In this document: positions 1 through 64,000 of the stretch, piece by piece
Layout of the letters: each line of letters starts with the position of its first letter
Position numbering within the stretch: position 1 is the stretch's first letter
Origin: an uncultured Christensenella sp.
GTDB taxonomy: Bacteria > Bacillota > Clostridia > Christensenellales > Borkfalkiaceae
NCBI GenBank assembly: GCA_910585235.1
Contig: CAJUCM010000003.1
Location: 15,649-79,648, forward strand
DNA length: 64,000 nt
Direction: 5' to 3'
Position numbers and translations under genes: made by a program
Notes under the pieces: generated by a model
The model's database searches: none
Seen by the model: only the letters and a program-made list of their open reading frames with translations
What the model was told of the DNA's origin: nothing

Positions 1-35
1 TTGCAAAGCATACCGACCGTGACGTTTCCTTTTTC

Positions 36-398
36 ATGAGCGTAGGGATCATTTCCATCTTCATGAATCTGTGTACGAACGCAGGCGGGAACTTCGGGAT
101 CGCATGGGCGTACTTCGTGATCGCGCTCGCGTTTATCGCGCTCGGCTTTGCGGTGAGCAAATCGGGATCCGTCGCGTTCTACACTTCGATCGGTCCTTGG
201 TTCAAAACGCAGTTCTCCGATCTGAAATCGGCGGGATTCAATACGCTTTCCGCCGTCGTCTTTCCCGCGGGGATCGCGCTCTTCTTTGCGAACTACAAAA
301 AAGACCGCGCCTTTGCCAACGCCTGCGGAAAGGCGTCGCTCTGGGGGATCCTTTTATGGGGACTTCTCCTCTGGGCGATTTTGGGACTCGTTCTTTAA
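36..398 (+). CDS. small multi-pass membrane protein, possibly the C-terminal part of a longer protein
   Basis: ATG at 36, but no in-frame stop between nt 3 and 36, so the frame is open to the window edge. Product is mostly hydrophobic helices (GIAWAYFVIALAFIALGF, WGILLWGLLLWAILGLVL). A strong terminator follows. Confidence 0.5.
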   Translation: MSVGIISIFMNLCTNAGGNFGIAWAYFVIALAFIALGFAVSKSGSVAFYTSIGPWFKTQFSDLKSAGFNTLSAVVFPAGIALFFANYKKDRAFANACGKASLWGILLWGLLLWAILGLVL

Positions 399-411
399 TT
401 CAACCGTACAT

Positions 412-446
412 AAAAACTCCCGCGCTTGTTGCGCGGGAGTTTTTGT
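412..446. terminator. bidirectional rho-independent terminator
   Basis: 9-bp GC stem CTCCCGCGC/GCGCGGGAG (417-425/431-439) with a 5-nt loop. A-run upstream and T-run downstream. Lies between convergent genes. Confidence 0.8.
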
Positions 447-463
447 TATACCGCATACGGTTT

Positions 464-544
464 ACGGCGTGTCGGAGACGCCACGCCCTACGATTATACG
501 AACCCCCGTTTTTCCCTTAGGGCACGACGTCCGCGGCGTGCCGC
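464..544 (-). repeat. GC-rich palindromic extragenic element, copy A (REP-like or small structured RNA)
   Basis: Termini ACGGCGTGTCGGAGACGCCACGCCCTACG ... TAGGGCACGACGTCCGCGGCGTGCCGC are near-identical to 10040-10140. Arms 477-490/518-531 form a 14-bp helix whose three plus-strand C.A mismatches become G.U pairs on the minus strand. Confidence 0.6.
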
Positions 545-546
545 TT

Positions 547-1578
547 TTAATCGATATAAATATCTCTGATCGGACCGAGGGCGCGCATGGAACCGTCGGG
601 GATAATTTTATCGAACTTCCGCCTCATCTTCTTCGTGATCCCGAACACGTAGAAAAAGGGCAGAACGTCGTAAAAGTAATCGGGAAATTCCTCGACAAGC
701 GCTTCCAGCCTATTCTTATCGGCAACCGTTAAAAACCGCTTGAACGAACATACCTTTCCGTAGATTTGCAGATCCTCTTTTTTTCTGAAATCCGCCTTTT
801 CCGCAAACCAGCTGACCGTCAGAACGAGAACAAGGATAGCAACGCCGATCGAAATACGGAACAGCGTCGAAGACGGAACGATGAAGAGCGCCGCAAGCAA
901 CGGAACGCCGCCCCACACCGCCATAAACGGTACGCGCACGATCGCGGGCTCCGGCATAAACTTCATTAAAAACACGCCGATCACGGGAAAGAGCATAATG
1001 AGGGCGATCGGGGCTTCCGTGTGAAAGCTGATGAGAATACCGATAAAAAACGCAAGGACCGCCGCGCCGATTTTCATGGCGAGAGAAATGATCTTTCCCG
1101 TTTTTCCGATGACCGAGCGGGAGAGCTTCTTGCAATCGTTTATCGTTTCGTCGTAAGCCTTATCGACGGATTTCGTTGCGGCGAGCGTATAAAACTCGTC
1201 CTCTTTCCCGCGAAACATGGAGCTGAAAAGCGTGAGTTCGCAGTCATAGGTTTTCCGATTCGTCCTTCCGCTCTCTTCAAAGGGGAGCAACCACTTCTTT
1301 TTTGTGATTTTCAGTCCCCTGCCGTCCTCTTCGACGGTGATGAAACCCTGATCCGCCCAATACAGCAACAGCGGCGTAAAGAGCGCGTTCGCCTTTACCC
1401 GTCTTGCGGAATACACGAGCGCGGCGTCGATCGGGGAATATCCTTTGGGCGCAAAAAATTCCACGGGTTTGATGATGTTCTTTTTTCTGATATAGGAGAC
1501 GAGATCGACCCCGATGCAAAAGAGAAGAAAGATACCAGACAGGATCATGGATGTAAGAAAAATCCCGAATTCGCTCAT
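547..1578 (-). CDS. DUF2207-like polytopic membrane protein (short form)
   Basis: N-terminal TM helix, then PKGYSPIDAALVYS...LLLYWADQGFITVEE (resembles the DUF2207 cytoplasmic segment), then several C-terminal TM helices. Paralogous to the next gene. Confidence 0.55.
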   Translation of the reverse strand: MSEFGIFLTSMILSGIFLLFCIGVDLVSYIRKKNIIKPVEFFAPKGYSPIDAALVYSARRVKANALFTPLLLYWADQGFITVEEDGRGLKITKKKWLLPFEESGRTNRKTYDCELTLFSSMFRGKEDEFYTLAATKSVDKAYDETINDCKKLSRSVIGKTGKIISLAMKIGAAVLAFFIGILISFHTEAPIALIMLFPVIGVFLMKFMPEPAIVRVPFMAVWGGVPLLAALFIVPSSTLFRISIGVAILVLVLTVSWFAEKADFRKKEDLQIYGKVCSFKRFLTVADKNRLEALVEEFPDYFYDVLPFFYVFGITKKMRRKFDKIIPDGSMRALGPIRDIYID

Positions 1579-2624
1579 AACAGCGCCCCCCTTTCACCGC
1601 GGTACCATTCGGGCAATTGCTCGCTGCGGAATTTCGGTTTAAGAACCTGGGCGCAGCCAATCGTATAGAGGAAAGGAAGGAGCTCGTAATAGCGCTCCGG
1701 ATCGACCGCTTTTTTATTGCAAAAGAAGAGATAATTCCTGAAATTAAAGAGATCGGAATATTCTTTGAGATTCTCCTTTTCCCGATAGTCGGCAAAGAGG
1801 ATAAAGATAAACGTGCCGAGCGCGTAAAAGATAAGCGCCGCAAGCCCGAAATACCACGGATCGTAAGCGACCTGCTGAAAATAAGTCGTCACGATCGCAA
1901 TATAGGGAAGCCCGCCCCATAGCGAGAAAAAGGGATAGCGGATCGCGGGCGGGATCACGATCACATATTTGAGCGCCAGCACCCCGATGACCGAAAAAAT
2001 CGAAAGAGCGATAAACAATGCCTCGCCCGTATCGTAAGTCGCCCAGGCGACCGCCATAAAGTACGGGACAAAACAGAGGATCTGCGTTACGATTTTCAGA
2101 ATAAAGTGTCCCGCTCCGAACACCCCTTCGTTTTCGCCGATCGAAAAACTCTTATTTACCGATTCGGCGGATTTGCGCGTGATGAGCGGGGCGTTGATGT
2201 TAATATCCCTGTACCCGCTCTTAATATCTCTTCCGGAATAGTTTTTCATGTTGTCGCGCGCGAAAATATAGTTAAAAATTTCCCGTTCCCGAACGTAAGT
2301 CCCGCGGTCGTAAAATTCCGCCTCTTTGTGCGGGGGCATCTCTTTGAGCTTCCTTACGCGCACGGTATTCTTCGCGCGTCCCTCGATCTCGATATAGCCC
2401 CTCTGCGCCCACCAAACGAGGAGCGCGCGGGTGAGCGCCTGCGGGCGCGTCTTGCCTTTCATGACGCGCTGATAGTCGAGCGGGGAAAACCCCTTGGGAA
2501 GTTCGTTCACAAACTTCTTTTTTACATGGAATAACGCGCGGCAACCGAACGCGACGTCAAAGACGAGCACCGTCCCGATACAGCCGAACGCAATCGCCGC
2601 GGCGATCACATAAAAAACGTTCAT
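1575..2624 (-). CDS. DUF2207-like polytopic membrane protein, tandem paralogue
   Basis: Start moved to the internal ATG (MNVFYVIAAAIAF...), because the upstream part of the track ORF overlaps galM in another frame. Carries PKGFSPLDYQRV...LLVWWAQRGYIEIEG. Overlaps the downstream paralogue by 4 nt. Confidence 0.55.
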   Translation of the reverse strand: MNVFYVIAAAIAFGCIGTVLVFDVAFGCRALFHVKKKFVNELPKGFSPLDYQRVMKGKTRPQALTRALLVWWAQRGYIEIEGRAKNTVRVRKLKEMPPHKEAEFYDRGTYVREREIFNYIFARDNMKNYSGRDIKSGYRDININAPLITRKSAESVNKSFSIGENEGVFGAGHFILKIVTQILCFVPYFMAVAWATYDTGEALFIALSIFSVIGVLALKYVIVIPPAIRYPFFSLWGGLPYIAIVTTYFQQVAYDPWYFGLAALIFYALGTFIFILFADYREKENLKEYSDLFNFRNYLFFCNKKAVDPERYYELLPFLYTIGCAQVLKPKFRSEQLPEWYRGERGALL

Positions 2625-2641
2625 TGTTTTACCCGATAAGA

Positions 2642-3679
2642 TTATTTTGCAGTAAAGCGGTAGGCGGCGTGAAAGCGATACTCTTCCCCCGCTCCGAGAA
2701 TGGAGCTTCCCTTTTCGGCATACTCCGGCACGTTCACGTTGTTGGGGATCGCCTGCGTTTCCAAGCAGAATCCTCCCCGTTTTACATACGTTCCGCTCTT
2801 TCCCTTTTGCGAAAGCCCGTTGCCCGCATAGAACTGCACGGCGGGCATATCGGTAAAGCACTCCATCACGATCCCCGTTACGGGACTTTTGACTTCCGCA
2901 TACTTTACATATTCCCCGCACTTGTTTTTGAGAACGTGGCAGTGGTCGTAACCGTTCCCCTGTTTCAGATCGGTGTCGTCCGCGTCAATATCTTTTCCGA
3001 TCTCCTTGGGCGTATTGAAATCGAACGCCGTCCCTTTGACTGCGCGGTATCCGCCCTCCGGAATCATGGTGGGAGAAGTGGGCGTAATAAAGTCGCAGTC
3101 GATCTGCATGAGATGATTCAGAACGTCTCCGTTGCCCTCTCCGTTCAGATTGAAGTAAGCGTGATTGGTGAGATTCACGCAGGTCTTTTTATCGCTCATC
3201 GCGCGATACTCGATTTTCCATTCCCCGTTCCTGAACGAATAGACGACTTCCACGTTGAGATTTCCGGGGTAGTTCTCCTCCATATCGGGAGAGAGCAATT
3301 GCAATTTCAGCCGATCTCCCTCGATCGAAGCGTTCCAGATTTTTTTATTAAAGCCGATCTTTCCGCCGTGCAGATGATTGCCCCTGTCGTTGAGATAGAG
3401 ATTGTATTCCTTGCCGTCGATCACGAGCTTCCCCTTGCCGATCCGGTTGCCGAATCTGCCGATGAGCGCGCCGAGATAACCTCCGTTGTTTTCGTATTCC
3501 GAAACGGTTTGATAGCCGAGGATCACGTCCGTAAGATTGCCGTTTTTGTCGGGAATTAGAATCTGCTGAACGATCCCCCCTAAATCGAGTACCGTCATGG
3601 AGCTTTGTCCATCGTGCAGGGTATATGCGGTGACGGTTTTTCCGTCCGCGGTTTTTCCGAACTGTTTTGCAGTGATCAT
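2642..3679 (-). CDS. galM: aldose 1-epimerase (galactose mutarotase)
   Basis: GRFGNRI, NHLHGG, NLTNHAYFNL and FCLETQ motifs typical of the aldose epimerase family. Start set at MITAKQFGK. Confidence 0.9.
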   Translation of the reverse strand: MITAKQFGKTADGKTVTAYTLHDGQSSMTVLDLGGIVQQILIPDKNGNLTDVILGYQTVSEYENNGGYLGALIGRFGNRIGKGKLVIDGKEYNLYLNDRGNHLHGGKIGFNKKIWNASIEGDRLKLQLLSPDMEENYPGNLNVEVVYSFRNGEWKIEYRAMSDKKTCVNLTNHAYFNLNGEGNGDVLNHLMQIDCDFITPTSPTMIPEGGYRAVKGTAFDFNTPKEIGKDIDADDTDLKQGNGYDHCHVLKNKCGEYVKYAEVKSPVTGIVMECFTDMPAVQFYAGNGLSQKGKSGTYVKRGGFCLETQAIPNNVNVPEYAEKGSSILGAGEEYRFHAAYRFTAK

Positions 3680-3791
3680 AATGCTCTCCCGTCCCTTTAT
3701 CCATACAAAGGGAATTATAATATTTATTTTGATTATATCACACGATTTTCCGTTTGTAAATAAAAAATGAGAAGTCGCACAAACTTCCCGT

Positions 3792-4472
3792 ATGCAGAAA
3801 CGCTTTATTCCGGTCGCGTTATTCTTTGTTGTGCTACTCATGATCCTTGCGCACTTTACGGGCAGAGCGCTCGCCGTTCCCGCATCCTTTACCTATGCGG
3901 AGGAAAAATGCGTCTATCTCACGTTCGACGACGGTCCCAGCAATTCGGTCACGACCCCCATTCTCGACACGCTCAAAAAGGAGGGCGTCAAAGCGACTTT
4001 CTTTGTCGTGAGCGACCGCGCCCACGGAAGAGAGGACGTTCTGAAAAGAATCGCAAACGAGGGACACACGATCGGCGTGCATTCCGCAACGCATAAGTAT
4101 TCCGAGATCTATGCCTCGGAAAAATCGCTTTTGAAAGACATCGATACCTGCGCCGCCTTTATTAAAAAGACGGCGGGCGTTACGCCGAGCGTCTACCGTT
4201 TTCCGGGCGGAATGTCAAAAAGCGACAGTCGGCGGGAGGTCGTGAAAGCGCACGGCTACCGCATTATCGACTGGAACGCCGTCTGCGGAGACGAAGAGAT
4301 CAGAAACGCGAGCACGGAAACGCTAGTAAAAACTTCGCTCGAAACGGCAAAGGGCAAGGCAAAAGTCGTGCTTTTACTGCACGACTCCGCCACGCACAAG
4401 GCGACCGCCCAAGCCCTTCCCGAAATCATTTCAGAATTCAGAAAACAGGGCTATACGTTCCGCGCCTATTGA
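3792..4472 (+). CDS. polysaccharide deacetylase (NodB/CE4 domain), membrane-anchored or secreted
   Basis: N-terminal hydrophobic signal or anchor. Carries VYLTFDDGPS and HTIGVHSATH NodB motifs. Confidence 0.85.
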   Translation: MQKRFIPVALFFVVLLMILAHFTGRALAVPASFTYAEEKCVYLTFDDGPSNSVTTPILDTLKKEGVKATFFVVSDRAHGREDVLKRIANEGHTIGVHSATHKYSEIYASEKSLLKDIDTCAAFIKKTAGVTPSVYRFPGGMSKSDSRREVVKAHGYRIIDWNAVCGDEEIRNASTETLVKTSLETAKGKAKVVLLLHDSATHKATAQALPEIISEFRKQGYTFRAY

Positions 4473-7186
4473 CCTACTTTCAAAGAATGCTTTTTTGCGC
4501 GACCACGTCTTTTTACGGGGCGCGCTTTTTGTTTGCGCGCCTTTGAAATTGCGCAGACCGCCATATCCACAACCGCGCCGATCGGCACAATACTCAGCGA
4601 CAACCCCATGACGGCGAGCCACTGCACGGCGTTGAGCGAAGTAAGCCCGAAGATCAGCCTGAGCGGCGGGCATACGACGAGAAGAACGTTGACGAGAATC
4701 CCCGCCGCCACCGTGAGAAGAAGGGTCCTGTTCGAGAAGAACTTTTTGAAACGGTTCCCACCCCCGTCCCGCCTGACGTTGAACGCATGGAAGAGTTCGA
4801 GAAGCGACAGCGTTACGAACGCCGCCGTGCTCGCAACGCCGTTCCCCCATTCGCGGAGCGCGAACACGAAGAGCCCGACGACGATCGCCGTCTGCACAAG
4901 CCCGTAGAACGCCATTTCGAGAAGGGACTTTTTGGAGAATATTTCCTTTTCCGAAACGGGCGGTCGGAGCATGGCGTTTTCCGTGCGCTCCACGCCGAGG
5001 GCGAGAACGGGCAGAGAATCGGTGATCAGATTCACGAACAGAAGCTGCGTTGAAGTGAGAAATTCGTACTTCCACAAAAAGAGCGAGACGATCAGAACCG
5101 CCAGCACTTCCGCAAGGTTCGTCGCAAGGAAGAACGAAATCGTCTTTTTGATATTGTAGAATACGTTCCGCCCCTCCTCGATCGCGTGCGTCATGGTCTT
5201 GAAGTCGTCGTCGGTGATAACCATGTCCGCGGCGTTCTTGGTGACGTCCGTCCCCGATCCCATGGCGACGCCGATGTCTGCCGTCTTGATCGAGGGCGCG
5301 TCGTTCACCCCGTCGCCCGTCATGGCGACGACTTCCCCGTGCGACTGCAACGCGCGGACGATCTCCGTCTTGTGCTTGGGCGATACGCGGGCATATACCG
5401 AATAGCCCTTGACGCGGCGGAAAAACTCCTCTTCCGTCATGGCGTCGATCCCGTCGCCCGTGATGACCTCTTTGGGATCGGAGGCGATCGAGAGGCGCTT
5501 TGCGATCGCAAACGCGCTCTCCGCGCTGTCGCCCGTGATCATGACCGTGCGCACACCCGCGCGCCTGCACGCCAGCACGGCTTCCTTTGCGCCCGCTTTG
5601 GGCGGATCGAGCATGGCGGCGAATCCCAAAAAGGTCAGATTCTCCTCGCGCACCTCGTGCAGGAACGCGCCCTCGGCAAACGCCAGAACGCGCATGGCTT
5701 TTGACGACGCCTCTCTGATTTTATTTTCGATCGCGGCGCGCGTTTTCCCGTCGAGCGGAACGATCCCCTCTTCCGTGAAAACTTTGTCGCACTTTTTGAG
5801 AAGAACGTCCGCGCCGCCCTTGACGTACAGGCGCGTTTTTCCGCCGTGTTCGGCGGCGACGCTCATCATCTTGCGTTCGGAGGAAAAGGCGATCCCGCCG
5901 ACCGCTCTCGCCTCGTATAAATATCCGCATTGATCCGCGTATTCCGAGAGCGCGATCTCGGTATGATCCCCCACGTAGCCGTCCGCACTCCTTTTCAGGG
6001 AATGACATACGCGGATACATTCCAAAAGACGGTTCTGCGCAGCGGTTCCCTCGTACTTTTCTTCCCCGTCCGAAGAAAAGCGGGTCGCGATCTCCTGCAC
6101 CGTCATTTTGTTTTCGGTCAGCGTTCCCGTCTTATCCGAACACACCACCGTACAGCCGCCGAGCGTTTCCACCGCGGAGAGCTTCCGCATGACGGCGCGC
6201 GACTTTGCCATACGCTGTACGCCCATGGCGAGGATAATGGTGACGACCGCGCCCATGCCCTCCGGGATCGCGGCGACCGCCACCGCGACCGCGTTCATCA
6301 CGTTCTGCAAAAAGCTCACTCTGTGCGAGAGGATCCCGCCCAGAAAGAGAATGAGCGCGACCGTAAGAACGCTGATCGAGATGATCTTTCCGAGCTTTAC
6401 GATCGTCTTATCCAAGGGGGTGGGCGCGAGCTTGCTCTTTTCGAGAAGATTCGCGATCTTGCCCATCTCCGTATCCATGCCCGTGGCGGTCACGACGCAC
6501 CGCGCCGATCCTTTGACGCAGAACGTGGAGAAATGCGCCGTGTTCTTCCGCTCCGCGAGCGCGGACTTCGTCACGACGCAGTCGCACTTTTTCACGGGCT
6601 TGCTCTCCCCCGTGAGCGCGGACTCGTCCGTGCGGAAATCGTCGCTTACGAGCACGCGGCAGTCGGCGGGGATCCTGTCCCCCTCTTCAACCTCGACGAT
6701 GTCCCCGACGACGATCTCTTCGGCGTTGAGAACGACGACTTTTCCGTCCCGCACCGCCTTTGCCTCGGTCACGGACATCTGTTTGAGTTTTTCGATCGCC
6801 GAGTCCGCACGGTTCTGCTGTAAAAACCCGACGAACGCGTTGAGGAGAATGATAAAGAGCAGAATGCCCGTGTCGGCAAGCTCGCTCTTATCCCCCGTTA
6901 CAAACGCCAGAACGCCCGAAAGAAACGCCGCCAAAACCAGTATGATCGTCATAAGGTCTTTGAACTGCGCAAAGAAAATGCCGAGCTTACTCTTCTTTTT
7001 GCCCTCTTTCAGCGCGTTCCTTCCGTTTTGTTCGAGGCGCCTTTTCGCCTCTTCGGAAGAAAGCCCCGCTTCGGACGTCAGAAAGGATTTCAGCACCTCT
7101 TCCTTTTTCAGAAGATACTGTCCGTTGTCCTTTTCGGCAGGTTCGGTCGGGGTAGCTTTTTTACGTTTCGATCCCTTTGTTCTCAT
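4466..7186 (-). CDS. P-type cation-transporting ATPase, Ca2+ (PMCA/SERCA-like) type
   Basis: CSDKTGTLTENKM phosphorylation site, TGDGVNDAPSIK hinge, TGES actuator motif and multiple TM helices. Start set at MRTKGSKRKK. The 3' end overlaps the convergent deacetylase gene by 7 nt. Confidence 0.9.
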   Translation of the reverse strand: MRTKGSKRKKATPTEPAEKDNGQYLLKKEEVLKSFLTSEAGLSSEEAKRRLEQNGRNALKEGKKKSKLGIFFAQFKDLMTIILVLAAFLSGVLAFVTGDKSELADTGILLFIILLNAFVGFLQQNRADSAIEKLKQMSVTEAKAVRDGKVVVLNAEEIVVGDIVEVEEGDRIPADCRVLVSDDFRTDESALTGESKPVKKCDCVVTKSALAERKNTAHFSTFCVKGSARCVVTATGMDTEMGKIANLLEKSKLAPTPLDKTIVKLGKIISISVLTVALILFLGGILSHRVSFLQNVMNAVAVAVAAIPEGMGAVVTIILAMGVQRMAKSRAVMRKLSAVETLGGCTVVCSDKTGTLTENKMTVQEIATRFSSDGEEKYEGTAAQNRLLECIRVCHSLKRSADGYVGDHTEIALSEYADQCGYLYEARAVGGIAFSSERKMMSVAAEHGGKTRLYVKGGADVLLKKCDKVFTEEGIVPLDGKTRAAIENKIREASSKAMRVLAFAEGAFLHEVREENLTFLGFAAMLDPPKAGAKEAVLACRRAGVRTVMITGDSAESAFAIAKRLSIASDPKEVITGDGIDAMTEEEFFRRVKGYSVYARVSPKHKTEIVRALQSHGEVVAMTGDGVNDAPSIKTADIGVAMGSGTDVTKNAADMVITDDDFKTMTHAIEEGRNVFYNIKKTISFFLATNLAEVLAVLIVSLFLWKYEFLTSTQLLFVNLITDSLPVLALGVERTENAMLRPPVSEKEIFSKKSLLEMAFYGLVQTAIVVGLFVFALREWGNGVASTAAFVTLSLLELFHAFNVRRDGGGNRFKKFFSNRTLLLTVAAGILVNVLLVVCPPLRLIFGLTSLNAVQWLAVMGLSLSIVPIGAVVDMAVCAISKARKQKARPVKRRGRAKKHSLKVGQ

Positions 7187-7275
7187 ACGGTTACAATATG
7201 ATTTTCGGGACAAGATTATGACAGATACAAAAACGCCCGTATGCCGATTGCATACGGGCGTCATTGAAAGCGATT

Positions 7276-9873
7276 TTATTTTTCGATTGTTTGTACGCTC
7301 GCGCCGGCTTCGCGGAGCTGGTTTGCAAAACTTATAGCTCTCTCTTCGTCAAACCCTTGCGCGATCACGCCGCTTTTTTCCGCCAGCTTTTTCGCTGCGT
7401 CGAGACTGTTATGCAAATACTGACGGATAATTCTAATCACTGCAATTTTATTGTTTCCGCAATTCAACAGTTCAACGCCGAACGACGTGCCGCTTGCGGT
7501 CTTCTTTTTGTTCTTCGCTTTTTTCGCGGGAGCGGGATCCGCCGTATATGCCGCTTCACGGTAAGCGGCGAAATCGATTTCAAGAAGATGATTGTCGTTG
7601 CCCGCGATAAAGTTTTCGTAATTGTCGAGCTTTTTCTGTTCCAAAAGCTGTTCGCGGTCGATCGCGTTCAGCGCTTTTTCGAGTTCGCTCTTCAAGGCTT
7701 TTTTCTGCGAATGAAGATCGTCTCTCTTACTTGTCGTTCTCGTTAGCATGGAATATGCCGCATTGTATTGATGGGACATACGACTGTTTTTATCGTTGGA
7801 AGCTCTGTATGCGATCGCCACAATGATTGCCAGCAAAATACTGAGCGCGACTCCGCCGAGAACCCCGTAAATTGCGGCTTGAATCACAACCAACGGGATT
7901 ACAGGCTCCTGACTGGGCCAAGCCCAAGTGATAAATTCTAATTCCAAAACTTCCGGCATATCGGTAAACATCCCGAAAGTAAGTCCGATCCAAGCCGCAA
8001 AAATCGCAATGATAAATAAAATACCCGAAACAATAACTCCCTTCATCGGAAAATATTTCTTCGGTTTTTCCCTGAACGTTTTCAGAATGGGATTGACTGC
8101 AAAGACGTGAGAAATTTCGGCGTTCGCCGCGTCGATCTCGCGGTCCTTTGCGGCGTCCAACGCTTGATACCGCTCTTTGCGGTTTCTGATTTTTGCCTCG
8201 CAATCGGCGATCTTATCCCTGCAAGCCTGCGCCTTTGGTTCAAACTTTTCGCAAATTTTTTGGCGCAATTCCGTAAGATGTTCGCGGAACTCGCCCTGCG
8301 CGTACTGATAGGCGTTCTGGAACGCGGGGCGGCGGACGGTCATTGCAACCGTATCGCAGTCGCACTTTTCCAAAAACTCCTCTTCCGAAGCGCACGCTTC
8401 GTCTCCGAGCAAAACGTTCCACCATGCCTTTGCGTTTTCGGGTTCGGAAGCGATCAAAAGACGGCTGACGGAATCCGAACGCTTAAAGTCTTTCTTCTGT
8501 AAAAATTTTTCCGCACGGGGCAGTAGCGTCTCTTCGGATTTCAGATCCTTTTCAAACTGCTCGATCTGTTCGACCGTCTTGCCCGTCGCATAGCGCTTTG
8601 CAGTGATATAATTGCGGTTGCGCCTGACCTGTTCAAAATCGTCCGCCGACTCGACGGTATTTTCCGCCCGCTTATCATCGACCGCGTTACGATCGACAAG
8701 GAACAGTCCCCACCAAGCGTCCGCGTTCTGCGGATCGGCGTCGAGAACGCGCCCGTAATAATCTTTTGCGTTGTCGAAGCTCTTGACTTCGAGCTCCTGT
8801 TTTGCGCGCATCAAAAGGCTCTTGACGGTCGCCGAAGCGCCGCCGCCCGCCGATTCCGCGCCGCCCTGCTGCAATCCTTTCAGGCGCTCTTCGAGTTCGC
8901 GCTGAGCTTGCTTCTGCGCTTCGATCTGTTTGAGGATCTCTTCCTCTTCCTTGCTTCTCTTCTTTCTTCCGAGTTTCTTTTCCACCGCGTCCGCGACGTG
9001 GATCTCATACCCGCCCGCGGCGTACCTGCGCAGATCGATCCCCTGCGTGCGGGCGAACGGAGGAAGATTTCTCACTTCCGCGCCGTCGAACACGGCGCAG
9101 GCGACGCCGCTGAGGCGTTCCGTCTCCATACGTTCTTCAAAACGCGACCACTCGTTCTTGACCCAGGGCGCGTTGATAAATTCCTCTTTGGTGCCGACGA
9201 GAATAAAGAACTTACAGCTGAACAGCGCGCGGAAGATGATCGGCTCGAACGCGGAAAAGAGCTTTCCTTCGAGAGTCACGTCCGAGAAAAACGTCTTGAT
9301 CCCGCGCTTGGTAAGTTCGTCGTAGATAATGCGGGCGATCTGCGCGTCGCGCGTGATCCTGCCCATTTCGTCGGTGGACTTGAACGAAATAAATACGTCG
9401 TAATCCTCTTCCGCGTCGGAAAGTTTTAATATCTCTCTCTGCAAGCGGTCGATCTCCGTCGCCTCTTTGATATATTCCGCTCTCTGAACCTCGCTCGCGC
9501 ACTCGATCGCTTTGAGATAGTCCTCGTTCTCCAAAATGCTCTCGCGCACCGCGCGGTGACAGGTGGGCGTATAGCGGTTGGTTCTGGGGTCTTTTACGAA
9601 ATCGATTCCGTAAAGACTGATCACAAGTCCCCAGTGCGCCTCCGCATCGTCGGGATTCTGCTCGATGATCAGTCTGTATTCCATGATCGCGTCGGAAAAG
9701 CGGTTCGCCCGCCGCAAAGCGTTCGCGCGGTCAAGCTCGGATATGACCTTTTCCGTTTTTTCCTCTTTCCAATATTCGATATGATTGCAATACTCGCACG
9801 ACAGCGTGATCCCGTCCGCGCCGAATTTGAGTTCCGCGCCGCAACAGGGGCATTTCATTGTCACTCTTCCCAT
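7276..9873 (-). CDS. Zn-ribbon / TPR-like / TIR domain protein with a 2-TM hairpin and a C-terminal ribosomal L7/L12-CTD-like domain
   Basis: CPCCG...CEYCN zinc ribbon. Three AxWG/AWW helical repeats. TIR-type block YDVFISFKSTD...GIKTFFSD...KFFILVGTKEEFINAPWVKNEWSRF (about nt 9019-9402). Two TM helices (about nt 7807-8061). The last ~69 aa, FGVELLNCGNNKIAVIRIIRQYLHNSLDAAKKLAEKSGVIAQGFDEERAISFANQLREAGASVQTIEK, align along their length with the L7/L12 C-terminal domain. Confidence 0.8.
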   Translation of the reverse strand: MGRVTMKCPCCGAELKFGADGITLSCEYCNHIEYWKEEKTEKVISELDRANALRRANRFSDAIMEYRLIIEQNPDDAEAHWGLVISLYGIDFVKDPRTNRYTPTCHRAVRESILENEDYLKAIECASEVQRAEYIKEATEIDRLQREILKLSDAEEDYDVFISFKSTDEMGRITRDAQIARIIYDELTKRGIKTFFSDVTLEGKLFSAFEPIIFRALFSCKFFILVGTKEEFINAPWVKNEWSRFEERMETERLSGVACAVFDGAEVRNLPPFARTQGIDLRRYAAGGYEIHVADAVEKKLGRKKRSKEEEEILKQIEAQKQAQRELEERLKGLQQGGAESAGGGASATVKSLLMRAKQELEVKSFDNAKDYYGRVLDADPQNADAWWGLFLVDRNAVDDKRAENTVESADDFEQVRRNRNYITAKRYATGKTVEQIEQFEKDLKSEETLLPRAEKFLQKKDFKRSDSVSRLLIASEPENAKAWWNVLLGDEACASEEEFLEKCDCDTVAMTVRRPAFQNAYQYAQGEFREHLTELRQKICEKFEPKAQACRDKIADCEAKIRNRKERYQALDAAKDREIDAANAEISHVFAVNPILKTFREKPKKYFPMKGVIVSGILFIIAIFAAWIGLTFGMFTDMPEVLELEFITWAWPSQEPVIPLVVIQAAIYGVLGGVALSILLAIIVAIAYRASNDKNSRMSHQYNAAYSMLTRTTSKRDDLHSQKKALKSELEKALNAIDREQLLEQKKLDNYENFIAGNDNHLLEIDFAAYREAAYTADPAPAKKAKNKKKTASGTSFGVELLNCGNNKIAVIRIIRQYLHNSLDAAKKLAEKSGVIAQGFDEERAISFANQLREAGASVQTIEK

Positions 9874-9929
9874 AGTTCTCTCCCGTTTTTCTTATGCCGT
9901 TTTTTCAGCCGTTATCACAGTTACGTTTT

Positions 9930-9959
9930 ATTATAACACAATTCTATCACAATCCGCAA
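9930..9959 (-). promoter_or_regulatory. sigma-A type promoter for the TIR gene
   Basis: Minus strand reads TTGCGG-18 nt-TATAAT with an extended -10 (TGT TATAAT), about 55 nt upstream of the GGGAGAG SD and ATG. Confidence 0.5.
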
Positions 9960-10039
9960 GTAGTCTCCATGAAATAATTCTGTAATTAACAAAAAAATCC
10001 GCCCTCTTGCGATAAGTTAGGGAGCGTATTCTAAAAGAA

Positions 10040-10140
10040 ACGGCGTGTCGGGGACGCCACGCCCTACGGTTTGTTCGCATATAACGCACACGCCCGTTGC
10101 CCTGCTTTGCTTTGTAGGGCACGACGACGCGGCGTGCCGC
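10040..10140 (-). repeat. GC-rich palindromic extragenic element, copy B
   Basis: Same termini as 464-544 with a longer, divergent centre. Helix 10053-10067/10114-10128 keeps the same three C.A positions (G.U on the minus strand). Confidence 0.6.
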
Positions 10141-10194
10141 ATTATATGCCGCCCCGCTTGGCGTTGCGCCAAGCGGGGCAAAAAAACTTATTTT

Positions 10195-10392
10195 CTATTT
10201 ACAGCCCGAACAGGTCTTGCAGTTTCCGCTGCAATGCGGGGCGGACTTCCCCGTAGCCGAATAAACTTTTCCCGACCACTCGCGCTCCGCCCTCTTTCCG
10301 CAGTCGGGGCAAAGCACCTCTTCGTTGCAATTTTTGACAAGTTCCTCGAACTCTTTCCGGCAGGATAAGCACCTGTACTGTAAAACGGGCAT
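10195..10392 (-). CDS. FmdB-family zinc-ribbon protein
   Basis: 65 aa: YRCLSCRKEF...CPDCG, plus a Cys-rich tail (CSGNCKTCSGC). Starts 2 nt after the corA stop. Confidence 0.75.
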   Translation of the reverse strand: MPVLQYRCLSCRKEFEELVKNCNEEVLCPDCGKRAEREWSGKVYSATGKSAPHCSGNCKTCSGCK

Positions 10393-10393
10393 T

Positions 10394-11383
10394 TCATTCC
10401 CCTCTTCTGCGCTTCCGCTTAATTTCTTTGGGCGTCTTGATGCGAATGGAATTCGTCATGCGGATGAGCACGAACGAGACGATCGCGGTAACGACGACGC
10501 ACACGCCGATGACGACCCAGAAGCCCCAGCTCTTGCCCTCGAACGGCACGCCCACGTTCATGCCCCAAAGACTTGCGATGAGCGTCGGCACGGAGATGAT
10601 GAGCGTGATGACCGCAAGCAGTTTCATGACCACATTCAGATTGTTTGAAATGACGGAGGCGTACGCGTCCATCGTGCCCGAAAGAATATCGCGGTAAATG
10701 TTACACATTTCCACCGCCTGACGGGTCTCGATCAGAACGTCGTCGTAGAGGTCGCGGTATTCCTCGTTCTCCGTAATTTCGGGCAGGCGCTCCATTTTTT
10801 TATACACGCCGATGTCCGCGCTCAGCGAAGTCGAAAAATACACGAGCGAATTTTCAAGCGCGAGCATTTGGATAAGTTCCTTGTTCTTCATGGAACGGTG
10901 AAGCTCCGCCTGCACGCGCAGGGACTTTTTATCGATCTGCCGAAGGTTGGACAAAAACCGCTTTGCATTGCCGAACATAAAAGTCAGCATAAAGAAAACG
11001 GGTTTTGCGGTATCCACGCTCACGCGGTTGGAGATAAAATCGCCGAGCACGGGATTTCCGCGGAGAGATACGGTGACGACGCACTTATCGTTGTAGATGA
11101 TCGCCATAGGGATCGTCTCGTAAGTGTCGCCCTCGTCGGTATCGGTAATGGTGGGCGTATCGATCAGGCACATAAAATACCCGTCGTCGCGCTCCATACG
11201 CGCCGTCTCCTGTTCGTCGAGCGCGGCTTTGAGCGTCTCTTCGGGAATGCCCGTAACAGCCGCCGCGTCCTCGATCTCGTCGTCGGTCGGGTTAATCAGA
11301 TCCACCCAGCACTTCTCCTCAAACGCTTCGAGGCGTCCGAGTTTATTCAGTTCGTCGTTCTTAAAATATTTTACCATAGGCAT
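10394..11383 (-). CDS. corA: CorA-family Mg2+/Co2+ transporter
   Basis: About 330 aa: a cytoplasmic domain plus two C-terminal TM helices with the signature WGMNVGVPFEG (GMN motif). Confidence 0.9.
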   Translation of the reverse strand: MPMVKYFKNDELNKLGRLEAFEEKCWVDLINPTDDEIEDAAAVTGIPEETLKAALDEQETARMERDDGYFMCLIDTPTITDTDEGDTYETIPMAIIYNDKCVVTVSLRGNPVLGDFISNRVSVDTAKPVFFMLTFMFGNAKRFLSNLRQIDKKSLRVQAELHRSMKNKELIQMLALENSLVYFSTSLSADIGVYKKMERLPEITENEEYRDLYDDVLIETRQAVEMCNIYRDILSGTMDAYASVISNNLNVVMKLLAVITLIISVPTLIASLWGMNVGVPFEGKSWGFWVVIGVCVVVTAIVSFVLIRMTNSIRIKTPKEIKRKRRRGE

Positions 11384-11402
11384 ACCGTCCCGTCGATATT
11401 CT

Positions 11403-11435
11403 GAAAAACAAAACGCACGGAAAACTTTCCGTGCG
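11403..11435 (-). terminator. intrinsic terminator / attenuator 19 nt upstream of the corA start
   Basis: Minus strand reads CGCACGG-AAAGTTTT-CCGTGCG followed by TTTTGTTTTT. There is no room for a promoter between it and corA. Confidence 0.7.
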
Positions 11436-11471
11436 CGAATACCGTTATAGCCGGGGTACGGCTACCGTCTT

Positions 11472-11537
11472 TTAATTCCGCATGGAAAGCAATTCGATTG
11501 TAAGGAAAAAACTACTTCGATATGGGCTGACGTCCAT
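11472..11537 (-). CDS. candidate 21-aa leader peptide / small ORF (MDVSPYRSSFFLTIELLSMRN)
   Basis: ATG preceded by AAGGAG at 7-nt spacing. Lies between a consensus-like promoter and the corA attenuator. Below the ORF-track size cut-off. Confidence 0.3.
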   Translation of the reverse strand: MDVSPYRSSFFLTIELLSMRN

Positions 11538-11572
11538 TTTTAACTCCTTCGCTTTTTTATTTCCTTATTTTC

Positions 11573-11601
11573 ATTATAAACGATTTACGACGATTTGGCA
11601 A
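11573..11601 (-). promoter_or_regulatory. sigma-A type promoter driving the corA leader
   Basis: Minus strand reads TTGCCA-17 nt-TATAAT, just downstream of the M1 peptidase stop codon. Confidence 0.6.
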
Positions 11602-11619
11602 CTGTTTTTCAAAAGTTTT

Positions 11620-13056
11620 TCAAATCACGCACCTTCCCTCCGTAAAGGACAGAACAAGCTGTTCGGCGGAAGAAAAACACCCGATCAGATCGTATTCGGA
11701 AGCCAATTTTCCCGCATACTTTGCGGCATACGATCTGAGCGAAGAAAAGAATTTTCTGTCCCCCATCGTCTCGCGCAGTCTGTCAAAGAGAACGACCCCC
11801 TTGTCATAGGCGAGAATGCGGTACTCGTACTCTCCCGAATATCCGCTCAGAGGGCGGCTCATGCCCGTATCCACCTCCCCCGAAAGCTGGCTCTGCACGT
11901 TAAAGTAATTGCGGTACGCGTTTTCCGACGCCGCGACGAAATCGCGGTAGCCGACTCCGTAGGCGGGATGATTTTCAAAAAAGAGCGCGACGGAATACTC
12001 GGCGAGTCCCTCGTCCTGCCAGGCGCAATTCGCCTGATCGCTCCCGACCGAGGCGTACCACCACTGGTGCGCCGTCTCGTGCGCGACGACCGCGGTGCGC
12101 TCCTCCCGCCTGAGCGCAGAGGAGATCGTAGCGAACCCGCCGTATTCCATCCCGCCGAAATAGAGATCGGTCTCCGCAAAGGCGTAGCGCGGATACGCAT
12201 ACTCCCCGAACAGCTCCGCATAGGTCGCGACCGCGTCGCAAGCCGCCCTGAGCGTCTCTTCGGGAAATGCGTCCGCAAAATAATAGTAGTCGATTTTAAC
12301 GTTCGCCCGCTCGTCGGAGACGACTTTGAAGTCGCCCAGAACGAACGCCGCGTCGCGGACGTTCTCCGCCTTATAACGGCAGACGGTCTTGCCGTTCCCC
12401 TCCGAGAGCGCCGCATCCCCTCCGCACGCGACTTTCATTTCCGCGGGGACGGTCAGCGTAACGGAAAAGTCGGAGGTATCGAGCGTGAACGGCTCGCCGT
12501 ACGCTGCGGGCGCGTATGCGTAAAAACCGCTCTCCCCCTGCGCGGGGAGCATGGGATAAAAATAGGACAGGTTGACGCAGTTTTCCCCGATCCCCAGCCG
12601 ATGATCGGCTTTGGGCAAAGTCAGCGAATAGCGCACAAAGAGCGCGACGCTCTCGTCGGGATAGAGCGGTTTTGAAAGAAGCACCGAGAGAACGCCGTTA
12701 TCTTCGCCCCCGACGCTCCATTCCTTTCCGCCCGTCACCTCTTCGATTTCGATCCCGCCGTAGCTGACGCCGCCGTAATAACAGGCGGAAGAAAACAGTT
12801 CGGAGACGGGCGGAGTTTTGACCCCCTCCCCGAACATATTCGGATAGAGCGCAAACGGGATCTCTTCGAGAACGTTCTCCGTTCTGTTGGGGACGGTCAC
12901 TTTCATACTGCCGTCTATTCTGCCCTCTTCCGCAAAGTATTCCGCTTCGATCTCGTAACCGCAACGCGCGCCCGCGCCGTTATCGCAGGCGGAAAACGCC
13001 GCAAGCGGAAGCGAAACGATGAGCGCAAGCGTGCCGAACGCAATGATTTTCCGCAT
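11620..13056 (-). CDS. M1-family zinc metallopeptidase, lipoprotein
   Basis: Signal plus lipobox (LPLAAFSAC). HETAHQWW...WQDEGLAEY gluzincin HExxH-E motif. Confidence 0.85.
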   Translation of the reverse strand: MRKIIAFGTLALIVSLPLAAFSACDNGAGARCGYEIEAEYFAEEGRIDGSMKVTVPNRTENVLEEIPFALYPNMFGEGVKTPPVSELFSSACYYGGVSYGGIEIEEVTGGKEWSVGGEDNGVLSVLLSKPLYPDESVALFVRYSLTLPKADHRLGIGENCVNLSYFYPMLPAQGESGFYAYAPAAYGEPFTLDTSDFSVTLTVPAEMKVACGGDAALSEGNGKTVCRYKAENVRDAAFVLGDFKVVSDERANVKIDYYYFADAFPEETLRAACDAVATYAELFGEYAYPRYAFAETDLYFGGMEYGGFATISSALRREERTAVVAHETAHQWWYASVGSDQANCAWQDEGLAEYSVALFFENHPAYGVGYRDFVAASENAYRNYFNVQSQLSGEVDTGMSRPLSGYSGEYEYRILAYDKGVVLFDRLRETMGDRKFFSSLRSYAAKYAGKLASEYDLIGCFSSAEQLVLSFTEGRCVI

Positions 13057-13134
13057 AAAAAAACCTCCCGACAGCGGCGCTTTCCGCGCCTTTGCCGACA
13101 GGTTATTCTATGCTTGTCTGTATTTTTGTTATGC

Positions 13135-13791
13135 TCAGACTTTATTGGTTTTATCTTTCGCCGCGGAGACTTCTTCCACTTTCTTCGAGAATGCGTCCGA
13201 ATAAGCGGGTTGCGCGGAAGCGGCGGGCTTCGCCGCGGGAGCGGGCTGCGCTACGTTCTGCACGTCGAATGCGGGCGGCAGATAATCGATCCCGTTCTTG
13301 GCAAGTTCGCCGAGCAGTTTCTTCACGTCGGGAACTTTTCCGATATAGGCGATCCCCGTCGAATCCATTGCATAGACGGAAACGGATTTAAGAACGACTT
13401 TGCCGTTTGCGTTCTGAATAAGCGTCTTGACAAGATCCTCCGCCGCAAGCGTGAAACGGATCGCGTCGCGCTGACCCACGACGACGCGCGCGTCTTTGCT
13501 GAGCCGGTTCTCTTTCTTATAGACGTCGGTATAGTTAAAATTGACTTTCCCGTTTCTGAGACCGAGCTCGGTGATGGTAATGTCGGTCAGAGAACGGTTG
13601 GAGACGGTGATATTCGCAACCATTCTTCTCGTATCGGGATCGGCAGAGAACTGACCGATAAATTTCAGCCTCTGTACGGCGACCCTCTTGCGCATATCGA
13701 AGAGAAGCCATACGACTACGCCCAGAATTGCAACAAGTATGACCGCAACGATCAGAATGATGAGACCTGCATTTTCATTTAACCCATCCAT
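13135..13791 (-). CDS. hypothetical single-pass membrane protein
   Basis: One N-terminal TM helix (LIILIVAVILVAILGVVVWLLF), a beta-rich domain and a Pro/Ala-rich tail. No motif recognised. Confidence 0.5.
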   Translation of the reverse strand: MDGLNENAGLIILIVAVILVAILGVVVWLLFDMRKRVAVQRLKFIGQFSADPDTRRMVANITVSNRSLTDITITELGLRNGKVNFNYTDVYKKENRLSKDARVVVGQRDAIRFTLAAEDLVKTLIQNANGKVVLKSVSVYAMDSTGIAYIGKVPDVKKLLGELAKNGIDYLPPAFDVQNVAQPAPAAKPAASAQPAYSDAFSKKVEEVSAAKDKTNKV

Positions 13792-13873
13792 ATATAACCT
13801 CTTCTGATTTTTTTATCAGTGTTATTATACGATATACGGCGAAAAAAATCAATCGTTCTTTCTTAAATTTTAT

Positions 13874-13905
13874 AAAAAAATCGGACATTCTCTGGGGAAT
13901 GCCCG
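13874..13905 (-). terminator. rho-independent terminator after the M23 peptidase gene
   Basis: Minus strand reads CGGGCATT-CCCCAGAG-AATGTCCG (one G.U pair) followed by ATTTTTTTAT. Confidence 0.65.
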
Positions 13906-13939
13906 ATTTTTAACGGTTGTTTTTCCAAGAAACGGAAAC

Positions 13940-14563
13940 TTACTTTTCTTCGTACTCGATGTCGAGGTACGACGCGGGATCGACCGCTTTATTGTTTACC
14001 TTCAATTCAAAGTGCAGGTGCGTGCCGTCCTTCGCCTCGGAACCGTACGCCGCCGCCACCGTTGCAAAGTACTCTCCCTTGGAAAGTTTCGCGCCGACTT
14101 TCAGCGAAGAATTGGGCTCTACGAAACGGTAATAACCCTTCATGCCGTCGCCGTGATCGACGATGATGAGATTGCCCGTCTTTTTGCTCAGGCTGATCGA
14201 CTCGACCGTTCCGTCCGCGATCGCAGCAACTTTCGTGCCCTCTTCCGCGGCGAAGTCGATCCCCTGATGACGGTAGATGAATCCCGTCGTCCCGCTGTTA
14301 TAGACGTCGTTATAGACCGTAACGTCCACATACTCGACGGGATTGCAGAACTTTTCCGCTTCTCCGCCCGTGGGCTTGTCGTCATCCTCGTCCGTCGGCG
14401 GAGGCGTAATATCCTCTGCGGGGGGATTGTTGTCAAGCTGATTAGAATTGTCGTTCGACACGAAGTACACGGTGAGAACCGTCGCCGCCGTCAAAAGACA
14501 AATGCTGATCGCAAGAACAAGGTAGTACAGCAGTTTTCTTTTTTTTGTTTTTTCCTCTTTCAT
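13940..14563 (-). CDS. M23 (LytM-type) peptidoglycan metalloendopeptidase, membrane-anchored
   Basis: N-terminal TM helix. HQGIDFAAEEGTKV, GNLIIVDHGDG and DGTHLHFEL motifs. Confidence 0.85.
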   Translation of the reverse strand: MKEEKTKKRKLLYYLVLAISICLLTAATVLTVYFVSNDNSNQLDNNPPAEDITPPPTDEDDDKPTGGEAEKFCNPVEYVDVTVYNDVYNSGTTGFIYRHQGIDFAAEEGTKVAAIADGTVESISLSKKTGNLIIVDHGDGMKGYYRFVEPNSSLKVGAKLSKGEYFATVAAAYGSEAKDGTHLHFELKVNNKAVDPASYLDIEYEEK

Positions 14564-14628
14564 TTTGATCCTCCGGGAATTTTGTTATGTAGATCATGAA
14601 CGACTTTTCGGGTTTTTATACATCCCTT

Positions 14629-15051
14629 TCAAAAACCGCCGAAAATGATGGGAGTCCCCGCCGCCGTTTCTTCCCCGTCGCAGGCGATATGAAGGTTCAC
14701 CCGCACCCCGCCGATCGACACCGCGTCTTTGAGAAAAGGAGAATAACAATAGTAGTTGACGACGCCCGCCGCCTCTTCCGTAAAGAGGATCTGCGCGCCG
14801 AAGCGTTCCATGATCTCCTGCGCTCTGTTTCCCGAATAGCGCGCGCTCTCCCCTCTTACGTCCGCCAAAAACAGTTTTTCGTAGGGAGAGCGGGAAAGCA
14901 CGATCTCCTCCGAAGAAGTTCCTCTGTAAAATTCGTAGCGGTCCCCGTCCGCAAAGACGGGCGAGCGAAAGAGAACATACGCAAAGAGAATGCACGCTAC
15001 GGCAAGCGCCGCTATTGCAAACGTTTTGATCGTGATGAATAATCTGCGCAT
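14629..15051 (-). CDS. hypothetical membrane-anchored protein
   Basis: N-terminal TM helix (FAIAALAVACILFAYVLF) plus a ~110-aa domain. No motif recognised. Confidence 0.45.
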   Translation of the reverse strand: MRRLFITIKTFAIAALAVACILFAYVLFRSPVFADGDRYEFYRGTSSEEIVLSRSPYEKLFLADVRGESARYSGNRAQEIMERFGAQILFTEEAAGVVNYYCYSPFLKDAVSIGGVRVNLHIACDGEETAAGTPIIFGGF

Positions 15052-15166
15052 CGCATTTCCCTCCGCACGGAAAATCTTTGACGCTTTATTTGCGGTTTAT
15101 ACTTCCGCCGGCGGTTTTTTATTGCGGAAAAAAATGAAATTTCAAGGATTCGAGAAGTAAAACGCG

Positions 15167-15195
15167 TTGACTTACGAAAAAAAATAGTGTAAAAT
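15167..15195 (+). promoter_or_regulatory. sigma-A type promoter of the rpsF-ssb-rpsR operon
   Basis: TTGACT-17 nt-TAAAAT. An ~80-nt leader with two small hairpins (GCATATC-GTCAAA-GATATGC) precedes the SD GGGAGGTG. Confidence 0.55.
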
Positions 15196-15274
15196 AAAAA
15201 GACGGACGGAAAAATCCGTTCAAAAACCTTGCATATCGTCAAAGATATGCCGAAAAGACCGGGAGGTGAAAATC

Positions 15275-15559
15275 ATGAAAAAGTACGAGATGCTCCTGCT
15301 GCTGAAAAGCGACATGGAAGAAGAGGCGCGCGAAGCGGAACTGAATAAGTACCGCGAGATCGTTTCTTCACAGGGCGGCGCCGTAGAATCCACCGACAAA
15401 TGGGGTGTGAAAAAGACGGCTTATCCGATACGTTTCCAGACGGAAGCGTTCTATGCCCTCATGAAGTTTTCTGCGGAAGCGGACACGGTGAAAGAACTCG
15501 ACCGTGTGGCGGGGCTTTCCGGCGTCGTGTTAAGACGCATGATCACAAAAGCGGAATAA
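15275..15559 (+). CDS. rpsF: 30S ribosomal protein S6
   Basis: MKKYEMLLLL...DKWGVKKTAYPI is typical of S6. ATG at 15275 with SD GGGAGGTG; the track ORF begins at an upstream GTG. Confidence 0.93.
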   Translation: MKKYEMLLLLKSDMEEEAREAELNKYREIVSSQGGAVESTDKWGVKKTAYPIRFQTEAFYALMKFSAEADTVKELDRVAGLSGVVLRRMITKAE

Positions 15560-15571
15560 GGAGAAAAACGT

Positions 15572-15997
15572 ATGAACAAAGTATTCCTGATCGGAAATCT
15601 GACGCGCGACCCCGAACTCACGGAAACCGCGGGCGGCGTGAGCGTATGTCACTTTTCGATTGCCGTAAACAGAAGCTACACTTCCTCTGACGGAGAGAGG
15701 CAGACCGACTTCTTCAACGTGACCGCGTGGAGAGGTCTTGCCGACACCGTTTCGCGTTTCTGCAAAAAAGGCAGTAAAGTGGCGGTTTCGGGAAGCATTC
15801 AGATGCGCACCTACGAGGACAACAGCGGGCAGAAACGCACCGCGGTGGACGTTATTGCGCAGGATGTGGAATTCCTCAGCTCCAAGAGCCAGAACCAGGG
15901 CGACGACTATTTCGACGCGGGCGAAAAACCCGCCGCGTCTCCCCGCAAAAAGCCCGCGTTGCAGGCGTTCGACGACGACGGCGACATCCCCTTTTAA
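15572..15997 (+). CDS. ssb: single-stranded DNA-binding protein
   Basis: OB-fold N-terminus (MNKVFLIGNLTRDPEL...FFNVTAWRGLAD) and an acidic tail ending DDDGDIPF. Confidence 0.95.
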   Translation: MNKVFLIGNLTRDPELTETAGGVSVCHFSIAVNRSYTSSDGERQTDFFNVTAWRGLADTVSRFCKKGSKVAVSGSIQMRTYEDNSGQKRTAVDVIAQDVEFLSSKSQNQGDDYFDAGEKPAASPRKKPALQAFDDDGDIPF

Positions 15998-16030
15998 GCG
16001 GACGCAAAAGTAATTTTCAAGGAGATCATC

Positions 16031-16351
16031 ATGGAAGAGAATCAACAGGAATCCGTAGCGGCGGAGGAAGTGAGCGAAGAAGCGAAAGAGCGCGCTCCCA
16101 AGGAAAACCGCGAAGGAAAACCCGCGAAGAAAAACTATAAAAAGCAGGCGTTCAAAAAGTTCTGCGTGTTCTGTCAGGAAAAATCGACGATTGACTATAA
16201 AGACGTCAACAAGCTCAAACGCTTCATCGCCGACGGCGGAAAAATTCTGCCCCGCCGCATGACCGGCACCTGCGCAAAACACCAGAGAGAAGTTTCTACC
16301 GCGATCAAACGCGCAAGAGTCGCCTCGCTTATTCCTTTCAAAGCGGACTGA
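16031..16351 (+). CDS. rpsR: 30S ribosomal protein S18 with an N-terminal acidic/basic extension
   Basis: [20 protein letters not shown]...[25 protein letters not shown]. Confidence 0.92.
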
Positions 16352-16374
16352 ACTTGTAAAAAATCGAATGACTC

Positions 16375-16404
16375 AAAAAACCCTGCAAGAATGCAGGGTT
16401 TTTT
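16375..16404. terminator. bidirectional rho-independent terminator
   Basis: A-run, CCCTGCA-AGAA-TGCAGGG, T-run. Lies between rpsR (+) and the XRE gene (-). Confidence 0.8.
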
Positions 16405-16424
16405 ATGTTCGATAATTTGAAGAA

Positions 16425-16754
16425 CTAATTTGTTAATCCTTTGTTTATGTCGCCGATAATTTCAGAGATGACCTCTTTTTTATTTTTTGGCAGCTTCAAA
16501 AACATATCGATTGTTCGCTTATCGTTTTTATCAAAGATCGGATATTGTTCGATCGTTTCAAACTCGTCGGTTCTGCCCACCAAATAATCGATCGTGCACT
16601 CGAAAATGTTCGCAAGATCTATTAAATCCCGAATGCTCGGTTCGGCTCTGCCTTGTTCCCAGTTGGCAATGGTATAATTTTTCACCCCGATCTTTTGCGC
16701 CAATTCTTGTTGCGTGATAGGCTTTTGTTTGCGTAAGTCGTTTAATCTGAGCAT
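16425..16754 (-). CDS. XRE-family helix-turn-helix transcriptional regulator
   Basis: ITQQELAQKIGVKNYTIANWEQGRAEPSIRDLIDLANIF is a classic Cro/C1 HTH. Confidence 0.85.
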   Translation of the reverse strand: MLRLNDLRKQKPITQQELAQKIGVKNYTIANWEQGRAEPSIRDLIDLANIFECTIDYLVGRTDEFETIEQYPIFDKNDKRTIDMFLKLPKNKKEVISEIIGDINKGLTN

Positions 16755-16775
16755 TTTTTCACCTTAATAAATAAT

Positions 16776-16852
16776 TAGCAGAAATTGCTATAAAAGTCTT
16801 GACATTAGCAATAAATATTGCTATAATATTATTAAGTTAGCAATAATTGCTA
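16776..16852 (+). promoter_or_regulatory. divergent control region: three TAGCA-N5-8-TGCTA palindromes overlapping a consensus promoter
   Basis: Palindromes at 16776-16790, 16806-16823 and 16838-16852. Promoter TTGACA (16799-16804)-17 nt-TATAAT (16822-16827); the middle palindrome fills the spacer. Confidence 0.7.
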
Positions 16853-16892
16853 ATATTTGTTTTATTTATCATTGACCAATGAGGAGAAAATT

Positions 16893-17348
16893 ATGGGAAC
16901 ATGCGAAACCTGCGCTTATTTTTTCAAAGTTGACACCCTTATATTTGATAAATACGGTTGTAAACTTTATAACAGATATGTAAAAAAAGGAGATACTTGC
17001 GCCAACTACACCGCGCGACCCTCCGGCGGAACGGGGTGCTTTCTTACTTCCGCGTGCGTAGATTATTTAGGGAAAGCCGACGATTGCGAAGAACTTACCC
17101 TTCTGCGCTCGTTCCGCGATCATTATATGCGCTCTACCGAGAACGGCAATGCTCTCGTTGATGAATATTATGAGATTGCGCCGACGCTTGTCGATAAAAT
17201 AAATGCATCGACCGAAAAGGACAAATACTATTCTTATATTTATTCGGTAATTGAAAAATGCGTAGATTTGATCAAACAGGGTAAAAATCAGGAAACTCTT
17301 TCCGAGTATAAAAAAATGGTAATGACTCTGAAAGAACAGATTATTTAA
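16893..17348 (+). CDS. hypothetical Cys-rich protein
   Basis: SD GAGGAG lies 6 nt before the ATG (the track ORF starts at an upstream TTG). CETCAYF...C..Y.....C, then GCFLTSACVDYLGKADDCEELTLLRSFRDHYM..S..G..LVDEYYEIAP. I recognise that motif from unrelated proteins but cannot name it. Confidence 0.6.
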   Translation: MGTCETCAYFFKVDTLIFDKYGCKLYNRYVKKGDTCANYTARPSGGTGCFLTSACVDYLGKADDCEELTLLRSFRDHYMRSTENGNALVDEYYEIAPTLVDKINASTEKDKYYSYIYSVIEKCVDLIKQGKNQETLSEYKKMVMTLKEQII

Positions 17349-17394
17349 TGACGCAGACTAAAAAAAATTTTTACAAAACTTATCTGCAAAATAC

Positions 17395-17428
17395 AAAAAA
17401 GACCTTGTATGAAACAAGGTCTTTTTTT
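17395..17428 (+). terminator. rho-independent terminator
   Basis: GACCTTG-TATGAAA-CAAGGTC followed by T7. Confidence 0.8.
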
Positions 17429-17562
17429 ATTCAAATCCGAACTTCTAAAAATCCGTTGCGTCACTTCGAGCGCCGAATTACAAAATTCCCTCCCGTTTGC
17501 GAGCATTCGACGCGATTCGACAAAAGTAGTGCTTTTTCAACAATAACTCCCCTTTTCAAACG

Positions 17563-17591
17563 TTGCAAGTTTCATGAACGCAAGTTATAAT
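17563..17591 (+). promoter_or_regulatory. sigma-A type promoter for the 64-aa ORF
   Basis: TTGCAA-17 nt-TATAAT, about 40 nt upstream of the SD GGAGGA and ATG. Confidence 0.55.
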
Positions 17592-17630
17592 ATAGGTACA
17601 TTCGATCGAAACACGTAGAGGAGGAAAGAG

Positions 17631-17825
17631 ATGAACTGCGAACTTACTAAGACCTATGACGAACTTGCCGAACAGGAACCTCCGATCGGGGCGGAGAGTC
17701 TTTTAATCGAACTGCTGCCCCTTATGGAAGAATTTTTTATCGGCGATATTTCCATAAACGATCATACGATTCTGTACCGTATGCCGAACGGACAGCAATT
17801 CAGAATCGTAGCGCAAAAAGCATGA
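17631..17825 (+). CDS. hypothetical small acidic protein (64 aa)
   Basis: Good SD (GAGGAGGAAAGAG ATG), its own promoter and a terminator hairpin. No motif recognised. Confidence 0.5.
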   Translation: MNCELTKTYDELAEQEPPIGAESLLIELLPLMEEFFIGDISINDHTILYRMPNGQQFRIVAQKA

Positions 17826-17836
17826 ACAATAACGAA

Positions 17837-17863
17837 GAGCCGACGGGGAATCCCCGTCGGCTC
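17837..17863. terminator. GC-rich hairpin between convergent genes (weak U-tract)
   Basis: 12-bp stem GAGCCGACGGGG/CCCCGTCGGCTC with a 3-nt loop, followed by ATTTGCATTTT. Confidence 0.55.
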
Positions 17864-17885
17864 ATTTGCATTTTAGTTAAAAAAT

Positions 17886-19205
17886 TCACTCGCCGAAAAA
17901 TTCGCGATAGACTGCGCGGACGGTGCGTTCGTAATCCTCGCTATCTACCCCCACGATGATATTCAGCTCCGACGAGCCCTGGTCGATCATTCTGACGTTC
18001 ACGCCCGAAGCCGCGATCGCGGAAAACAGCCTGGCGCTCGTACCGACGTTTCTGCTCATTCCGTGACCGACGACCGCAAGCAGGGCAATATCGTCGAACA
18101 CGCGCAGATGATCGGGATGCACCGCCTCCTTAATGTCGGCGCAGAGCCGATCGAGAATACCGCCCCCCAAAAGAGAACTGTCGATGATAAACGACATCGT
18201 ATCGATTCCGGACGGCATGTGTTCAAACGAAACGTTGTACTTCAAAAGCACGGAAAGCACGCGGTGCGTAAAGCCGATCTCCGCATTCATGAGCGATTTT
18301 TCGAGATAGATGACGGTAAAGTGCCGTCTGCCCGCAATGCCCGTGACCGTCTTGCCCGTAAAACGGTACTTCTCCACGGGGAGAATATCCGTGCCCTCGT
18401 CTTCGGGACGGAACGTATTTTTGATCCTGATAGGAATATTCGCTTCGCGGACGGGAAAAATGGACTCGCTATGTAAGACGTTCGCGCCCATGTAGGAGAG
18501 TTCCCTCAGTTCCTGATAGGAAAGCGCGGGGATCCTCGCGGGATTATCGACGATCCTCGGATCGCAGGCAAGAAATCCGCTCACGTCCGTCCAGTTTTCG
18601 TAAAGGTCCGCTCCCGCCGCGCGCGCCACGATCGCACCCGAAACGTCGCTCCCGCCGCGCGAAAAGGTCTTGATTTTGCCGTTCGGATAGGCTCCGTAAA
18701 AGCCCGAAACGACCGCGCGCTTTTTTCCTTTGAGCGCATCCTTGACGAGCGCGAAGGTCTTTTCCGCGTCCAATCTTCCGTCCTCGAAAAATCTGACCGT
18801 GTCCCTCGCGTCGATGAACGGCGCTTTCAGAAGTTCCGCCATCACCCGCGCCGAGAGATACTCCCCGCGGGACGCCGTAAAGTCGCGGTCTCTCTCCGCC
18901 TCGATCTCCCTTTCGCATTCGTCGAGAACGGCGCCGATATCAAACGTCAGACCGATCTCGCGCGCGATCCCGATAAAGCGGTCGCGCACCTTCGTGAACG
19001 CGGAATGGAAGTTCCCGCCCTCTTCGAGCGCGGTGTGCGCATCGTACAGAAGATCGGTCACCTTATTGTCGTTCCCGAACCGCTTCCCCGGCGCGGACAC
19101 GACGACGAAACGGCGGTCGGGATCGCCGTTGACGATTTCCGCCACACGCCTAAAATTCATGCCGTCCGACATGGAAGTTCCGCCGAACTTACAAACTTTA
19201 ATCAT
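17886..19205 (-). CDS. aspartate kinase
   Basis: MIKVCKFGGTSM N-terminus, kinase core and C-terminal ACT-like region (LLAVVGHGM...VNVRMIDQGSSELNI). Start set at the internal ATG; the upstream part of the track ORF overlaps the preceding gene. Confidence 0.88.
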   Translation of the reverse strand: MIKVCKFGGTSMSDGMNFRRVAEIVNGDPDRRFVVVSAPGKRFGNDNKVTDLLYDAHTALEEGGNFHSAFTKVRDRFIGIAREIGLTFDIGAVLDECEREIEAERDRDFTASRGEYLSARVMAELLKAPFIDARDTVRFFEDGRLDAEKTFALVKDALKGKKRAVVSGFYGAYPNGKIKTFSRGGSDVSGAIVARAAGADLYENWTDVSGFLACDPRIVDNPARIPALSYQELRELSYMGANVLHSESIFPVREANIPIRIKNTFRPEDEGTDILPVEKYRFTGKTVTGIAGRRHFTVIYLEKSLMNAEIGFTHRVLSVLLKYNVSFEHMPSGIDTMSFIIDSSLLGGGILDRLCADIKEAVHPDHLRVFDDIALLAVVGHGMSRNVGTSARLFSAIAASGVNVRMIDQGSSELNIIVGVDSEDYERTVRAVYREFFGE

Positions 19206-20352
19206 AGCTGATCTCCCTTGCCTCGATATAGTACCGCGCGCCGTCCGCTCCGCCGATACATACGGAATACGCGGGGAAAAGTCCACCGTCTCTGATTTCT
19301 TTCAAAAACGTCTCCTTTTTCGGACGGGGCATTACGACGCCCGCGCAGCCCTCTTCCGCAGCAAACTTTTTCAGGCGATCCTCGCCATAGATATATTCCG
19401 CTCTTCCGCCGTCCGCCCTCAGAAATTCCCCGATCGCTTCATCGACCGTACGGACGCTCTCTCTGCCGAACGGGATCTTCAAAGTAAGACAGTTGCCCTT
19501 TCTCTCGCACTTGAATTTTTTTGCAAAGAAATCGCAGAACGCCTCGGCTTCCGTCTCTTTTACGAGTCTGTGCACGGGTTGAAGATCCACCGCGCCGTCG
19601 CTGAGATTGACAAACTCGGCGAGCATGAAGCGCGCGGGGTGCCGACCCATCTGCCCTTTGGAAATTCCCGCCTTAACCTTTTGCCAATGCAGTTTAGCGG
19701 CTTCCGCCGCGGCGACCCCTTCCACGACGTAAAAATTCTGTGCCCTCGACAAGAGCAGGTTCGCGGTATCCTCCGCGATCTCCTCGGTCAGAAAATATCC
19801 CTTGACCGCGCCGCCCGCGACCGGATAATCGTACAGTTCTTCCAAATCCTCTTTCAGAAGAAAATTCACCGCTCTGTCTTTGGGATCGTCGTATAAAACC
19901 ATGATATGCGGCATTTCGATCGGAACGTTTGCCCGCTGAGAGAGATAGTGGCGGACGAGTTCTTCGGGCGCGCCCTGCAAGGAACGCACCTGCCCCTCTT
20001 CCCCGCCGTAGGAGAAGCATTCAAGATCGATCGCCCCCACGATCCCGCGGCGTATTCCCATAGGAGTTCTGCGTTCCGTCAAAACCCAGCCGCGCACGAG
20101 TTTTTCAAGATAGTCGTTTTCGAGCGCCGCATACGCCTCTTCGCGCATACGGAGAATTTCCTCCTCGTCGTTCTCGCCGAGGCGGGCTTCGGGCAAAATA
20201 AAATCGAGCGCGGAGGGTTCAGCCCCGCGCGAAGCGGTCTCGCTTTCCCAATAACTGCGCTCGTTCCGATAGCGGTCGCAAGCGATCGCACACCAATTCT
20301 TCCGCTCCTTCCCAGGGACGAGAATGCGCGGAATATAAAAACAGTTTTTCAT
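19198..20352 (-). CDS. DUF1015-like conserved hypothetical protein
   Basis: The layout recalls DUF1015 (RRGIVGAIDLE.F, IMVLYDDP, PVHRLV, MPRPKKETFL). Assignment is from memory of family motifs only. Confidence 0.45.
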   Translation of the reverse strand: MKNCFYIPRILVPGKERKNWCAIACDRYRNERSYWESETASRGAEPSALDFILPEARLGENDEEEILRMREEAYAALENDYLEKLVRGWVLTERRTPMGIRRGIVGAIDLECFSYGGEEGQVRSLQGAPEELVRHYLSQRANVPIEMPHIMVLYDDPKDRAVNFLLKEDLEELYDYPVAGGAVKGYFLTEEIAEDTANLLLSRAQNFYVVEGVAAAEAAKLHWQKVKAGISKGQMGRHPARFMLAEFVNLSDGAVDLQPVHRLVKETEAEAFCDFFAKKFKCERKGNCLTLKIPFGRESVRTVDEAIGEFLRADGGRAEYIYGEDRLKKFAAEEGCAGVVMPRPKKETFLKEIRDGGLFPAYSVCIGGADGARYYIEAREISYD

Positions 20353-20459
20353 GCCGCGGCACCGAGTACGATGCTGATGATAAACGCAAATCCGATGGCG
20401 ATCAGTTTCAGGGTGATATTCTTCGTAAATAAATTCTTCATGAATTCTTTGAATTTCAT
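20349..20459 (-). CDS. 36-aa single-TM mini-protein resembling only the N-terminal anchor of CdaR/YbbR
   Basis: MKFKEFMKNLFTKNITLKLIAIGFAFIISIVLGAAA. Starts 11 nt after the cdaA stop and ends in an ATGA overlap with the next gene. Below the ORF-track cut-off. Confidence 0.45.
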   Translation of the reverse strand: MKFKEFMKNLFTKNITLKLIAIGFAFIISIVLGAAA

Positions 20460-20469
20460 TGTTCTGTCC

Positions 20470-21309
20470 TCACTTCTTCTCGGCGTTGAATTCTTTCCAG
20501 TAGTAGTCGCGCAGGAACCGTTTCAGGCTCTCGGAATCCACATAGCGGGTAATGTCCCCGCGGCGGACGACGGAGACGATCCCCGTCTCCTCCGAAACGA
20601 TGATCGTGGAGACGTCGGCGACCTCGGTGACGCCGATCCCCGCGCGGTGGCGCGTGCCGTAGTCCTTGGGGAAGTCCCTCTGCGTCAGGGGCAGGAAGCA
20701 ACCCGCCGTCTGGATCCTGTCGCCGTAGATGATCATGGCGCCGTCGTGCAGGGGCGCTTTGGGAATAAAGATCCCTTCGATCAGCTGGTTGGAAATTTTC
20801 GCATTGAGGGAAACACCGCTCTCGACGATCTCCTTGGGGAGATTCCCGTTCGAGAGAACGATCAGCGCCCCGATATTGTTTTTAGAGAGGTTCTGAACCG
20901 CCTTTACGATTCCCGAAATGCACTCGTCCGCGCGGATACCCGCTCCCGACTTGGACTTTGCCGCCGACTCTTTCGCAGGCGACTGGATCCGCGGTCCCTT
21001 ATAGATTCCGCGCTTGATCTCGATACTGAACAGCAACAGAAAGAACATGGATATGATCGTGATAAACAGAAAATATCCGCTCGCCGTAAATCCATCGTGG
21101 AAAAGCGCCAAAACGCCCCCCGCGATCACCAAAAAGTTATACGCAAAAATCAAACGCCCCGCATTGTTCTCCTGCAAGGTCTTGAACACCCAGTAGAACA
21201 TAACGACGAGCATGAGAAATTCGCAGACGAAAGTCCAGTGAAATTCCGTAAAAACTTTCGCGATATTATTCCAGACGTCGCCCGCCTCCACAAAACACAA
21301 ACCGTTCAT
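20470..21309 (-). CDS. cdaA: diadenylate cyclase (membrane-bound, CdaA type)
   Basis: Three N-terminal TM helices plus a DAC domain (GALIVL, PLHDGAMII, GTRHRAGIGVTE, IIVSEETG). Confidence 0.92.
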   Translation of the reverse strand: MNGLCFVEAGDVWNNIAKVFTEFHWTFVCEFLMLVVMFYWVFKTLQENNAGRLIFAYNFLVIAGGVLALFHDGFTASGYFLFITIISMFFLLLFSIEIKRGIYKGPRIQSPAKESAAKSKSGAGIRADECISGIVKAVQNLSKNNIGALIVLSNGNLPKEIVESGVSLNAKISNQLIEGIFIPKAPLHDGAMIIYGDRIQTAGCFLPLTQRDFPKDYGTRHRAGIGVTEVADVSTIIVSEETGIVSVVRRGDITRYVDSESLKRFLRDYYWKEFNAEKK

Positions 21310-21357
21310 TTTCTTCCTCTTGTAATTATTATAACGGATTCCCCCGAAAAATTCAAT

Positions 21358-22353
21358 TTATTTCTCAGCTCCGCCGAAAAAAATTTTTGCAACCGCAAGA
21401 TAAAGCGCGCCCTGCTTGAAAAATTTTCCGCTTTTCGCGCCCGAAGAGAGCGCATAGAGTTCTTCATAGAGTCCGCGCACCCGCTCCGCGCCCAGCCGCC
21501 GCGCCGCCTCCCTGTTCTTTTTGACGGCGTAGGGATTCTGGGACAGCGTCTTTGCGATCTCCTCGTCACTCCCCCGAAGATTCGAGATCGCCGTCAGCGT
21601 TTCAAAATGGGAAACGAGCGAGGACAACAGCGCGTGCTCGTCGAATCCCTTTTTCATAAGATCGTCCATGATCTCCTGAAACTTTGCAAAGTTCCCGCGG
21701 GATGCCGCCTGCGTCATCTCATAAATTTTATATTCCGCATCCTTTGCGACGTACGCTTCGACGTGTTCCCGCGAAACGCGCGCCCCCTCGCCTAAGAGCG
21801 CGGAGAGCTTTTCCGTCTCCGCTTTCATACGGCTCGCGTCGCGGGCGCAGAAGCGCACCATCAGCGCGCAGGCGTCCGCATCGGGCGCAAGCCCCGACTT
21901 CCGCATGAGCGCAAACAGCCAGCGCGAAAGCGTCTCCTCGTCCTCTCTTCCGCAGTCCACATAGACGAGCCCCTTTTTCTTTTTCAGTTCCGCCGTATTC
22001 GCCTTTTTTCCCTCGTTCACGATGAGAAGCACGGTGGAAAGACAGGGCTTTTCAAGATAGGGTGCGACGATGTTCTCCCAATCCCGTTCGGTAGGAAAAA
22101 ACCCGTACGCCCTGACGATCCGTTTTTCGTCGAAAAAGGGCAGGGTATATAGCTCGTCGCGGAAAGAAAGCAGTTTGTCGCCTTTGAGCGTCTCCCCCTC
22201 GTATCTTACGTTATTCAGAAGGGGTTGCGTGATACCGACCGCCTGCGAAACCGCTTTGACCGCCGCGTCGCGGAAATACGCCTCCTCGCCCTCGATGAGA
22301 TAGGCGGGAGCGACGGACTCTTTTAACGATTTTGCAAGCTGGGTAAATTTCAT
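21358..22353 (-). CDS. holA: DNA polymerase III delta subunit
   Basis: About 330 aa. YLIEGEEAYF N-terminus and overall delta-subunit pattern. Confidence 0.8.
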   Translation of the reverse strand: MKFTQLAKSLKESVAPAYLIEGEEAYFRDAAVKAVSQAVGITQPLLNNVRYEGETLKGDKLLSFRDELYTLPFFDEKRIVRAYGFFPTERDWENIVAPYLEKPCLSTVLLIVNEGKKANTAELKKKKGLVYVDCGREDEETLSRWLFALMRKSGLAPDADACALMVRFCARDASRMKAETEKLSALLGEGARVSREHVEAYVAKDAEYKIYEMTQAASRGNFAKFQEIMDDLMKKGFDEHALLSSLVSHFETLTAISNLRGSDEEIAKTLSQNPYAVKKNREAARRLGAERVRGLYEELYALSSGAKSGKFFKQGALYLAVAKIFFGGAEK

Positions 22354-22392
22354 GCCCCTATTATAGCATTGTTTTTTTTGTTTTGCAATACT

Positions 22393-25300
22393 TTACGCAA
22401 GCGAAATTCGCCCCGAAACGGAACGGCGGAACATTCCCCTGTCCTCCCCGTAGGATAGCGAACGCGAAACAAATTCGGCAAACCCGTCCGTCGCCTTTAC
22501 TCTGTATTCCGCCGCCACGAGCGCCGTCAGTTCGTCGTCGTACAATGTCACCTTTGTGCCGAGAATACATCGGATGAGCGCGGCGGTCTCGAACGGCGTA
22601 AAATCCTCCTCCGTCCTGCGGCGCTGGTTTCTGCCCTCCCGCCGAAATTTTACGGGCAAAACCGCATTGGGATTTTTATAGAAATACTCCGTTCCGCCCA
22701 CCTTTTCCACGGAGAAATTCAAGCGGGAGATCATTCCGTCGAGACGCGCCCCGACGCCCGCCCCCGCCTTGACGATCCCGAAACTTTCGAGACACCGCTT
22801 TTTCAGAAAGGCGCGGGAGATCGGCTCCTCCGTTGCAACGATCGCGCAAAGGCGCCCGCAAATTTCGTTTTCGTTTCCCGCGTCCGTGACGAACGCCGCC
22901 GTCTTGCCGCCCGTATCCCGAACGTGGCGGTAGGGTTTGCGGCAACGCGTCATCTCGTCCTCCTCCTTGGCGCCCGTCAGCCGGTCGAGACAGTCTTTGA
23001 TCCTCTTTATTTCGCGCTTGGGATTGTTGAAATAGGCGACCTCGCTCACCGAGAGCAGATTCCAGCCCCCGCGTTTGAGCATTGCGGGCAGAAGTGCGGC
23101 TCTGTCCGCCGCCGAACTGTTTTTGGATCCGTCCGAAAGGATCCCCAAAATATAACGGCTTTTGTCGTTGGGATCGAGGACTGCGACCTCGATTTTGAAA
23201 TTGCCCGCACCCACGCCCGCACGGCACTCGTAACCGTAGGCGCGAAGTTCTTCCGCAAGATACGTTCCGATCCCCCCGTTTCCCCCCTCCCGTGCGGGAA
23301 GCGCCACCGCCGCGCGTCCCTTTTCGGCAAATTCCAAAAACGCCTTCAATCCCCTGACGCCCTTCGAGGAAGTGCGGTTTTGATCGATCTCCGAAGCCGA
23401 GATCGAAGAGAATACGATCATCTCTTCCCGCGCGCGGGAGCATGCCACGTTGAGCCTGCGCCACCCACCCGCGCGGTTGAGCGCGCCGAAGTTGTAGGAT
23501 AGTTTCCCCTCTCCGTCCCGCCCGTAGCATACGGAAAATAGAATGACGTCTCTCTCGTCCCCCTGCACGTTTTCAAGATTCTTGACAAACAACTGTTCCC
23601 GCCCGCCGTAGGCGGCTTCTTCGAGGGAATGCTTAGCAATCTCCCGCGAAAGGATTTTTTCGATCTCCTCCCGCTGAACTTCCGAAAAGGTCACCACGCC
23701 GATACTGCTCTTTCCGCGCTCTTTGTCCTGCAAGCGTTCCACGACTTCGCGGACGAGCGCTTCCGCCTCTTTCCGGTTGCGCTTGGTGTTCCCCCTGTCA
23801 TATACGCCCCCGACGTTTCTGAGCGTTACCCTGCTCTCCGCGGCAACGGGAGAGGGAAAGGTATTGAGGCGGTTCTCGTAATAGGTCGCGTTGGAAAACG
23901 CGATCAGACTTTCGTGACGGCTCCGGTAGTGCCACAGGAGACTGCGCTCTTCAAACCCTGCGGCAAGCGCCTCGTCCAGCACGCTTTCAAGCGTCTCCTC
24001 CTCTTCCTCCTCTCCCGAAAAAGCCGTGCGGAAAAAGGAAGTCGGCGGGAGCTGGCGGTTATCCCCCACGATGACTGCCTGCTTTGCGCGGGCGAGCGCA
24101 GGGATCGCCTCCGCCGTCGTCATCTGCGACGCCTCGTCGAATATGACGAGATCGTATTCCCCCGCGTCCGCTTTCAGATACTGCGCCGCCGCATCGGGGC
24201 TCATCAGAATGCAGGGGCAGAGCCTCTTGACAAGCGCGGACGCGTTGAGAAGAAGCGAACGCAGTCTCCCCCGCTTCGCGCTCTTACTCAGGCGGAAGAG
24301 GAGCGCGCGCTCCTCGCGCAGTTCCCCGCTTTTCGGCAATCTTTCCGCAAGCGAGGAGATCAGTCTCTTCCGCGCAAACTCCGTTTCCTTTGCGTGCAAC
24401 AGCGTAAATTTTTCCGCCGCGCTCTCCTCCGCTCCGCTCGTCATGCGCGCAAGACGGGGATCGGCGGAAATGTTTTCGGACAGAAAATATTCCAAAAGAC
24501 TTTTTTCAAAACCGCCCAGCGCGTCCGCAGGGGAGAGCGATCCGTTTTCAAGCGCTTCGCCGACAAACTTCATCCCCTGTAAACAGAGCTTTTCCTCCGC
24601 GGCTTTGTAGGCGCAACGCCCGCCCAAAAAGTCGGCGTTATCGAGAAGCGCGGAGGCTTTTGCCGAACAGTAGCCTAAAATATCTTCCCCCTTCATGCGC
24701 TCCCGCTTTGCCCGCGTTGCGGAAATATACGTTTCTTTCGCCTGAAAGAATCCCTTCGCCGCCGCCAGAAACCCCTCGAAGAGGGGCGCCGCCGCGCCGT
24801 TCTCCGCACGGATACAGCCCTCGAAAAACCGTTCGGGGGACCATTCGGAAAAAACCGAAGCGCAGGCGGAAGAAAGTTCTTTCAGCGGAGCAAGAAACGC
24901 TTCCCGCTTTTTCTCGGAGATACGCCCGCGGTCGGTAAAACAAGCCGAGAGGCGGCAGGCAAGGATCTGCTTCCGCGCCTCGTAAATGCCGACCGCCGCG
25001 CCGATATACCGCGGCATATCCTTTTCCGAAAGCGGATGAAGGGCGGCGCGGGCGAGCCTCTTTTTTATTCCGGTCACGGCGCGGTTCTCCCGTCCGCCGA
25101 CCGCAAGCCACTCTTTCAGTTCATCAAGATCGCTTTCGGGATTCACGAGCAGATCGAAATGCTTTCGGTAAAACGCCATTTCGCCGTCAAGGCGCAGATT
25201 CGCGCTTCTGAACGCAAAAAACTCTTCCGCCGACACGTCCCTGAAAAATGCGTATTTTTCCGTGAGAAGTCCCCTTACGATCCCGCAGAGCGCGTTTGCC

Positions 25301-27882
25301 TTTTCCTCCGTGAACGAAGATATTTTCTGTTTGAAAAAATCGAGTATGAGCGAGAGAAAGCATTTGAAATGCGCCGTCTCGCCCAAGAGCGCGCGCCCCG
25401 CGAATACCGCCCTGTCGCGCACGGCGGGAGAATATTCTTTGAGGTTGACGTTTTCAAACGGGGAATTATATACGCCCCCGCACTCTTTTGCGGCAGTCGC
25501 GGCGGAAAGAATGAGTTCCCTGTTCAGAGCAAGTTTTTGCTCGACGAGCGTCTCGTAAAAACCGCCGTCGATCTTTAACACGTCGGGATAGTTTTTCCGT
25601 TGGAGATAGCCTGCGATCGCGCTGTGCACCGAAAGGGACAGCTTCCTCTTTTCAAAGAGCGCGTTCCTGTTCTCCCTCAGTTCTTTCCCCGCGTTTTTGT
25701 ACTCTTCGCAAAACGCGGAACTCTCCTGTACGGAGCGGTCGAACTCATCGCCGAGCAAGCGCTCAAACCGACGGAACGTTTCGCCCTCGTCCGTCCTGGA
25801 ACTGAGTTCGAGGCAAAAATCCCCGATCCCGATCTCGTCGAGACGGCGCCTTACCACCTCGATCGCCGCATTCTTTTCCGCAACGAAGAGAACGCTTTTC
25901 CCCCTTTGCAGCGCAAGCGCGATCATGTTCGTGATCGTCTGGCTCTTGCCCGTTCCGGGGGGTCCCTGCAAAACGAAACTTTTTCCGCTCTCGCTCAGTT
26001 GCAGGGCGGCACGCTGGGAGGCGTCGGAGGGGAGCGGGAGCAACAGATCCTCCGCTTTATCGGGATCAACCGCGGACACGGGCGGGTCGTATTGCATTTT
26101 CCCTGTCAGAAGCGCCTCGACGACGCGGTTCTTGCGGAACGCGGAAAAGTGTTCTTTGAGGTCGTTCCACATGAGGAACCGCTGAAAAAAGAAGGAGGAG
26201 AGATAGCACTCTTCCGTCACTTCCCACCCCGCCATGCAGGCGGTCTCCCTGCGGAATACGCCGAGGATCTCCCTGACGGAGAGCGCGGTATTTTCGATCC
26301 CCCTCAGATCGACGTGATATTCGCGGTTGAGAAATTCGACAAGGGTCAAGTTGATAAAGCGTTCCCCCGTTGCCGAAAGCGCAAACCCCTCTTTCCCCTT
26401 TGCCTTATGAAGCTCCGCGGGAACGAGCACGACGGGCGCGCGCCTCGTCTCCTCTCCCGCACCGTAGGTCAGAAATCCGTATGCCAGAAACAAGATCTTT
26501 GCCCCCGTCTCCTCCACCGCCTCTTTGTTTCTGCGGCAGAGCTTTGCGGCGAGGGCGTCCGTCTCGCGGGAGGAAACGGGCGTCCTCAAAATGCCGTTTT
26601 TCTCTTCCAGAACGAGAAGGTCTTTTTCATAGCTGAGCGGGCTCTCCTTTCCCCCGCCCGTGAGTTTCAAGCCATCCCCCTGCAAGCGTTCTATCAGAAT
26701 ATCCGGATCGGGCGCAAGCACTTTCAACGCGTTTCTGCCCTTGAAATCGATGAGCGGATTGCGCGAGGAAAAATCTAAAAGCCCCCTCATCAGATTCCGC
26801 TCGCGGCTCTGTTTTTCACGGATAAAGGGACGGCTTTCGGGAACGGGCAGGGGCGAAGAGGCGGCTTCGTAAATTTCATAACCGCCTTCCCCCGCGCCGC
26901 GCGTGGGACAGGGCGCAAACCCCGCCGCGCGACACCTTTGAATATCGACGAACAACGCATAACGCCCCGTTTTGAGACGGCGCAGAAAGCGCGCCTCGGA
27001 ATCGCGGAGCGCCGCTCCGCTCTCCAAAAACAGATCCTCCGCCTCGAAAAAGACGAGGTGATTCACGCCCTCCGAGAGATAGCGCTCCACCGTTTTGAAA
27101 TCGTCGGAAGAACTCTCTAAAAAACAGCTGTCGAACAGCCACGCCCCTACGCCGATATGACACTCGGAGAGGGCGAGTACGGCGTGAAGCCCCGCCCGTT
27201 CCAGACACGCCGCCGTAAACAGCGCAAGGCGGAATTCGTCCGTTCTGCGCGCGGAAGTCACGGACGGGGGCGACGCGGGCGCGGGGCGGGTAAGATCGGT
27301 CTCCCCCTCTTTGACAAACCCCATCTCCTTGACAGCGGAAAACAGCGCGGAGACCGCCTTTCTGACGACGGTTTTATCCGCGTTCGCGTATCCGTTGAAA
27401 TTTGCCGCGCCCCACTTTGCAAGACGGCGCTTTGCCTCCTTTAATACGCGCGCCGTCTGAAAGGCGCGCGGACGCACGAAACAGGCGACCTTTTCGGGAA
27501 TGCCCGAAAGCCCCTCGAACGAATCGAAGGGAAGCGCGGTGATCTCATGATCGCACGAGGCGACTTTTTCCTCCCCGCAATAGACGTCCGCATGAAACGC
27601 GACCGCCCTTTCCGCATCGTTTTCCGCAAGAAAGCGGGGCGAAAAAATTCCGTCCGCCGTAAAATTCACCGCGCCGCCGAACGGGACTTCCGTCTCCTTT
27701 TCAAAGGGGAGAAAGAGTCCGTTCTCCCTGACTTTGACTTTGAGCGTCAGATTTTTCGCGGTACGGTTGGTGAGACGAAATTCGGGTTTCGTTCCCAAAA
27801 AACAGTCGCAATAGCCCGCGTACCGCGGGATCATCGGCTCGAATAAAATATTTTCTTTTTCCTGTTTGGTGAGTTTTTCCAT
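22393..27882 (-). CDS. giant (1829 aa) Upf1/DNA2-like SF1 helicase with a REase-like domain (DUF4011 / AAA_11-AAA_12 / DUF3320-type architecture)
   Basis: Walker A LQGPPGTGKSQT, Walker B VIFDEASQM, motif VI LNVACSRAREEM. C-terminal GYECRAGVGAGNFKIEVAVLDP....YILGILSDG resembles the DUF559/MTES_1575 endonuclease-like fold. SD AAGGAG upstream. Confidence 0.8.
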   Translation of the reverse strand: MEKLTKQEKENILFEPMIPRYAGYCDCFLGTKPEFRLTNRTAKNLTLKVKVRENGLFLPFEKETEVPFGGAVNFTADGIFSPRFLAENDAERAVAFHADVYCGEEKVASCDHEITALPFDSFEGLSGIPEKVACFVRPRAFQTARVLKEAKRRLAKWGAANFNGYANADKTVVRKAVSALFSAVKEMGFVKEGETDLTRPAPASPPSVTSARRTDEFRLALFTAACLERAGLHAVLALSECHIGVGAWLFDSCFLESSSDDFKTVERYLSEGVNHLVFFEAEDLFLESGAALRDSEARFLRRLKTGRYALFVDIQRCRAAGFAPCPTRGAGEGGYEIYEAASSPLPVPESRPFIREKQSRERNLMRGLLDFSSRNPLIDFKGRNALKVLAPDPDILIERLQGDGLKLTGGGKESPLSYEKDLLVLEEKNGILRTPVSSRETDALAAKLCRRNKEAVEETGAKILFLAYGFLTYGAGEETRRAPVVLVPAELHKAKGKEGFALSATGERFINLTLVEFLNREYHVDLRGIENTALSVREILGVFRRETACMAGWEVTEECYLSSFFFQRFLMWNDLKEHFSAFRKNRVVEALLTGKMQYDPPVSAVDPDKAEDLLLPLPSDASQRAALQLSESGKSFVLQGPPGTGKSQTITNMIALALQRGKSVLFVAEKNAAIEVVRRRLDEIGIGDFCLELSSRTDEGETFRRFERLLGDEFDRSVQESSAFCEEYKNAGKELRENRNALFEKRKLSLSVHSAIAGYLQRKNYPDVLKIDGGFYETLVEQKLALNRELILSAATAAKECGGVYNSPFENVNLKEYSPAVRDRAVFAGRALLGETAHFKCFLSLILDFFKQKISSFTEEKANALCGIVRGLLTEKYAFFRDVSAEEFFAFRSANLRLDGEMAFYRKHFDLLVNPESDLDELKEWLAVGGRENRAVTGIKKRLARAALHPLSEKDMPRYIGAAVGIYEARKQILACRLSACFTDRGRISEKKREAFLAPLKELSSACASVFSEWSPERFFEGCIRAENGAAAPLFEGFLAAAKGFFQAKETYISATRAKRERMKGEDILGYCSAKASALLDNADFLGGRCAYKAAEEKLCLQGMKFVGEALENGSLSPADALGGFEKSLLEYFLSENISADPRLARMTSGAEESAAEKFTLLHAKETEFARKRLISSLAERLPKSGELREERALLFRLSKSAKRGRLRSLLLNASALVKRLCPCILMSPDAAAQYLKADAGEYDLVIFDEASQMTTAEAIPALARAKQAVIVGDNRQLPPTSFFRTAFSGEEEEEETLESVLDEALAAGFEERSLLWHYRSRHESLIAFSNATYYENRLNTFPSPVAAESRVTLRNVGGVYDRGNTKRNRKEAEALVREVVERLQDKERGKSSIGVVTFSEVQREEIEKILSREIAKHSLEEAAYGGREQLFVKNLENVQGDERDVILFSVCYGRDGEGKLSYNFGALNRAGGWRRLNVACSRAREEMIVFSSISASEIDQNRTSSKGVRGLKAFLEFAEKGRAAVALPAREGGNGGIGTYLAEELRAYGYECRAGVGAGNFKIEVAVLDPNDKSRYILGILSDGSKNSSAADRAALLPAMLKRGGWNLLSVSEVAYFNNPKREIKRIKDCLDRLTGAKEEDEMTRCRKPYRHVRDTGGKTAAFVTDAGNENEICGRLCAIVATEEPISRAFLKKRCLESFGIVKAGAGVGARLDGMISRLNFSVEKVGGTEYFYKNPNAVLPVKFRREGRNQRRRTEEDFTPFETAALIRCILGTKVTLYDDELTALVAAEYRVKATDGFAEFVSRSLSYGEDRGMFRRSVSGRISLA

Positions 27883-27983
27883 ACATTCTCCTTGTATATC
27901 AAAGAGAATTTTTGACAGAAGCTCCTCTTTTTAATCCGATTGCGGAATTTATGAAAGGCGCAAAACAATTTCCGCCGAAAGGG

Positions 27984-28012
27984 TTGCAAACTTTTTTTGA
28001 TTCTGCTATAAT
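27984..28012 (+). promoter_or_regulatory. sigma-A type promoter of BspA-LRR gene 1
   Basis: TTGCAA-17 nt-TATAAT. Confidence 0.65.
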
Positions 28013-28017
28013 TGTCA

Positions 28018-28166
28018 CTGCGATACAATTTTCATATTTTCTTGTGCGTCAATACAACTAAGGCATAGTTGTATCCCTTTTCCTATATTTTGACGCACAG
28101 GAAATTGTATCGCAGCAATTAGGGGACAATATGCAGAGCGTTCCTTAATTGGGGCGCTCTTTTTTT
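28018..28166 (+). promoter_or_regulatory. structured 5' leader: nested three-helix rod plus terminator/antiterminator
   Basis: P1 28018-28031/28102-28115 (14 bp perfect). P2 28044-28052/28090-28098. P3 28053-28060/28066-28073. Terminator stem 28135-28144/28151-28160 plus U6. Alternative pairing 28116-28123 with 28143-28151. Confidence 0.6.
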
Positions 28167-28200
28167 GCGCAAAAAGAAAAAATTTCAGGAGGAGAGAACT

Positions 28201-29712
28201 ATGCACAAATGTTTCAAATGCGGAACGGAGTTCGAGGGCGGCTTCTGCCCCGAATGCGGAACGCGGTTTCAGGAGGAAAAGCACTGCCCGCAGTGCGGCG
28301 CATTGCTTGCGGGGAGCGCAAAATTCTGCAATAACTGCGGATATTCCTTTCTCGAACCCGCAAAAAAGGAAAAGAAGCCGAGCAAGGTCGGCGCGTTTTT
28401 CAAAAAAGTATGGGCGTGGATCAGGGCGCACCTGAAAATCGTGATCCCCTCGGCGGTGGCGCTCGTCGCGGTCGTCGTCATACTTTCGCTCATTCCCACG
28501 TTCATTTTAATGGGCGTGAACGGAACGTATTACGCGTCGCTCGGCGGCGAGCTTTCCGAACAAAATTACGTCACGCTATCTTCGGGCAAGTGGACGGACA
28601 GCGACGGCTTGGAGGGGCGTTATTCGCTTTCGGGTAAAAACATTACGCTCGAATACGAAGATCCCGCCTTGGGCGAATTGGGCGAACTGCTCGGCGGAGA
28701 CGCCGACGCGACCGTCCGTTTGGAGGGAACAATCGAAAACGGCGTTCTGACGCTGAAAGACACGGGACGCGAACAGGTATTTGTTACAAAGAGCCATTCT
28801 CACAGATACGGCGAATGGGAAACAACGCATTCCCCCACCTGCACCGCCGAGGGCGAACAGCAGCGTATCTGCGCCTGCAAAAAGTTTGAAACGGGAAAAG
28901 TTCCACTGACGGGACATACGGCGGTCAATGAAGATTGGCTTTGCACAGCCTGCGGAATGCAATTTACAAAGGGATTGGAATATAAACCGACAAGCGATTC
29001 TTCCGCCTATTCCGTTTCCGAAATCGGTTCGGTTTCGGGCGATATTGTTATTCTCGATTACTACAACGGAAAACCCGTAACAAGTATCGGAGATAATGCG
29101 TTCAGTGATTGCACCTCGCTTACAAGCATAACGATTCCAAGCAACGTGACGAATATTGGAACCGCAGCGTTTTCGGATTGCGACGGACTTACGAGTATTT
29201 ATTATACGGGAGATATTGCAACTTGGTGCGGCATTTCGGGGCTTACCAATCTTATGGCACCCGATCGAACGCTCTATATTGGCGGAAACAAACTCACAGG
29301 CGACCTTGTAATTCCCGACGGCGTGACGAATATCAAAAGTGGTGCGTTCGCTGGTTGCAATGAACTTACAAGCGTTACCATCCCCAATGGCGTAACAAGC
29401 ATCGGGGATGGTGCATTCAGCAATTGCAGAGGACTTACAAGCATTACTATTCCCAACTCCGTCACGAGTATCGAAGATTACGCGTTCTATGATTGCAGCG
29501 GACTTACGAGCATTACGATTCCAAACAGCGTAACAAGTATTGGAGAAAGCGCGTTTATGGGTTGTATCGAACTTACAAGCATTACCTTTCAAGGCACAAA
29601 AGAAGAATGGGACGCGATTAAAACAGGTGACTGGTGGAATCATGTTACAGGTTACTACACCATTCAATGCACGGACGGGAAGTGGGATAAAAGGGGCAAT
29701 GAAATTTCATAA
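28201..29712 (+). CDS. membrane-anchored BspA-type leucine-rich-repeat surface protein with an N-terminal double zinc ribbon
   Basis: CFKCG..CPECG...CPQCG...CNNCG, one TM helix, then repeated IGDxAFxxCxxLTSITIPxxVTxI units (~23 aa). ATG at 28201 with SD AGGAGG. Confidence 0.85.
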   Translation: MHKCFKCGTEFEGGFCPECGTRFQEEKHCPQCGALLAGSAKFCNNCGYSFLEPAKKEKKPSKVGAFFKKVWAWIRAHLKIVIPSAVALVAVVVILSLIPTFILMGVNGTYYASLGGELSEQNYVTLSSGKWTDSDGLEGRYSLSGKNITLEYEDPALGELGELLGGDADATVRLEGTIENGVLTLKDTGREQVFVTKSHSHRYGEWETTHSPTCTAEGEQQRICACKKFETGKVPLTGHTAVNEDWLCTACGMQFTKGLEYKPTSDSSAYSVSEIGSVSGDIVILDYYNGKPVTSIGDNAFSDCTSLTSITIPSNVTNIGTAAFSDCDGLTSIYYTGDIATWCGISGLTNLMAPDRTLYIGGNKLTGDLVIPDGVTNIKSGAFAGCNELTSVTIPNGVTSIGDGAFSNCRGLTSITIPNSVTSIEDYAFYDCSGLTSITIPNSVTSIGESAFMGCIELTSITFQGTKEEWDAIKTGDWWNHVTGYYTIQCTDGKWDKRGNEIS

Positions 29713-29715
29713 ATA

Positions 29716-29753
29716 ACAAAAACGAACCGCCCGCGCATAAAATGCGCGGGCGG
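29716..29753 (-). terminator. rho-independent terminator at the end of the tmk..yraN operon; the hairpin is shared with the convergent LRR gene
   Basis: 12-bp stem CCGCCCGCGCAT/ATGCGCGGGCGG. The U-rich tract is on the minus-strand side (TTCGTTTTTGTTATTT). Confidence 0.75.
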
Positions 29754-29772
29754 CGTACCTTATTTCGGTTTA

Positions 29773-30132
29773 TCAGATATAAGCGTTTTCAAAGTATTCG
29801 AGTCCGCCCTCGTAGATCGAGGCAACGTCGAATCTGCACGGCACTTCCTGCCGTTTCAGCATACAAAAGTAATTCGCGATCTTGCGGTAGCGCTCCCGTT
29901 TGCGTTGATCCACCGCCTCGGCGGGCAGTCCGAACGCGTCGGACTCCCGCGCCTTGACCTCCACAAAGCAGTAATACCCGTCCTTAAACGCAATGATGTC
30001 CGCTTCGCCGAACGGCGTTGTAAAGTTACGCTCGATGATTTTATAGCCATGCTTTTTTAAGTATTTTGCGGTGTCGTTTTCCGCTTTCCGTCCCAGAACT
30101 TTGCGACGAAAGTCTTGCGATGAATTTTGCAT
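29773..30132 (-). CDS. yraN: YraN-family (UPF0102) endonuclease-like protein
   Basis: G..AE..A..YL...GY.I..RN......GE.DII......FVEVK pattern is present. The only ATG gives a 76-nt overlap with rnhB. Confidence 0.8.
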   Translation of the reverse strand: MQNSSQDFRRKVLGRKAENDTAKYLKKHGYKIIERNFTTPFGEADIIAFKDGYYCFVEVKARESDAFGLPAEAVDQRKRERYRKIANYFCMLKRQEVPCRFDVASIYEGGLEYFENAYI

Positions 30133-30692
30133 ATTCCCACCTCTTTGATTGCCCCGATATGCTTTTTCGTGCCGTACCCAGCGTTACTTTCAAATCCGTA
30201 ATACGGATAAATTTTAGCATACCGTTCCATGAGTTGATCGCGGTATACCTTGGCTAAAATGCTCGCCGCGCCGATCGAGGCGACGAGCGCGTCCCCCTTG
30301 ACGATACACCTCTGCGGGATTGCAATATCGAGCGTCATGTTTCCGTCCGTTAAAACAAAATCGGGCGCGGGCGATAATTTTTCGATCGCGTGCTTCATCG
30401 CCAAACGGGTCGCCTGTAAAATGTTGATCTCGTCGATCGTCTCTTCGCAGACCTCCTCGATCGCATAGGCGACGGCGGCTTCCTTGATTTTTTCCGCTAA
30501 ATACTCCCGTTTCTTTTTGGAGAGTTTTTTGGAATCGTCGATCCCCAATATCCGCTTTTCCTCTTGCAAGGGAAGAATGACCGCCGCCGCCACGACGGGA
30601 CCCGCAAGCGGACCCCTGCCCACTTCGTCCGCGCCCGCGACAAGGCGGTAGCCCTTTTCAAAGTATTCTTTTTCGCAAATCAATTCGTCCAT
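30057..30692 (-). CDS. rnhB: ribonuclease HII
   Basis: AGADEVGRGPLAGPVVAAAV and DDSKKLS motifs. Confidence 0.92.
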   Translation of the reverse strand: MDELICEKEYFEKGYRLVAGADEVGRGPLAGPVVAAAVILPLQEEKRILGIDDSKKLSKKKREYLAEKIKEAAVAYAIEEVCEETIDEINILQATRLAMKHAIEKLSPAPDFVLTDGNMTLDIAIPQRCIVKGDALVASIGAASILAKVYRDQLMERYAKIYPYYGFESNAGYGTKKHIGAIKEVGICKIHRKTFVAKFWDGKRKTTPQNT

Positions 30693-30704
30693 GGCGGTAC
30701 AATC

Positions 30705-31544
30705 TCAAATCATTTCCGAGGGATCGTCCAGCGTAAGCGCGCCCAACCGTCCCTTTCTCAAATCGTCGATCAGGGCGCGCTCCCCGCGTTCGTAGTCGTA
30801 TTCCTTTCCTTTCAGCAGAAAACCCCGATTTTTGCACAGCGTTTCGAGCATTTCGAGCGGCGTTCCGTTCTCGATCCCGTAGCGCTCTTGAAGCCGTTCG
30901 GGATAGCTTTTTTGAAGCTCCTCCAAGACGAACAGCGCGATCTCGTCAAATTCTAAAATATCGTCGTTCACCGAGCCAAGCGCCGCAAGCCGTTTGGCAA
31001 AAATCTGATTTTCAAGCGCGGGCGGCATGAGACCGGGAGAATCCAAAAGTTCCGCGTCCCCGCAGCGCACCCACTGCTTGCTCCGCGTCACGCCCGCCTT
31101 GTCGCCCGTGACGGCTTTTTTTCCGCCCGACAGCAGATTGATGAGCGAGCTTTTGCCCGTGTTCGGAATGCCCGCCACCATAAAGCGCAGAGGGCGCGCG
31201 GAATCTTTGTTTTTCAAAAGCTCCGCTTTCTCCTCGGTGATCTTCGCCATGGCGCTAAGAAGCGGACGCGCCTGCCCCTTGACCGCGGACACGGGTATGA
31301 CGTTTTTGCCCTTTGCCCTGAACGCGTCCGCGATCGCCTCGGACTTTGCGTCCGCCAGATCGCGCTTGTTGAACACGTACAAAAGCGGTTTATTTTTCGT
31401 CAGCTTTTCAAGGCGCGCGTTCGAGGAGGAGAGCGGCGCGCGCGCATCCAGCACCAACAGAACGGCGTCCACCAAGGATAAATTTTCTTCAAGCATTCGC
31501 ATGGCTTTCGCCATGTGCCCCGGATACCACTGCACCGTCTTCAT
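30705..31544 (-). CDS. rbgA: ribosome biogenesis GTPase A (YlqF/RbgA)
   Basis: MKTVQWYPGHMAKA and the circularly permuted GTPase (FNKRDL ... GIPNTGKSSLIN). An upstream in-frame ATG at 31565 is possible. Confidence 0.88.
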   Translation of the reverse strand: MKTVQWYPGHMAKAMRMLEENLSLVDAVLLVLDARAPLSSSNARLEKLTKNKPLLYVFNKRDLADAKSEAIADAFRAKGKNVIPVSAVKGQARPLLSAMAKITEEKAELLKNKDSARPLRFMVAGIPNTGKSSLINLLSGGKKAVTGDKAGVTRSKQWVRCGDAELLDSPGLMPPALENQIFAKRLAALGSVNDDILEFDEIALFVLEELQKSYPERLQERYGIENGTPLEMLETLCKNRGFLLKGKEYDYERGERALIDDLRKGRLGALTLDDPSEMI

Positions 31545-32206
31545 TTCAGCAAATCGGGACGGCATTTTTTCGTGATCTTAATCGCCTGTTCCCTTCTCCA
31601 AGAATCTATTTTTGCATGATCGCCCGAAAGCAGTATTTCGGGAACGCGCACCCCCCTGTACTCGACGGGGCGTGTGTATTGCGGATATTCGAGTAAATTA
31701 TCCGAAAAGCTCTCGTCGACGAGCGATTCGGGCGAGAGCACCCCGTCCGCATAGCGGGCGACCGCGTCCGCCACCACCATGGCGGGAAGCTCGCCCCCCG
31801 TCAGAACATAGTCGCCGATCGAAATTTCCTCGTCGAAAAACAAATCGAGCGCGCGCTGATCCACGCCCTCGTAATGCCCGCACAAAAGTACGATATGATC
31901 GAGCGCGGAGAGCTCGAACACCTTCGCCTGATCGAACCGCCTGCCCTTGGGCGAGAGATAGATCCTCCGCGCCGTGTGATCGGGATCGACCGCCTCGACC
32001 GCGCTCCCCACGGGCTGCGCCGTCATGACCATGCCCGCGCCCCCGCCGAAGGGATAGTCGTCGCACTTCAAGTGCTTGTCCTCGGTATAGTCGCGGATAT
32101 TCACGGTTTCGATCTGCACTTTCCCCTGATCCTGCGCCCTGCCGATAATGCTCTGTTTTAAGGGCGCGAACATTTCGGGAAAGAGGGTCAAAATAGTTAT
32201 TTTCAT
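31541..32206 (-). CDS. trmD: tRNA (guanine37-N1)-methyltransferase
   Basis: ILTLFPEMF, DDYPFGGGAGMV, CGHYEG(V)D and GGELPAMV motifs. Confidence 0.95.
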   Translation of the reverse strand: MKITILTLFPEMFAPLKQSIIGRAQDQGKVQIETVNIRDYTEDKHLKCDDYPFGGGAGMVMTAQPVGSAVEAVDPDHTARRIYLSPKGRRFDQAKVFELSALDHIVLLCGHYEGVDQRALDLFFDEEISIGDYVLTGGELPAMVVADAVARYADGVLSPESLVDESFSDNLLEYPQYTRPVEYRGVRVPEILLSGDHAKIDSWRREQAIKITKKCRPDLLK

Positions 32207-32697
32207 AAAACTGCCACTTCCCCGAACCGTCTTTCCGAAACGGTGATTTTTTTGTTCTTTACGTCCACCGAGAGGACGACCCCGTCCGCCGCGGGAAAGA
32301 GCACTTCCCCCGTCGGCGTTTCGAGCGTATAAATATCCGTCGCCGCCTGCCGTATTTCTTTGAGCGTTCCCAGCGTTTTACCCGTATCGGTCACGATCTC
32401 GCTTCCGAGCAGGTCGGCAACGTAATAGCTCCCCTCTTCGGGTTCGGGCGCCTCCTCGCGGGGAAGCGTCAGTTCCTTATCCCTTAAAAGTTCGGCGGCG
32501 TTTCGATCGGGCACGCCGCGGAGAGAAAGATACGCCATTCCGTCGCCCGCGCGGGCATTGAGAATTTTATATTCCGCGCCGTCGATAAACACGCGTTTGA
32601 GTTTGCAAATATCTTCCGCGCCGTCCGTATAGGGGAACACTTTCACTTCCCCTCTGATCCCCTGCGGTTTCAAAATTTTTCCGATGACTAAATCCAT
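32203..32697 (-). CDS. rimM: 16S rRNA processing protein RimM
   Basis: GKILKPQGIRGEVKV N-terminus plus a PRC-barrel C-terminus. 4-nt overlap with trmD. Confidence 0.9.
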   Translation of the reverse strand: MDLVIGKILKPQGIRGEVKVFPYTDGAEDICKLKRVFIDGAEYKILNARAGDGMAYLSLRGVPDRNAAELLRDKELTLPREEAPEPEEGSYYVADLLGSEIVTDTGKTLGTLKEIRQAATDIYTLETPTGEVLFPAADGVVLSVDVKNKKITVSERRFGEVAVL

Positions 32698-32708
32698 GGC
32701 GACCCCTC

Positions 32709-33341
32709 TTATAAGCCGAACAGCGGCAGGACCGCCGCGCGAATCTTTGCCTGCGTCTCTTCCTTTTCCGCTTCGCTCGTAACGATTTTCACGTTTTCGT
32801 CGGAGAAACGTTTGAACGCCTCATAGAACCGTTCGCGGATTTTCTTCTGTTTTTCCGTCGTCTCGTAACGCTCCGTCTCCCCCCTGCGGGCGACCCGCTT
32901 CATGCTCTCCTCCGAAGGCAGGTCGATAAACACCGTAAGGTCGGGGCGCAACAGTTCCCGCGCGGGGCGGTTGAGTTCGACAACCCAGTCGAACGGCACA
33001 AATTCTCCGTTGTACGCAAAAGAAGAAAAATAATATCTGTCGCAAAAAACGTTCACGCCCGCGTCGAGTTTTTTTGCGATCCCGTTGACGGCGTTCAGGA
33101 TATGATCGAGCCTGTCCGCCGCAAAGAGCGCGGCGATCGCCCGCTCGTCGGTATCGATCCTGCCCGTGAGACAATTTCTCAACAGTGCGCCGAAGGGCGA
33201 ATCGGTCGGCTCGTGCGTGGAAAAACAGCATTTGCCTTTACTTTCAAGATACTTTGTGAGCATCTTCATCTGCGTCGTCTTTCCGCTTCCGTCAAGCCCC
33301 TCGAAAACGATAAATTTTCCTCTTTCCGTATTGCTGTTCAT
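32709..33341 (-). CDS. tmk: thymidylate kinase
   Basis: GKFIVFEGLDGSGKTTQ P-loop and DRY motif (FCDRYYFSS). Start set at MNSNTERGKF. Confidence 0.88.
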   Translation of the reverse strand: MNSNTERGKFIVFEGLDGSGKTTQMKMLTKYLESKGKCCFSTHEPTDSPFGALLRNCLTGRIDTDERAIAALFAADRLDHILNAVNGIAKKLDAGVNVFCDRYYFSSFAYNGEFVPFDWVVELNRPARELLRPDLTVFIDLPSEESMKRVARRGETERYETTEKQKKIRERFYEAFKRFSDENVKIVTSEAEKEETQAKIRAAVLPLFGL

Positions 33342-33412
33342 ACCCCGCATTATAGCAAAAAACCGCGTCGTTGTCAACGCGGTTTTATTTTTCTTCGGAA
33401 CAGATTTGAAAC

Positions 33413-33781
33413 TTAATGAAATTCCACGTTCTTTACGGAAATCGCAAACATTAAAAACCGTTCGGATTCCGCGCTTTCGTAGTGGCATTTCAGAACGGGG
33501 CACTCCTCCATGAACTGCCGCTTCAATTCCGTATCGGCGCACTCCTCGGCAATACCCGTCACCCTGACCCATTCCCGCGACGCGGTCTTTTTGGCTATGA
33601 TCTGCACATGACCGTCTGCCCGCAACTGGGCGTGCGCCTCGTTCCCGTCGTGCGTCGCAACGTATAACTTATCGCCGCGCTCCATGATCGCCCCGAACGG
33701 TCTTGCGGCAGGATATTCACCGTTCAGCGTTATCACAAAAAAGCATTCGCATTCCTTGATAAATTCAATGATTTTACTCAC
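33413..33781 (-). CDS. pyridoxamine 5'-phosphate oxidase-like FMN-binding split-barrel protein
   Basis: 122 aa; the pattern FFVITLNGEYPAARPFG...LYVATHDGNEAHAQL is typical of the family. Confidence 0.65.
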   Translation of the reverse strand: MSKIIEFIKECECFFVITLNGEYPAARPFGAIMERGDKLYVATHDGNEAHAQLRADGHVQIIAKKTASREWVRVTGIAEECADTELKRQFMEECPVLKCHYESAESERFLMFAISVKNVEFH

Positions 33782-33790
33782 CGCAATCTC

Positions 33791-34783
33791 CTATTTTACC
33801 CATTCGGTAAACGCTTTGAACGCCGAGGGGAGCGCGTAACTGTTCATGATCTCTTCCGCCGAAACCCACTCATAGCCTCCGAAAAATTCGCGTGCTTCGA
33901 TCAAATACCCCGTCATGTTCCATTCGATATGCGTAAAGATATGTTTCGCCTTTTTGGTTGCGACGACCTCGCCGAACGAATGTATGTCAACTACTTTTTC
34001 AAAGAACGGAAACTGCCAAAGGTTCGCAAGCAGTCCCTTGTCCTCCCGCTTTTCAAGCGCATACTTTCCCCCGCGTTCCAAAACGCACACCGTAGCGTTT
34101 ACGATCTTACGCGCTTTCTTGTCGTTCCGCACGGGATAGCGCTCCTCTTCGCCCGTAAGGTGCGCCCTGCACAGCCCCGACCACGGGCATACCCCGCACC
34201 AAGGCGCGCCGTTCGGCACGCACACGATCGCGCCGAGCTCCATGAGCGCCTCGCAGAAGTCCCCCGTCTCCTGGGGATACGCGCGCCTCAATACTTCCGT
34301 AAACTTCGTCTTTGTCGCGGGCTCGTCGATATTGCTCCCGTCCGCAAAACAGCGCGTAAGCACTCTCAAAACGTTGCCGTCCACGGCGGGGCAGGGAAGC
34401 CCCAGCGCGATCGAAGAGATCGCGCCCGCCGTATAATCGCCCACGCCGGAAAGGGCGCGGACGCCCTCGTATGTCACGGGGACGCCCTCTTTTGCAATTT
34501 GCTTTGCGCTCTTTAACAGATTTCTCGCGCGGGAATAATAGCCGAGCCCCTCCCACGCTTTCAAGACCTCGTCCTCCTCCGCTAAGGCGAGCGCTCCGAC
34601 CGTCGGAAACCGCTCCATAAAACGGAGATAGTATTCCTTGACCGCCTCGACCCTTGTTTGTTGGAGCATGATCTCGGAGACCCACACACGGTAAAATTCG
34701 CGCTTCTCCCGCCAGGGGAGAACGCGCTTATTTTTACGAAACCATTCCAATAAAAGTTTGACCGCTTCGGGGGAAAGTTCCAT
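33791..34783 (-). CDS. mutY: A/G-specific adenine DNA glycosylase
   Basis: LPWR....YRVWVSEIMLQQTRV, an HhH-GPD region, the 4Fe-4S cluster CxxxxxxCxxCxxxxxC (CVPNGAPWCGVCPWSGLC) and a NUDIX-like C-terminus. Confidence 0.9.
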   Translation of the reverse strand: MELSPEAVKLLLEWFRKNKRVLPWREKREFYRVWVSEIMLQQTRVEAVKEYYLRFMERFPTVGALALAEEDEVLKAWEGLGYYSRARNLLKSAKQIAKEGVPVTYEGVRALSGVGDYTAGAISSIALGLPCPAVDGNVLRVLTRCFADGSNIDEPATKTKFTEVLRRAYPQETGDFCEALMELGAIVCVPNGAPWCGVCPWSGLCRAHLTGEEERYPVRNDKKARKIVNATVCVLERGGKYALEKREDKGLLANLWQFPFFEKVVDIHSFGEVVATKKAKHIFTHIEWNMTGYLIEAREFFGGYEWVSAEEIMNSYALPSAFKAFTEWVK

Positions 34784-36441
34784 TAAAAGAGACCCGTGAT
34801 CTTTCCGTCTTTATCCACGTCGATCTTTTCCGCAGCAGGAACTTTGGGAAGCCCCGGCATGGTCAAAATCGTACCCGTGAGCGCGACGACGAAGCCCGCG
34901 CCCGCGGAAATTCTCGCCTTTTTCACGGTGACCGTAAAGTCCTCCGGCGCGCCTAAAAGTTTGGCGTTGTCCGAGAACGAGTACTGCGTCTTTGCCATGC
35001 AGACGGGCGTCTTTCCGAAGCCCAGCTTTTCGAGCGTTGCGATCTCCTCCTCCGCTTCGGGAGAATAGGCGACGTCCTTTCCGCCGTAAATTTTCGTGAC
35101 GATCGCTTTAATTTTCTCCTTAATGGGCAGTTTTTCGTCGTAGCAGAAGGTGAAATTGCTCTTTTCGTCGCAGAGGCGCACGACCTCTTTGGCAAGCTCC
35201 TCGCCGCCTTTTCCGCCCTCCGCCCAGACGGTGGAAAGCACCGTGTTCACGCCGAGTTCGCGGCACTTTTTGATGACGAGTTCGATCTCCGCATCCGTAT
35301 CGGTGGGGAAGCGGTTGACCGCGACGACCGCGGGAAGCCCGAAAACCTCTTTCATGTTCTTGACGTGGCGCAAAAGGTTAGGCAGTCCCTTTTCGAGCGC
35401 GTCCAAATTCTCCGCGCCGAGCTGGGTCTTGTCGAGTCCGCCGTGCATTTTCAGCGCGCGGACGGTCGCAACGACGACGACCGCAGAGGGTTTCAGCCCT
35501 GCGAATCTGCACTTGATGTCGAGGAACTTTTCCGCGCCCAAGTCCGCGCCGAAGCCCGCTTCGGTGATGACGTAGTCGCCGAGCTTCAACGCCGTCTTGG
35601 TTGCCGCGACGGAGTTACAGCCGTGGGCGATATTCGCAAACGGTCCGCCGTGAACGATCGCGGGCGTGCCTTCGAGCGTCTGAACAAGGTTGGGCTTCAT
35701 CGCGTCTTTGAGGAGCGCGCACATCGCCCCCTCCGCTTTGAGCTGCCCCGCGGTCACCGCCGCGCCCTCTTTCGTATAACCGACGACGATGCGCGCAAGT
35801 CTCGCTTTGAGATCGGTAAGCGAGGTCGCAAGGCACAGAATCGCCATGATCTCGCTCGCAACGGTAATATCGTAGCCGTCGTCGCGCGGAACGCCGTCCT
35901 TAGGTCCGCCCAGACCGTCGCGCACGAAACGGAGCTGGCGATCGTTCATATCCACGCATCTGCGCCAAACGACTTTCTCGATCCCAAGCTCGTTGCCCTG
36001 AAAAATATGATTGTCGATCATGGCGGCGAGCAGATTGTTTGCGGCGCCGATCGCGTGAAAGTCGCCCGTGAAGTGCAAGTTGATGTCCTCCATGGGAATG
36101 ACCTGCGCGTAGCCGCCGCCCGCAGCCCCGCCCTTGATCCCGAACACGGGACCGAGCGACGGCTCGCGGAGCGCAACGACGACTTTTTTGCCGATCCTCT
36201 GCAATCCGTCCGCAAGACCGATCGTCGTGGTCGTCTTGCCCTCTCCCGCGGGCGTGGGGGTGATCGCCGTCACTAATATGAGCTTGGCGTCTTTGCCCTT
36301 GCGCTCCATAATGGTGAGCGGAAGTTTTGCCTTGAATTTTCCGTAGCACTCGATGTCGTCCTCAGTAAGTCCGAGTTTTGCGGCGATCTTAGCGACGTGT
36401 TCGGGGTTGGCTTCCTGTGCAATTTCGATGTCGGTTTTCAT
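34783..36441 (-). CDS. fhs: formate--tetrahydrofolate ligase
   Basis: [15 protein letters not shown]-loop. Full-length match to the FTHFS pattern ([19 protein letters not shown]). Confidence 0.95.
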
Positions 36442-36466
36442 TTTTTATCTCCTTAAATTTTGTTTC

Positions 36467-37219
36467 TTAAAAATCAATTTCGTCCGCGTTGAATACGGGA
36501 CCGTCCTTGCAGACCCTTGCGTGTTCACCCTTCGTCGTGTTGCAGACGCATACGAGGCACGCGCCGATCCCGCAGCCCATGCGCTCTTCCAAAGAGACGT
36601 ATAAAGGCACGCCCTTCCCCGCCGCCGCTTTTTTGAGGGCGCGGAGCATGGGAACGGGTCCGCACGATAAAATCACGTCGGGTCTGGCGTTTCCGAAGTC
36701 GTTCATGAACGCATCGACCGCGGTGCCGTGAAATCCTACGCTCCCGTCGTCCGACGCGATTTTGAGTATATCGCTCCGCTCCATTTCGTACTGCATACAC
36801 AGCGCGTCCTTATTGCGGAACCCCATATAGGACGCAATGAATTTATCCTGATTGTAAGCTCTGATCGCGGAAATGAGCGGAAAAATTCCCACGCCCCCGC
36901 CCACGATCGCAACGCGCTTTTCCTCTTCTTTCACAAAAAAGCCGTTGCCGAGCGGAAGAAGCACGGAAATTTGTTCCCCCTGTTTGTAGCTCTCCGCAAG
37001 AAAGCGCGTGCCCGCGCCTTTCAGACGGTAACAGACGGTGATCCGCTCCCCCTCCGTCTTGCAGATCGCAATGGGACGGCGCAGAGGCATTCCCGCAACC
37101 CCGATCATGCAGAACTGTCCGGGGCGCACTTCGATTTTTTCGCCCGCCGTAAATGTCAGCGAATAAATATCTTCCGCAATGCGGATATTTTCTAAAATAG
37201 TCGCCGTTACTTCCTTCAT
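36467..37219 (-). CDS. pyrK: dihydroorotate dehydrogenase electron-transfer subunit
   Basis: FAD/NAD-binding barrel (RRPIAIC, GGGVGIFPL) and a C-terminal 2Fe-2S motif CGIGACLVCVC. Start set at MKEVTATILE. Confidence 0.85.
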   Translation of the reverse strand: MKEVTATILENIRIAEDIYSLTFTAGEKIEVRPGQFCMIGVAGMPLRRPIAICKTEGERITVCYRLKGAGTRFLAESYKQGEQISVLLPLGNGFFVKEEEKRVAIVGGGVGIFPLISAIRAYNQDKFIASYMGFRNKDALCMQYEMERSDILKIASDDGSVGFHGTAVDAFMNDFGNARPDVILSCGPVPMLRALKKAAAGKGVPLYVSLEERMGCGIGACLVCVCNTTKGEHARVCKDGPVFNADEIDF

Positions 37220-38118
37220 ATGTCCCCCAATACCGAGAGCAAATCTTTCTTCATATCGAGGCACGCTTCCCGCGCAGCCTCGTAATATTTGCCGCCGCGC
37301 TTTTTGTAGGCGCAGAGGATCCCGCGCGAATTGTTGACGACGCCGCCTAAGCCGTTCCGATCGAAACAGTTTTTGAGCATTTCGGCATTCGCGCCCTGCG
37401 CGCCGTAGCCGGGGACTAAAAAGAACGTGTGCGGCAACCGCTCGCGCAGGACTTTCGCCTCTTCGGGATAGGTCGCCCCGACAACCGCGCCGACCGCGGA
37501 ATAGCCGTATTTGCCGACCGTGCCTTTGCCCCACTCTTCCACCATGTCGCCCATGCACTCGTAAACCGTTCTGCCGTCTTGGAGTTTCAGATTCTGCAAT
37601 TCGCCCGACGAGGGATTGCTCGTTTTAACGAGTACGAAAATTCCCTTGTCATGCGCTTTACACTCCTCCGTAAAGGGGACGATCCCGTCCGAACCCAAAT
37701 AGCCGTTGACCGTTAAAAAGTCGCTTTCAAACGCCGTTTCCTCAAAGTCGTTCACCGTTGTTTTGCCGAGGAACGCCGCCGCGTAACGGGAAGCGGTCGC
37801 GCCGATGTCGTTGCGCTTTGCGTCTGTAATGACGATAAGCCCTTTCTTTTTCGCATAAGCCAAGGTCTTTGCAAACGCCTTTAACCCCGCCCTGCCGTAC
37901 TGCTCATAATAGGCGATCTGCACCTTCACGCTCGGCACGACGTCGCAAACGGAATCAATGATATTCTTGTTAAATTCAAGGATCGCGCCCGCCGCGTCCT
38001 TAAAGTCTTTCACGCCCTTTTTCATGTCGTCGGGCAGATAGTCGAAGGACGTATCGAGCCCTACGCAGGTCGGGTTTTGTTTTTCGATAATTTTTTCAAT
38101 GAGCGTATCGGTGATCAT
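37216..38118 (-). CDS. pyrF: orotidine 5'-phosphate decarboxylase (long type 2 form)
   Basis: CVGLD...DAKRNDIG...LVPGYGAQG motifs. Confidence 0.88.
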   Translation of the reverse strand: MITDTLIEKIIEKQNPTCVGLDTSFDYLPDDMKKGVKDFKDAAGAILEFNKNIIDSVCDVVPSVKVQIAYYEQYGRAGLKAFAKTLAYAKKKGLIVITDAKRNDIGATASRYAAAFLGKTTVNDFEETAFESDFLTVNGYLGSDGIVPFTEECKAHDKGIFVLVKTSNPSSGELQNLKLQDGRTVYECMGDMVEEWGKGTVGKYGYSAVGAVVGATYPEEAKVLRERLPHTFFLVPGYGAQGANAEMLKNCFDRNGLGGVVNNSRGILCAYKKRGGKYYEAAREACLDMKKDLLSVLGDI

Positions 38119-39372
38119 TTATTTCTCCTCGTATTTGATTTCGCCGTCCACGACGGTGTATTTGACTTTGCCGAACACCTTTCTTCCCGCGAACGGGGTG
38201 TTCTTCCCTTTCGAGAGGAAGTCTTTGGGATCGATCGTCCATTCCTCGTTGAGATCGACCGCAGTAAAGTCCGCACGTTCCCCGACTTTGAGTCCGCCGC
38301 CTAAATTCAAAATTTTGCGGGGCGCAAGGCTTATCTTTTCCGCAAGCTCGTTTAAGCTGAGAACGCCGCCCTTGACGAGCGCGGTATAGGAGAGCGCGAA
38401 CGAAGTTTCAAGCCCGCTCATGCCGAACGCCGCATAGTTGTATTCGACGTTCTTGTCGTCCGCATGATGCGGCGCGTGATCGGTGACGATACAGTCGAGC
38501 GTGCCGTCCTTCAAGCCCGCGATGATCGCAAGCCTGTCCTTTTCGGCGCGCAGAGGGGGATTGACTTTGGTGTTCGTATCGAAGTCCTTGATCGCCTCGT
38601 CCGTCAGCGTGAAGTAGTGCGGGCAGGTCTCCGCCGTCACCTGAACGCCGCGCGCTTTCGCTTCGCGGATGAGCTGAACGCCGCTGTAAGTCGAGACGTG
38701 GCAGATATGCACGGGAAGCGACAAACTCTCCGCAAGGCAGATCTCCCGCGCGATCATAATATCTTCCGCCGCGCGGATGCTTCCTTTGAGCCCCGTCAGC
38801 GTGGAATAGTATCCCTCGTTCACGACGCCCCCATCTACAAGCGACTTGTCCTCGCAGTGGCACAGGCACTTCAACCCGAAGTCCGAAGCGTACATCATGG
38901 CGTTCGCCATAATGGAGGTGTTTATCACGCTCACGCCGTCGTCCGAGAGGGCGATTGCGCCCGCCGATTTCATACCGCCGATCGCGGCGAGATTTTCGCC
39001 CTTCTCCCCCTCGGTGATCGCGCCGATCGGGCGCACCTTGCAAAGGTTTACTTCTTTGGCACGGTTGACGATGTAGGAGACGACGACTTTATTATCGCAC
39101 ACGGGGCGCGTGTTGGGCATACAACAGATTTCCGTAAATCCGCCCTTGACGGCGGCTTTCGAGCCTGATTCGACGTCCTCTTTTTTCTCGAAACCCGGCT
39201 CGCGCAGATGAACGTGCATATCCACAAGCCCCGGAAAAACGGTCAACCCTTTCAGGTCGATCCCCTCGCCTTTGATCGAAGGAGCGATCTCTTTGATACA
39301 GCCGTTCTCTACGAGAATATCGACCTTTTTAACGCCGTCCTCAAATACGGCTTCCGCATTCCTGAATAACAT
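38119..39372 (-). CDS. pyrC: dihydroorotase
   Basis: VDMHVHLREPG and the DHAPH motif. Size and position fit a pyr operon. Confidence 0.9.
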   Translation of the reverse strand: MLFRNAEAVFEDGVKKVDILVENGCIKEIAPSIKGEGIDLKGLTVFPGLVDMHVHLREPGFEKKEDVESGSKAAVKGGFTEICCMPNTRPVCDNKVVVSYIVNRAKEVNLCKVRPIGAITEGEKGENLAAIGGMKSAGAIALSDDGVSVINTSIMANAMMYASDFGLKCLCHCEDKSLVDGGVVNEGYYSTLTGLKGSIRAAEDIMIAREICLAESLSLPVHICHVSTYSGVQLIREAKARGVQVTAETCPHYFTLTDEAIKDFDTNTKVNPPLRAEKDRLAIIAGLKDGTLDCIVTDHAPHHADDKNVEYNYAAFGMSGLETSFALSYTALVKGGVLSLNELAEKISLAPRKILNLGGGLKVGERADFTAVDLNEEWTIDPKDFLSKGKNTPFAGRKVFGKVKYTVVDGEIKYEEK

Positions 39373-39381
39373 ATCTCCTCC

Positions 39382-40290
39382 TTATTGAACGAGCGCTTTG
39401 AACACCGCCATTCTGACGGCAAGTCCCGAAAAGACCTGATCTTCGATTTTACTCTGCTCCCCGTCGATGACCGAGGAAGTGAGCTCCACGCCGCGGTTGA
39501 CGGGCGCGGGGTGCATGACGATCGCGTTTTTATCCGCATAGCGCAGAATTTCGTCGTTCACGCCGTAGTATTTTGCATATTCGCCGAGCGAGGGAAAGTT
39601 CCCCGCGTGCTGGCGTTCGAGCTGAATCCTCAGCCCCATAACGACGTCTGCTCCCTCGACCGCCTCCTCGCGGGAGGAACAGACCTTTGCGCCCATTTGA
39701 CCGATGTCCGTCGGCATGAGCGTGCGGGGCGCATAGAGCCGTACTTCCGAGCCGAGTTTTTTCAGTCCGAAGAGATTGCTTTTGGCGACGCGCGAGTGCG
39801 AAATATCGCCGAGGATCGCAACTTTCAGTCCGTCCAATCTTCCGAAATGCTCTTTCATGGTGAGAAAGTCCAGGAGCGCCTGCGTGGGGTGTTCGTTCAT
39901 GCCGTCGCCCGCGTTGATGACGTGCGCCCTGACCGTTTTTGCAAGCAGACGCGGCGCGCCCGCGACGGGGTGGCGCAGAACCATGAAATCGTTCTGTTGC
40001 GCGTCGAGCGTCTTGCCCGTGTCGATGAGCGTCTCCCCTTTCTGCACGGAGGAATTGCCTACGCCGAGGTTGATAACGTTCGCCCCCAAATTCTTTGCGG
40101 CGAGGTCGAAGCTGCACCGCGTGCGCGTGGAATTTTCATAGAAGAGGGTGACTGCGGATTTTCCCGCAAGATCGGAAAACTGTTTTTCCCCTTTCTTCAA
40201 GCGCGCCTTGATTTTTGCGCCGTCATCGACGAGGGACAAGATCTCCTCCGCCGTCAGGTCGATAAGACCCAGCAAGTCCTTACGTTTCAT
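39382..40290 (-). CDS. pyrB: aspartate carbamoyltransferase catalytic subunit
   Basis: STRTRCSF, HPTQALLD and HPAPVNRG motifs. Confidence 0.93.
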   Translation of the reverse strand: MKRKDLLGLIDLTAEEILSLVDDGAKIKARLKKGEKQFSDLAGKSAVTLFYENSTRTRCSFDLAAKNLGANVINLGVGNSSVQKGETLIDTGKTLDAQQNDFMVLRHPVAGAPRLLAKTVRAHVINAGDGMNEHPTQALLDFLTMKEHFGRLDGLKVAILGDISHSRVAKSNLFGLKKLGSEVRLYAPRTLMPTDIGQMGAKVCSSREEAVEGADVVMGLRIQLERQHAGNFPSLGEYAKYYGVNDEILRYADKNAIVMHPAPVNRGVELTSSVIDGEQSKIEDQVFSGLAVRMAVFKALVQ

Positions 40291-40780
40291 TTTTTCTCCT
40301 TATGATCGAGAAGCAATCGGGAGCGCCAAGCTCTTCAAAGCTCACCTCGATATATTCGTCTTTGGACGCGGGCGCGTTTTTCCCCACAAAGTCGGCGCGC
40401 ACGGGAAGTTCCCTGCCCCCTCTGTCCACGAGGACGAGAAGCTGTATCTTTTTGGGATTTCCGAGGCGGAAGAGCGCGTCCACGCTTTTGACCGTACTCT
40501 TGCCCGTATAGAGCACGTCGTCGCATAAAACGACGGTTTTTCCGTCGATCGAAAAACCGAGCTCGTTATTTCCCGCGTCGGGATCCAGCCCTGCCAGAGG
40601 AAGGGTAAACCCCTCCGTATCGCGGATATAGTCGCGGATACGCCCCGCGACGATCCCCCCGTTCTTTTTTACGCCGACGAGCACGATATTGGAATAGCCC
40701 TTGTTCCTTTCCCCGATCTCGTGCGATAAGCGTATCACCGTGCGGTGAAGCCCCGTCGCGTCCATTAAAGTTGCGCCCAT
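40280..40780 (-). CDS. pyrR: bifunctional pyr operon regulator / uracil phosphoribosyltransferase PyrR
   Basis: PRTase motif VVLCDDVLYTGKS and VDRGGRELP. First gene of the pyr operon. Start set at MGATLMD. Confidence 0.88.
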   Translation of the reverse strand: MGATLMDATGLHRTVIRLSHEIGERNKGYSNIVLVGVKKNGGIVAGRIRDYIRDTEGFTLPLAGLDPDAGNNELGFSIDGKTVVLCDDVLYTGKSTVKSVDALFRLGNPKKIQLLVLVDRGGRELPVRADFVGKNAPASKDEYIEVSFEELGAPDCFSIIRRKNET

Positions 40781-40825
40781 ATTTCCCCCTTCGATCCGTT
40801 GTTCGGATCTCTGTTTTTTCCGTAC

Positions 40826-40935
40826 AAAAAAAGAGTCTTGCGCACCGCAAGACCCCGGAACAGTTTCATCCTGCAAACAGTTTCTTTCGTCGGCATCACG
40901 GTACCGCCTTATCTGAAAGAATTGTATCATATCCG
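40826..40935 (-). promoter_or_regulatory. pyr leader with attenuator terminator (probable PyrR-binding leader)
   Basis: Minus strand reads GTCTTGCG-GTG-CGCAAGAC followed by TCTTTTTTT (40826-40853), preceded by CUUUCAGAUAAGGCGG, which resembles the PyrR binding-loop consensus (UCCAGAGAGGCU). Confidence 0.55.
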
Positions 40936-40954
40936 CGCCGTTCTGTCAACGGTT

Positions 40955-41644
40955 TTATCCGATTTGCACGAGCTGAAAGCGAAGTTTATCGCAGGAGGTA
41001 AGGTAGTATTCGATCCCGTTCTTCTCCGATTTCAGCGGATAGTACCCCGCCCCGTGCAGATGCCCGAACACAACCTTTGAAACCCCCTTCTCCTCGAAGA
41101 GATCGGTGAAGAGCGTATCCTCTTTTTTAATGCCCGTGGGGGGATAGTGCATGAGAACGATCAGCTCGTCCCCCTCGGCAAGAATTTTTTCCGCATCTTT
41201 GAACGCAAGGCGGAACCGCTCCGCTTCGCGCAGATACAGCGTCATATCGTGTTCGGAGAAGTCCGCGCTTCCGGGGCACGCCCATCCGCGGGAACCCGCG
41301 ATCACATATTTCCCGATCTTTACGCAGTCGTTCTGCAAAAACGTACAGTCGGGCGCGCCCGCTCTGACGCGGGAGATCCCGTTCCACCAATAGTCGTGAT
41401 TCCCCCGAACGAACACTTTGCGCCCTTTGAGCGCGGAGACCGCGCGCACGTCGAACAGCCCCTCTTCGATTTTCATTCCCCAGGAAGTATCTCCGCCGAT
41501 AAGAACAACGTCGTCGTCATCGACTTTTTCCTGCCAGTCGGCTTTGATTTTATCGAAATGCCCTTCCCAGCCGGGACCGAACATATCCATCGGTTTATCC
41601 GCCAGCCCGGAAAGGTGAAGATCGCTTATCGCAAACAGTTTCAT
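40955..41644 (-). CDS. calcineurin-like metallophosphoesterase
   Basis: MKLFAISDLHLSG, GGDTSWG, RGNHDYWW and GHLHG motifs. Confidence 0.85.
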   Translation of the reverse strand: MKLFAISDLHLSGLADKPMDMFGPGWEGHFDKIKADWQEKVDDDDVVLIGGDTSWGMKIEEGLFDVRAVSALKGRKVFVRGNHDYWWNGISRVRAGAPDCTFLQNDCVKIGKYVIAGSRGWACPGSADFSEHDMTLYLREAERFRLAFKDAEKILAEGDELIVLMHYPPTGIKKEDTLFTDLFEEKGVSKVVFGHLHGAGYYPLKSEKNGIEYYLTSCDKLRFQLVQIG

Positions 41645-41792
41645 AAAAAAATTATAACACGCCAAAGGGCAGAAGTCAATCGATTCAAAGCGCCGCCGTT
41701 CAGGGCACACGCGCCCGCCCCGAATCAAAAATTATTTGTCAATTTTCGGTCAAACCGTTTACTTTTTATCTTTGATATGTTACAATGAACGT

Positions 41793-41980
41793 GCGACAAT
41801 ACTCAATTTTTTTCCGAAACCCTGCGTTTTGGTTTTTTTTGCGTATGCAATGGGATAATATCGGTAGTTTATACGGTATCGCACCCATTACAGCATTAAA
41901 CGCAGGTAATGATTGAGTAGTGTCGCAACTATGCGAGAGGTATAGGCTATATGCCGTCTCGCATGGGACGGCATTTTTTT
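41793..41980 (+). promoter_or_regulatory. structured 5' leader: nested helices plus terminator/antiterminator, same design as 28018-28166
   Basis: Weak promoter TTTACT-17-TACAAT (41758-41786). P1 41793-41807/41912-41926 (15 bp, one mismatch). P2 41821-41829/41898-41906 (9 bp). P3 ~41846-41854/41884-41892. Terminator 41951-41958/41967-41974 plus U6. Antiterminator 41929-41938 with 41957-41966. Confidence 0.6.
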
Positions 41981-41999
41981 ATTTTAGGAGGGTTTCAGA

Positions 42000-43904
42000 A
42001 TGAAACGCAAAATCTATCTCACTCTACTTGCACTGATCTGTGCGCTCTGCTGTGCTTTCGCTTTGATCGCCTGCGGCGATGAAAACGACGGTAACAACGG
42101 CGACGGCGGCGAAACGACGGTCTATGAAAAAACGTCGATCGCGCACACGCCGCAGGGCGGGAGCGCGGCGGCGCATAACTGGGATCGGCAAAACCGGTGT
42201 TCCGTATGCGGATACGAACTCGAAGTCACCGACGGTCTTGTGTACACCGAGACGGAGGGCGGATATTCCGTCGCGCTCGGAACAATGGACGGAGAGAACT
42301 TTACGGGCGCGGACGGCATTGAAAACGCAGAAGAAATCGTGATCCCCGCATACTACAACGATCAACCCGTAGTACATATCGGCGACTATAATACGAACTG
42401 TTTCTGGGCGGGTTCTTTCAAGACGCTCACCGTTCCCAATACGATACGTTCGGCGGACGATTATGCTTTTTATTACTGCGGAAATCTGGAAACGGTATAT
42501 TTGGGCTGCAACGTTTTTAACGGAATGTTTTACGAAGTCAGAACGCTGAAAAACGTCTATCTGTCGCCCGACATTACTAAAATCGGCGAGGGCGCGTTCA
42601 AGTCCTGTTCTTCGCTGGAAAGCGCGATCATTCCGGACAGCGTCACCGAACTTAGCAAAGAAGCCTACTATTATTGCTTCGCCGTAACAGAATTGAAGAT
42701 CGGCGCAGGCGTTACGGCAATTCCCGAAAACGCGTTTACGTCCTTACGGCACATTACGCGCGTAGAAATTCCCGCGGGCATACGCTCCGTCGGCAAAAAC
42801 GCGTTTGCGCAATGCTACAAACTGGTGGAGATATACAATCTTTCATCGGTGGAAATCGCAATCGGCGACGAAAGCGCGGACGGGTGCAAAGCGGGCGACT
42901 ATGCGCTGAATATTTTTACCGCAACTTCGGGCGCCGCCGGAACGTTCTTTGAAGAGAACGGATTTGAATTTTACAGGATCGCCGACGACGTGAGCCTGAT
43001 CGGTTACAGCGGTTCCGAAGAAATAACCGCTCTGCCCGCAAGCGTAAACGGCGGGAATTACAAAATCCACGCGCACGCGCTTGCCCATGCGCCCGTCACC
43101 GATCTGGAAATCGGCGCAGGGGTCACCGAAATCGGGCAGTACGCTTTTTCGGGCTCGGAAACTTTGCAATCCGTTAAAATCGGCGACAGCGTTACCGAGA
43201 TTCCCGCCGGCGCGTTTTCAGGGTGTCCGTCGCTCAATTCCGTAGAGCTCGGCAAAAAAGTGCAGACGGTGAATTCTTCCGCCTTTTTGAATTGCGGTTC
43301 GTTATTCGAGATAGGCAACTTTTCCGAGACGCTCGAAGTAACGGGTAAAATCGGCGGTATGCCGAATATGCCGTTGAATATTTACACTGCGCCCGAAGGA
43401 AAAGGCCGTTTTGCAACGGTCGGAGAATTCGTATTTTATTCGTTCGGCGACAGAAATCTGCTTTGCAAATACAACGGCGAAGCTACCGCGCTGACCTTAC
43501 CTGCGGATTTTAAGGGAGGAACATACGAAATTGCGCCGGCAACTTTCAAAAATTCTTCGCTCGAATCCGTCACGATCGGCAACGGCGTTACGGAGATCGG
43601 AGAACAGGCTTTTTATTACTGTTCCAAACTCACGCAGGTGACGCTTGGCAATTCGCTTGTCACGATCGGAAATTCCGCCTTCTTCGGATGCACAAGTCTG
43701 GAAAGCATTACCGTTCCCAAGAGCGTCACTTCCATCAAAACAAAAGCGTTTTACGGGAGCGGGCTGAAAACCGCGATTCTTGAAACCCCCACGGGTTGGA
43801 AAAAAAACGGCACCGCAACGGCAGTCGATTTTTCCGACGCGACGAAAGCCGCGACCACGCTTACAAATTCCGCCGCCCGCAACACGTATTGGACAAGAGG
43901 TTAA
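42000..43904 (+). CDS. BspA-type leucine-rich-repeat surface lipoprotein
   Basis: Signal plus lipobox (CAFALIAC), then many IxxxAFxxCxxLxxVxIPxxVTxI repeats. SD AGGAGG. Confidence 0.85.
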   Translation: MKRKIYLTLLALICALCCAFALIACGDENDGNNGDGGETTVYEKTSIAHTPQGGSAAAHNWDRQNRCSVCGYELEVTDGLVYTETEGGYSVALGTMDGENFTGADGIENAEEIVIPAYYNDQPVVHIGDYNTNCFWAGSFKTLTVPNTIRSADDYAFYYCGNLETVYLGCNVFNGMFYEVRTLKNVYLSPDITKIGEGAFKSCSSLESAIIPDSVTELSKEAYYYCFAVTELKIGAGVTAIPENAFTSLRHITRVEIPAGIRSVGKNAFAQCYKLVEIYNLSSVEIAIGDESADGCKAGDYALNIFTATSGAAGTFFEENGFEFYRIADDVSLIGYSGSEEITALPASVNGGNYKIHAHALAHAPVTDLEIGAGVTEIGQYAFSGSETLQSVKIGDSVTEIPAGAFSGCPSLNSVELGKKVQTVNSSAFLNCGSLFEIGNFSETLEVTGKIGGMPNMPLNIYTAPEGKGRFATVGEFVFYSFGDRNLLCKYNGEATALTLPADFKGGTYEIAPATFKNSSLESVTIGNGVTEIGEQAFYYCSKLTQVTLGNSLVTIGNSAFFGCTSLESITVPKSVTSIKTKAFYGSGLKTAILETPTGWKKNGTATAVDFSDATKAATTLTNSAARNTYWTRG

Positions 43905-43910
43905 AATAGC

Positions 43911-43948
43911 AAAATAAAATGCGCCCGACGATCGGGCGCATTTTTTTG
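43911..43948. terminator. bidirectional rho-independent terminator
   Basis: A-rich run, ATGCGCCCG-ACGAT-CGGGCGCAT, T7. Separates the LRR gene (+) from the seven-gene operon (-). Confidence 0.85.
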
Positions 43949-43960
43949 TTTGGATTTTTG

Positions 43961-45679
43961 TTAAAATTCGCTATCATCCATGGCTTCCGCATCGTACCTG
44001 CGGTACATTTCGCGGTACGTCTCCATGTCGGAATAGAGCGCGCGGAGCATTTCCATGTATTTGATCCTGTCCTCGGCAAGCTGTGCGTCCGCACGGAGAA
44101 GCGCCTTGTAGTTGCAGTATTTGACGCGCACGCCGAGCCCCGCAAGCACAAGCCCCGCGACGACGCACACGGCGAGCAGAACGATATTCCACGGGTTAGG
44201 GATATATGCGGACAGGAAATTGCACACGATCCCCGCGGCGACGAGGATCGCGCCGAAGATAACCAACAGATAAAAATTCGTATCTTTGATCGCGGCTTTG
44301 GTTCTTTGGCAACGGTCGGTAAGAAATTTTTCGACGTTCTCTTCGTCCCCGTCCGCGTTATCGAGCGCCGTCTTTGCGGAGTATTCCCCGATATGCACGG
44401 AGAGTTTTTCGGCATACTTGCTCCTGTAAGACTTCACATATTCGCGGTAGGCGCGCCGATAGCTCGCTCTGAATTTTTCATAGGAAAACGCGGCGATCTC
44501 TTTTTTGCCCGCAAAGCGTTCGCTCTCCGTCAGCCATTTGAAGAGACATTCCTCCACGTCGAGATCGGAAACGAGCCTGACGTCCTCTTTGACTTTGAGT
44601 TCCATAGCGTCCTCCAAAACGCCCTTCGCCTCGATGATTTTCTCCTGATAGGAAATTTTATCCCTGATCTCGTCCGACTTGGGAGAACGGCAGTATTCCA
44701 CGGCTTCGTCGAGCATATCCGAATAGAACTGCGCGCGCGCCCCGTCGGAACTTCCGCCGACCAGTTTGCGAAGATACGCGGCGACCGCCCCGTTGTTCAT
44801 GGCGCCGAAGAGCGCCCCGTCGAGCGACGCGCACTCTTCGACGTGCTGTTCGATATACTTGAATTTCGGCGGACGCGTCTTCATGACCTCCACATACCCG
44901 GCGGAAATTTTAGAGACGAACGGCGTTTTGTCGCCGTCGGAGATGTTATCGATCCCAAGATAGGCGCGGAGCTTTTCCGCGCCCCGATCCCGATCGCAGA
45001 GCGCAATGACCGCCAAAAGACGCGAAAATTTCTCCTCGCTGCCGACGAGCGGAACCGCCACAAGACGGTCGATCCAGTAATTCTTTTCCGCCTCGTCGCC
45101 GCGGCGGAGCGCGATCAGAAAGTACACCCAACAGCTTCTGCGCTCGTCGAGCTTCAACGCCTCTTCGCGAGCGCGGTCGGCGGCTTCCGTCTCCCCGCGC
45201 TTGCGCAGTTGCAGATCCATCATGACGTGGCTTAAAAAGAAGTACTGCGTTTTCAGATACTGCTTTTCCGCCTGTTCCGCGATCGTCTCTTCCGAGGCAA
45301 GATTTTTCAGTTCGTTATCCACCATGGCGACGAGCATTTTACGCACGTTCTTTTCGCCGTCCTGATGATAGCGCAGTTCGTTTTTCAGTCCGCGGATGGT
45401 TTTATACGCGTTTTCCATGTTCTTGTAGCGTTCCATCATGCCGCGTATTTCGTCCTGCTTGCGGCTGACGCCGTGCAGGATCTCGTCGTCCGATCTGATC
45501 GTCTTGGCGCCCCCTTCCAGCGTTCCGATCGCGGCGTCCTTCATGGCGGCGACGTCGCGGTGCGCGGTGTTCACGGAGGAGACCATCATATTGATCTCGC
45601 TTTTCAGCTGAGCATTTTCGTTCCTGATCTGGTTGACTTTGCTCCGCATTGCATTGACGTCACTTTGCGTAACACTCAT
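43961..45679 (-). CDS. coiled-coil / helical-core / C-terminal 2-TM hairpin protein, paralogue 3 (572 aa)
   Basis: N-terminal heptad-rich ~110 aa. Core YFFLSHVMMDL...RRSCWVYFLIALRRGDEAEKNYW aligns with the other two paralogues. Two TM helices (LLVIFGAILVAAGIVCNFL, IVLLAVCVVAGLVLAGLGV) plus a ~60-aa helical tail. SD GGAGGT, ATGA overlap with the AAA+ gene. Confidence 0.75.
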   Translation of the reverse strand: MSVTQSDVNAMRSKVNQIRNENAQLKSEINMMVSSVNTAHRDVAAMKDAAIGTLEGGAKTIRSDDEILHGVSRKQDEIRGMMERYKNMENAYKTIRGLKNELRYHQDGEKNVRKMLVAMVDNELKNLASEETIAEQAEKQYLKTQYFFLSHVMMDLQLRKRGETEAADRAREEALKLDERRSCWVYFLIALRRGDEAEKNYWIDRLVAVPLVGSEEKFSRLLAVIALCDRDRGAEKLRAYLGIDNISDGDKTPFVSKISAGYVEVMKTRPPKFKYIEQHVEECASLDGALFGAMNNGAVAAYLRKLVGGSSDGARAQFYSDMLDEAVEYCRSPKSDEIRDKISYQEKIIEAKGVLEDAMELKVKEDVRLVSDLDVEECLFKWLTESERFAGKKEIAAFSYEKFRASYRRAYREYVKSYRSKYAEKLSVHIGEYSAKTALDNADGDEENVEKFLTDRCQRTKAAIKDTNFYLLVIFGAILVAAGIVCNFLSAYIPNPWNIVLLAVCVVAGLVLAGLGVRVKYCNYKALLRADAQLAEDRIKYMEMLRALYSDMETYREMYRRYDAEAMDDSEF

Positions 45680-47163
45680 TTTTTACCTCCGTTCCCCGAC
45701 GCGGGGACCGCGCTCGTACTGCCCCATTCGCGCAACTCCCCGATCAGTTCTTTTTTCGTGGCAAGCATGCTCACCGTCTGTTTGAACGCCGCGGCAAGCT
45801 CCTCGAACGAACCCGTTTTTCCGCTCATGTATTCCTCTTCCGCAACGCTCTTGACCGCGGCTTCGATGTCCGCATAGGAGAACCCCTCGGACAGTGCGAC
45901 GAGCCGCTCCGTCTGTTCTTGGTTCAGCGGGAAAGAGAGGCAGAGTTCCGCATACAGCCCGATCGCGCTCGCGCGCTCCTCCCCGTCGGGCAGATCGACG
46001 AAAAAGGTCTCGTTGAATCTTCCCTTGCGGAAGAGTTCGGGCGGAAGTTTGGAAATATCGTTTGCCGTAGCAACGAGGAACACCCGATCCGAATTTTCCT
46101 GCAACCAAAAGAGAAGTCCGCCTAAGATACGCTTCGTCGTATCGTTGTCGCCTCCGCTGTAAAGCTCCTTTTCGATCTCGTCGATCCAGACGACGCAGGG
46201 ACTTACACTGCCGATATAGTCGAGCGAGAGCCTGAGATTTTTTTCGCTTTCGCCCACGTATTTATCGAACAGCGCGCCGATGTCGAAGCGGTACAGCGGC
46301 AAACGCCACCTGTCCGCAATGAGCTTTGCGGAGAGCGATTTTCCGCAACCGGGAACGCCGACCATGAGGATCCCGCGCGGAGGACTGATGTATTTTTTGT
46401 CGAGCGCGTCCTTGGGCGCAAAGAAAATTTTCTCTTTCCGCGCCAGCCACCTCTTGACCCCGTCGAGCCCCGCAACGTGCACGTCCCCTACGTCCACGCG
46501 GGAAACGGCGGCGTTCTTGCCGAACAGCTTATCTTTCTGCATTGCGACCGCGCACAGATTTTCGTAGGTGAACCCGCCCGAAAGTTTATAGGCGTAATTC
46601 ATGACGATATTCAACTGCAAAGCGGTGTAGCCCGAAAGCACCGTGGCGGTCTGGGGGATTTTGCTCTTATCAAGCGTTTTGATCTTATGATGGGCGATAA
46701 ATCCCGCAATCTGCTTTTCGCGCTCCTTCTGCGTCGGCAGATCGAGTTTGATAAACATTCCGAGTCTTCCCAAGCCCCGCCATACGGGATCGGACGTGAC
46801 GACGACGATCGAACTTTTTCTGTCGGAGGCAAGCCTCACGAGCGCGGACATCTTTCTGGAAAACGAATTGTCCGTATCCAGATAGCGCACGTCGCCGAGC
46901 GCAAAGCACTGCCCGCTCTTCTTTTTCAGCTTCTCCTCGATATAGACGAGCGGTTCGCGCGATTCCGCGCTCCTCTCCTCCCGTCTCAGCTCGATAAAGC
47001 CGTCGGTATCGGTATAAAATTCCAGTTCACTGCCGAGCTCTTCCGCCGCGTCTTTGAGCGCCGAACGCGCCCTGTCCCGTTCCGCCGTCATCAGCACGAC
47101 GAGCGGGGTTCGCGCCGCGATACAGGCGGTAAGCTCTTTCACTGTCTGCAAATAATTACTCAT
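45676..47163 (-). CDS. classical-clade AAA+ ATPase (COG0464 / Ycf46-like), N-terminal ~230 aa without Walker motifs
   Basis: Walker A GVPGCGKS, Walker B VVWIDEIE, VGESEKNLR, and second region of homology ATANDISKLPPELFRKGRFNETFFVDLP. Confidence 0.88.
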   Translation of the reverse strand: MSNYLQTVKELTACIAARTPLVVLMTAERDRARSALKDAAEELGSELEFYTDTDGFIELRREERSAESREPLVYIEEKLKKKSGQCFALGDVRYLDTDNSFSRKMSALVRLASDRKSSIVVVTSDPVWRGLGRLGMFIKLDLPTQKEREKQIAGFIAHHKIKTLDKSKIPQTATVLSGYTALQLNIVMNYAYKLSGGFTYENLCAVAMQKDKLFGKNAAVSRVDVGDVHVAGLDGVKRWLARKEKIFFAPKDALDKKYISPPRGILMVGVPGCGKSLSAKLIADRWRLPLYRFDIGALFDKYVGESEKNLRLSLDYIGSVSPCVVWIDEIEKELYSGGDNDTTKRILGGLLFWLQENSDRVFLVATANDISKLPPELFRKGRFNETFFVDLPDGEERASAIGLYAELCLSFPLNQEQTERLVALSEGFSYADIEAAVKSVAEEEYMSGKTGSFEELAAAFKQTVSMLATKKELIGELREWGSTSAVPASGNGGKK

Positions 47164-47169
47164 AATTCA

Positions 47170-47607
47170 CTATGCCGTTTTTTTAAGCCCCGCCGCGCTT
47201 TCCAGCGCGGAGAGATGATATACAATGTCTGCGTTTTCGTTCTCGACGGAAATTTCGATCTTGCCGACGAAATCCCCGACCAGCGTGCGGATATATTCCT
47301 CGATCCTGTCCGCGTCCGCCTTTCGGATAAAGCCGAGCTCTCTGAAAAAATACATGTTCGCGACGGTATCCGTGAGAACTTCGAGCCTGTAAAGACTTTC
47401 GACAAGTTCGTCCGTTCCCTCTTCAAACAGGGCGAGTGACGCTTTGAGATTGCGCTCCACGCATTCGCCGATCAGCGCGATCAGCGAGGCATAGTCGCAT
47501 TTTTTCAACTTGCCCCGTTTGAGATATTCCGCTTTCTCGCCCGTGAGCCTGCCCGAAAGCGCCTCTTCCCACTGCTCCGCCTTAGAGGGTCCCTTCTTCC
47601 GCCTCAT
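47170..47607 (-). CDS. hypothetical 145-aa helical protein
   Basis: Basic N-terminus, then predicted helices (LIALIGECVERNLKASLALFEEG...VANMYFFRELGFI). SD AAGGA. Packed 4 nt after the preceding small ORF. Confidence 0.6.
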   Translation of the reverse strand: MRRKKGPSKAEQWEEALSGRLTGEKAEYLKRGKLKKCDYASLIALIGECVERNLKASLALFEEGTDELVESLYRLEVLTDTVANMYFFRELGFIRKADADRIEEYIRTLVGDFVGKIEISVENENADIVYHLSALESAAGLKKTA

Positions 47608-47611
47608 GATC

Positions 47612-47779
47612 TCAGTCCTTATATTTTGCGGGAGGCATGATGCTCCACTTGGGGAGTTTCTTTTTCAGCTCGTTGAGCTGTTCCGTGGAGAGCACGTTCG
47701 CGCCCTCTTCGCCGATAAACATCGAGAAATCGAACTCCTCTTTTTCCCTGTTCTTTTCCGTATTTTCGTTTTCCGTCAT
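47612..47779 (-). CDS. unlisted 55-aa ORF (MTENENTEKNREKEEFDFSMFIGEEGANVLSTEQLNELKKKLPKWSIMPPAKYKD)
   Basis: Hand-translated. AAGGAG lies 10 nt upstream. It fills the only gap in the operon (23 nt after the upstream gene, 4 nt before the downstream gene). Below the ORF-track cut-off. Confidence 0.5.
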   Translation of the reverse strand: MTENENTEKNREKEEFDFSMFIGEEGANVLSTEQLNELKKKLPKWSIMPPAKYKD

Positions 47780-47802
47780 TTCCTCAATTCTCCTTACCTG
47801 TA

Positions 47803-49452
47803 TTATAAATTATCGATCGCTTTCAGGACCTCGTCCTTCAAGTCAAGTTCTTTTCCGATCACGGCGCGGTAATTGTCGATTTCGTCAAGACATTTATCGA
47901 GTATTTTCTGCGCCTTTGCGATCCGTGCGGGGAATGTTCTCACTTTGAGCAGGGTCGTGATCAAAACGATCAGAAAGAATACGAGAAAGAGTACGGGTCC
48001 CGCGATATATCCGATAAAGAACAGCTCCTCTTCCAAAGACTGCATGATCATGCCGACCGCGCAGCCCGCGATCAGGAACACGAGCGCAAGCACAGAAAGA
48101 ATGATATTCCGTTTGGTAAAGACCACCTCTTTGGAGCGCGCCTCCATGAATCTGTCGTGAATGTTCTTTTTGACCGCCTCCCGATCCTTTCCGTCGGTGA
48201 CGTCCGACCACAGGTCGATACCGAGTTTGAAGTTTTCGGGGATCTCCGTTCTGATCTCGCGGTCGTAAGCTCTGACCGCCTCCTTGAACCAACCGCCCGT
48301 CTTCTGCATGGCAAACTTCTGAACGCTGATATCCTCGCCCTCCGGATAGACCGCCCAGCGGAATATCTGCTTACTGATATTGGAATTGGATTCGTTAAAG
48401 GTCTCCATGTACTGCGCGTATTCTTTTTTCGCCGCCTCTACGTCCCCTTCGTGCTCCATGATGAGCTTATAGAGCTTCTGCTCGTTTCTCAGTTGCAGTT
48501 CCTCTTCGTCGTAGTTGTTTACGAGATCGTCGAGCAGTTTGTCGATCTTTGCGACAAAGTCCCCCGTCCCGTTCACGACGGGCGCGTTCTCCAATGTTTT
48601 AATGCGTTTCAACGCGGACCCGTAGCGGCTCGCGCTCTCGTAGGACGCTTGCAGTTCGTCGAGATTCGAGCAGTGATCGTACAGCGTTCCGCAGGGGATC
48701 TCCGCCTTGCCGACGGGCAGCGTCCGCACATATTTACAGTAGCTCTCCGTCAGCTCCTCCGACATCTCTTTTTCCGCGCCGATCTCGTTGACCCATCTGT
48801 CCATCGTCATCTGGACAAAGCTGTCGAGCTGAACGTCCCGTCCGAATACGCCGTAGATATACGCCTGGATCAGAAGCGCGGTTTCGCGCGGGGGATGCAG
48901 GCTGTCAACCGCGCCGAAAAACTCGTACAGCCAGGAGCGCGCCGCGATGTGGTCGCCGAAGCGCAGGTTCAACAGACAGAAGAAGAGCGAAGCGCGGGAA
49001 GCGTCGCGGCGGAGCGCTTCGCTAACGGCGTTTTCGCACAGCTCCTTATTGTCCTGCACCCAGGCGCTGATCGCGATGAACGCATAGCTCAGCCAGTAAC
49101 GCGAAGAGGACATCCAAAGTTCCTCGCTCAGTTTTGCGATCGTGGAACCGCGGGCAAGGTTAATATCGAAGTCCTTGATGACGCCGAGGACCGAACGGCG
49201 GGTCTGGATATAACTGTTGAGCTGTTCGTTGATCCGCTGTTCGAGCTGTAAAACGTTCTCGTGCGCAAGCTGTTTTTCCTCGCCCTCGATGATCATTTTC
49301 CGCAACTGCGTCATCTTCTGATCGACGTTGTTGACCGTCGAGTCGATCTTATTGAGCGCGGCGTTCATTTTATCCGCCTGCGTCTTGACCCCGCTTGCAA
49401 ACGCGTTCGCCGTACTGTTGAGCGCGCTGACTAATTGAGACGTACTTGCCAT
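47803..49452 (-). CDS. coiled-coil / helical-core / C-terminal 2-TM hairpin protein, paralogue 2 (549 aa)
   Basis: Core SSRYWLSYAFIAISAWVQDNKELCENAVSEALRRDASRASLFFCLLNLRFGDHIAARSW. Two TM helices plus a helical tail. Start abuts the stop of the upstream gene (AGGAGGAAATATAA ATG). Confidence 0.75.
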   Translation of the reverse strand: MASTSQLVSALNSTANAFASGVKTQADKMNAALNKIDSTVNNVDQKMTQLRKMIIEGEEKQLAHENVLQLEQRINEQLNSYIQTRRSVLGVIKDFDINLARGSTIAKLSEELWMSSSRYWLSYAFIAISAWVQDNKELCENAVSEALRRDASRASLFFCLLNLRFGDHIAARSWLYEFFGAVDSLHPPRETALLIQAYIYGVFGRDVQLDSFVQMTMDRWVNEIGAEKEMSEELTESYCKYVRTLPVGKAEIPCGTLYDHCSNLDELQASYESASRYGSALKRIKTLENAPVVNGTGDFVAKIDKLLDDLVNNYDEEELQLRNEQKLYKLIMEHEGDVEAAKKEYAQYMETFNESNSNISKQIFRWAVYPEGEDISVQKFAMQKTGGWFKEAVRAYDREIRTEIPENFKLGIDLWSDVTDGKDREAVKKNIHDRFMEARSKEVVFTKRNIILSVLALVFLIAGCAVGMIMQSLEEELFFIGYIAGPVLFLVFFLIVLITTLLKVRTFPARIAKAQKILDKCLDEIDNYRAVIGKELDLKDEVLKAIDNL

Positions 49453-51234
49453 TTATATTTCCTCCTTCAATACCCGCATGAGTTCTTCATAAATTGCGTC
49501 CTGTTCTTTGTAATACTTCCGCCAGCGCGCCATATCTTCCAAACCCGTTTTCAACATTTTCACGCCGTTTTTGATCCGGTATTCAAACGCCTTTTTGATC
49601 TTCTTTTTCTGATCCGCTCTGAAAAACGCCATGAGAACGCCCGCTCCGAGCCCGACGATCGCAAGCACCAAAAGCGTCACGCTGACCCCCGTGCCCCATT
49701 CCAGAACAAACCCGACGACCGCAAGCGCAAGAAAGAGCACGAACATGGAAGCGGAGATCGCGATCCCCTTTCCGCAGGCGACGTGCGTTTTATCCGACTT
49801 GACCCGCTGTTTGATCAGTCCGTCATAGTATTTGAGAAGTTTGGGTTCGTTCTCCTCAAAGCTGTTTTCGTCGCCCGAAAGTTTACAGCCGTCCACGTCG
49901 AGCGGATAGATCTTCTTTTCCTTTTTGCGGTACTGCCCGAACCGCGCCACCCCGTCGATACAGTCCTCTTTGATCCCGTCGAGGCAGAACTTTCTCACAC
50001 GGCTGTCCGTCTTCATTTTGGAATCGAGCGCCGCGTCCGCCATGATGAGCGCCATGTTGTTTTGATTGTCGCGCTCCGCCATCATCTTTTTATAGGCTTC
50101 CTCGGCGACTTCCACTCTGCCGTTGGCTTTGACGACCGCCTCTTCGTAACTGATCTTATCCATGAGCGCCTGCTCGTTCTCGTCGTAAGTGGAAATGAGC
50201 GAATAGAGCGAATCCTCGATCCTCTCCGCGAGCCTGTCGCTCAAAGAAAAGTCACTCTGAACGATCGAAAGAAAGTACTTTTTCAAGAGTTCGTTTTTCT
50301 CCGCGGAGGAGACGAGAGAAAGCATTTCTTCATATTCCGTACAGATATGTTTGAGCGCGATAAATTCTTTGTCGGTCACGGAGATGAGCGCGGAAATATG
50401 GTTATCGACGCTTTCGCGGACGAGCGCTTTCGTCGAAGCCTGCCCCCGCGCCCTATCGATGAGTTCGCGCAATTTCTCCCCGACTTCGTTCGCAAAGTCG
50501 GGATCGGATCCCAGCGCCCCGCTCAACAGCGCTTGCAGGATATAGACGATCTCGTCGCCCACGCCGTTTTCATCCACGAGATTGAAATAAACTTTGTACC
50601 ACGCCTTTGCCGCCTCGATCCTGTCAAAGCGGAGGGACGCGAGCAGAAAGAAGAGCGCGGACTTCCTCTCGTTCATCTGCATACTCTTGCTGACCGCGCG
50701 CTGACACGCCTCTTCCTCGTCCGACGCCCATAGCATGACCGCCATCGTGGCGTACGCAAGCCAGTAGTCGGTGTTCGCAAGATACATTTTCTCCACCGTC
50801 GCGCGCGGCGCGTCGCTCGTCCATAAATTGGAATCGAGACCGACGACGTAGCCGAGCGAAACCCTTCTGAGCGCGTTATAGGTGCCGTAGAGCGTAAAAT
50901 ATTTATCGTAACTTCCCGTCAGGTTTTTGGAAGCCGTACTGCCCACCTTCAATCTGCGGTAACTCTCGACAAGGTCGTCGATCGTGCGCGATACGTTGGC
51001 GGCAATGACCTCTTTTTTGATCGTCTCGCCCGTGTTCATATCCATGGGCGGAGGCACCGTTTTGTTGAGCTGTTCGATGATCGAAATGGAAGCCGCAACG
51101 TCGCGCTGACAGCCTTCCACTTCGGCAACGAGCCTTATCTGCTCTTCCCTGAGCGCGTTGAACTCGGCAACGAGGCGGTTGTATTCGTTTACGAGCTGAA
51201 CTTGCCGTTCGTACTCTGCATCGTAGTCTGCCAT
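49453..51234 (-). CDS. coiled-coil / helical-core / C-terminal 2-TM hairpin protein, paralogue 1 (593 aa)
   Basis: Core NTDYWLAYATMAVMLWASDEEEACQRAVSKSMQMNERKSALFFLLASLRFDRIEAAKAW. TM helices ISASMFVLFLALAVVGFVL and VTLLVLAIVGLGAGVLMAFF plus a basic helical tail. SD AGGAGAGG. Confidence 0.75.
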   Translation of the reverse strand: MADYDAEYERQVQLVNEYNRLVAEFNALREEQIRLVAEVEGCQRDVAASISIIEQLNKTVPPPMDMNTGETIKKEVIAANVSRTIDDLVESYRRLKVGSTASKNLTGSYDKYFTLYGTYNALRRVSLGYVVGLDSNLWTSDAPRATVEKMYLANTDYWLAYATMAVMLWASDEEEACQRAVSKSMQMNERKSALFFLLASLRFDRIEAAKAWYKVYFNLVDENGVGDEIVYILQALLSGALGSDPDFANEVGEKLRELIDRARGQASTKALVRESVDNHISALISVTDKEFIALKHICTEYEEMLSLVSSAEKNELLKKYFLSIVQSDFSLSDRLAERIEDSLYSLISTYDENEQALMDKISYEEAVVKANGRVEVAEEAYKKMMAERDNQNNMALIMADAALDSKMKTDSRVRKFCLDGIKEDCIDGVARFGQYRKKEKKIYPLDVDGCKLSGDENSFEENEPKLLKYYDGLIKQRVKSDKTHVACGKGIAISASMFVLFLALAVVGFVLEWGTGVSVTLLVLAIVGLGAGVLMAFFRADQKKKIKKAFEYRIKNGVKMLKTGLEDMARWRKYYKEQDAIYEELMRVLKEEI

Positions 51235-51244
51235 ATCCTCTCCT

Positions 51245-53962
51245 TTACAGTTTGATGTGTGCGGCGATCAGATCGACCGTTTTTTTGTCGAGCTCTCCGA
51301 GTTGCAGATAATCTCTGAACTTCATCTTTTTGCCGTTGACGAATACTTTGTCCGTCGCGTCCATCCCCTTTTTTTGCAGATAACGGATCGTTTCCTCCGT
51401 CTTGGGAGCGATCTCTTTCAGCGTGAAAAGATATGCCTGCAACAGATTGCACTGAACGTGTTTGCAGACCGTTTCGATCTTCTTCGGCTTGTCGGCAAAC
51501 TCGACGACTTTGGGAACGAGCGCATCCTTGACTTCCTGCGAACCTTTGAATTCCGAGACGAATCTGCCGATCGACGTCTCGTCGAAGGAGCGCACGCAAT
51601 CGAATATTTTTCCGAGGTGCTCCTCATAACCGCCGATCAGACTTTCGCAGTGCCTCACGAAGATACGGCGGGCTTCCGCGGGATTCTCTTCGAGGTAGGG
51701 ATACAGGTATTTGACGTAGGTCTCGTCATAGCGTTCGGGGAGAATGTCGAGATAGAGTTCGATGCTCTGCCTGCTGAACGGAAAGTCCCCGAACATTTCA
51801 AAAATTTCGCGCTTATCCTCGTCGCTGTCCCTGCCCGCAAGAAACGCCTCGATCTGTCTGTTGGCGTCGCCGTACTTGCCCGTCTTGGGCGCGAGCAGTT
51901 TCATAAATTCCTTTTTGAGCGGATCTCCGCCGAGGAGCATCTTCTCGTAATATTTGATTTCGAGATCGCTCACTTTGTCAATGAGGATCTTGACGGTCGC
52001 AAGCCGGTCGGCGCCGTTGCCCCTGATCGCGCCCACGAGCAGTTCGCTCGCAAGCCTTTTATCGATATTGAAATCGAAGAAAGCGATCTTGATTTTTTCA
52101 AGGTCGCAGTGTTCGAGAATATACTGCATATTGTACGTTCCGAGATCGGAGATCCCCGACTGGTACCTGAGGTGTTTCAGAACTTCGTTTGCGACCTCGT
52201 TTCCGCCGTTTGCCGCAAGCGTCACGAGTTTATCCACTTCCACATTGAGAAGGGGACGCTTGCCGTAATTTTCAAGCACCGCTCTGACGGAATCCGCGTC
52301 TTTCAGTCCGGAGAGCGCGCCGCCGAGCCCCATAACGTTCAGCGGGATCTTATGAATATTCATGATCTTCACGACGGCGAGCGCGACGCCCTCCTCTTCG
52401 CAGTCGGAGAGATACGCGTTCAGATCGTCCGTTACGGCGGGCGTCATGTCCAGCTTGTCGGCGATCGCAAGGAGGTTGATCTGCTTCTGTACGCTGTCGC
52501 CCCCGTCTCCCCGAAGATAGGCGATTAAAAGCGCGTTTCCGTCCAAACGGGAGACGCCGCGCATGACTTCGCTCACCTCTTCCGTTCTGCCGTTTGCAAG
52601 GAGCATCTGCACGAGTTCCGTGACCGTCTTCGTATTGTAAATGTTATGATAGTCCACCATGTCGAGGACGAAACACTGCCTCGCCCTGTCCTTGATCGCG
52701 CCGAAACACTTCGCAAGATAAATGAGCAGATTCGCGTCCGCGATCTCGCCGTAAACTCCGCGCTCCGAAAGCGTCAGCGACGGATATTTTTTCTTGATCT
52801 CCGCGCTCACGTTCTGAATGCTGTCAATGTGAAGATTCCTCTCCGCGGGCGGGCATTTTGAGAGAGCGGCAAGCTCCGTGCACAGCGTGGCGACGGGGAT
52901 CAGCTCCTCCCCGTGAAGCCGCGCGAACTGCTCGAATACGATGCGGCTTGCGGTCTCCGTATTGCCGACGGTGAGGTTGGAAAGCACCATCGTCATGGCT
53001 TCGGAAAGCCCCTCCGCCTTTCTGTCCTGCATGACGATCCGCTCGGTGACGACCGTCTTCGCGCTCTGCGAAGAGGACTTCTTTTCCTTTTTGCGGACGG
53101 CAAACGCCTTTGCATCTTCTATCCAGCCCTTGCCGTTCAGATCGATCGGCGCCTGCTTCTGGAACGTCTTTCTCAGGCGGAACGGAAACCTGCTCTCGTC
53201 AAGTCCGTTGTGCAAAACCTGTATTTTTTTGCCTTCGCCCGCAATGAACCGACCCCAGATATACTCGTTCCCGTCGAGCGTCTCTTCGCTTTCCGCAACT
53301 AAAAACATGGTCGCGGCGCTCTCGGACGCGGCGAAAATGCACGCCTCCGCACTCGGCGCGTTCTTCGGAATGGACTTCGACGGCAGGAAAATGCGGATCC
53401 CCTCTTTCTTCAATGCGTCAAAGAGTTGATCCGCCGCCTTTTTCTCGATACCGTCTTCCCCGCAGAAAATGAACGCGTCGTATTTTTCCTGCGAGGCGCT
53501 CAATTCATAAGAACGGTAACGGAGCTGTTCGATCTCGGTCGCTTTTTTACGGTATTCCGCGCTCTCCTCTTCCCCGCACAGGTCGTAAATTTTTTGAAGA
53601 TAAGCGGACTTCGTCGCGGGAATGCGGGAGATCAGGTGGATCCTCGGAACATACGTCCCGTTTTCCTGAACGTATTCGATCCCGTACTCGGAAAGAAACG
53701 CGCCCCAATAGGCAAGCAGATTCCGATCGTCCTGCCCGATTGCGGACTCATAGATTTCAAGCGCTTTATCGAAATGGCGCAGCTTCCGCTCGCGCTCCGC
53801 CGTGTTGAGCTGTTCCACAAGCTGGGACGGAGTCTCCGCCCCCGCCTTTTCGATATTCCGATATGTATTGCCGCAATTTTCGCAGACGTATGTTCCGTCG
53901 GTATTCTTTTCCAGTTTACCGCCGCAAGTATAACATTCCAGCCAATCTTTGTTTACTCTCAT
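51245..53962 (-). CDS. Zn-ribbon / TPR-like / TIR-like domain protein with a ~600-aa helical-repeat C-terminal region (905 aa)
   Basis: CYTCGG...CENCG. LLAYWGAFLSEYGIEY and SAEYRKKATEIEQL...YDAFIFCGEDG...GIRIFLP...TMFLVAES...YIWGRF are collinear with the first ~280 aa of the TIR protein at 7276-9873. No TM helices. Confidence 0.75.
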   Translation of the reverse strand: MRVNKDWLECYTCGGKLEKNTDGTYVCENCGNTYRNIEKAGAETPSQLVEQLNTAERERKLRHFDKALEIYESAIGQDDRNLLAYWGAFLSEYGIEYVQENGTYVPRIHLISRIPATKSAYLQKIYDLCGEEESAEYRKKATEIEQLRYRSYELSASQEKYDAFIFCGEDGIEKKAADQLFDALKKEGIRIFLPSKSIPKNAPSAEACIFAASESAATMFLVAESEETLDGNEYIWGRFIAGEGKKIQVLHNGLDESRFPFRLRKTFQKQAPIDLNGKGWIEDAKAFAVRKKEKKSSSQSAKTVVTERIVMQDRKAEGLSEAMTMVLSNLTVGNTETASRIVFEQFARLHGEELIPVATLCTELAALSKCPPAERNLHIDSIQNVSAEIKKKYPSLTLSERGVYGEIADANLLIYLAKCFGAIKDRARQCFVLDMVDYHNIYNTKTVTELVQMLLANGRTEEVSEVMRGVSRLDGNALLIAYLRGDGGDSVQKQINLLAIADKLDMTPAVTDDLNAYLSDCEEEGVALAVVKIMNIHKIPLNVMGLGGALSGLKDADSVRAVLENYGKRPLLNVEVDKLVTLAANGGNEVANEVLKHLRYQSGISDLGTYNMQYILEHCDLEKIKIAFFDFNIDKRLASELLVGAIRGNGADRLATVKILIDKVSDLEIKYYEKMLLGGDPLKKEFMKLLAPKTGKYGDANRQIEAFLAGRDSDEDKREIFEMFGDFPFSRQSIELYLDILPERYDETYVKYLYPYLEENPAEARRIFVRHCESLIGGYEEHLGKIFDCVRSFDETSIGRFVSEFKGSQEVKDALVPKVVEFADKPKKIETVCKHVQCNLLQAYLFTLKEIAPKTEETIRYLQKKGMDATDKVFVNGKKMKFRDYLQLGELDKKTVDLIAAHIKL

Positions 53963-54037
53963 CTACAACCCCTCGCCGTTTTGAAACCGTTGCGGGACGG
54001 TTCAATTACTTTTTTCCGTTGCTATACATTATGTTAC

Positions 54038-54066
54038 AGTTTAACATTTTTGTCGAAAAATGTCAA
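54038..54066 (-). promoter_or_regulatory. candidate promoter of the seven-gene operon
   Basis: Minus strand reads TTGACA-17 nt-TAAACT, about 70 nt upstream of the SD GAGGGG and ATG at 53962. Confidence 0.45.
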
Positions 54067-54089
54067 TATAATTATACAAAATCAATCCA

Positions 54090-54127
54090 TAAAAAAGCGA
54101 CCGCGGACACAATCGTTCCGCGGTCGC
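54090..54127 (-). terminator. rho-independent terminator after the lacI-family gene
   Basis: Minus strand reads GCGACCGCGGA-loop-TCCGCGGTCGC followed by TTTTTTATGG. Confidence 0.8.
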
Positions 54128-54149
54128 TTTCATAAATTTATTCCGATCT

Positions 54150-55136
54150 TCAATCGTTTTCTTTTATACAGACCTCAAAATCAAGACGTTTGACATCGTC
54201 CATAGAGCTGTCCTCTTTGCGACGGACGATTTTTTCGAGCAACAGATCCACTGCGGCATCGGCAATTTTTTGTTTGTCGGAAGAAACCGTAACAAAGGGC
54301 GCGGGTACGGGATATTCCGCCTGAATATCGTCATAGCCGGTCACGAGCACGTCTTCCGGAACGCGGATCCCTTTTTTGCGCAAACGGGCAATGCACTGTA
54401 AAGCCATAATATCGCTGAAACAGAAAATCGCGTCGGCGTTCTTTTGAACAAGCTCGTCCACCAACGGGTTGATATTATTCTCTTCCATATATGCGGTATG
54501 ATCGTCGCAGAACGTATATCCATGCGCGGCAAGCCCCTGTTTGAGTCCGTTGAGACGACGCTGAGAGCATTCCACGGAACGGGAGGTCCCCAAATAGCAG
54601 ACGTTTTTGCGTTGCTTTTCCATAAGGTATTCGCCCATAAGATATCCGCCCCGAAAGTCGTCGGTAGAAACGGAATCCACTTCGATCTCTTTATTCTGCC
54701 TTCCCAACAACACGATTCCGATACGATTCTTTTTAAGAATTTCAAGAACTTTCGGCTGCGGCTCGATGAACGTAATAATGCCGTCCACCTGTCTGCCCAT
54801 GATATTGCTCAGATCTTCCGTTTTAAGTTGATTATAGATTCCCGCAAAAATAATGATATCGTAACCGAAACGGCTAAGTCTGCTGAACAACAGATCGGTC
54901 ATGATCATATAATAAGGGTTCATCAGCGTATCGAATACGATCGCCACCATTTTCGACTGTCCGTATCTGAGACTTGTCGCCACACGGTTGGGCACATATC
55001 CCATTTTGTCCGCAGTTTCAAGGATCTCTTTACGGCAGCGCTCGCTGATTCCTCCCGCGCCGCGAATCGCCTTGGAGACCGTATTCACGGTCACGCCCAA
55101 TTCGTCTGCAATATCGCTAAGCCGAATGTTCTTCAT
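54150..55136 (-). CDS. LacI-family transcriptional regulator
   Basis: N-terminal HTH IRLSDIADELGVTVNTVSKAIRG plus a periplasmic-binding-protein-like sugar-binding core. Confidence 0.9.
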   Translation of the reverse strand: MKNIRLSDIADELGVTVNTVSKAIRGAGGISERCRKEILETADKMGYVPNRVATSLRYGQSKMVAIVFDTLMNPYYMIMTDLLFSRLSRFGYDIIIFAGIYNQLKTEDLSNIMGRQVDGIITFIEPQPKVLEILKKNRIGIVLLGRQNKEIEVDSVSTDDFRGGYLMGEYLMEKQRKNVCYLGTSRSVECSQRRLNGLKQGLAAHGYTFCDDHTAYMEENNINPLVDELVQKNADAIFCFSDIMALQCIARLRKKGIRVPEDVLVTGYDDIQAEYPVPAPFVTVSSDKQKIADAAVDLLLEKIVRRKEDSSMDDVKRLDFEVCIKEND

Positions 55137-55168
55137 ACAGAATCCCCACTCACCAGTATATTGAATTT

Positions 55169-55198
55169 ATTATAGCAAATTTAATATACTTTTGTCAA
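55169..55198 (-). promoter_or_regulatory. sigma-A type promoter of the lacI-family gene
   Basis: Minus strand reads TTGACA-18 nt-TATAAT, just downstream of the GH2 stop codon. Confidence 0.5.
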
Positions 55199-55203
55199 TG
55201 TTT

Positions 55204-56976
55204 TTACTTGAAGCGCCCCGTAACGGCGCGTGCAATGCGCTCGACATCGGCTTTGGGTTTTCTGTCCTTTGTCAAAAGTCCGTTGATTTCCTGCTCCACG
55301 TCGGCAAGTTGAGTATAGCAGAAGCCTTTGATCTCTTCGCTTGCATAAATCGCTTTGAACACGCGTTCGAGAAAGGCAATCAATTCCGCCTCGTTCTTCA
55401 CCTCCGAATAGCCGTAACTTTCTCCGTCGTACTTCCCGTAAGAGGCGCCGCCCATTTCCGTAAGCAGGATCGGTTGCCCCTCGTCGCCAAATTCACCGAC
55501 AAATATACTGCGGTTCGTCGAAGGGCGGTAAAGCAGGTTGCTACGCGTTGCAATGCCCTTTACATAATCCGCTTGCCGCGCAAAATCGTCTTTTCCTCCA
55601 TGGGCATAGTTGTGGATCCCGATCAGGTCGGTTTTGACCATTTCCCAACCGTCGTTTGAAATAACGGGGCGGGAAGGGTCGAGCATTTTAGTGAGATAGT
55701 ACAAAGAAAGCGCGTGCGCGCGCTGTTCTTCGGAACCGCGCAGATTGGGTACGCCCCAGCTCTCGTTGAGGGGAACCCAGGCAACGATACAGGGATGGTT
55801 GATCCGCTGGATCACCGAGTCCGCCCACTCTTCCTGAAAACGCGCGGCGGCGACCGCGTCGAAGTTTGCGCAATTCGCCGTTTCGCCCCATACGAGAAAG
55901 CCGAGTTTATCGGCATAGTAATGGAAGAGCTCGCACTCAACTTTCTGATGCTTGCGGCAGCCGTTAAAACCCATTTTTTTTGCAATTATAATATCGTTTG
56001 AAAGGTCTTCGTCGCAGGCGGGCGTCAAAAGTCCGTCCGGAAAATAACCCTGATCGAGAACAAGGCGCATAAAATACTTGTGATGATTTAAGTATATCTC
56101 CCCGTCCTTTACGGAAATCTCGCGCATGCCGAAATAGCTCGTCACAAAATCCCGCCGTTTTCCGTTTTTTATAAGCTCAATTTCTACGTCGAACAAAACA
56201 GGATTTTCGGGACTCCAACACAGCCCCGCCGAATGCGTCGAGCAGTTCATAATCTTGCCGTGAAACACGTCCAGCGTCAAACGCGCCAATCCGTCTTGGA
56301 CGCGGGCGCTGCCCGCGGCAACGTCTTTCCCGTTCAAAAGAGCGCGGAGCCTTACTTCCGCGCCTGCTTCCGCATCGCAACGCAGAACAAATGCCGCCTC
56401 TCCGCTGTCGATATCCGTTTTAACGGTGAGATCCTTGATATAGCTCTCGTTGACGCATTCGAGAAAAACGCTCTGCCAGATCCCGCTCGAACGGGTGTAC
56501 CAGATTTCGCGCGGCTTTTCCTCCCAGAACTGTTTCCCGCGGGGCTGACATTCGTTAAAGGGGTCGTCCTCCACATAGACGCATAGTTCGTCGTTCTGAT
56601 AGCCGAGAAAACGGGTTATTTCCACGCTGAAAGCGGTATTTCCTCCCGTATGTACGCCCGCGATCTCGCCGTTCACAAAAATTTTCGCCGCATAATCCAC
56701 GGCGTTGAAATGAACGAAAATACGCTTGCCTTTCCAATCGGACGGAAGCGAGATCCTCTTTTTATACCAAAAATAACGGTGCGGCGCAGGATCGCCGATC
56801 CCGCTCAATTTGCATTCGTAAACGTAGGGAACTTCGATTTTACGCGAAAACCGTTTGTTTGCATACCACTTTTCGCGCAGACCGACGTTCTTATCATCAA
56901 ACTCGAAATCCCAGCTTCCGTTGAGAGACAACCATTCCTCTCTTCTGAATTGCGGTCTTGGATATTCTTTTAACAT
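55204..56976 (-). CDS. glycoside hydrolase family 2 enzyme
   Basis: GH2 sugar-binding N-terminus (RPQFRREEWLSLNGSWDFEFD, FNAVDYAAKIFVNG), a TIM barrel with WVPLNESWG (acid/base) and LTEMGG (nucleophile region). Confidence 0.8.
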   Translation of the reverse strand: MLKEYPRPQFRREEWLSLNGSWDFEFDDKNVGLREKWYANKRFSRKIEVPYVYECKLSGIGDPAPHRYFWYKKRISLPSDWKGKRIFVHFNAVDYAAKIFVNGEIAGVHTGGNTAFSVEITRFLGYQNDELCVYVEDDPFNECQPRGKQFWEEKPREIWYTRSSGIWQSVFLECVNESYIKDLTVKTDIDSGEAAFVLRCDAEAGAEVRLRALLNGKDVAAGSARVQDGLARLTLDVFHGKIMNCSTHSAGLCWSPENPVLFDVEIELIKNGKRRDFVTSYFGMREISVKDGEIYLNHHKYFMRLVLDQGYFPDGLLTPACDEDLSNDIIIAKKMGFNGCRKHQKVECELFHYYADKLGFLVWGETANCANFDAVAAARFQEEWADSVIQRINHPCIVAWVPLNESWGVPNLRGSEEQRAHALSLYYLTKMLDPSRPVISNDGWEMVKTDLIGIHNYAHGGKDDFARQADYVKGIATRSNLLYRPSTNRSIFVGEFGDEGQPILLTEMGGASYGKYDGESYGYSEVKNEAELIAFLERVFKAIYASEEIKGFCYTQLADVEQEINGLLTKDRKPKADVERIARAVTGRFK

Positions 56977-56989
56977 TTCATTCTCCTTT

Positions 56990-57844
56990 TTAATCTTTCA
57001 TACCGGAAGTTGCAATCCCCTCAATCACCTTCTCCTGCGTAAACATAAAGAGGATCAGTACGGGAATCGCCGACGTGATCGCGGCGGTCATGGTAAGCCC
57101 CAAGTCGTAATTATACGAACCCTGCATCAAACTCAGTCCGACCGGCAACGTCATCATGGCAATATCCTCCGCGCCCATAATGATCTGCGGCCACATATAG
57201 TCGTTCCAATTCGACAAAAACGCAAAGATCCCCGCAACCATGAACGCCGAAGACGAAAGCGGAAGCACAATTCTTAAAAACACGGTGAACTGCCCCGCTC
57301 CCTCCACCTGTGCGCTTTCGATCAAGGATTTCGGAATTCCGAGAAAGAACTGACGCATGATAAACAAACCGAACACGCCGGCGGCGCCCGGAACGATCAG
57401 GGCGAGCGGCGAACCGATCCAATCGAACGCGACCATCATGTTATACATGGGAACGAGATTGATCACGGTCGGGATCATCATAGTGGCGAGCACGCAGGTA
57501 AAGAGTATATTCTGCCCTTTGAAACGGAGCAGACTGAACGCATACGCCGCAAGCGAAACGACGACGAGGTGCAGAATTGTATATAGCGCCGCCGTATATA
57601 CGCTGTTCCAGAGCCACAGGAGTACGGGATACTGCTCGAAATCGGTGAAGAGTTTGATATAACGGTCCAAAGTGAATTCCCGCGGAATAAAGCTCAACAG
57701 GTGCGCGTCGATATCCGCGTCGGTCTTGAACGAGGTAACGAATCCCCAAACGAGCGGAACCAGCCACAGCAGAGTAATAGGAATGAGGATCGCCATAGAA
57801 ATGAGCCGACCTTTATTCAGACGGCGTTTGCGCTTTTCCGCCAT
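56990..57844 (-). CDS. carbohydrate ABC transporter permease (MalG-like)
   Basis: Six TM helices. EAA-type loop IESAQVEGAGQFTVFLRIVLP. Confidence 0.88.
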   Translation of the reverse strand: MAEKRKRRLNKGRLISMAILIPITLLWLVPLVWGFVTSFKTDADIDAHLLSFIPREFTLDRYIKLFTDFEQYPVLLWLWNSVYTAALYTILHLVVVSLAAYAFSLLRFKGQNILFTCVLATMMIPTVINLVPMYNMMVAFDWIGSPLALIVPGAAGVFGLFIMRQFFLGIPKSLIESAQVEGAGQFTVFLRIVLPLSSSAFMVAGIFAFLSNWNDYMWPQIIMGAEDIAMMTLPVGLSLMQGSYNYDLGLTMTAAITSAIPVLILFMFTQEKVIEGIATSGMKD

Positions 57845-57845
57845 A

Positions 57846-58802
57846 TCAGTCGCCCCTCCTCTTTGAAACTCTGCTCTGAACGATACTGACCGCGATCATA
57901 ATAATTCCCATGCAGACGGACATGGCGGAGGACACGCCGGGATTGGCGTTCGCCCCCATTCCGATCGTGCGGATCCTCATCATTAAAACGGTAGTCGTAA
58001 AATCACCGTCGATCACGGGACCGCCGCCCGTTAAAAGCTGCGGCTGACCGTAAACGTTGAACGAGGCGATCATCGTCATAAGCAAGCAAAGCACGATCTG
58101 ATTGGAGATTCCGGGCAACGTAATATGCCAAAAGGAACGGATCGCACCCGCGCCGTCAAGTTTTGCGGCTTCGTAAAGCGACTGATCGACATTCTTCATG
58201 CCGGCGCTGAAAATAACCATGTTCGTGCCGATCGTCCACCACAGCGTTACGATCAGAATGGCGACCCACGCCCAGGGCTGCGCATTCAGCCAGTTGGGGC
58301 CCCCGATTCCGATTTTTTTGAGAAATTCGTTGATCACGCCTCCGTTTGCATAGAACTGCCACGACCAAATGATCACGACGGTCGAGATCGACAGAACGGT
58401 TGGCACAAAGAGCGAAAAGCGGAAAAAGCGGAAACCGTAGGGTTTTCGGTCGAGCAACCCCGCGAAAATCAGGGGCAGAATAATGAGGAGGGGCACGGAG
58501 ATCGCAACAAAAAGCAACGTATTTTTCAGACCGTTCCAAAAATAAGAAAAATAAATGCTTTCGCTGTTGAACAGAATTTTGTAATAATTGCCGAATCCCG
58601 CAAACGACGTACGGCTTGCATCGAACATATTCCAGTTAAAGAAACTGATCGTAATGCCGAATATGAACGGAAAGATCACGAACATACAGAAAATGATGCC
58701 GAAAGGCAGTAAAAAGGCAACGGGAACCAACGCCTTTCTGATACGGGCGACACGGTTTACGGTCTTTGTTTCCTTTCTGTTGCAGGATCTTTTCATCATC
58801 AA
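57846..58802 (-). CDS. carbohydrate ABC transporter permease (MalF-like)
   Basis: Polytopic. EAA loop YEAAKLDGAGAIRSFWHITLP. Confidence 0.88.
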   Translation of the reverse strand: MMMKRSCNRKETKTVNRVARIRKALVPVAFLLPFGIIFCMFVIFPFIFGITISFFNWNMFDASRTSFAGFGNYYKILFNSESIYFSYFWNGLKNTLLFVAISVPLLIILPLIFAGLLDRKPYGFRFFRFSLFVPTVLSISTVVIIWSWQFYANGGVINEFLKKIGIGGPNWLNAQPWAWVAILIVTLWWTIGTNMVIFSAGMKNVDQSLYEAAKLDGAGAIRSFWHITLPGISNQIVLCLLMTMIASFNVYGQPQLLTGGGPVIDGDFTTTVLMMRIRTIGMGANANPGVSSAMSVCMGIIMIAVSIVQSRVSKRRGD

Positions 58803-60070
58803 ACCTCTATGAGTTCTTTTGCTTCCTTGACAAGTTTCTTCCCTTCCGTTTCCGCATCCGCAAGCATTGCCGCAACATCGTCCGATTTGCTCTGCATTGC
58901 GGAGATCAGACGGGAATAGACGGGCGTATACGCCTCAAAGTAATAGGGCGAACTTACGCCGATCGCAAAATTTTCGACCGAACCGAAATCGTGAACGTAT
59001 TTAAGAGCCTGATAACTTTCGCTTGCACGCGCTTTGGCGCTTGCAGGGATCTGTCCCGCGGTCGCCCACACGTCGGCGTGTTTCGACATATACGAAATAA
59101 ATTCCATTGCGGCTTTCTGCTTTGCCTCGTCCGCTCTCCTCTGCTTGGGAAGAACGAACGTATGCGCGCGCACGGCGATCTTCGACGAGGATTCGTTGAA
59201 CATATTTGACAGAGGGATCACGCCGTAGTCGATACTCGACGTTTTAAGATTATTCAGTACCCAAACGCCGTTGATGTGGAAGAGCGCCTTTCCGTTGCGG
59301 AAGCGCATCAGATCCTGATCGTTTCCGAGATTGGCGGGCGAAATCTTATGCTCGTGAATCAGATCGGCGACAGAATTGATCGCATTTACGCCCGCTTCGG
59401 TGTTGAAGCCGGGCTGATCGCCGTCTTTGACTTCCACGCCGCCGAACTGATAGAGCGCGGTCGTGAACGTATAATCGCTCGGAAAACCCGCCGCAAGCGG
59501 CAATCCCCACACCCCGCCGTCCGTATTGTCGGCTTTTTTTGCACACTCGATCAGCTCGGTGCGGTTCGTTGGAACCTGACAGCCGTATTGCGCAAGCAAA
59601 GTCTTGTTGTAGTAAATCCCCAAGGGGTGCATATCGAAAGGAACGGCGTAAGTCGCGTTTTTGAATTCGAGCGACGAGACGATCTGCGCGGGGAAGTCCG
59701 TCATGTCGATCCCTTCGCTTTCGATCAGCGCGTCCAAAGGATAAATGAGCCCTTGATTGGCGTAGCTCTGCACGCGGTAAGAGTGCATGATCGCCACGTC
59801 CGGACCCCGACCGATCGGGATATTCAATTCGAGGTTATCGTAATATACATCCTCGCTTGCATACTGCTCGGTCACATAGATTTTATCTTTATACTCTTCG
59901 TTGAAGCTCGCGACCATTTCGCGCATGACCGTTCCGTCCGCGCCCGTGAGAAGATTCCAGTAGCTGATATTCACGCTCTTGCCCGAACCGCCGCCCGAAG
60001 ATCCGCAGCCTGTCAGCGCCGCCGCGGCGGCAAGCGTAAGCGCGCCTGCAATAAAAATCCCTTTTTTCAT
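58799..60070 (-). CDS. ABC transporter sugar-binding lipoprotein (solute-binding family 1)
   Basis: Signal plus lipobox (ALTGCGS). Typical SBP_bac_1 length and pattern. Confidence 0.85.
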   Translation of the reverse strand: MKKGIFIAGALTLAAAAALTGCGSSGGGSGKSVNISYWNLLTGADGTVMREMVASFNEEYKDKIYVTEQYASEDVYYDNLELNIPIGRGPDVAIMHSYRVQSYANQGLIYPLDALIESEGIDMTDFPAQIVSSLEFKNATYAVPFDMHPLGIYYNKTLLAQYGCQVPTNRTELIECAKKADNTDGGVWGLPLAAGFPSDYTFTTALYQFGGVEVKDGDQPGFNTEAGVNAINSVADLIHEHKISPANLGNDQDLMRFRNGKALFHINGVWVLNNLKTSSIDYGVIPLSNMFNESSSKIAVRAHTFVLPKQRRADEAKQKAAMEFISYMSKHADVWATAGQIPASAKARASESYQALKYVHDFGSVENFAIGVSSPYYFEAYTPVYSRLISAMQSKSDDVAAMLADAETEGKKLVKEAKELIEV

Positions 60071-60073
60071 GCT

Positions 60074-61612
60074 TTAACCCTCCGCAACGATTTTTTCGAT
60101 CACAATGGAATCAAAAGTTACGTCGATATTCTTCGCCGTATTTTCAATCTTTCCGAGCATGACCGCAACCTTTACGTTTTTGTAATCCTTATCCGCCGTA
60201 AATTCGATTGTAAACGTCTGATACTCCGTTCCGAGCGTTACATACTTCGTAGCGTTCCCGATATAGTCCTGCGTATTCACGTCCAGAACGTCGATACGGA
60301 TCTTGCGCGCGGCGCTTGCCTTGACTCTTACGCTTAGGCGATAAGTTTCGCCCGCCTTGAATTTTACAACGTCCTGCTGATAAAGCTGAATATGATGTTC
60401 CTGATCGCTCGGATTCAACACGCTGACGGTCAGCTCTCCCGTTTCCGTATTCCCTGTATAGTCCACCTCGCCGTTGCCCTCGGTCTGCATGACTTCGAGG
60501 TTCCAGCCCGTGAGCCCCGCCGAAAAATCGGGATTGATCAGCTCGTACTCGTTCTCCCGCTCGAAGGTCATTTTCACGTTGCGCAAAACGGAAACGGAAT
60601 TTCCCATAGCATCCGTCGCGCTGTATTCGAGAAGATAGGTACATTCCTTCTGCGAATAGGCGGGAATGATCCCCGTTACCGTATACGTAAGCGCCGTGCC
60701 GTTCTTATCGGTACAGGCGACGCCGCTGTTCGGATCGAACGAATGACCGCCGCTTATAAGGCGCACATCGTCGATCCCCTGAAAGACGGGGGCGTTCTCG
60801 TTCTTTTCAATCTTCTCGATATAAACGTTGTCGATTGCAATATCGTGCTCGCCTTCGTCGCCGGGGAGCTGCCAGCCCAGATAGATCACGGCTTTCGCAT
60901 CCATCACGTCCGCGTCGGAGGTAAAGGTCAACGAATATTTCTGCCATTCTTCCGTCAGCCTGATCGCCTTCGTTCCCGTCTGCATCATACGGTTATTGTT
61001 ATTGACCTCCTCGAAGCCCGCCGAAACGGAATGCCCCGTCGCGCTCTTTGCGTCAAAAGTAAAACGGTAGGTGACGCCTTTCGTCAGATAGAGGTTCTTC
61101 TGGTAGAATTGCAAGCTCCACCACTGGTTGCCCGAATTCTGGATTGAAAAGGTTGCCTCCTCGTTTTTAACGCTGTAAGCCCCCTTTCCGCTCGGCGTAT
61201 CGAATTGCCACGACTTATAAGTCGCGCGGTTATCGAATTTGCCGCCGCCCACGTTGTGCGCCACGGCAACGGAAATTCTGCGCTCTTTCGTGAAATAATC
61301 GCCGTCTTTGTTCATCGCTTCGTATTCCACGGTATATCTGCCCGTATATTCGCTGTCGAAATTATCGTCGAAGCTGACTTCGAGCGTATCCGTAATATCC
61401 ACGCCGTCGTAGCGCACCTGAATGCCCTCGGTCAGATCGAAACGGTCGCCGCGCGCAAGGGACACGCCGTCGCAACCGACCCAGACGATCCCCTTTTCCT
61501 CTTCTTTCCCGTCTCCGCCTTCTCCGCCGTTGCCTTGACCGCCGCCGCAACCGGCGAACACACAAAGCCCCATGACGATCGCAAATAACGATCCCAAAAA
61601 TTTCTTTTTCAT
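60074..61612 (-). CDS. surface lipoprotein with two Ig-like segments and two CBM4/9-like carbohydrate-binding modules
   Basis: Lipobox (VFAGCGG). Twice repeated: an Ig-like block (TGRYTVEYEAMNKDGD / CTYLLEYSATDAMGN) followed by N..F......W...........QFYQ..L.L..G.TYR.(S/T)F.(V/A)K(A/S). Confidence 0.6.
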   Translation of the reverse strand: MKKKFLGSLFAIVMGLCVFAGCGGGQGNGGEGGDGKEEEKGIVWVGCDGVSLARGDRFDLTEGIQVRYDGVDITDTLEVSFDDNFDSEYTGRYTVEYEAMNKDGDYFTKERRISVAVAHNVGGGKFDNRATYKSWQFDTPSGKGAYSVKNEEATFSIQNSGNQWWSLQFYQKNLYLTKGVTYRFTFDAKSATGHSVSAGFEEVNNNNRMMQTGTKAIRLTEEWQKYSLTFTSDADVMDAKAVIYLGWQLPGDEGEHDIAIDNVYIEKIEKNENAPVFQGIDDVRLISGGHSFDPNSGVACTDKNGTALTYTVTGIIPAYSQKECTYLLEYSATDAMGNSVSVLRNVKMTFERENEYELINPDFSAGLTGWNLEVMQTEGNGEVDYTGNTETGELTVSVLNPSDQEHHIQLYQQDVVKFKAGETYRLSVRVKASAARKIRIDVLDVNTQDYIGNATKYVTLGTEYQTFTIEFTADKDYKNVKVAVMLGKIENTAKNIDVTFDSIVIEKIVAEG

Positions 61613-61636
61613 AATTGCTCCTTAAAAATACGGGCG

Positions 61637-61664
61637 TATCTTTCCCCGACGAAGCGGGGAAAGA
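61637..61664 (-). terminator. intra-locus GC hairpin (possible partial terminator or processing site)
   Basis: 11-bp stem ATCTTTCCCCG/CGGGGAAAGAT with a 6-nt loop. The U-tract is displaced by ~9 nt on the minus strand. Confidence 0.35.
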
Positions 61665-61687
61665 TCATTCGCTCGTTTATCCGTCAA

Positions 61688-63238
61688 TCAATCTCCGGCG
61701 GTTTCGTCGTCAAACAACGCAAAATCAGCCGCTTCCGCCGTTTTTTTCGGAAGCGCGTATACGTTCGCCGCTTTCGCCGTTTCCTCTTCAAACGTCATTT
61801 CCGCGCGTGCAAATTCCGAGAGCGTGATCGTGCATTTCTCTCCGCCGATCGCAAGCTGGGTATTGCCCATATCGCGTTCGCGGGTTGCCACGAGCTCTCC
61901 GTTCACCCACAGATAGCACTTGCCGTTTTGATAGCCGACCTGAAATTCGATCGTTACGCTCGTATCGGAGGTCTTCCACTCCTTGAAAGGTTTCCAATCG
62001 CCCCATGCGTTGCCCGTCTGGATATCGCCGCAAACGCAGACCGTTCCATCAGGTCTGCGCTCTACAAAGTAGCGCACGCAGTTCTGTTCGTCCTGGAAGA
62101 TCAGGAAAGCCGCCTGCGAATTAGCATTGGAGTCCAGATCGGACAGCGTAATCTTGAACTTTGCAGCCCAATCCGTACCGCCTACGGGCAAACCGTCCGC
62201 ATAGGGAAATGCTCTTCCGTAGTTTTTGGAAGTTTTTTCATATACGCCCGGCGTAGCGGTTTCCGCAAAGATATTGTCGCTTGCAAGATTCGCGTAAATG
62301 TTGTCGCCGAAGGCGCGCGTCGTCTCGGCAACATAGTCGCCGTATTTTTCGTCCGTCTTTGCATAGTCGTTCATCTTTTCGAGTACAAGCGCGCAATTCG
62401 CGGCGCCGACGCCGATATGCGCGTTTTCGCCGAGCCCGATATCGACCTTTCCGCAGTACGTTTTATCGATAAAGATATAGGCGCTTCCTTCGTCCGCCAT
62501 GACCGCGACTTCGGCTTCGTAATAATCGCCCTCGAACGTTCTCAGCGTTTGAGTATGCCCCCAGGCGCTCTCTCCGTTCATATACTCGCTCGTAAGGGTA
62601 TAAGTATTTTCATCGCTTGCGGTGTACTGAAAGCGCACGGCTTTCGTGGCGCTCTCCTTTACGACAAGATCAAAGTAGGCATTACCCCCCCCCTCGACAT
62701 CGTTCATCGTAAAGTTACCCGTCAAAACGTTTCCGTTGCTCTTTAACGCACCCGCCTTGCCGTAATAGTAGGATACGCCGTAATCGCCCTTTACTTTTTC
62801 ATACACGCCGTTCGCGGTCGCCTTGAACACGTTCTCTCCCTCGTCGAGCGCGGTATGCTTGCCGAACGGATTTTTGAAGATTACGTTGACTTTGAACGTG
62901 ACCTTATGATGCGCCGTTTGTGCGGTAACGACGGTCGTCGTGTTTCCCTTGTTCCCCTTAACGCTGTTTCCCGTGATTGCGATATTGCTTCCCTCAAACG
63001 AATACTCGATTTCGCCTTTGCCCGCCTCCGTAGAGAATACGGGTTCGATCGTTGCGTTTTCACGGTAATAAACGTTCACGTCCGCGATCGACAACGTGCC
63101 GTAATCGTCCTGCGTGATGTTACTGTCGTCGCCTCCGTTTCCGCCTCCGCCGTTCCCCTGATCGTCTCCGCAACCTGCGAAGCAGGCAAGGCTCAGCGCC
63201 AGAATCAGACCGGACGCCAAAGTAATGAGTTTTTTCAT
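61688..63238 (-). CDS. hypothetical beta-rich surface lipoprotein (possible glycan-binding protein)
   Basis: Start set at MKKLITL with SD GGGAGGA. Lipobox (CFAGCGD). An Ig-like N-terminal segment, then beta-rich domains I cannot assign. Confidence 0.55.
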   Translation of the reverse strand: MKKLITLASGLILALSLACFAGCGDDQGNGGGGNGGDDSNITQDDYGTLSIADVNVYYRENATIEPVFSTEAGKGEIEYSFEGSNIAITGNSVKGNKGNTTTVVTAQTAHHKVTFKVNVIFKNPFGKHTALDEGENVFKATANGVYEKVKGDYGVSYYYGKAGALKSNGNVLTGNFTMNDVEGGGNAYFDLVVKESATKAVRFQYTASDENTYTLTSEYMNGESAWGHTQTLRTFEGDYYEAEVAVMADEGSAYIFIDKTYCGKVDIGLGENAHIGVGAANCALVLEKMNDYAKTDEKYGDYVAETTRAFGDNIYANLASDNIFAETATPGVYEKTSKNYGRAFPYADGLPVGGTDWAAKFKITLSDLDSNANSQAAFLIFQDEQNCVRYFVERRPDGTVCVCGDIQTGNAWGDWKPFKEWKTSDTSVTIEFQVGYQNGKCYLWVNGELVATRERDMGNTQLAIGGEKCTITLSEFARAEMTFEEETAKAANVYALPKKTAEAADFALFDDETAGD

Positions 63239-63319
63239 AGCTTCCTCCCTTAACATAAAATAATATTTTTTCAATCGGCGGAGCTTTTTCTCCGCTTTCT
63301 CGAACAGTGTAAATACGGA

Positions 63320-64000
63320 CTATTTTTCCGCAATGTACGGAACTTCCGTCTGTCCGTAAGACGCTTTATATCCTTCCAGATAGGGAAATCCGTCCTCATC
63401 CCAAAGAATCTTATCAATGAAGAGCGAACGGCGCGGCGAAGAGCCGTAATTGCCGAGCACATATTTCGTTTCGTAGGCGTGATATACGAGCCACCAATCG
63501 CCGTTGTCGTCTTGGATCGCACAGTTGTGACCGGGACCCATAACCTCTTCCGACCCCTTGACGACGAGCTCGCCCAGCGTACCGCGGTTGAGCAGGGAAT
63601 TCCCCTCTCTGTCCTCCCACGGTCCGAGCGGAGAACGGGAGCGCACTACGTTTACATAATAAGTGCTCTCGATCCCCAAACAGCAGTGTCCGAGCGAAAG
63701 GAAGAGATAATAATATCCGTCCTTTTCGATCATGTATGCGGCTTCAAAATCGGAGGATTTTGCCGACCCGCCGATGAGAACGGGCTTCGATCCATCTTTC
63801 ACGCTCAACCCGTCCGTATTTAATTCGATCATATAGAGACCGTGAAAGCTACCCCAGATCATGTACACGCCGTCCCCGTACGTGAACGTATAACTGTCGA
63901 TCGAATTGTTAACGCCCGTGGTTTCACTGCTTAAAATCATGCCGCGATCCTGCCAGGGTCCTTCGGGAGACGCCGCCGTGCAGACCCCGATTCCGGGATT
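63320..64000 (-). CDS. glycoside hydrolase family 43 enzyme (5'-truncated by the window edge)
   Basis: GPGHNCAIQDDNGDWWLVYHAY and SPEGPWQDRG are typical of the GH43 beta-propeller. The frame stays open from 63940 to nt 64000. Confidence 0.75.
   Translation of the reverse strand, partial: NPGIGVCTAASPEGPWQDRGMILSSETTGVNNSIDSYTFTYGDGVYMIWGSFHGLYMIELNTDGLSVKDGSKPVLIGGSAKSSDFEAAYMIEKDGYYYLFLSLGHCCLGIESTYYVNVVRSRSPLGPWEDREGNSLLNRGTLGELVVKGSEEVMGPGHNCAIQDDNGDWWLVYHAYETKYVLGNYGSSPRRSLFIDKILWDEDGFPYLEGYKASYGQTEVPYIAEK

Follow-up and report, generated by a model that had tools for sequence, protein, structure and literature searches.

We identified, in an uncultured Clostridia bacterium of the mouse gut, a predicted membrane-anchored TIR protein that ends in the head of the ribosomal stalk protein bL12 (L7/L12), and found that these two domains are joined in at least seven architectures. 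The protein (P0001, 865 aa, from the ORF list and its translation) consists of a Zn-ribbon, a TPR region, the TIR domain, a TPR/helical region, a hairpin of two transmembrane (TM) segments, a long helix, a hinge rich in Lys, Pro and Ala, and the bL12 C-terminal domain (CTD). Its features are listed in Table 1, with positions in the window, i.e., the whole stretch of 64,000 nucleotides that was analysed. The several gains of a bL12 head by related TIR proteins suggest that this family is linked to the machinery of translation.

Table 1. Features of the gene coding for P0001 and of its surroundings (positions in the window; aa, residues of P0001).
Feature	Position	Strand	Evidence
Whole gene (P0001)	7276..9873	-	Orthologues 62-65% identical at full length; cluster representative 99%, near-identical
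Promoter-like region: TGGAGA, 17 nt spacer, TG-n-TAGAAT (extended -10), then second TATAAT box	9929..9969	-	Consensus scan and sequence reading; pattern match only
Shine-Dalgarno GGGAGAG, ending 4 nt ahead of the ATG at 9873	9878..9884	-	Sequence reading
Zn-ribbon, aa 6-34 (C8, C11, C26, C29)	9772..9858	-	Cys conservation; three short strands in AF2
TPR-like helices and conserved beta-hairpin P103-T-C-x-R107, aa 41-153	9415..9753	-	Pfam TPR_14/16; AF2 pLDDT ~90; invariant columns
TIR domain, aa 156-301	8971..9408	-	Pfam TIR_2; Foldseek
W237-V-K-N-E241-W242, WxxxE motif with putative catalytic Glu	9148..9165	-	Invariant in 38 relatives; RUN1/RPV1 alignment
Helical linker and two more TPR-like units (AWWG, AWWN), aa 302-606	8056..8970	-	Pfam TPR_19 at aa 362-410; AF2 helix 308-334
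Two-TM hairpin with basic flanks and acidic loop, aa 607-693	7795..8055	-	Hydropathy scan; topology inferred
Long post-membrane helix and short helices, aa 694-778	7540..7794	-	AF2 helix, model residues 2-67, pLDDT ~90-96
Flexible hinge rich in Lys/Pro/Ala, aa 779-797	7483..7539	-	AF2 pLDDT <50 at model residues 93-103; composition
bL12 (L7/L12) C-terminal domain, aa 798-865	7279..7482	-	Pfam PF00542; PDB phmmer; Foldseek
Intrinsic terminator: 13-bp stem, 8 GC pairs, T-run; 14 nt past the stop codon	7232..7262	-	Sequence analysis
2,977-bp segment with terminator, gene, promoter and palindromic elements; 62 bp instead in the sister species G004	7224..10200		Comparison with G004:C3

The gene and its product

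A preliminary description of this DNA, made from its letters, had given the gene an extended -10 promoter of its own. The signals agree with this: the motif lies at 9969-9941 (a pattern match only), with a ribosome-binding site at 9884-9878 and a terminator at 7262-7232. The same description had named a TIR domain and an L7/L12 CTD in the product, and regarded a failure of profile searches as grounds for giving up either homology. Such a failure did not occur, both domains scoring above their Pfam cut-offs and being matched at the level of the fold.

The four Cys of the Zn-ribbon are invariant in eight L12-bearing relatives. Among 38 relatives C8, C26 and C29 are invariant and C11 is at least 90% conserved, and among 68 relatives all four are at least 90% conserved. 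For the coiled coils that had been read from the translation, AF2 gives long helices; in the C-terminal part of the protein, helix 691-756 is followed by a low-confidence hinge near 782-792. The hydropathy scan placed the TM segments at aa 607-639 and 657-693. By the positive-inside rule P0001 would be anchored in the membrane with its N- and C-terminus both in the cytoplasm. A TLR-like topology was rejected, because the two TM helices bring the tail back into the cytoplasm. No SLATT-type 2-TM domain was recognised, as Pfam SLATT had no match in P0001 up to E=1 and only a weak match to DUF2207_C (16 bits) was found. Orthologues are 87-89% identical in the N-terminal module versus only 39-40% in the last 176 aa, hence the head of the protein is conserved and its tail evolves fast.

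The TIR domain

Pfam TIR_2 (PF13676) matched aa 160-283 with 34.8 bits (cut-off 28), and the model of the domain is flavodoxin-like (AF2 pLDDT 88). Foldseek, the use of which had been suggested earlier, gave a probability of 1.0 to L7, Roq1, L6, AbTir (TM-target 0.74) and the TIR of SARM1. The glutamate of the WVKNEW motif is intact, as originally described: in an alignment with the TIR of RUN1/RPV1, E241 falls on the Glu of WCLDEL, which is the position of the catalytic Glu of RUN1. The motif from W237 to W242 is invariant among 38 relatives, and E241 is at least 90% conserved among 68.

Thoeris ThsB and TIR-STING are examples of enzymatic TIRs in bacterial defence. P0001 shares with the enzymatic TIRs of plants (RUN1, L6, L7, Roq1), of Acinetobacter (AbTir) and of SARM1 the flavodoxin-like fold, the YDVFISF strand and the helix Glu of WxxxE, but differs from them by its Zn-ribbon/TPR head and its 2-TM hairpin. 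It also lacks the NTPase, STING, SAVED, APAZ or ThsA partner of defence TIRs. The models of Thoeris, TIR-STING CBASS, SPARTA, retron-TIR and Avs-TIR did not match P0001, and their partner genes are absent at the locus. Among the known anti-phage systems, PADLOC gave only a weak match to PDC-S66 (18.7 bits, in the TIR region), and NCBIfam Retron_TIR scored 34 bits with a cut-off of 600.

The C-terminal bL12 domain

The last ~69 aa had been likened to the L7/L12 CTD, and all comparisons confirmed it. Pfam Ribosomal_L12 (PF00542) matched aa 798-861 with 38.4 bits (cut-off 25.9). AF2 gives the order beta-alpha-alpha-beta-alpha-beta with a pLDDT of 95-98, and Foldseek aligned this model to the E. 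coli L7/L12 CTD (1ctf) with a TM of 0.91, an rmsd of 1.0 Å and 34% identity. A phmmer search of the PDB matched 1dd3 (E 8e-6). The fold matches included the bL12 chain of PDB 8phj and, in a second tier, ClpS.

Both bL12 and the tail of P0001 have the helix-4 motif G-x-N-K-I-x-V-I-[KR]-x-x-R, and both place the domain behind a flexible Ala/Pro/Lys hinge. In P0001, however, the TGLGLKEAK loop has diverged and the head is fused to a membrane-anchored TIR protein. P0001 also lacks the N-terminal domain for dimerisation and uL10 binding, and therefore cannot be a stalk subunit. The profile of the stalk subunit (TIGR00855) matched it from the hinge on, at positions 43-123 only, with 28 bits for a cut-off of 84, and the true rplL of this genome (G000) is at C6:64832-65221. 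The G-V-[IL] loop of the CTD has the same short length as in the rplL of its genus.

In E. coli, the residues that dock factors are reportedly K65, V66, I69, K70, R73, L80, E82 and K84 (Kothe 2004, Helgstrand 2007, Diaconu 2005). The corresponding residues of P0001 are K, I, I, R, R, L, A and K, i.e., seven of the eight are kept or conservative and E82 is lost, although some of them may be conserved for structural reasons. An Ala stands at the position of E82 and an Asp at that of K81. The clade of P0001 retains the helix-4 motif and the equivalents of L80 and K84, most orthologues also having that of E82; the separate P0019 clade has lost K70 and R73.

We predicted the complex of the CTD with residues 1-300 of the EF-G of G000. 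The score was weak (0.43, with 0.02 for the best control) and may reflect memory of solved L12/EF-G complexes. At least 93% of the contacts agreed between runs, and the pLDDT of the partner was at least 85. The mark that this prediction passed was reached by 58 of 80 solved complexes and by 2 of 110 mismatched pairs; at scores of 0.60 or less it was reached by only 7 of these 80 solved complexes and by both mismatches.

Recurrence and origin of the fusions

The CTD is found behind the 2-TM hairpin in the P0001 clade and in the separate P0019 clade, and inserted past the TIR in P0121. The other layouts are TIR-CC-hinge-CTD-LRR (G006), TIR-CC-2xCTD (G031), TIR-3xCTD-LRR (P0189) and TIR-CC-ZnR-4xCTD (P0260). 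Many relatives have 2-8 tandem CTDs, some of them joined to a TIR. Arrays of bL12 CTDs were also found in proteins with dockerin, fn3 or LRV repeats, hence the domain can serve outside translation.

In both the tail of G006 and the rplL of the same genome, Pro replaces Gly and one residue is inserted (P-x-x-K-K-I), changes found in no other rplL sampled from the genus or the order. This points to a stalk head that was captured recently from the host itself. The argument for a host origin rests on such shared indels and not on the tree, because the tree of 92 CTDs (66 columns) does not resolve the backbone; the monophyly of the P0001 clade (98/94) is all that it supports, and acquisitions cannot be counted from it.

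On TIR/L12 fusions or on PF00542 outside ribosomal proteins, our search of the literature yielded a single study (Mizuno et al. 2019, Nat Commun 10:752, PMC6375957). The sections of that paper that deal with bL12-domain proteins of viruses describe domains 30-40% identical to the cellular ones, at varying positions in far larger non-ribosomal polypeptides. These domains were acquired repeatedly and independently, and retain the residues that contact factors and uL11. The proteins in these sections are encoded by phages and no TIR is reported there, whereas P0001 is a cellular membrane-anchored TIR protein.

The family and its genomic context

Judging from its sequence, P0001 is a member of a large, unstudied family of gut Clostridia with a shared ZnR/TPR/TIR head and interchangeable tails. 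Its N-terminal module (~450 aa) has 322 homologues at E≤1e-3, many of them 40-65% identical over the first half, and the family has 316 loci in species-representative genomes. Among its cultured carriers are Lachnospiraceae bacterium AC2029 and Diplocloster hominis CSJ-3. The tails are typical binding modules (RCC1, LRR, DUF6273, SPFH and lipoyl/HlyD), and the CTD is carried by only one of the 118 family ORFs in the species-representative sample. We found no publication on this SPFH-associated family.

An SPFH-Zn-ribbon gene adjoins the family gene, in the same direction, in 54 of the 78 loci, and 13 loci also have an IetA-like AAA+ ATPase and a trypsin-like protease. The ATPase matched IetA of PADLOC with 126 bits (E 6e-37) and carries Vps4_C and AAA_lid_3. 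The anti-phage system IetAS consists of an AAA+ ATPase and a serine protease and, to our knowledge, has no TIR or SPFH component; in the 13 related loci TIR genes are followed by the ATPase and then by the serine protease, which is not of the IetS type. Neither ATPase nor protease adjoins the gene of P0001. There is also no SPFH gene next to it, and the sole homologue in G000 is an SPFH-ZnR cassette on contig C7 without a TIR gene. The term stand-alone, used in the preliminary description, is thus correct for this solitary copy but not for the family, most of which is in such cassettes. The SPFH-associated proteins are homologous to P0001 in the N-terminal module and have variable tails (LRR, RCC1, DUF6273), most with TM segments past this module. 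In contrast, the tail of P0001 is a bL12 head that the two TM helices would place in the cytoplasm, and not an ectodomain.

The gene of P0001 is an accessory indel of ~3 kb with its own signals. In the sister species G004 (contig C3) both flanks match at 75-84% identity and the 2,977-bp segment is missing. The edges of the indel have neither flanking direct repeats nor another mobile-element signature. Within the genus, 9 of the 36 sampled species have any member of the family. The neighbours of the gene, a P-type ATPase and CorA, are housekeeping genes. Three metatranscriptome libraries, made in two studies, have contigs with the sequence of P0001, although carry-over of DNA is possible in them. 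In one of the studies the contigs end near 7293-7299 and 9894, and in RNA run X6 the ATPase gene is without cover. We did not take these ends for transcript ends, because the contigs come from a single study and absent cover proves nothing.

At a distance of 41 kb there is a seven-gene operon, the first gene of which had been described as paralogous to the N-terminus of P0001. This is the case: aa 6-245 are 31% identical to its 905-aa product (51245-53962, E 7e-20). The paralogy is restricted to the N-termini: neither the three 2-TM proteins of the operon nor the DUF2207_C proteins (547-2921) are significantly similar to the coiled-coil/2-TM region of P0001 (aa 470-800), with a best E of 0.2. 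The functional link proposed between the two loci has one supporting case in G031, where a TIR-2xL12CTD gene lies directly upstream of the homologue of the operon, but this gene is not an orthologue of that of P0001.

Proposed mechanism and alternative explanations

The bL12 CTD binds translational GTPases on the ribosome, which is among the best-defined binding roles in biology. We tentatively propose, at somewhat less than even confidence, that P0001 is an effector of the TIR type, in which the tethered stalk head at the C-terminus serves to dock stalk-binding proteins. The TIR would provide the output: its fold and the invariant Glu of WxxxE suggest an enzyme of the RUN1/AbTir/SARM1 type that consumes NAD once it has assembled, although a conserved Glu is no proof of NADase activity. 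The tail would be the input or specificity module: a bL12 head from a host-type rplL, on a Lys/Pro/Ala tether behind the 2-TM hairpin. Because the helix-4 surface with which bL12 docks translational GTPases (K-I-x-V-I-[KR]-x-x-R) is preserved in it, this tail would most likely be a tethered docking site or bait, either for EF-G, EF-Tu, IF2 or RF3 of the host or for foreign stalk-binding proteins. Docking would make TIR activity depend on the presence or state of the partner during conflict or stress, a response in which the SPFH, AAA+ and protease genes at another site of the genome possibly take part. The earlier suggestion that P0001 reads out or targets the translation machinery is plausible, and is strengthened by the independent recurrence of the fusions, the conservation of helix 4 and the origin of one tail from a host rplL. 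Against docking count the Ala and Asp of P0001 at E82 and K81, the changes at K70 and R73 in the P0019 clade, the rarity of the CTD in the family, the housekeeping flanks, the lack of a PADLOC match beyond 18.7 bits and the CTD arrays outside translation.

The tail might instead be a mere small, well-folding adaptor or spacer with a ClpS-like fold, used for assembly or autoinhibition in a protein that is a structural or regulatory part of membrane maintenance (with the SPFH scaffold, the Vps4-like AAA+ ATPase and the protease) and has no link to translation or immunity. This is a serious possibility, if somewhat unlikely. It fits the co-directional SPFH-Zn-ribbon genes, the Vps4_C and AAA_lid_3 of the cassette ATPase and the published ties of SPFH/YdjI-PspA to membrane stress (PMC10936438), as well as the bL12-CTD copies alongside dockerin, fn3 and LRR domains, the match to ClpS and the housekeeping neighbours. 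However, the invariant putative catalytic Glu and the WxxxE motif would argue for an enzyme, the helix-4 motif was retained despite the divergence of the remaining tail, and the tail of G006 retains a host-specific indel of rplL. The patchy distribution in the genus and the absence from the syntenic site of G004 are unlike those of a maintenance gene. A fortuitous or decaying accretion of domains without function would agree with the fast evolution of the tail and with the rarity of the CTD in the family. We disfavour it as very improbable, since the frame stays open in full-length orthologues, which also retain hairpin, hinge and CTD, the CTD is modelled with high pLDDT and the fusion arises independently again and again. 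The gene is moreover equipped with a promoter, an RBS and a terminator of its own, and its sequence is found in RNA libraries.

The protein could also be aimed at translation itself, if its assembled tethered heads were a membrane-bound, multi-copy mimic of the stalk that sequesters translational GTPases or recruits them to the TIR, so that protein synthesis stops. We hold such an effector to be quite improbable. No TIR is known to modify proteins, the contacts of bL12 with factors are weak and transient, and P0001 has one CTD per chain and no equivalent of E82. The ribosomal stalk, which works via 4-8 flexible bL12 heads (PMC10931766), is nonetheless itself multi-copy, as are the tandem CTDs of many relatives. 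The likeness of the P0001 hinge to that of bL12 and the weak docking prediction with EF-G, possibly a memory of solved complexes, also speak for this effector.

Another reading, which we consider clearly unlikely, is that of an integrated decoy. Gut Clostridia would have TIR immune proteins that repeatedly capture the stalk head of their own host and display it as tethered bait; when a stalk-attacking protein of an invader binds, the TIR would assemble and destroy NAD, and the infection would be aborted. Candidate invader proteins would be a phage translation factor, a partner of a phage bL12-domain protein or a stalk-docking toxin. The integrated decoys of plant NLRs, where a copy of the host target is built into the immune receptor as bait, are an analogy only. 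Cami1 (PDB 8phj), a stalk-captured CARF-RelE effector, is likewise an analogy only; the bL12 head is a known docking site for a non-GTPase immune effector. The receptor parts of NLRs and Cami1 are not homologous to P0001, and the binding of an invader protein to its tail is hypothetical.

Implications

TIR proteins are enzymes with a central role in the immunity of bacteria, plants and animals. In P0001 the likely input module is a domain with a very well-defined role, the docking of translational GTPases, which makes the question of TIR input directly testable with purified parts. The case is also a way into the unexplained and much larger class of bL12-domain proteins that bacteria and phages have outside the ribosome. 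If true, the decoy reading would make these proteins guards of the translation apparatus, with the same logic as the integrated decoys of plant NLRs. The repeated and independent joining of TIR domains with host-derived stalk heads suggests a general, so far undescribed link between TIR signalling and translation.

Domains and folds of P0001

P0001, the product of the gene under study, joins a zinc-ribbon, TPR and TIR head to a two-TM hairpin, a hinge and a C-terminal domain (CTD) like that of the ribosomal stalk protein bL12 (L7/L12, gene rplL). Pfam profiles matched TIR_2 at aa 160-283 (34.8 bits, cut-off 28), Ribosomal_L12 at aa 798-861 (38.4 bits, cut-off 25.9) and several TPR models. The AF2 model of aa 1-335, made with a 38-sequence alignment, had a pLDDT of 88, and Foldseek matched it to the TIRs of plant L7, Roq1 and L6, to AbTir and to the SARM1 TIR, all with probability 1.0. 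In the alignment, E241 of W-V-K-N-E-W fell on the WCLDEL Glu of RUN1 and RPV1, and all six residues of the motif were invariant in 38 diverse relatives. These results confirm the TIR domain with an intact glutamate proposed in the preliminary description.

A PDB sequence search retrieved Thermotoga L7/L12 (1dd3, E 8e-6), in an alignment that begins in the hinge. In the AF2 model of aa 690-865, a helix of 66 residues is followed by a hinge modelled with low confidence and then by a beta-alpha-alpha-beta-alpha-beta domain (pLDDT 95-98). This last domain superposes on the E. coli L7/L12 CTD (1ctf) with a TM of 0.91, an rmsd of 1.0 Å and 34% identity, ClpS being a second-tier fold match only. The proposed homology with the L7/L12 CTD thus holds, as do the hinge and the two TM helices before it, which a hydropathy scan placed at aa 607-639 and 657-693. 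The basic flanks and acidic loop of these segments predict that both ends of the protein should be cytoplasmic.

Gene structure and accessory status

The P0001 gene is solitary, flanked by a P-type ATPase and fmdB/corA. Its Shine-Dalgarno sequence (GGGAGAG) ends 4 nt 5' of the ATG, further upstream are an extended -10 match (TGGAGA/17 nt/TG-n-TAGAAT) and a second TATAAT box, and a terminator-like hairpin (13-bp GC-rich stem, T-run) begins 14 nt past the stop codon. The gene looks monocistronic with its own extended -10 promoter, in agreement with what had been claimed. The hairpin lies within the longest ORF of the downstream ATPase, so the real start of the latter is probably an internal ATG (MRTKGS...).

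Both flanks are 75-84% identical in G004, the genome of a sister species, where 62 bp stand in place of 2,977 bp, so the gene, promoter and terminator included, is an accessory indel. The sequence of the gene is present in mouse-gut metagenomes from many studies; three metatranscriptome libraries (two studies) have contigs that contain it.

Features in the window
Feature	Position	Strand	Remarks
DUF2207_C-type membrane protein gene	547-1578	-	E 7e-15; P0001 and the 593-aa protein of the distant operon match this model only weakly
DUF2207_C-type membrane protein gene	1575-2921	-	E 3e-8; adjoins the preceding gene
P-type ATPase, longest ORF	4466-7264	-	overlaps the terminator hairpin of the P0001 gene
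P-type ATPase, probable start	7186	-	ATG; point where homology with G004 is continuous
Segment absent from G004	7224-10200		2,977 bp
P0001 gene	7276-9873	-	open frame, 865 codons
Palindromic elements	10040-10179		within the segment absent from G004
Perfect 13-bp inverted repeat	10151-10179		among the palindromic elements
Distant operon	43961-54066		seven genes; first product 905 aa

A large TIR family with variable tails

The first ~450 aa of P0001 define a very large family: of the scored candidates, 322 matched at E<=1e-3. Species-representative genomes, from MAGs and isolates of Christensenellales-like bacteria, Oscillospiraceae, Ruminococcus and Lachnospiraceae, hold 316 loci. At least one TM segment follows the head in about 70-88% of the members. 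Their tails include RCC1 propellers, DUF6273, BspA-type and other LRRs, SPFH and lipoyl/HlyD-like domains, or nothing recognisable. Family genes often form tandem arrays of 2-4 paralogues; five loci from Lachnospiraceae, Oscillospiraceae and Christensenellales genomes (L052, L059, L070, L074 and L079) have three or four co-directional paralogues with differing tails.

In the genus to which the window belongs, family members turned up in 9 of 36 sampled species, with a maximum of 10 matches in one genome, and no full-length P0001 orthologue was found among the 36. P0001 orthologues are 87-89% identical in the head and just 39-40% in the last 176 aa. The window's own genome (1.75 Mb) encodes at least four further paralogues, including the first product of the distant AAA+ operon, 41 kb away. 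The claim that this operon and P0001 have paralogous N-termini is thus upheld, and the proposed functional link is suggestive only. In another sister species (G031, contig C6, L024:1-6000), a TIR-2xCTD gene and a gene for a Zn-ribbon-trypsin-like protease stand directly upstream of the operon's homologue (a 928-aa protein 44% identical to the 905-aa one, the next product 57% identical to the 593-aa one), yet this TIR is not orthologous: it is closest to another paralogue (60%) and 33% identical to P0001.

In 54 of 78 related loci, the TIR gene or genes have a co-directional SPFH (Band_7)-double-Zn-ribbon gene as neighbour. Thirteen related loci run from SPFH-ZnR through two unknown genes and one or two TIR genes to an AAA+ ATPase (AAA, AAA_lid_3 and Vps4_C domains; PADLOC IetA match, 126 bits) and a trypsin-like protease. 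The heads in these 13 loci are 41-54% identical to that of P0001, among the closest outside its own orthologues. In the second bL12-tailed lineage (P0019, locus L027, rabbit-gut MAG), the TIR-2TM-L12CTD gene is preceded by SPFH-ZnR and a 135-aa gene. Outside the window, the genome that encodes P0001 has the cassette typical of the family (contig C7:49331-54820), made up of SPFH-double Zn-ribbon, two unknown, AAA+ ATPase and trypsin-like protease genes, but the ATPase gene follows the unknown genes without a TIR gene in between.

bL12 CTDs outside the ribosome

Among 1.84 billion representatives, aa 786-865 of P0001 gave 231 matches. The top ones were not rplL products but long proteins that carry 2-8 bL12 CTDs in tandem; genuine bL12 proteins turned up only near E 1e-5. 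Two or more copies were carried by at least 134 of the 167 CTD-bearing proteins examined. The non-ribosomal proteins with 2-8 tandem CTDs form a large, phylogenetically broad class (P0123-P0271). One of Nannocystis pusilla (WP_346660302.1, 593 aa), with seven copies, is annotated as 'ribosomal protein L7/L12'. Some CTD arrays have unusual partners: three CTDs accompany a dynamin-family GTPase in P0249, a GTPase joined to a GTPase-docking domain, and a Ribosomal_L10 domain in P0205; the dockerin-bearing P0170, presumably extracellular, has two. In a genome of the same order (G045, contig C8, L025:2413-3366), a 317-aa multi-pass membrane protein without TIR ends in a bL12 CTD, and is predicted to be another membrane-tethered stalk head. 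Phage proteins with embedded bL12 domains, acquired repeatedly, are described in an earlier paper (Mizuno 2019, PMC6375957).

The repeated joining of TIR and bL12 CTD in differing layouts is new here. Every extra PF00542 copy in the genus sample is on a TIR-family protein.

Layouts joining TIR and bL12 CTD
Layout	Occurrence
CTD after 2-TM hairpin	P0001 clade and, separately, P0019
CTD inserted directly after TIR	P0121
TIR-coiled coil-Pro/Ala hinge-CTD-LRR	G006
TIR-coiled coil-2xCTD	G031
TIR-3xCTD-LRR	P0189
TIR-CC-ZnR-4xCTD	P0260

The CTD sequences are too short for a tree to resolve the number of joining events. In G006, the tail and the rplL product alike have Pro where Gly62 is expected and one inserted residue (P-x-x-K-K-I). 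Neither feature occurs in the 13 other sequences of the genus or in the rplL sequences sampled across the order, which argues that the host lineage's own rplL was the source of this tail. The G031 tails have TGLGLAEAKKAVES in common with the genus rplL, and the P0001 CTD has the short G-V-[IL] loop of the genus type.

Possible role of the bL12-like tail

The best-kept parts of the TIR-fused CTDs are the helix-4 motif G-x-N-K-I-x-V-I-K-x-[IV]-R and the helix-5 L-x-E-A-K; the TGLGL loop is not kept across them. P0001 has K, I, I, R, R, L, A and K at the positions of E. coli bL12 K65, V66, I69, K70, R73, L80, E82 and K84, which are reportedly the factor-docking residues (Kothe 2004, Helgstrand 2007 and Diaconu 2005). 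Complex prediction of the P0001 CTD with residues 1-300 of EF-G from the same genome scored 0.43 (best control 0.02), with at least 93% of contacts agreeing between runs and a partner pLDDT of at least 85. This supports docking only weakly. Of 80 solved complexes 58 reached the mark, as did 2 of 110 mismatches; at scores of 0.60 or under, just 7 of these 80 did so, together with both mismatches. The pass may reflect solved L12/EF-G complexes that the predictor had memorised.

The simplest mechanism, which we put forward tentatively, would have a tethered stalk head as the input module of P0001. The tail would dock the usual partners of bL12, be they translational GTPases of the host or stalk binders of foreign origin, and docking would control TIR assembly and NAD cleavage. 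Its main rival, in which the small bL12-like domain would serve merely as an adaptor for a membrane system of SPFH, AAA+ and protease with no relation to translation, is rather less likely; the bL12-CTD arrays that accompany dockerin, fn3 and LRV domains speak for such caution. Less likely than such an adaptor are a stalk-mimic effector that sequesters factors, which we regard as improbable, and a functionless accretion of the CTD, which we hardly credit. A head that is conserved and whose catalytic site is intact, tails that are interchangeable and of binding type, a patchy and expanded distribution, and the indel status of the P0001 gene are all in keeping with a TIR effector of the conflict or stress type, in which the tail sets the input.

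What the first reader, a model, noticed from the sequence alone, without database searches (positions are those of the whole stretch)
28018..28166. Candidate cis-regulatory RNA (riboswitch-like or protein-bound leader) upstream of BspA-LRR gene 1
A near-consensus promoter (27984-28012) places the transcription start about 6 nt before a 98-nt nested rod. P1 is 14 perfect bp (28018-28031/28102-28115). P2 is 9 bp (28044-28052/28090-28098). P3 is 8 bp with an AGGCA loop. The helices are separated by asymmetric pyrimidine-rich internal loops (UCAUAUUUUCUU and UCCCUUUUCCUAUAUU). Directly 3' of P1, CAAUUAGG (28116-28123) can pair with CCUUAAUUG (28143-28151). That pairing excludes the upper half of a 10-bp terminator stem (28135-28144/28151-28160), which is followed by U6 only ~20 nt before the SD. 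A promoter, a large closed structured domain and a terminator/antiterminator choice together are the layout of a transcription-attenuation switch. I do not recognise the fold as any known riboswitch class. A second leader with the same design precedes the other LRR gene (41793-41980).
Basis: seen in the sequence. Interest (0 to 1): 0.65.

Follow-up and report, generated by a model that had tools for sequence, protein, structure and literature searches.

The report
Conserved attenuator leader of LRR surface-protein genes
A roughly 185-base structured RNA leader, matching no catalogued RNA family, precedes variable surface-protein genes in a mouse-gut Christensenella-like bacterium, and its conserved stop and anti-stop hairpins indicate control of these genes by premature transcription termination.

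Summary
The promoter, the three nested helices, the antiterminator/terminator pair, the U-tract and the SD sit where stated, and the fold is far beyond chance (z -6).

Nine distinct homologous leaders were recovered, all upstream of BspA-type LRR_5 genes. The rod keeps 97% of its pairs, and 17 of 32 pairs change on both sides (0/500 shuffles). RNAalifold predicts the same rod plus the terminator. G-U pairs outnumber C-A mismatches 8 to 1, which places the structure on the sense-strand RNA. The antiterminator and terminator exclude each other, and both show compensatory changes, so the element is a transcription attenuator.

No Rfam 15 family matches. No DNA inversion was seen.

The sensor is unknown. 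P1 does not overlap the antiterminator, the 5' internal loop varies from 6 to about 60 nt, and the family is confined to a narrow clade. The invariant part is GGCAUAGUUGUAUCC plus a pyrimidine bulge. I therefore favour a trans-acting protein over a metabolite.

In the main clade this invariant part is also complementary to the gene's own SD-AUG region. Leader 2 (41792-41980) matches the covariance model at E about 1e-4.

Verdict: a real, undescribed cis-regulatory leader family. The riboswitch reading is unproven.

The parts
27984..28012 (+). Sigma-70-type promoter: -35 TTGCAA (27984-27989), 17-nt spacer, extended -10 TGcTATAAT (-10 hexamer 28007-28012). The predicted start is about 28018-28020, the first bases of P1.
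   Evidence: 10/12 matches, TG present. A -35 TTGCAA with a 17-nt spacer is kept in the main-clade homologues, and a sigma-70-like pair is also visible in L026 and L042. The transcription start is inferred, not mapped.
28018..28115 (+). Rod domain. P1 is 28018-28031/28102-28115. The variable U-rich 5' internal loop is 28032-28040. P2 is 28040-28051/28091-28102. P3 is 28052-28060/28066-28074 with loop AGGCA (28061-28065).
   Evidence: 97.2% of cells are paired across 9 distinct leaders and 17/32 pairs change on both sides (0/500 shuffles). Slid controls give 28-46% paired.
28062..28090 (+). Sequence-invariant core. GGCAUAGUUGUAUCC (28062-28076) covers the P3 loop, the P3 3' strand and CC, and is identical in 8 of the 9 leaders, including the distant clade (L022 has one U>C change). 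It runs into the 16-nt pyrimidine-rich 3' bulge CCCUUUUCCUAUAUUU (28075-28090). This is the proposed recognition site for the unknown factor. In the main clade it is also an anti-SD/anti-AUG sequence.
   Evidence: invariant columns; reverse complement matches 28191-28205; duplex with its own translation-initiation region, -19.6 kcal/mol, z about -2.8 to -3.0.
28116..28151 (+). Antiterminator hairpin: CAAUUAGGGGAC (28116-28127) pairs with GUUCCUUAAUUG (28140-28151). The 12-nt loop holds the terminator's outer 5' strand.
   Evidence: in the minimum-energy fold of the long transcript; 95.3% paired over 9 leaders, with AU<->UA swaps at two pairs and GU/AU/UA/UG at a third.
28135..28166 (+). Intrinsic terminator: AGAGCGUUCC (28135-28144), loop UUAAUU, GGGGCGCUCU (28151-28160), then U6 (28161-28166). 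It shares 28140-28144 and G28151 with the antiterminator.
   Evidence: 97.7% paired, five pairs with changes on both sides between clades; the terminator state is 2.0-7.6 kcal/mol more stable than the antiterminator state in all 7 variants computed..
28187..28204 (+). Translation-initiation region of gene 1: SD AGGAGG (28187-28192) and AUG (28201-28203). AACUAUGC (28197-28204) is a perfect complement of GCAUAGUU (28063-28070). The SD is complementary to the bulge CUUUUCCU.
   Evidence: Pairing in vivo is inferred.
28201..29712 (+). Regulated gene: 503-aa protein with an N-terminal double zinc ribbon, a membrane span and a BspA-type LRR_5 domain.
41758..41999 (+). Leader 2. Promoter TTTACT-17-TGtTACAAT (41758-41786). 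P1 is 41793-41807/41912-41926, with the same base sequence (UGCGACA...UGUCGCAAC) as main-clade leader 1. A branched interior follows. The antiterminator is 41930-41945/41947-41963, the terminator 41952-41958/41967-41973, U7 41974-41980, SD 41986-41992. It precedes lipoprotein LRR_5 gene 42000-43904.
   Evidence: z -5.5; model R1 scores 30.4 bits (E 1.4e-4) with default filters and 22.1 bits (E 5e-5) with filters off, over the full model length.. It lacks the invariant 15-mer. No informative homologue was found.

Best explanation
This is a cis-acting 5' leader RNA that controls a BspA-type LRR surface-protein gene by conditional premature termination.

Transcription starts at the first bases of P1. 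The nascent RNA first folds into a rod (P1-P2-P3). A 12-bp antiterminator hairpin follows directly. It ties up the loop-proximal half of the terminator's 5' strand before the terminator's 3' strand is made. If the antiterminator persists, RNA polymerase reads through into the gene. If it is prevented or displaced, the more stable terminator forms at the U-tract and releases a leader RNA of about 148 nt.

The choice is set by a trans-acting factor. That factor recognises the only sequence-invariant part of the rod: the P3 loop and 3' strand (GGCAUAGUUGUAUCC) and the adjoining pyrimidine-rich bulge. I think this factor is more probably a lineage-specific RNA-binding protein than a metabolite.

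In the main clade the same invariant segment is complementary to the gene's own SD-AUG region. Opening of P3 would therefore also block translation, a possible second layer of control.

Shown: the structure, its conservation and covariation, the mutual exclusion and conservation of both platform helices, their relative stabilities, and the exclusive association with LRR_5 genes. Inferred: the transcription start, the kinetic order of folding, the existence and nature of the factor, the direction of regulation, and the translational layer.
For: 1. The fold is far beyond chance (z -6.0).
2. Nine distinct leaders were recovered. One comes from a syntenic conspecific strain (L008). Others lie at two further chromosomal sites in related mouse-gut genomes. 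Two (L026, L042) form a distant clade.
3. On the rod, 97.2% of cells are paired and 17/32 pairs change on both sides. 0/500 shuffles reach this, and slid controls give 28-46% paired.
4. RNAalifold run on an unedited MAFFT alignment predicts the same P1, P2, P3 and terminator.
5. There are 8 G-U/U-G cells against 1 C-A cell, which places the structure on the sense-strand RNA (pair types and the rows).
6. The antiterminator is 95.3% paired and the terminator 97.7% paired. Both have compensatory swaps between clades.
7. The terminator state is favoured by 2.0-7.6 kcal/mol at the decision point in every variant. The antiterminator alone is -10 to -15.5 kcal/mol.
8. All 10 downstream genes seen encode LRR_5 proteins, whether the N-terminus is a zinc ribbon plus membrane span or a lipoprotein signal plus Big_2.
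9. Model R1 finds leader 2 and the distant clade, and nothing in 285 kb of unrelated DNA.
10. Contig ends of further paralogues in runs X15 and X17 also show a U-run about 20 nt before the SD.
11. Rod-to-own-initiation-region duplexes are -18 to -21 kcal/mol, z about -3, and are specific to the cognate gene.
Against: - There is no transcript evidence. The RNA-type runs held only contigs and showed no informative ends.
- P1 and the antiterminator share no nucleotide, and I found no conserved anti-antiterminator. The physical link between rod and platform is therefore unknown, and the two could be independent modules.
- No candidate regulator gene lies beside either leader.
- The sample is 9 leaders from closely related genomes, and the alignment used for counting was built by hand to fit the structure.
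- The complementarity to the initiation region is absent in the distant clade (z +1.3 and -0.5), so it cannot explain why the 15-mer is invariant there.
Confidence: 0.5

Rival explanations
1. It is an orphan small-molecule riboswitch. The rod is an aptamer whose ligand-bound state favours or disfavours the adjacent antiterminator, for instance through coaxial stacking of P1 on the antiterminator.
For: The layout is promoter, closed structured domain, then antiterminator/terminator. There are invariant unpaired nucleotides next to covarying helices. No Rfam family matches, and no regulator gene lies nearby.
Against: - P1 does not overlap the expression platform.
- The 5' internal loop ranges from 6 to about 60 nt, with whole hairpins inserted.
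- The architecture is a rod, not a junction or pseudoknot fold.
- The distribution is very narrow. There was one true hit among 185,579 species representatives and one in the JGI metagenome set, although both scans required an exact 19-20-nt core.
- It is tied to one family of fast-evolving surface proteins rather than to metabolism or transport.
- Leader 2 lacks the conserved core.
Confidence: 0.15
2. It is a constitutive 5' UTR with no sensor. The blunt 5'-terminal rod protects the mRNA from 5'-end-dependent decay or acts as an RNase III site. The leaky terminator simply sets a low fixed expression level. The anti-SD/AUG complementarity tunes translation.
For: The predicted start falls on the first P1 bases, so the 5' end would be base-paired. 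The rod is a long, nearly continuous duplex. Rod and platform share no nucleotides. The rod is complementary to its own initiation region.
Against: A stabiliser needs pairing only. It would not need an invariant 15-mer and bulge kept across clades while P1 and P2 sequences turn over. Keeping a 12-bp antiterminator through compensatory changes makes little sense if the terminator were meant merely to leak.
Confidence: 0.15
3. The terminated product of about 148 nt is itself a small regulatory RNA. It would act in trans through its exposed pyrimidine-rich bulge on SD regions of other mRNAs. This can coexist with cis attenuation.
For: The terminator state is the most stable. The bulge CCCUUUUCCU is single-stranded and anti-SD-like. 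Promoter plus structure plus terminator equals the anatomy of an sRNA gene.
Against: The complementarity is specific to the cognate gene. The crossed pairs rod1:TIR2 and rod2:TIR1 are no better than shuffles. The element is always immediately upstream of an LRR_5 gene in the same orientation. No other target site was found in the window.
Confidence: 0.1
4. It is a DNA-level element. One option is an invertible switch bounded by the P1 inverted repeat, like the C. difficile cwpV leader switch. Another is a recombination or mobile-element hairpin that moves LRR cassettes.
For: There is a 14-bp perfect inverted repeat whose base sequence is shared with leader 2. Leader-plus-gene units sit at different chromosomal sites. 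The LRR gene body is swapped between conspecific strains.
Against: - The interior has the same orientation in all 25 fetched loci that carry the leader and in every run's contigs. No strand-changing joints were seen.
- The interior is itself a nested palindrome with compensatory changes, which an invertible segment does not need.
- G-U pairs outnumber C-A 8 to 1, favouring one RNA strand.
- No recombinase gene was seen among the neighbours scanned.
- Contigs can hide rare orientations.
Confidence: 0.03

Closest known systems
Transcription-terminating riboswitches, e.g. the c-di-GMP-I/II riboswitches upstream of clostridial surface-protein and pilus genes
   Same: A 5' structured domain closed by a long P1 at the start of the transcript, followed by mutually exclusive antiterminator and terminator hairpins and then the SD. 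The structure is conserved with covariation. It regulates cell-surface proteins in Clostridia.
   Different: No sequence or structure match to any of 4227 Rfam families, even at E up to 10. P1 does not overlap the antiterminator. The fold is rod-like with a length-variable loop. The taxonomic range is narrow. The ligand is unknown and perhaps does not exist.
Protein-dependent attenuation leaders (PyrR binding loop, BglG/LicT RAT, HutP, ANTAR two-hairpin sites, LoaP/UpxY-type NusG-paralogue leaders)
   Same: A conserved hairpin with invariant loop and flank nucleotides lies in a leader that also carries an intrinsic terminator before the first gene. Several paralogous surface-structure loci carry related leaders, as with the UpxY/LoaP systems (from established knowledge of those systems).
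   Different: The invariant hairpin P3 lies about 60 nt upstream of the terminator and does not overlap it, unlike RAT or ANTAR sites. There are no UAG/GAG repeat arrays and no pair of hexaloop hairpins (sequence inspection). The Rfam PyrR and T-box models do not match. No cognate regulator gene is adjacent. The unit is monocistronic, not a long operon.
C. difficile cwpV leader switch (invertible element between promoter and gene that creates a terminator in one orientation)
   Same: A promoter, an inverted-repeat-bounded segment, a terminator in the leader, then a variable cell-surface protein gene in a gut clostridial organism.
   Different: No inversion was detected in any contig or run. 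The segment is only 70 bp and is itself palindromic, with RNA-type covariation. The terminator lies outside the repeat-bounded segment.
ermC/cat-type translational attenuation and SD-sequestering leaders
   Same: An upstream segment (28063-28083) is complementary to the gene's SD and AUG and is itself held in a local hairpin, which gives alternative pairings. In the main clade a 5-codon mini-ORF (28131-28148) lies in the platform.
   Different: In the ground state the initiation region is free, not sequestered. The mini-ORF is not kept in the distant clade. The main device is a transcription terminator.

Membership tests
Any described RNA family (Rfam 15, 4227 models, including all riboswitch classes, T-box, PyrR, 6S, ribosomal-protein leaders) | A covariance-model match at or above the family's gathering score | tested here: not met
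   no hit in 64 kb on either strand; at E up to 10 only sub-threshold chance matches appear (best 24 bits against a gathering score of 64).
Transcription-attenuation riboswitch (generic kind) | A conserved structured sensor domain supported by covariation | tested here: met
   (17/32 pairs with changes on both sides, 97.2% paired, 0/500 shuffles). (independent RNAalifold consensus).
Transcription-attenuation riboswitch (generic kind) | Mutually exclusive antiterminator and intrinsic terminator, both conserved | tested here: met
   The two helices share 28140-28144 and G28151. Both are kept by compensatory changes.
Transcription-attenuation riboswitch (generic kind) | Sensor helix P1 shares nucleotides with the expression platform, so that ligand binding decides the fold | tested here: not met
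   P1 ends at 28115 and the antiterminator starts at 28116. The only alternative pairing of the P1 3' strand with the antiterminator 5' strand is 5 bp (AAUUG/CAAUU), and it is absent in L026 and L042 (sequence inspection).
Transcription-attenuation riboswitch (generic kind) | Specific binding of a small-molecule ligand | not testable with these tools
   This needs in-line probing, SHAPE or ITC.
ANTAR / BglG-LicT RAT type protein-bound antiterminators | The protein-binding hairpin(s) overlap the terminator 5' strand: two hexaloop hairpins for ANTAR, or a roughly 29-nt RAT | tested here: not met
   By inspection of 28116-28160 there is a single 12-bp hairpin with a 12-nt loop and no pair of hexaloop hairpins. 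The sequence-invariant hairpin P3 is 60 nt upstream. The feature definitions come from established knowledge, not from a model search.
Invertible-promoter or invertible-leader switch (inverton; cwpV type) | Both orientations of the repeat-bounded segment occur in populations | tested here: not met
   The orientation is the same in all 25 fetched loci that carry the leader. No strand-changing joints appear in 10 runs' contigs. Caveat: contigs drop rare variants.
Invertible-promoter or invertible-leader switch (inverton; cwpV type) | A site-specific recombinase acts on the repeats | tested here: inconclusive
   None appears among the neighbours with Pfam calls. Master invertases can act from afar, and the whole genome was not available.
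5'-terminal mRNA stabiliser hairpin | The stem starts within a few nucleotides of the 5' end of the transcript | tested here: inconclusive
   The promoter position predicts a start at about 28018-28020, the first P1 bases. No 5'-end data exist.
Leader-peptide (ribosome-mediated) attenuation | A conserved short ORF with its own SD, whose translation changes the fold | tested here: inconclusive
   AUG CAG AGC GUU CCU UAA (28131-28148) follows AGGGGA. It is kept in all main-clade leaders, including a UAA>UGA change in L022. No equivalent exists in L026 or L042. Every variable base is equally explained by helix pairing.

The most novel reading that the evidence does not exclude
The leader is a new class of two-layer, gene-specific riboregulator for a multigene family of variable LRR surface proteins. 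An invariant hairpin and bulge are read by one shared factor, or by a gut or host-derived ligand, which would make it an orphan riboswitch. Each copy carries its own anti-SD/AUG sequence and a fast-diverging P2 helix. This would let the cell switch individual surface proteins on or off by attenuation plus translational lock, a post-initiation counterpart of phase variation without DNA rearrangement.
Probability: 0.12. Interest if true: 0.8.

Novelty: new member of a known kind. Interest (0 to 1): 0.6.

Why it matters
BspA-type LRR proteins are among the most abundant and most variable predicted surface proteins of gut anaerobes, and almost nothing is known about how commensal Clostridia regulate them. 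Christensenellaceae are a much-studied, health-associated gut family with very few characterised regulatory RNAs.

This leader offers a concrete, mutable handle: defined helices, an invariant 15-mer, and a terminator 35 nt before the SD. With it one can ask when and how these surface proteins are expressed, and fish for the factor that reads the leader.

If the factor is a metabolite, this would be a new riboswitch class linked to surface remodelling. If it is a protein, it would be a new antitermination regulon. The element also adds a covariation-supported motif that is absent from Rfam.

Tried and rejected
- Rfam at gathering scores and at E up to 10: nothing.
- Exact-core scan of GTDB species genomes: one true locus (L014, 'uncultured Christensenella sp.') and two chance hits.
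- Scan of JGI metagenome contigs: 39 loci, of which only L042 is real.
- Scan of viral contigs: chance hits only.
- RNA-type sequencing runs: contigs only, with no usable transcript ends. The metatranscriptomes from the same studies hold none of the sampled words.
- Homologue of leader 2: the only close relative of gene 2 (P0122) sits on a 2.9-kb contig with 121 nt upstream and no recognisable leader, so leader 2 has no comparative support.
- Inverton: rejected.
- A partner site for the hypervariable P2 sequences in the flanks: none.
- Anti-antiterminator formed by the P1 3' strand (AAUUG/CAAUU, 5 bp): weak and not conserved in the distant clade.
- Pseudoknot between the bulge or P3 3' end (GUAUCC[C]) and the antiterminator 5' strand (GGGGAC / GGGUAC / GGAUAC): 5-6 bp is possible in all three lineages, but this is too short to distinguish from chance and needs P3 to open. 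It remains an idea only.
- UUG-initiated upstream ORF in L026 and L042: the frame is not conserved as protein.
- A third leader upstream of the 19906-21795 ORF: that ORF is spurious and the region is coding on the other strand.
- MAFFT would not keep the hand-made register for the platform of L026 and L042. Antiterminator and terminator pairs were therefore counted with a script on the manual alignment.

Full report
**What is in the window**

- A sigma-70-type promoter is made of TTGCAA (27984-27989), a 17-nt spacer, and TGcTATAAT with the -10 hexamer at 28007-28012.
- P1 begins six bases later, with 14 perfect pairs at 28018-28031/28102-28115.
- P2 lies inside P1.
- P3 lies inside P2. It is 9 bp, 28052-28060/28066-28074, with loop AGGCA.
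- The loops are asymmetric. On the 5' side there are 9 U-rich nucleotides between P1 and P2. On the 3' side a 16-nt pyrimidine bulge, CCCUUUUCCUAUAUUU, sits between P3 and P2.
- Directly after P1, CAAUUAGGGGAC (28116-28127) pairs with GUUCCUUAAUUG (28140-28151). This hairpin excludes the terminator AGAGCGUUCC/GGGGCGCUCU (28135-28144/28151-28160), which is followed by U6.
- The SD is at 28187-28192 and the AUG at 28201.

The region folds 6 standard deviations better than dinucleotide shuffles. Leader 2 gives z = -5.5. No Rfam 15 family matches anywhere in the window at gathering scores. Nothing credible appears in either leader at E up to 10.

**Where it comes from and what it precedes**

The window is part of a mouse-gut MAG contig (GCA_948904975.1). 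The only species-representative genome that holds the conserved core is titled 'uncultured Christensenella sp. MGBC135946'.

Gene 1 (28201-29712) encodes a protein with a double zinc ribbon, a membrane span and a BspA-type LRR_5 domain. Its neighbours are housekeeping genes: a DUF4011 helicase, UPF0102, RNase HII, YlqF, TrmD and RimM. No regulator is adjacent.

**Comparative evidence**

I fetched contigs that encode homologues of gene 1 at 45-63% protein identity. I also ran one pattern scan each of species genomes, metagenomes and viral contigs.

This gave nine distinct versions of the leader.
- The window's own leader.
- L008, a conspecific strain at the same site, with flanks 97% identical.
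- Five versions at two other chromosomal sites: L009, L005, L019 and L022 between an M23 peptidase gene and an aminotransferase gene, and L018 beside a HhH-GPD gene.
- A distant clade of two. L026 precedes a zinc-ribbon LRR_5 gene. L042 precedes a lipoprotein with Big_2 and LRR_5 domains.

Every one of the 10 leader-bearing genes seen, including gene 2, is an LRR_5 gene.

The leader DNA is far better conserved than the proteins it precedes. P1 and P2, however, change in sequence while keeping their pairing.
- In P1, U-A becomes C-G, and in the distant clade five more pairs are swapped.
- P2 has seven different sequences, all paired.
- P3 changes A-U to G-C once and A-U to G-U twice.

On a hand-made structural alignment, 97.2% of 288 cells are standard pairs, and 17 of 32 pairs show changes on both sides. 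None of 500 column shuffles reaches any of the main measures. Sliding the partners by 1-3 columns drops pairing to 28-46%. Because that alignment was fitted to the structure, I also ran RNAalifold on an untouched MAFFT alignment of the seven main-clade leaders. It predicts the same P1, P2, P3 and terminator.

G-U or U-G cells number 8 against a single C-A cell. The constraint therefore acts on the sense-strand RNA, not on DNA or on the antisense strand.

**The expression platform**

Both alternative helices are conserved.
- The antiterminator is paired in 95.3% of cells. A-U/U-A swaps occur at two positions between clades, and G-U to A-U or U-A to U-G changes occur within the main clade.
- The terminator is paired in 97.7% of cells, with five pairs changed on both sides between clades.

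When the RNA is cut at the end of the U-tract, the minimum-energy fold is rod plus terminator in all eight leader-1 variants folded. In the seven variants for which both states were computed, the terminator state is 2.0-7.6 kcal/mol more stable than the antiterminator state.

The antiterminator is transcribed first. It sequesters the loop-proximal half of the terminator's 5' strand. The only free toehold (AGAGC) pairs with the last-made bases of the terminator. An antiterminator that has already formed should therefore delay terminator folding past the U-tract. This last step is inference from the geometry, not a measurement. Two mutually exclusive helices, both maintained by selection, are the signature of an attenuator rather than of a plain terminator.

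**What senses?**

Only one segment is invariant across both clades: GGCAUAGUUGUAUCC (28062-28076), which covers the P3 loop, the P3 3' strand and CC. L022 carries the single change in it, a U to C. It is followed by a 15-16-nt bulge of consensus CC(C/G)UUUU-pyrimidine-rich.

Several observations argue against a compact metabolite aptamer.
- The 5' internal loop varies from 6 to about 60 nt, and small hairpins are inserted in L005, L019, L026 and L042.
- P1 shares no base with the antiterminator.
- The family is confined to a narrow clade.
- It is tied to a fast-evolving surface-protein family.

These observations fit better with a hairpin-plus-bulge site read by a lineage-specific RNA-binding protein. 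That is my preferred reading, but it is inference. No regulator gene is adjacent, and I found no conserved anti-antiterminator.

**A second layer**

The reverse complement of the invariant 15-mer matches the gene's own start region. GCAUAGUU (28063-28070) is a perfect complement of AACUAUGC (28197-28204), which contains the AUG. The bulge continues the duplex onto the SD.

The rod-to-initiation-region duplex is -18 to -21 kcal/mol in all main-clade variants, z about -3 against shuffled initiation regions. Leader 2 has its own 8-nt complement: GAAACCCU against AGGGUUUC. The complementarity is gene-specific. Rod1:TIR1 is reached by 2/500 shuffles and rod2:TIR2 by 21/500, while the crossed pairs are no better than shuffles.

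It is absent in the distant clade. It therefore cannot be the reason the 15-mer is invariant there. I treat it as a probable add-on: opening of P3 would lock the initiation region.

**Leader 2**

A covariance model built from the seven main-clade leaders (rod plus terminator) finds leader 2 at 41792-41980. The score is 30.4 bits, E about 1.4e-4, over the full model length. It aligns P1, a P2-like helix, a CCC-initiated 3' loop and the terminator, with the apical domain replaced.

The same model finds L042 (26 bits) and L026 (22.5 bits). It finds nothing else in the window and nothing in 285 kb of unrelated DNA.

Leader 2 shares the P1 base sequence UGCGACA...UGUCGCAAC with the main-clade leaders. 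It also has clear antiterminator/terminator alternatives, and in its case the antiterminator is the minimum-energy fold. I could not obtain an informative homologue. Its membership therefore rests on the model score alone.

**Rivals**

- Inverton. The P1 repeat would be the recombination site. This is contradicted by the constant orientation in all loci and runs, the absence of strand-changing joints, the palindromic covarying interior, and the G-U bias.
- Sensor-less stabiliser plus leaky terminator. This does not explain the invariant 15-mer or the maintained antiterminator.
- Trans-acting sRNA. This is possible for the terminated product, but the complementarity is cis-specific.
- Small-molecule riboswitch. 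This remains open at lower probability.

**Limits**

There are no transcript data. Only nine leaders were recovered, from closely related genomes. The alignment used for the counts was made by hand. The transcription start is inferred from the promoter. The nature of the factor is inferred.

**Verdict**

This is a real, previously uncatalogued cis-regulatory leader family specific to BspA-type LRR_5 surface-protein genes in a Christensenella-like gut lineage. It works most probably as a factor-dependent transcription attenuator.

Noticed in passing
window 28018-28122, compared with L008 2315-2420: The rod is a divergence hot spot between two strains of one species. It has 16 differences in about 105 nt (about 15%), against about 2.4% over the surrounding 3.2 kb. 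Nearly all lie in P1 and P2, and pairing is kept. This suggests recombination among paralogous leaders or selection for P2 diversity.
   Followed up: partly
window 28902-29434, compared with L008 3202-3650: The central LRR-coding part of gene 1 is replaced or highly diverged between conspecific strains: 78% identity or no alignment, while the flanks are 94-97% identical. The proteins are only 56% identical, which points to cassette-like variation of the surface protein.
   Followed up: partly
window 28131-28148: A five-codon mini-ORF, AUG CAG AGC GUU CCU UAA (MQSVP*), is preceded by the SD-like AGGGGA. It lies across the antiterminator loop and the terminator 5' strand. It is kept in all main-clade leaders (Q/R at codon 2, UAA>UGA in L022) but not in L026 or L042. 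A Pro-stop ending could stall ribosomes.
   Followed up: partly
L026 1754-1964 and L042 5407-5623: The distant-clade leaders carry an extra helix (GGUUUUC/GAAAACC) and a small U-rich-loop hairpin inserted in the 5' internal loop. This turns the rod into a branched structure. The sequence just upstream of their P1 (ACUAUGCUCAAUGA in L042) resembles the main clade's start-codon region (ACUAUGCACAAAUG).
   Followed up: no
window 28157-28167 with 28186-28196: The terminator 3' strand plus U-tract (CUCUUUUUUUG) can pair with the SD region (CAGGAGGAGAG), 11 bp with 4 G-U, in the minimum-energy fold of the long transcript. In readthrough RNA held in the antiterminator state, the SD could therefore be masked.
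   Followed up: no
window 36467-40930 (- strand): A pyrimidine-biosynthesis cluster lies here: a Pribosyltran protein that may be PyrR or a uracil phosphoribosyltransferase, then ATCase, dihydroorotase, OMP decarboxylase and PyrK-like genes. A Metallophos gene (40955-41728) starts divergently from leader 2. No Rfam PyrR-binding-site hit was found anywhere in the window.
   Followed up: no
window 43961-53962 (- strand): A run of large ORFs (572, 549, 593 and 905 aa) has no Pfam match at E up to 1e-5. One AAA ATPase (45676-47163) lies among them, just downstream of gene 2.
   Followed up: no
runs X15 and X17, contig ends abutting window 28197-28201: Further paralogues of the zinc-ribbon N-terminus exist in the same communities with different upstream sequences. 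Each shows a U-run about 20 nt before the SD (for example CCTTATTTTTTACTACGGAGGG and CACTTTTTTTATTTTAAGGAGG). Leader terminators may therefore be general for this gene family.
   Followed up: no
window 1-64000: There is no tRNA, rRNA or other Rfam family hit in 64 kb at gathering thresholds.
   Followed up: no

Follow-up and report, generated by a model that had tools for sequence, protein, structure and literature searches.

Several described systems resemble parts of the gene set reported here. Type II AAA+ extractases (Cdc48/p97, Pex1/Pex6 with Pex15/Pex26, and NSF with SNAREs) provide a functional analogy, and in eCIS/PVC and T6SS the genes that accompany an AAA+ ATPase include variable toxins with a disordered leader at the N-terminus. 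The Vps4/ESCRT-III (CdvBC) and PspA systems have a classical-clade AAA+ ATPase with a threading pore loop, and membrane-bound proteins that start with a long helical hairpin. An SPFH plus zinc-ribbon architecture is that of B. subtilis YdjI/YdjL, which are coupled to PspA (PMC11237479, PMC10936438), and an inactive classical AAA domain joined to a classical AAA domain adjoins PspA in several bacteria (PMC11237479). The AAA+ ATPase of PVC has also been described (PMC3482391). Here, we have analysed seven genes (g1-g7) in the window, i.e. the whole 64-kb stretch of DNA from an uncultured Clostridia bacterium of the gut, and conclude that they represent one lineage's version of a cassette that is widespread, horizontally mobile, unnamed and so far undescribed.

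The initial annotation had claimed that the gene set fits none of the described defence, secretion or division systems, and our searches bore this out. With Pfam, NCBIfam and PADLOC, the generic AAA domain alone scored, and profiles placed the proteins in no known system; PDB sequence and fold searches gave nothing significant, and our literature search found no paper describing the set. In the PADLOC v2 defence library, components other than generic AAA/HerA domains had no match, and beyond generic ATPase folds we found no structural or profile similarity to secretion or defence components.

All seven minus-strand ORFs were confirmed by an ORF check of the window (Table 1). From g1 to g7 the junctions are +10, 0, +23, +4, +6 and -4 nt, the last (g6/g7) being an ATGA overlap, in agreement with the co-oriented and tightly packed block first described. 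The single self-contained transcription unit proposed for it also held, with a promoter-like site upstream (10 of 12 matches in a consensus scan at 54066-54038, a candidate by consensus match only) and a strong terminator-like hairpin downstream, and the insulating terminator by the LacI locus was read as a hairpin with a T-run at ~54098-54127, 3' of the LacI gene. The seven genes form one operon, flanked by pyrimidine-biosynthesis and sugar-utilisation genes.

Table 1. Features of the operon, in positions of the 64-kb window.
Feature	Position	Strand	Description
Promoter-like site	54038..54066	-	TTGACA, spacer 17 nt, TAAACT; TG ahead of the -10 hexamer (extended)
g1, 905 aa	51245..53962	-	Zinc ribbon, TPR-like helices, degenerate TIR-like domain, disordered linker, ~580-aa alpha-solenoid
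g1 four-Cys zinc ribbon, residues 8-35	53858..53941	-	C10, C13, C27, C30 invariant in 26 homologues
g1 TIR-derived flavodoxin-like domain, residues 160-288	53099..53485	-	Homology to TIR_2-bearing proteins; catalytic Glu gone
g1 alpha-solenoid, residues 319-902	51257..53008	-	Homologue in related clusters: ~663-aa Zn-ribbon/helical protein with its own gene
g2, 593 aa, 2-TM paralogue A	49453..51234	-	AF2 model; hydropathy scan
g3, 549 aa, 2-TM paralogue B	47803..49452	-	E 3e-23 to g2 over 481 residues
g4, 55 aa, acidic micro-protein	47612..47779	-	C-terminal motif KKLPKWSIMPPAKYKD
g5, 145 aa, helical	47170..47607	-	P..Y.EW conserved near N-terminus
g6, 495 aa, tandem AAA+ ATPase	45676..47163	-	ORF
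g6 residues 1-225, degenerate (dead) AAA+ D1-like domain	46489..47163	-	Walker A and B both absent
g6 residues 226-495, active classical-clade AAA+ (Cdc48/VAT D2-like)	45676..46488	-	PF00004 1.7e-26
g7, 572 aa, 2-TM paralogue C, divergent copy	43961..45679	-	E 7e-12 to g2; TM hairpin about 462-522
Bidirectional intrinsic-terminator-like hairpin	43916..43944	.	Scan: stem 13 bp, 7 GC pairs, T-runs both strands

The full-length homologues of g1 (n=32) are at least 41% identical throughout and represent a narrow clade. In Foldseek, the AF2 model of g1 (pLDDT 87, pTM 0.73) gave alpha-solenoid matches only (SKI3, DSR2, UNC-45; E >= 1e-3, TM < 0.2), none of them significant. The N-terminus had been called paralogous to the Zn-ribbon/TPR/TIR protein at 7276-9873, in which the TIR_2 domain is significant (34.8 bits). 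This paralogy stands for the first ~240 aa (E 5e-23), and the TIR is homologous but has lost its catalytic Glu: all g1-family members in the alignment have a 2-residue deletion in place of the WV(K/R)NEW of real TIRs, and I, V or T where the Glu would be. Precomputed TIR_2 matches exist on a few g1 homologues. The TIR-like insert is confined to the narrow window clade, and the corresponding protein elsewhere has no TIR. The remaining ~600 aa, initially considered unassignable, can now be matched to the Zn-ribbon/alpha-solenoid protein that is a separate gene in most relatives (BLASTP E 4e-7; profile-profile hhalign 99.9% probability, E 4.2e-32, 572 columns). The C-terminal CNLLQAY...GKKMKF motif is conserved, and the relatives likewise begin with four invariant Cys. 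g1 is the usual Zn-ribbon/alpha-solenoid subunit of the cluster with a TPR and a catalytically dead TIR module inserted. This module is most likely an oligomerisation or recognition part, not an NADase.

The three-way paralogy of g2, g3 and g7 was confirmed, and a Y-W-L / W / LFF..R / W core is conserved in all three families. The AF2 model of g2 (pLDDT 81.5) consists of an N-terminal helical hairpin (6-59 / 68-116), a helical-repeat core (119-438), a beta-hairpin, a TM hairpin at about 482-545 and a C-terminal helix to residue 590. Helical hairpin, TM hairpin and long helix together are a layout typical of membrane-shaping proteins. The g2 homologues, more than 250 in number, are without exception annotated 'hypothetical', and the family comprises 748 clusters at 50% identity with a length nearly always of 530-620 aa. 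Firmicutes loci have three 2-TM paralogues and Proteobacteria one; the equivalents of W158/W169 are kept in 23 of 26 paralogue-C sequences and lost in the g7 of the window. PspA_IM30 or Snf7 had no match among 76 family members scanned, and the 50 listed PDB matches from Foldseek include no PspA, Vipp1 or ESCRT-III structure. The outer loop of the TM hairpins is just ~3 residues and a wall-spanning or outer-membrane component is absent, diderm hosts included, which would be odd for a secretion machine and speaks against a conflict or secretion reading.

Both small ORFs recur in the 80 species-representative loci described below, and nearly all of these have the g4 micro-protein in its usual place. 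Members of the g4 family are acidic, ~55-65 aa long, and have a tail P-x-W-x-x-x-P that is invariant across phyla (P43, W45 and P49 in 38 sequences, Proteobacteria included); the tail motif is also present in Fusobacterium. Nearly all loci encode a g5 homologue of 140-205 aa, recognised by position and sequence; Pfam and PDB searches with g5 gave no match.

The classical-clade AAA+ ATPase with Walker A, Walker B and Arg fingers reported earlier was confirmed and refined to a tandem arrangement, in which the N-terminal AAA is degenerate. The N-terminal half of the g6 family aligns to its own C-terminal AAA half (hhalign probability 87%, E 3.7e-6) over 94 columns covering the sensor-1/Arg-finger/lid region, and carries a conserved ARTPLIII.T.ERER motif. 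D2 finds its best PDB sequence matches in D2 of VAT/p97/Cdc48 (E 6e-37), and across 56 homologues Walker A (GxxGCGKS), Walker B (DE), the K-(Y/W)-V-G pore loop, sensor 1 (N368) and the Arg fingers (R379, R382) are all invariant. No MIT domain was detectable in g6; the dead AAA domain occupies the position that MIT has in Vps4. We read g6 as a soluble tandem AAA+ protein in which D1 is dead and D2 forms a Cdc48-like unfoldase ring with its pore loop intact.

The gene order is shared by more than 120 fetched loci, and 80 loci from GTDB species representatives have the same order with both small ORFs included; a metagenome search seeded on an unrelated motif came upon the set again. The association is therefore far more than chance. 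Four parts make up the invariant core, namely the ~570-aa 2-TM protein (coiled-coil hairpin, alpha-solenoid core and C-terminal TM hairpin), the ~55-65-aa micro-protein, the ~145-200-aa helical protein and the tandem AAA+. The 80 loci are hosted by Clostridia, Bifidobacterium, an Eggerthellaceae MAG and MAGs labelled Anaerolinea, and a minimal 5-gene cassette occurs on Komagataeibacter plasmids and in Comamonas, Paraburkholderia, Cupriavidus, Quatrionicoccus and Fusobacterium. Most related clusters open with the gene for a Band_7_1 (SPFH) protein that ends in Zn ribbons (1.8e-35), and most relatives also encode a 4-TM protein; both genes are missing from the clade of the window. The set is neither private to this genome, as the homologues co-occur strictly elsewhere, nor a universal syntenic core: a pattern-limited scan that covered 185,579 species, each by one genome, found only 94 relatives, and clustering of 381 flanking ORFs gave 325 clusters. 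Flanks differ between close relatives too, some copies adjoin plasmid or mobile-element genes, and one lies within a defence-like island (SIR2, WYL-WCX, HigB). In Comamonas, several assemblies share a single chromosomal site for the cassette, adjoining ligA, zipA and smc, and this location looks more stable than is usual for conflict systems. Among the 60+ Firmicutes loci the flanks are mostly housekeeping genes, with ~8 of 143 neighbours matching defence models; these flanks, the number of toxin-free loci (the majority) and the lack of relatives in the viral contigs searched are observations that run against a conflict reading.

About 40% of the related clusters having upstream sequence contain a toxin/immunity cassette. 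Of the 66 loci with an identified Zn-ribbon/solenoid gene, 26 encode a single-domain HerA-like ATPase after it. Next in line is a protein that starts with an acidic segment, carries 1-6 copies of a 36-aa repeat and ends in a toxin domain that varies between loci, being Gln_amidase / papain-fold toxin 1 (3e-10), Endonuclea_NS_2 (9e-25) or Peptidase_C39_2, the last together with a weak match to RelA_SpoT. Which toxin domain is present varies in step with the type of small partner encoded downstream, of 75 aa, 98 aa or 160 aa, or an HD_4 fusion to the 160-aa domain. When a metagenome scan was seeded on the 36-aa repeat alone, it returned 41 loci, 36 of which have the repeat downstream of the HerA of the cluster and/or just upstream of 2-TM genes; three are arranged otherwise or unclear, and two are on contigs too short. 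The toxin and its cognate immunity-like gene are essentially restricted to this type of cluster. The toxin is missing from all minimal cassettes, and neither HerA nor a toxin or immunity gene is found in the window operon or elsewhere in the 64 kb.

Relatives of the cassette encode the SPFH and Zn-ribbon protein of the YdjI/YdjL type, and the dead-D1/live-D2 g6 is built like the tandem-AAA+ PspA partners (PMC11237479). Unlike the Vps4/ESCRT-III and PspA systems, the cassette has no PspA/Snf7 domain (in the sequences of 76 members and by fold search) and no MIT; its ~570-aa membrane proteins have an alpha-solenoid core and a TM hairpin, a micro-protein and a ~160-aa partner are obligatory, and its distribution is patchy and mobile. 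With the type II extractases it has in common a tandem AAA+ with one catalytically dead ring, closest to VAT/p97/Cdc48 D2, presumably recruited to coiled-coil membrane-anchored partners via small adaptors, and the several paralogous coiled-coil membrane proteins recall SNAREs. However, g6 has just 495 aa, a strongly degenerate D1 and no Cdc48-type N-domain, the partners are unrelated in sequence, and the system is bacterial and encoded in an operon. As in T7SS (EccA, EssC/EccC, LXG/WXG toxins with immunity genes), the ~40% of relatives combine an AAA+ and a HerA/FtsK-superfamily ATPase with membrane proteins, several conserved proteins of small size, and a polymorphic toxin/immunity pair embedded in the cluster, and the N-terminal module of this pair is cluster-specific. 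WXG100/LXG, EssB, EsaA and EccB-E are absent, however, the HerA-like ATPase is single-domain rather than a triple FtsK, and the window operon has neither this ATPase nor a toxin. IetA of the anti-plasmid and anti-phage system IetAS (AAA+ IetA, protease IetS) is the best defence-library match of g6 D2 (98.9 bits), but the match is limited to the AAA domain, NCBIfam IteA scores 85 bits against a cut-off of 510, and the operon has no IetS-type subtilase. The TIR-derived head and ~580-aa solenoid of g1 recall DSR2-type sensors and Thoeris ThsB, and DSR2 chains are among its non-significant fold matches; the head is, however, catalytically degenerate, the fold matches have TM < 0.2, and the solenoid is a conserved cluster subunit even without the TIR. 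An AAA+ encoded alongside variable toxins is shared with eCIS/PVC (Cdc48-like, Pvc15-type cargo loader) and T6SS (ClpV), but phage-tail, sheath, tube and baseplate genes are absent from all loci examined.

Our tentative reading, which we hold quite possible, is that the cassette encodes an unfoldase platform that is docked at the membrane and serves in biological conflict. The ~570-aa proteins, anchored at the cytoplasmic face of the membrane via their TM hairpins, would oligomerise by coiled coils into a platform, hetero-oligomeric in the window operon, to which the small proteins, as adaptor or signal, would dock the hexameric ATPase. The ATPase could then thread a protein substrate at the membrane, either passing it through the platform or stripping it off, with g1 as an accessory component in the window clade. 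In relatives with HerA and toxin/immunity genes, the role is most likely toxin export or controlled toxin release, because these genes are found essentially only in the cluster. The window operon probably handles toxic proteins in microbial conflict, an extrapolation from its relatives, as it lacks HerA, toxin and immunity gene. The idea of a conflict system in the initial annotation has gained independent support from the toxin/immunity cassette of relatives; the role itself we infer.

The main rival, which we judge unlikely, is a membrane remodelling or repair machine like ESCRT-III/Vps4 or PspA with its partners. Here, the hairpin-anchored coiled-coil paralogues would polymerise on the inner membrane face to shape or seal the membrane, the tandem AAA+ would disassemble and recycle the polymer, and in most relatives the SPFH-Zn-ribbon and 4-TM proteins would organise a membrane patch. 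The YdjI/YdjL-like first gene (PMC11237479, PMC10936438) and the dead-plus-live AAA architecture known beside PspA (PMC11237479) strengthen this alternative, also raised initially, as do the ~110-aa N-terminal helical hairpin and C-terminal TM hairpin with long helix of the 2-TM proteins and the many loci among housekeeping genes. It is weakened by the lack of PspA_IM30/Snf7 matches in the 76 family members scanned and of PspA/Vipp1/ESCRT-III structures among the 50 listed fold matches, and by the dead AAA in place of MIT; the window clade lacks the SPFH and 4-TM genes, a patchy cross-phylum spread including plasmids is unexpected for basic membrane maintenance, and the dedicated polymorphic toxin/immunity/HerA cassette is left unexplained. 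That the cluster is instead a lineage-core housekeeping unit, for example in division or sporulation, would suit the pyrimidine-biosynthesis and sugar-utilisation flanks in the window and the housekeeping ones of many relatives but is very improbable given the small number of relatives in the pattern-limited scan, their varying flanks, and the presence of the cluster on small plasmids and in hosts that do not sporulate (Proteobacteria, Bifidobacterium, Fusobacterium).

Ranking just behind remodelling, and likewise improbable, is anti-phage abortive infection, in which g1, or in relatives the Zn-ribbon/solenoid protein, senses infection, the AAA+ remodels the complex, and the 2-TM paralogues open the membrane and kill the cell. 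The mobile spread across phyla and plasmids and the copy in a defence-like island fit such a role, HerA-based effector modules are known in defence, and there are a loose, weak Foldseek likeness of g1 to DSR2, the IetA/IteA match, and weak, sub-threshold holin or DUF2207_C-like matches on the TM region. Yet only generic AAA/HerA domains match PADLOC v2, IteA falls far below its cut-off, the neighbourhoods are not enriched in defence genes, the Comamonas locus is stable, and toxins with co-varying immunity-like genes are commoner in interbacterial toxin systems than in abortive infection (PMC3482391). The grammar of TIR, 2-TM effector and NTPase first invoked for abortive infection is not supported, given the loss of the catalytic Glu, the clade-specific nature of the TIR insert and the mostly housekeeping Firmicutes flanks. 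We give hardly any weight to a Thoeris-like system in which the g1 TIR makes a nucleotide signal or depletes NAD+ upon infection and the other proteins are effectors: homology to the 7276-9873 protein and the few TIR_2 matches would favour it, but WV(K/R)NEW is deleted or replaced throughout the g1 family in the alignment, ThsA-like, SLOG, SIR2 and Macro partners are absent from the operon, and outside the narrow window clade the cluster works without the insert.

An ORF check recovered all seven minus-strand ORFs, g1 to g7, where they had been placed, and the seven-gene operon described by the initial annotation is borne out by its ORFs, gaps, promoter-like site, terminator, paralogy and AAA domain. 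The intergenic gaps from g1 to g7 are, in order, +10, 0, +23, +4, +6 and -4 nt, and the LacI gene upstream of the operon has a hairpin and a T-run at its 3' side. Here, we show that a conserved, mobile, membrane-associated cassette is assembled around a tandem AAA+ protein that is, as judged from its motifs, substrate-threading. We further show that the micro-protein of the cassette has an invariant tail, that the TIR of g1 is dead, and that many relatives carry a dedicated toxin/immunity/HerA add-on.

Coordinates of the operon genes, the signals around them and other features named in the text
Feature	Sequence	Position	Strand	Description
g1	window	51245-53962	-	ORF, 905 aa; Zn ribbon, TIR-like domain, solenoid
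g2	window	49453-51234	-	ORF, 593 aa; 2-TM paralogue A
g3	window	47803-49452	-	ORF, 549 aa; 2-TM paralogue B
g4	window	47612-47779	-	ORF, 55 aa; micro-protein
g5	window	47170-47607	-	ORF, 145 aa; helical
g6	window	45676-47163	-	ORF, 495 aa; AAA+
g7	window	43961-45679	-	ORF, 572 aa; 2-TM paralogue C
Promoter-like site	window	54066-54038	-	TTGACA, 17 nt, TAAACT, extended TG
Terminator	window	43916-43944		bidirectional, 13-bp stem
P-type cation ATPase	window	4466-7264		
TIR protein	window	7276-9873	-	stand-alone, 865 aa
Low-GC stretch	window	16001-18000		GC 0.41
Long ORF	window	22393-27882	-	1,829 aa
BspA-type protein 1	window	28165-29712	+	leucine-rich repeats
BspA-type protein 2	window	42000-43904	+	leucine-rich repeats
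HerA/toxin add-on	L006	5023-9976		metagenome scaffold
Fragmented AAA+ and paralogue-C genes	L004	9761-12954		gut metagenome scaffold
Insertion, ~1.6 kb	L020	15633-17286		Oscillospiraceae genome
~157-aa protein	L087	1106-1576		Komagataeibacter plasmid
~157-aa protein	L088	8258-8743		Comamonas megaplasmid
~157-aa protein	L089	12776-13270		Fusobacterium vincentii
~157-aa protein	L093	8503-8982		Comamonas chromosome
Defence-like island	L096	1-8100 and 13000-19719		Paraburkholderia edwinii chromosome

That the genes form a unit is seen in the neighbourhoods of their homologues, in which the gene set co-occurs across loci. More than 250 homologues of g2 were found, every one unnamed. A GTDB scan with one genome per species gave 94 relatives, and mapping of all cluster proteins together with calling of small ORFs in the 80 loci fetched showed that nearly all have the order 2-TM A, 2-TM B, a protein of 55-74 aa, a protein of 140-205 aa, AAA+ and 2-TM C. 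The hosts are Christensenellaceae-like Clostridia (the window clade, which carries g1; 52-74% identity), Lachnospiraceae, Oscillospiraceae, Ruminococcaceae, Acutalibacteraceae, Hungatella hathewayi, Pseudoflavonifractor, two Bifidobacterium species, an Eggerthellaceae MAG and MAGs labelled Anaerolinea; the long form is present also in isolates of Hungatella hathewayi, Roseburia hominis and Bifidobacterium. When 1.84 billion representative proteins were searched with a profile, 748 clusters at 50% identity fell into the 2-TM family at E <= 1e-3, and 359 did so at E <= 1e-30; almost all have 530-620 aa and align along their whole length. Since the gene set is conserved, we argue that the operon is a real functional unit, and since the flanking genes are not (381 flanking ORFs fall into 325 clusters), that the cassette moves as a unit. 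Several copies are on plasmids or adjoin mobile-element genes. The flanks in Firmicutes are mostly housekeeping (143 proteins of 138 different families), only about eight neighbours of Firmicutes loci matched a defence model at E <= 1e-10, and no relatives of the 2-TM proteins were found in IMG/VR viral contigs. In one gut metagenome scaffold the AAA+ and paralogue-C genes are in pieces, possibly by decay or assembly error, and in an Oscillospiraceae genome an insertion lies between these two genes.

The membrane association of the cassette resides in g2, g3 and g7, which are paralogues (g2 against g3, E 3e-23; g2 against g7, E 7e-12). The AF2 model of g2 (pLDDT 81.5) opens with a long hairpin of helices (residues 6-59 and 68-116), goes on to a helical-repeat core at 119-438, and closes with a small beta-hairpin, then a TM hairpin whose turn is ~3 residues, and a helix of ~45 residues. 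The conserved positions of the core (R, E, Y-W-L, W, LFF..R, W, E, G, W) are common to all three paralogue families. Hydropathy identifies the C-terminal TM hairpins as the only hydrophobic segments, and no signal peptide is apparent, the N-termini reading as polar coiled coil in sequence and model. The hairpin topology therefore suggests that both ends of these proteins are cytoplasmic. The equivalents of W158 and W169 of g2, which are kept in 23 of 26 paralogue-C sequences, are lost in g7, and in the window clade this subunit may have become degenerate or may play a regulatory part.

The fold of the 2-TM proteins has no close match. Foldseek with the g2 model against PDB and BFVD returned nothing at E <= 1e-3, and searches of PDB sequences with g2 and the 2-TM profile returned only coiled-coil noise. 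The top Foldseek matches were tripartite alpha-pore-forming toxins (AhlABC/Smh/Mak), secreted proteins of the ClyA family fold, but with E 0.06-0.5, TM 0.11-0.28 and rmsd > 15 A, and we rejected the resemblance to AhlB/SmhB as an elongated-helix artefact. Weak DUF2207_C matches in 23 of the 76 2-TM family members are all sub-threshold, lie on the TM region and are uninformative. PspA_IM30 and Snf7/ESCRT-III Pfam domains were found in none of the 76 members, nor in g4 or g5, and no Snf7 or PspA structure was among the 50 PDB matches listed for the g2 model; the N-terminal hairpin may have a very remote kinship to Snf7/PspA.

The micro-protein g4 has an acidic, variable N-terminal half and a C-terminus of the form (K/R)LP-x-W-(S/N/D)-L-E-P-P-x-x-F-L-K. 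The P, W and P of this tail are invariant across 38 sequences, Proteobacteria included, and the Fusobacterium micro-protein has the same motif (FPAWNLEPP). Such invariance across phyla is strong evidence that the 55-aa ORF is a genuine, constrained gene, and makes it a rare case of a conserved, functionally constrained small ORF of ~55 aa. The helical protein g5 diverges quickly, with a conserved P..Y.EW near its start, and its profile has no match in PDB. In g6, a canonical AAA domain (PF00004, 1.7e-26) forms the C-terminal half, D2, in which Walker A/B, a K-(Y/W)-V-G pore loop, sensor 1 N368 and the arginine fingers R379 and R382 are invariant in 56 sequences. The N-terminal 225 residues align to the sensor-1/Arg-finger/lid part of the same protein's AAA domain (hhalign 87%, E 3.7e-6), and this domain, D1, is without Walker A and B. 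The closest PDB matches of D2 are the D2 domains of VAT/p97/Cdc48 (E 6e-37). The intact motifs and the Cdc48-like affinity thus predict that g6 is built to thread polypeptides. Sister tandem AAA+ families, with a dead D1 and ~30% identity, occur on Bacillus plasmids (L090/L091) and a Pseudanabaena galeata plasmid; we rejected them as the same system, as they are paired with DUF2997 and DUF1257 on large or phage-like plasmids and are a different, also uncharacterised module.

The initial annotation had read the TIR-like domain of g1 as part of an abortive-infection grammar. The 32 full-length homologues of g1 are all >=41% identical and confined to the window clade. In its AF2 model (pLDDT 87), a Zn ribbon comes first, then TPR-like helices and their beta-hairpin, then an alpha/beta domain of flavodoxin-like fold, which a disordered, Ser/Lys-rich linker joins to an alpha-solenoid of ~580 residues. 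The solenoid is homologous to a separate Zn-ribbon/helical protein of ~663 aa at the same position in other clusters (BLASTP 4e-7; hhalign 99.9%, E 4e-32, 572 columns), so that g1 is this Zn-ribbon/solenoid subunit with a TPR and TIR-like module inserted after the Zn ribbon. The first ~240 residues match the stand-alone TIR protein of the window (E 5e-23). We aligned the g1 family with true TIRs that have the same N-terminal module, namely this 865-aa protein and proteins P0153-P0156 from the g1 homologue search. The true TIRs have the motifs YDVFISYK and WV(K/R)NEW; in all g1-family sequences of the alignment, the latter has a two-residue deletion and the Glu position is I/V/T. With the catalytic Glu motif lost, the domain is TIR-derived but, on the evidence of the alignment, very probably not an NADase, and the TIR-based part of the abortive-infection proposal is not supported. 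Searches with g1 gave only coiled-coil noise against PDB sequences and, by Foldseek, only weak alpha-solenoid matches (SKI3, DSR2, UNC-45; E >= 1e-3, TM < 0.2). A 906-aa protein of a metagenome scaffold (L006) was rejected as a g1 homologue, being HerA-like. The 865-aa protein itself has a Zn ribbon and significant TPR and TIR_2 domains (TIR_2 34.8 bits, with an intact WVKNEW), then more TPR, coiled coil and a C-terminal match to the ribosomal protein L7/L12 C-domain (38 bits). It adjoins a P-type cation ATPase, its sole defence-model match is weak (PADLOC candidate family PDC-S66, E 2.4e-4), and it is possibly a single-gene TIR effector.

Outside the window clade, clusters usually begin with an SPFH (Band_7_1) protein carrying C-terminal Zn ribbons, a 4-TM protein of ~230 aa and the Zn-ribbon/solenoid protein. 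The last of these genes was found in 66 loci, and in 26 of them it is followed, ahead of 2-TM A, by three more: a HerA-like ATPase of ~906 aa, a large variable protein and a small partner. Loci with this trio are L006, L015, L020, L024, L027, L046, L086 and, among metagenome loci, L100-L140. The ATPase has a single HerA-like domain and matches HerA in PDB. In the large protein, the N-terminus is acidic and rich in D/E/S, a 36-aa repeat (M.EYM..HNYG.EDY..YSQDPEWQ.LN) is present one to six times, and the C-terminal domain varies by locus and tracks the class of the small partner. This domain is a Gln_amidase or "papain fold toxin 1" (3e-10) with a partner of 75 aa, a weak SprT-like Zn-peptidase signature with one of 98 aa, a C39-like peptidase with one of ~160 aa, or a C39-like peptidase plus an extra C-terminal domain with one of ~380 aa, of which the copy scanned is HD_4 fused to the domain of the ~160-aa partner. 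One locus has a weak RelA_SpoT-like region as its extra domain, and another has Endonuclea_NS_2 (9e-25). A conserved N-terminal module, a variable toxin domain and a co-varying partner are the grammar of polymorphic toxin/immunity systems (PMC3482391). Of 41 loci from a metagenome scan seeded solely on the 36-aa repeat, 36 have it downstream of the cluster HerA and/or just upstream of the 2-TM genes, three are differently arranged or unclear, and two are on contigs that are too short. As the repeat hardly ever occurs outside this setting, the toxin type is dedicated to the cluster. These polymorphic-toxin features belong to the HerA-carrying relatives; HerA, toxin and immunity genes are absent from the window operon and from the rest of the 64-kb window. 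A supposed third upstream arrangement, with C39-like peptidase and HD_4 genes, was withdrawn, as it is the toxin/partner pair of HerA-type loci on truncated contigs.

A smaller form of the cassette was reached by tblastn against plasmids, which led to a distant branch of 21-23% identity. It has five genes, encoding proteins of ~157 aa, ~572 aa (2-TM-like), ~63 aa, ~190 aa and ~517 aa (AAA+), and is carried by Komagataeibacter plasmids, a Comamonas megaplasmid and Fusobacterium vincentii. At least 963 proteins, every one annotated as "hypothetical", belong to the branch, from Paraburkholderia, Cupriavidus, Comamonas, Variovorax, Stenotrophomonas and other hosts; the compact cassette is always the same and its genomic contexts are very different. 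The ~157-aa protein, encoded upstream in Proteobacteria and downstream in Fusobacterium, has a conserved Cys/His signature, KCYLGxPYEVH...IIxHYK, and no match in Pfam or in PDB sequence and profile searches. Its identity with the ~160-aa partner of the Firmicutes toxins was rejected (hhalign probability 0.2%). In Paraburkholderia edwinii, the five genes are inside a defence-like island with DUF6361 and a large helicase, a WYL-WCX regulator, a SIR2 protein, a resolvase fragment, a HigB-like toxin, RecD-like and UvrD/PDDEXK genes. No trace of the proteobacterial cassette was found by blastn in 5,426 complete E. coli genomes; being small and plasmid-borne, the cassette is suited to transfer into E. 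coli, making the system directly testable.

The claim that this is an undescribed system is supported, as Pfam/NCBIfam/PADLOC, fold, PDB and literature searches name no system and no publication describing the cassette was found. Pfam, NCBIfam and PADLOC were run on the seven proteins, the 76 2-TM members and the accessory and minimal-cassette proteins; the sole scoring domains were those of AAA, HerA, SPFH, Zn-ribbon and toxin type, and PADLOC v2 matched no protein other than the ATPases. Thoeris/TIR NADase defence requires the intact catalytic Glu that is replaced in all g1-family sequences aligned, and Pfam and PADLOC found no ThsA-type effector (SIR2 or Macro/SLOG) among the seven operon proteins. 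For IetAS, g6 scores 85 bits with NCBIfam IteA_antiphage against a cut-off of 510, the PADLOC match is to the AAA domain only, and the subtilisin-like protease IetS is absent, with no peptidase domain in the seven proteins. Like the ATPase of ESCRT-III/Vps4 (Cdv), g6 is a classical-clade AAA+ that has both the pore loop and the SRH arginine fingers, but no Snf7 or PspA_IM30 protein was found in the operon, and Vps4 has an N-terminal MIT and a single AAA whereas g6 has a dead D1 and an AAA (NCBIfam CdvC 67.7 bits, cut-off 650). For the Psp system, PspA_IM30 is not matched in the operon and is not among the 25 most frequent families of the 143 flanking proteins; of the known PspA partner families, the dead-D1 tandem AAA+ architecture occurs in the window and SPFH with Zn ribbon in relatives outside the window clade, and the likeness to the PspA-linked proteins of PMC11237479 is one of architecture. 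Type VII secretion differs in that the window is without an FtsK/SpoIIIE EssC/EccC ATPase and WXG100/LXG, and the relatives have a single HerA-like domain and toxins without WXG/LXG. Sheath, tube and baseplate Pfam families of contractile injection systems (T6SS, eCIS/PVC) were not found in the operon or the relatives' cluster genes. Of the defining features that could be tested, all but the generic "classical AAA+" failed, and the gene set fits no known system: we regard the cassette as new at the system level, its cellular role being putative.

We argue, tentatively and at somewhat less than even confidence, that the best reading is a membrane-platform unfoldase serving biological conflict, toxic-protein export or controlled release. 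At the inner face of the membrane, the hairpin proteins would assemble into a platform where the ATPase, docked by g4 and g5, would thread protein; the system could take part in conflict by exporting toxic proteins or by releasing them under control. In the window clade, g1 would be a scaffold or recognition subunit rather than an enzyme. If this is true, four unannotated protein families make up a conserved machine that spans four or more bacterial phyla and whose hosts include Clostridia and Bifidobacterium abundant in the human and animal gut, and a Cdc48-like unfoldase is coupled to the bacterial membrane in a new way; a role in toxin delivery or release would give gut Firmicutes an as yet unstudied means of antagonising other bacteria. 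It is doubtful that the cassette is an AAA+-powered export and delivery apparatus of a new secretion-system type, in which the hairpin paralogues would be the membrane conduit, the micro-protein tail and the 36-aa toxin repeat would be targeting signals, and the Cdc48-like ring, joined by HerA in the extended version, would unfold dedicated polymorphic toxins and expel them from the cell for interbacterial antagonism. Its carriers would then be gut Clostridia, Bifidobacterium and, in the minimal form, many Proteobacteria.

The main rival to the membrane-platform unfoldase, a membrane remodelling machine like ESCRT or PspA, had been offered by the initial annotation as its alternative, and we consider it rather improbable. 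The SPFH-Zn-ribbon subunit of the relatives and the dead-D1 AAA+ architecture, both documented partners of PspA (PMC11237479, PMC10936438), uphold the context of that proposal, but no PspA or Snf7 domain is detectable and the toxins would be unexplained. If it were correct, bacteria would have a Vps4/ESCRT-like machine working without ESCRT-III, which bears on the origin of such machines. Classical anti-phage abortive infection would suit the patchy, mobile distribution; it is unlikely, as neither the neighbourhoods nor the immunity-like genes fit. TIR/NADase signalling is essentially excluded for the window clade by the loss of the Glu motif in all g1-family sequences aligned.

The operon is surrounded by ordinary genes, for pyrimidine biosynthesis, a BspA-type LRR lipoprotein and a LacI/sugar-utilisation locus, and no Rfam families or tRNAs were found across the window. 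Two BspA-type leucine-rich-repeat proteins are encoded, the first (28165-29712) with an N-terminal double Zn ribbon of the same type as that of the SPFH protein of related clusters, and the second (42000-43904) with a lipoprotein-like N-terminus. One 2-kb stretch has a GC content of 0.41, against about 0.52-0.57 elsewhere, and may be foreign or intergenic DNA. The window also has a minus-strand ORF of 1,829 aa.
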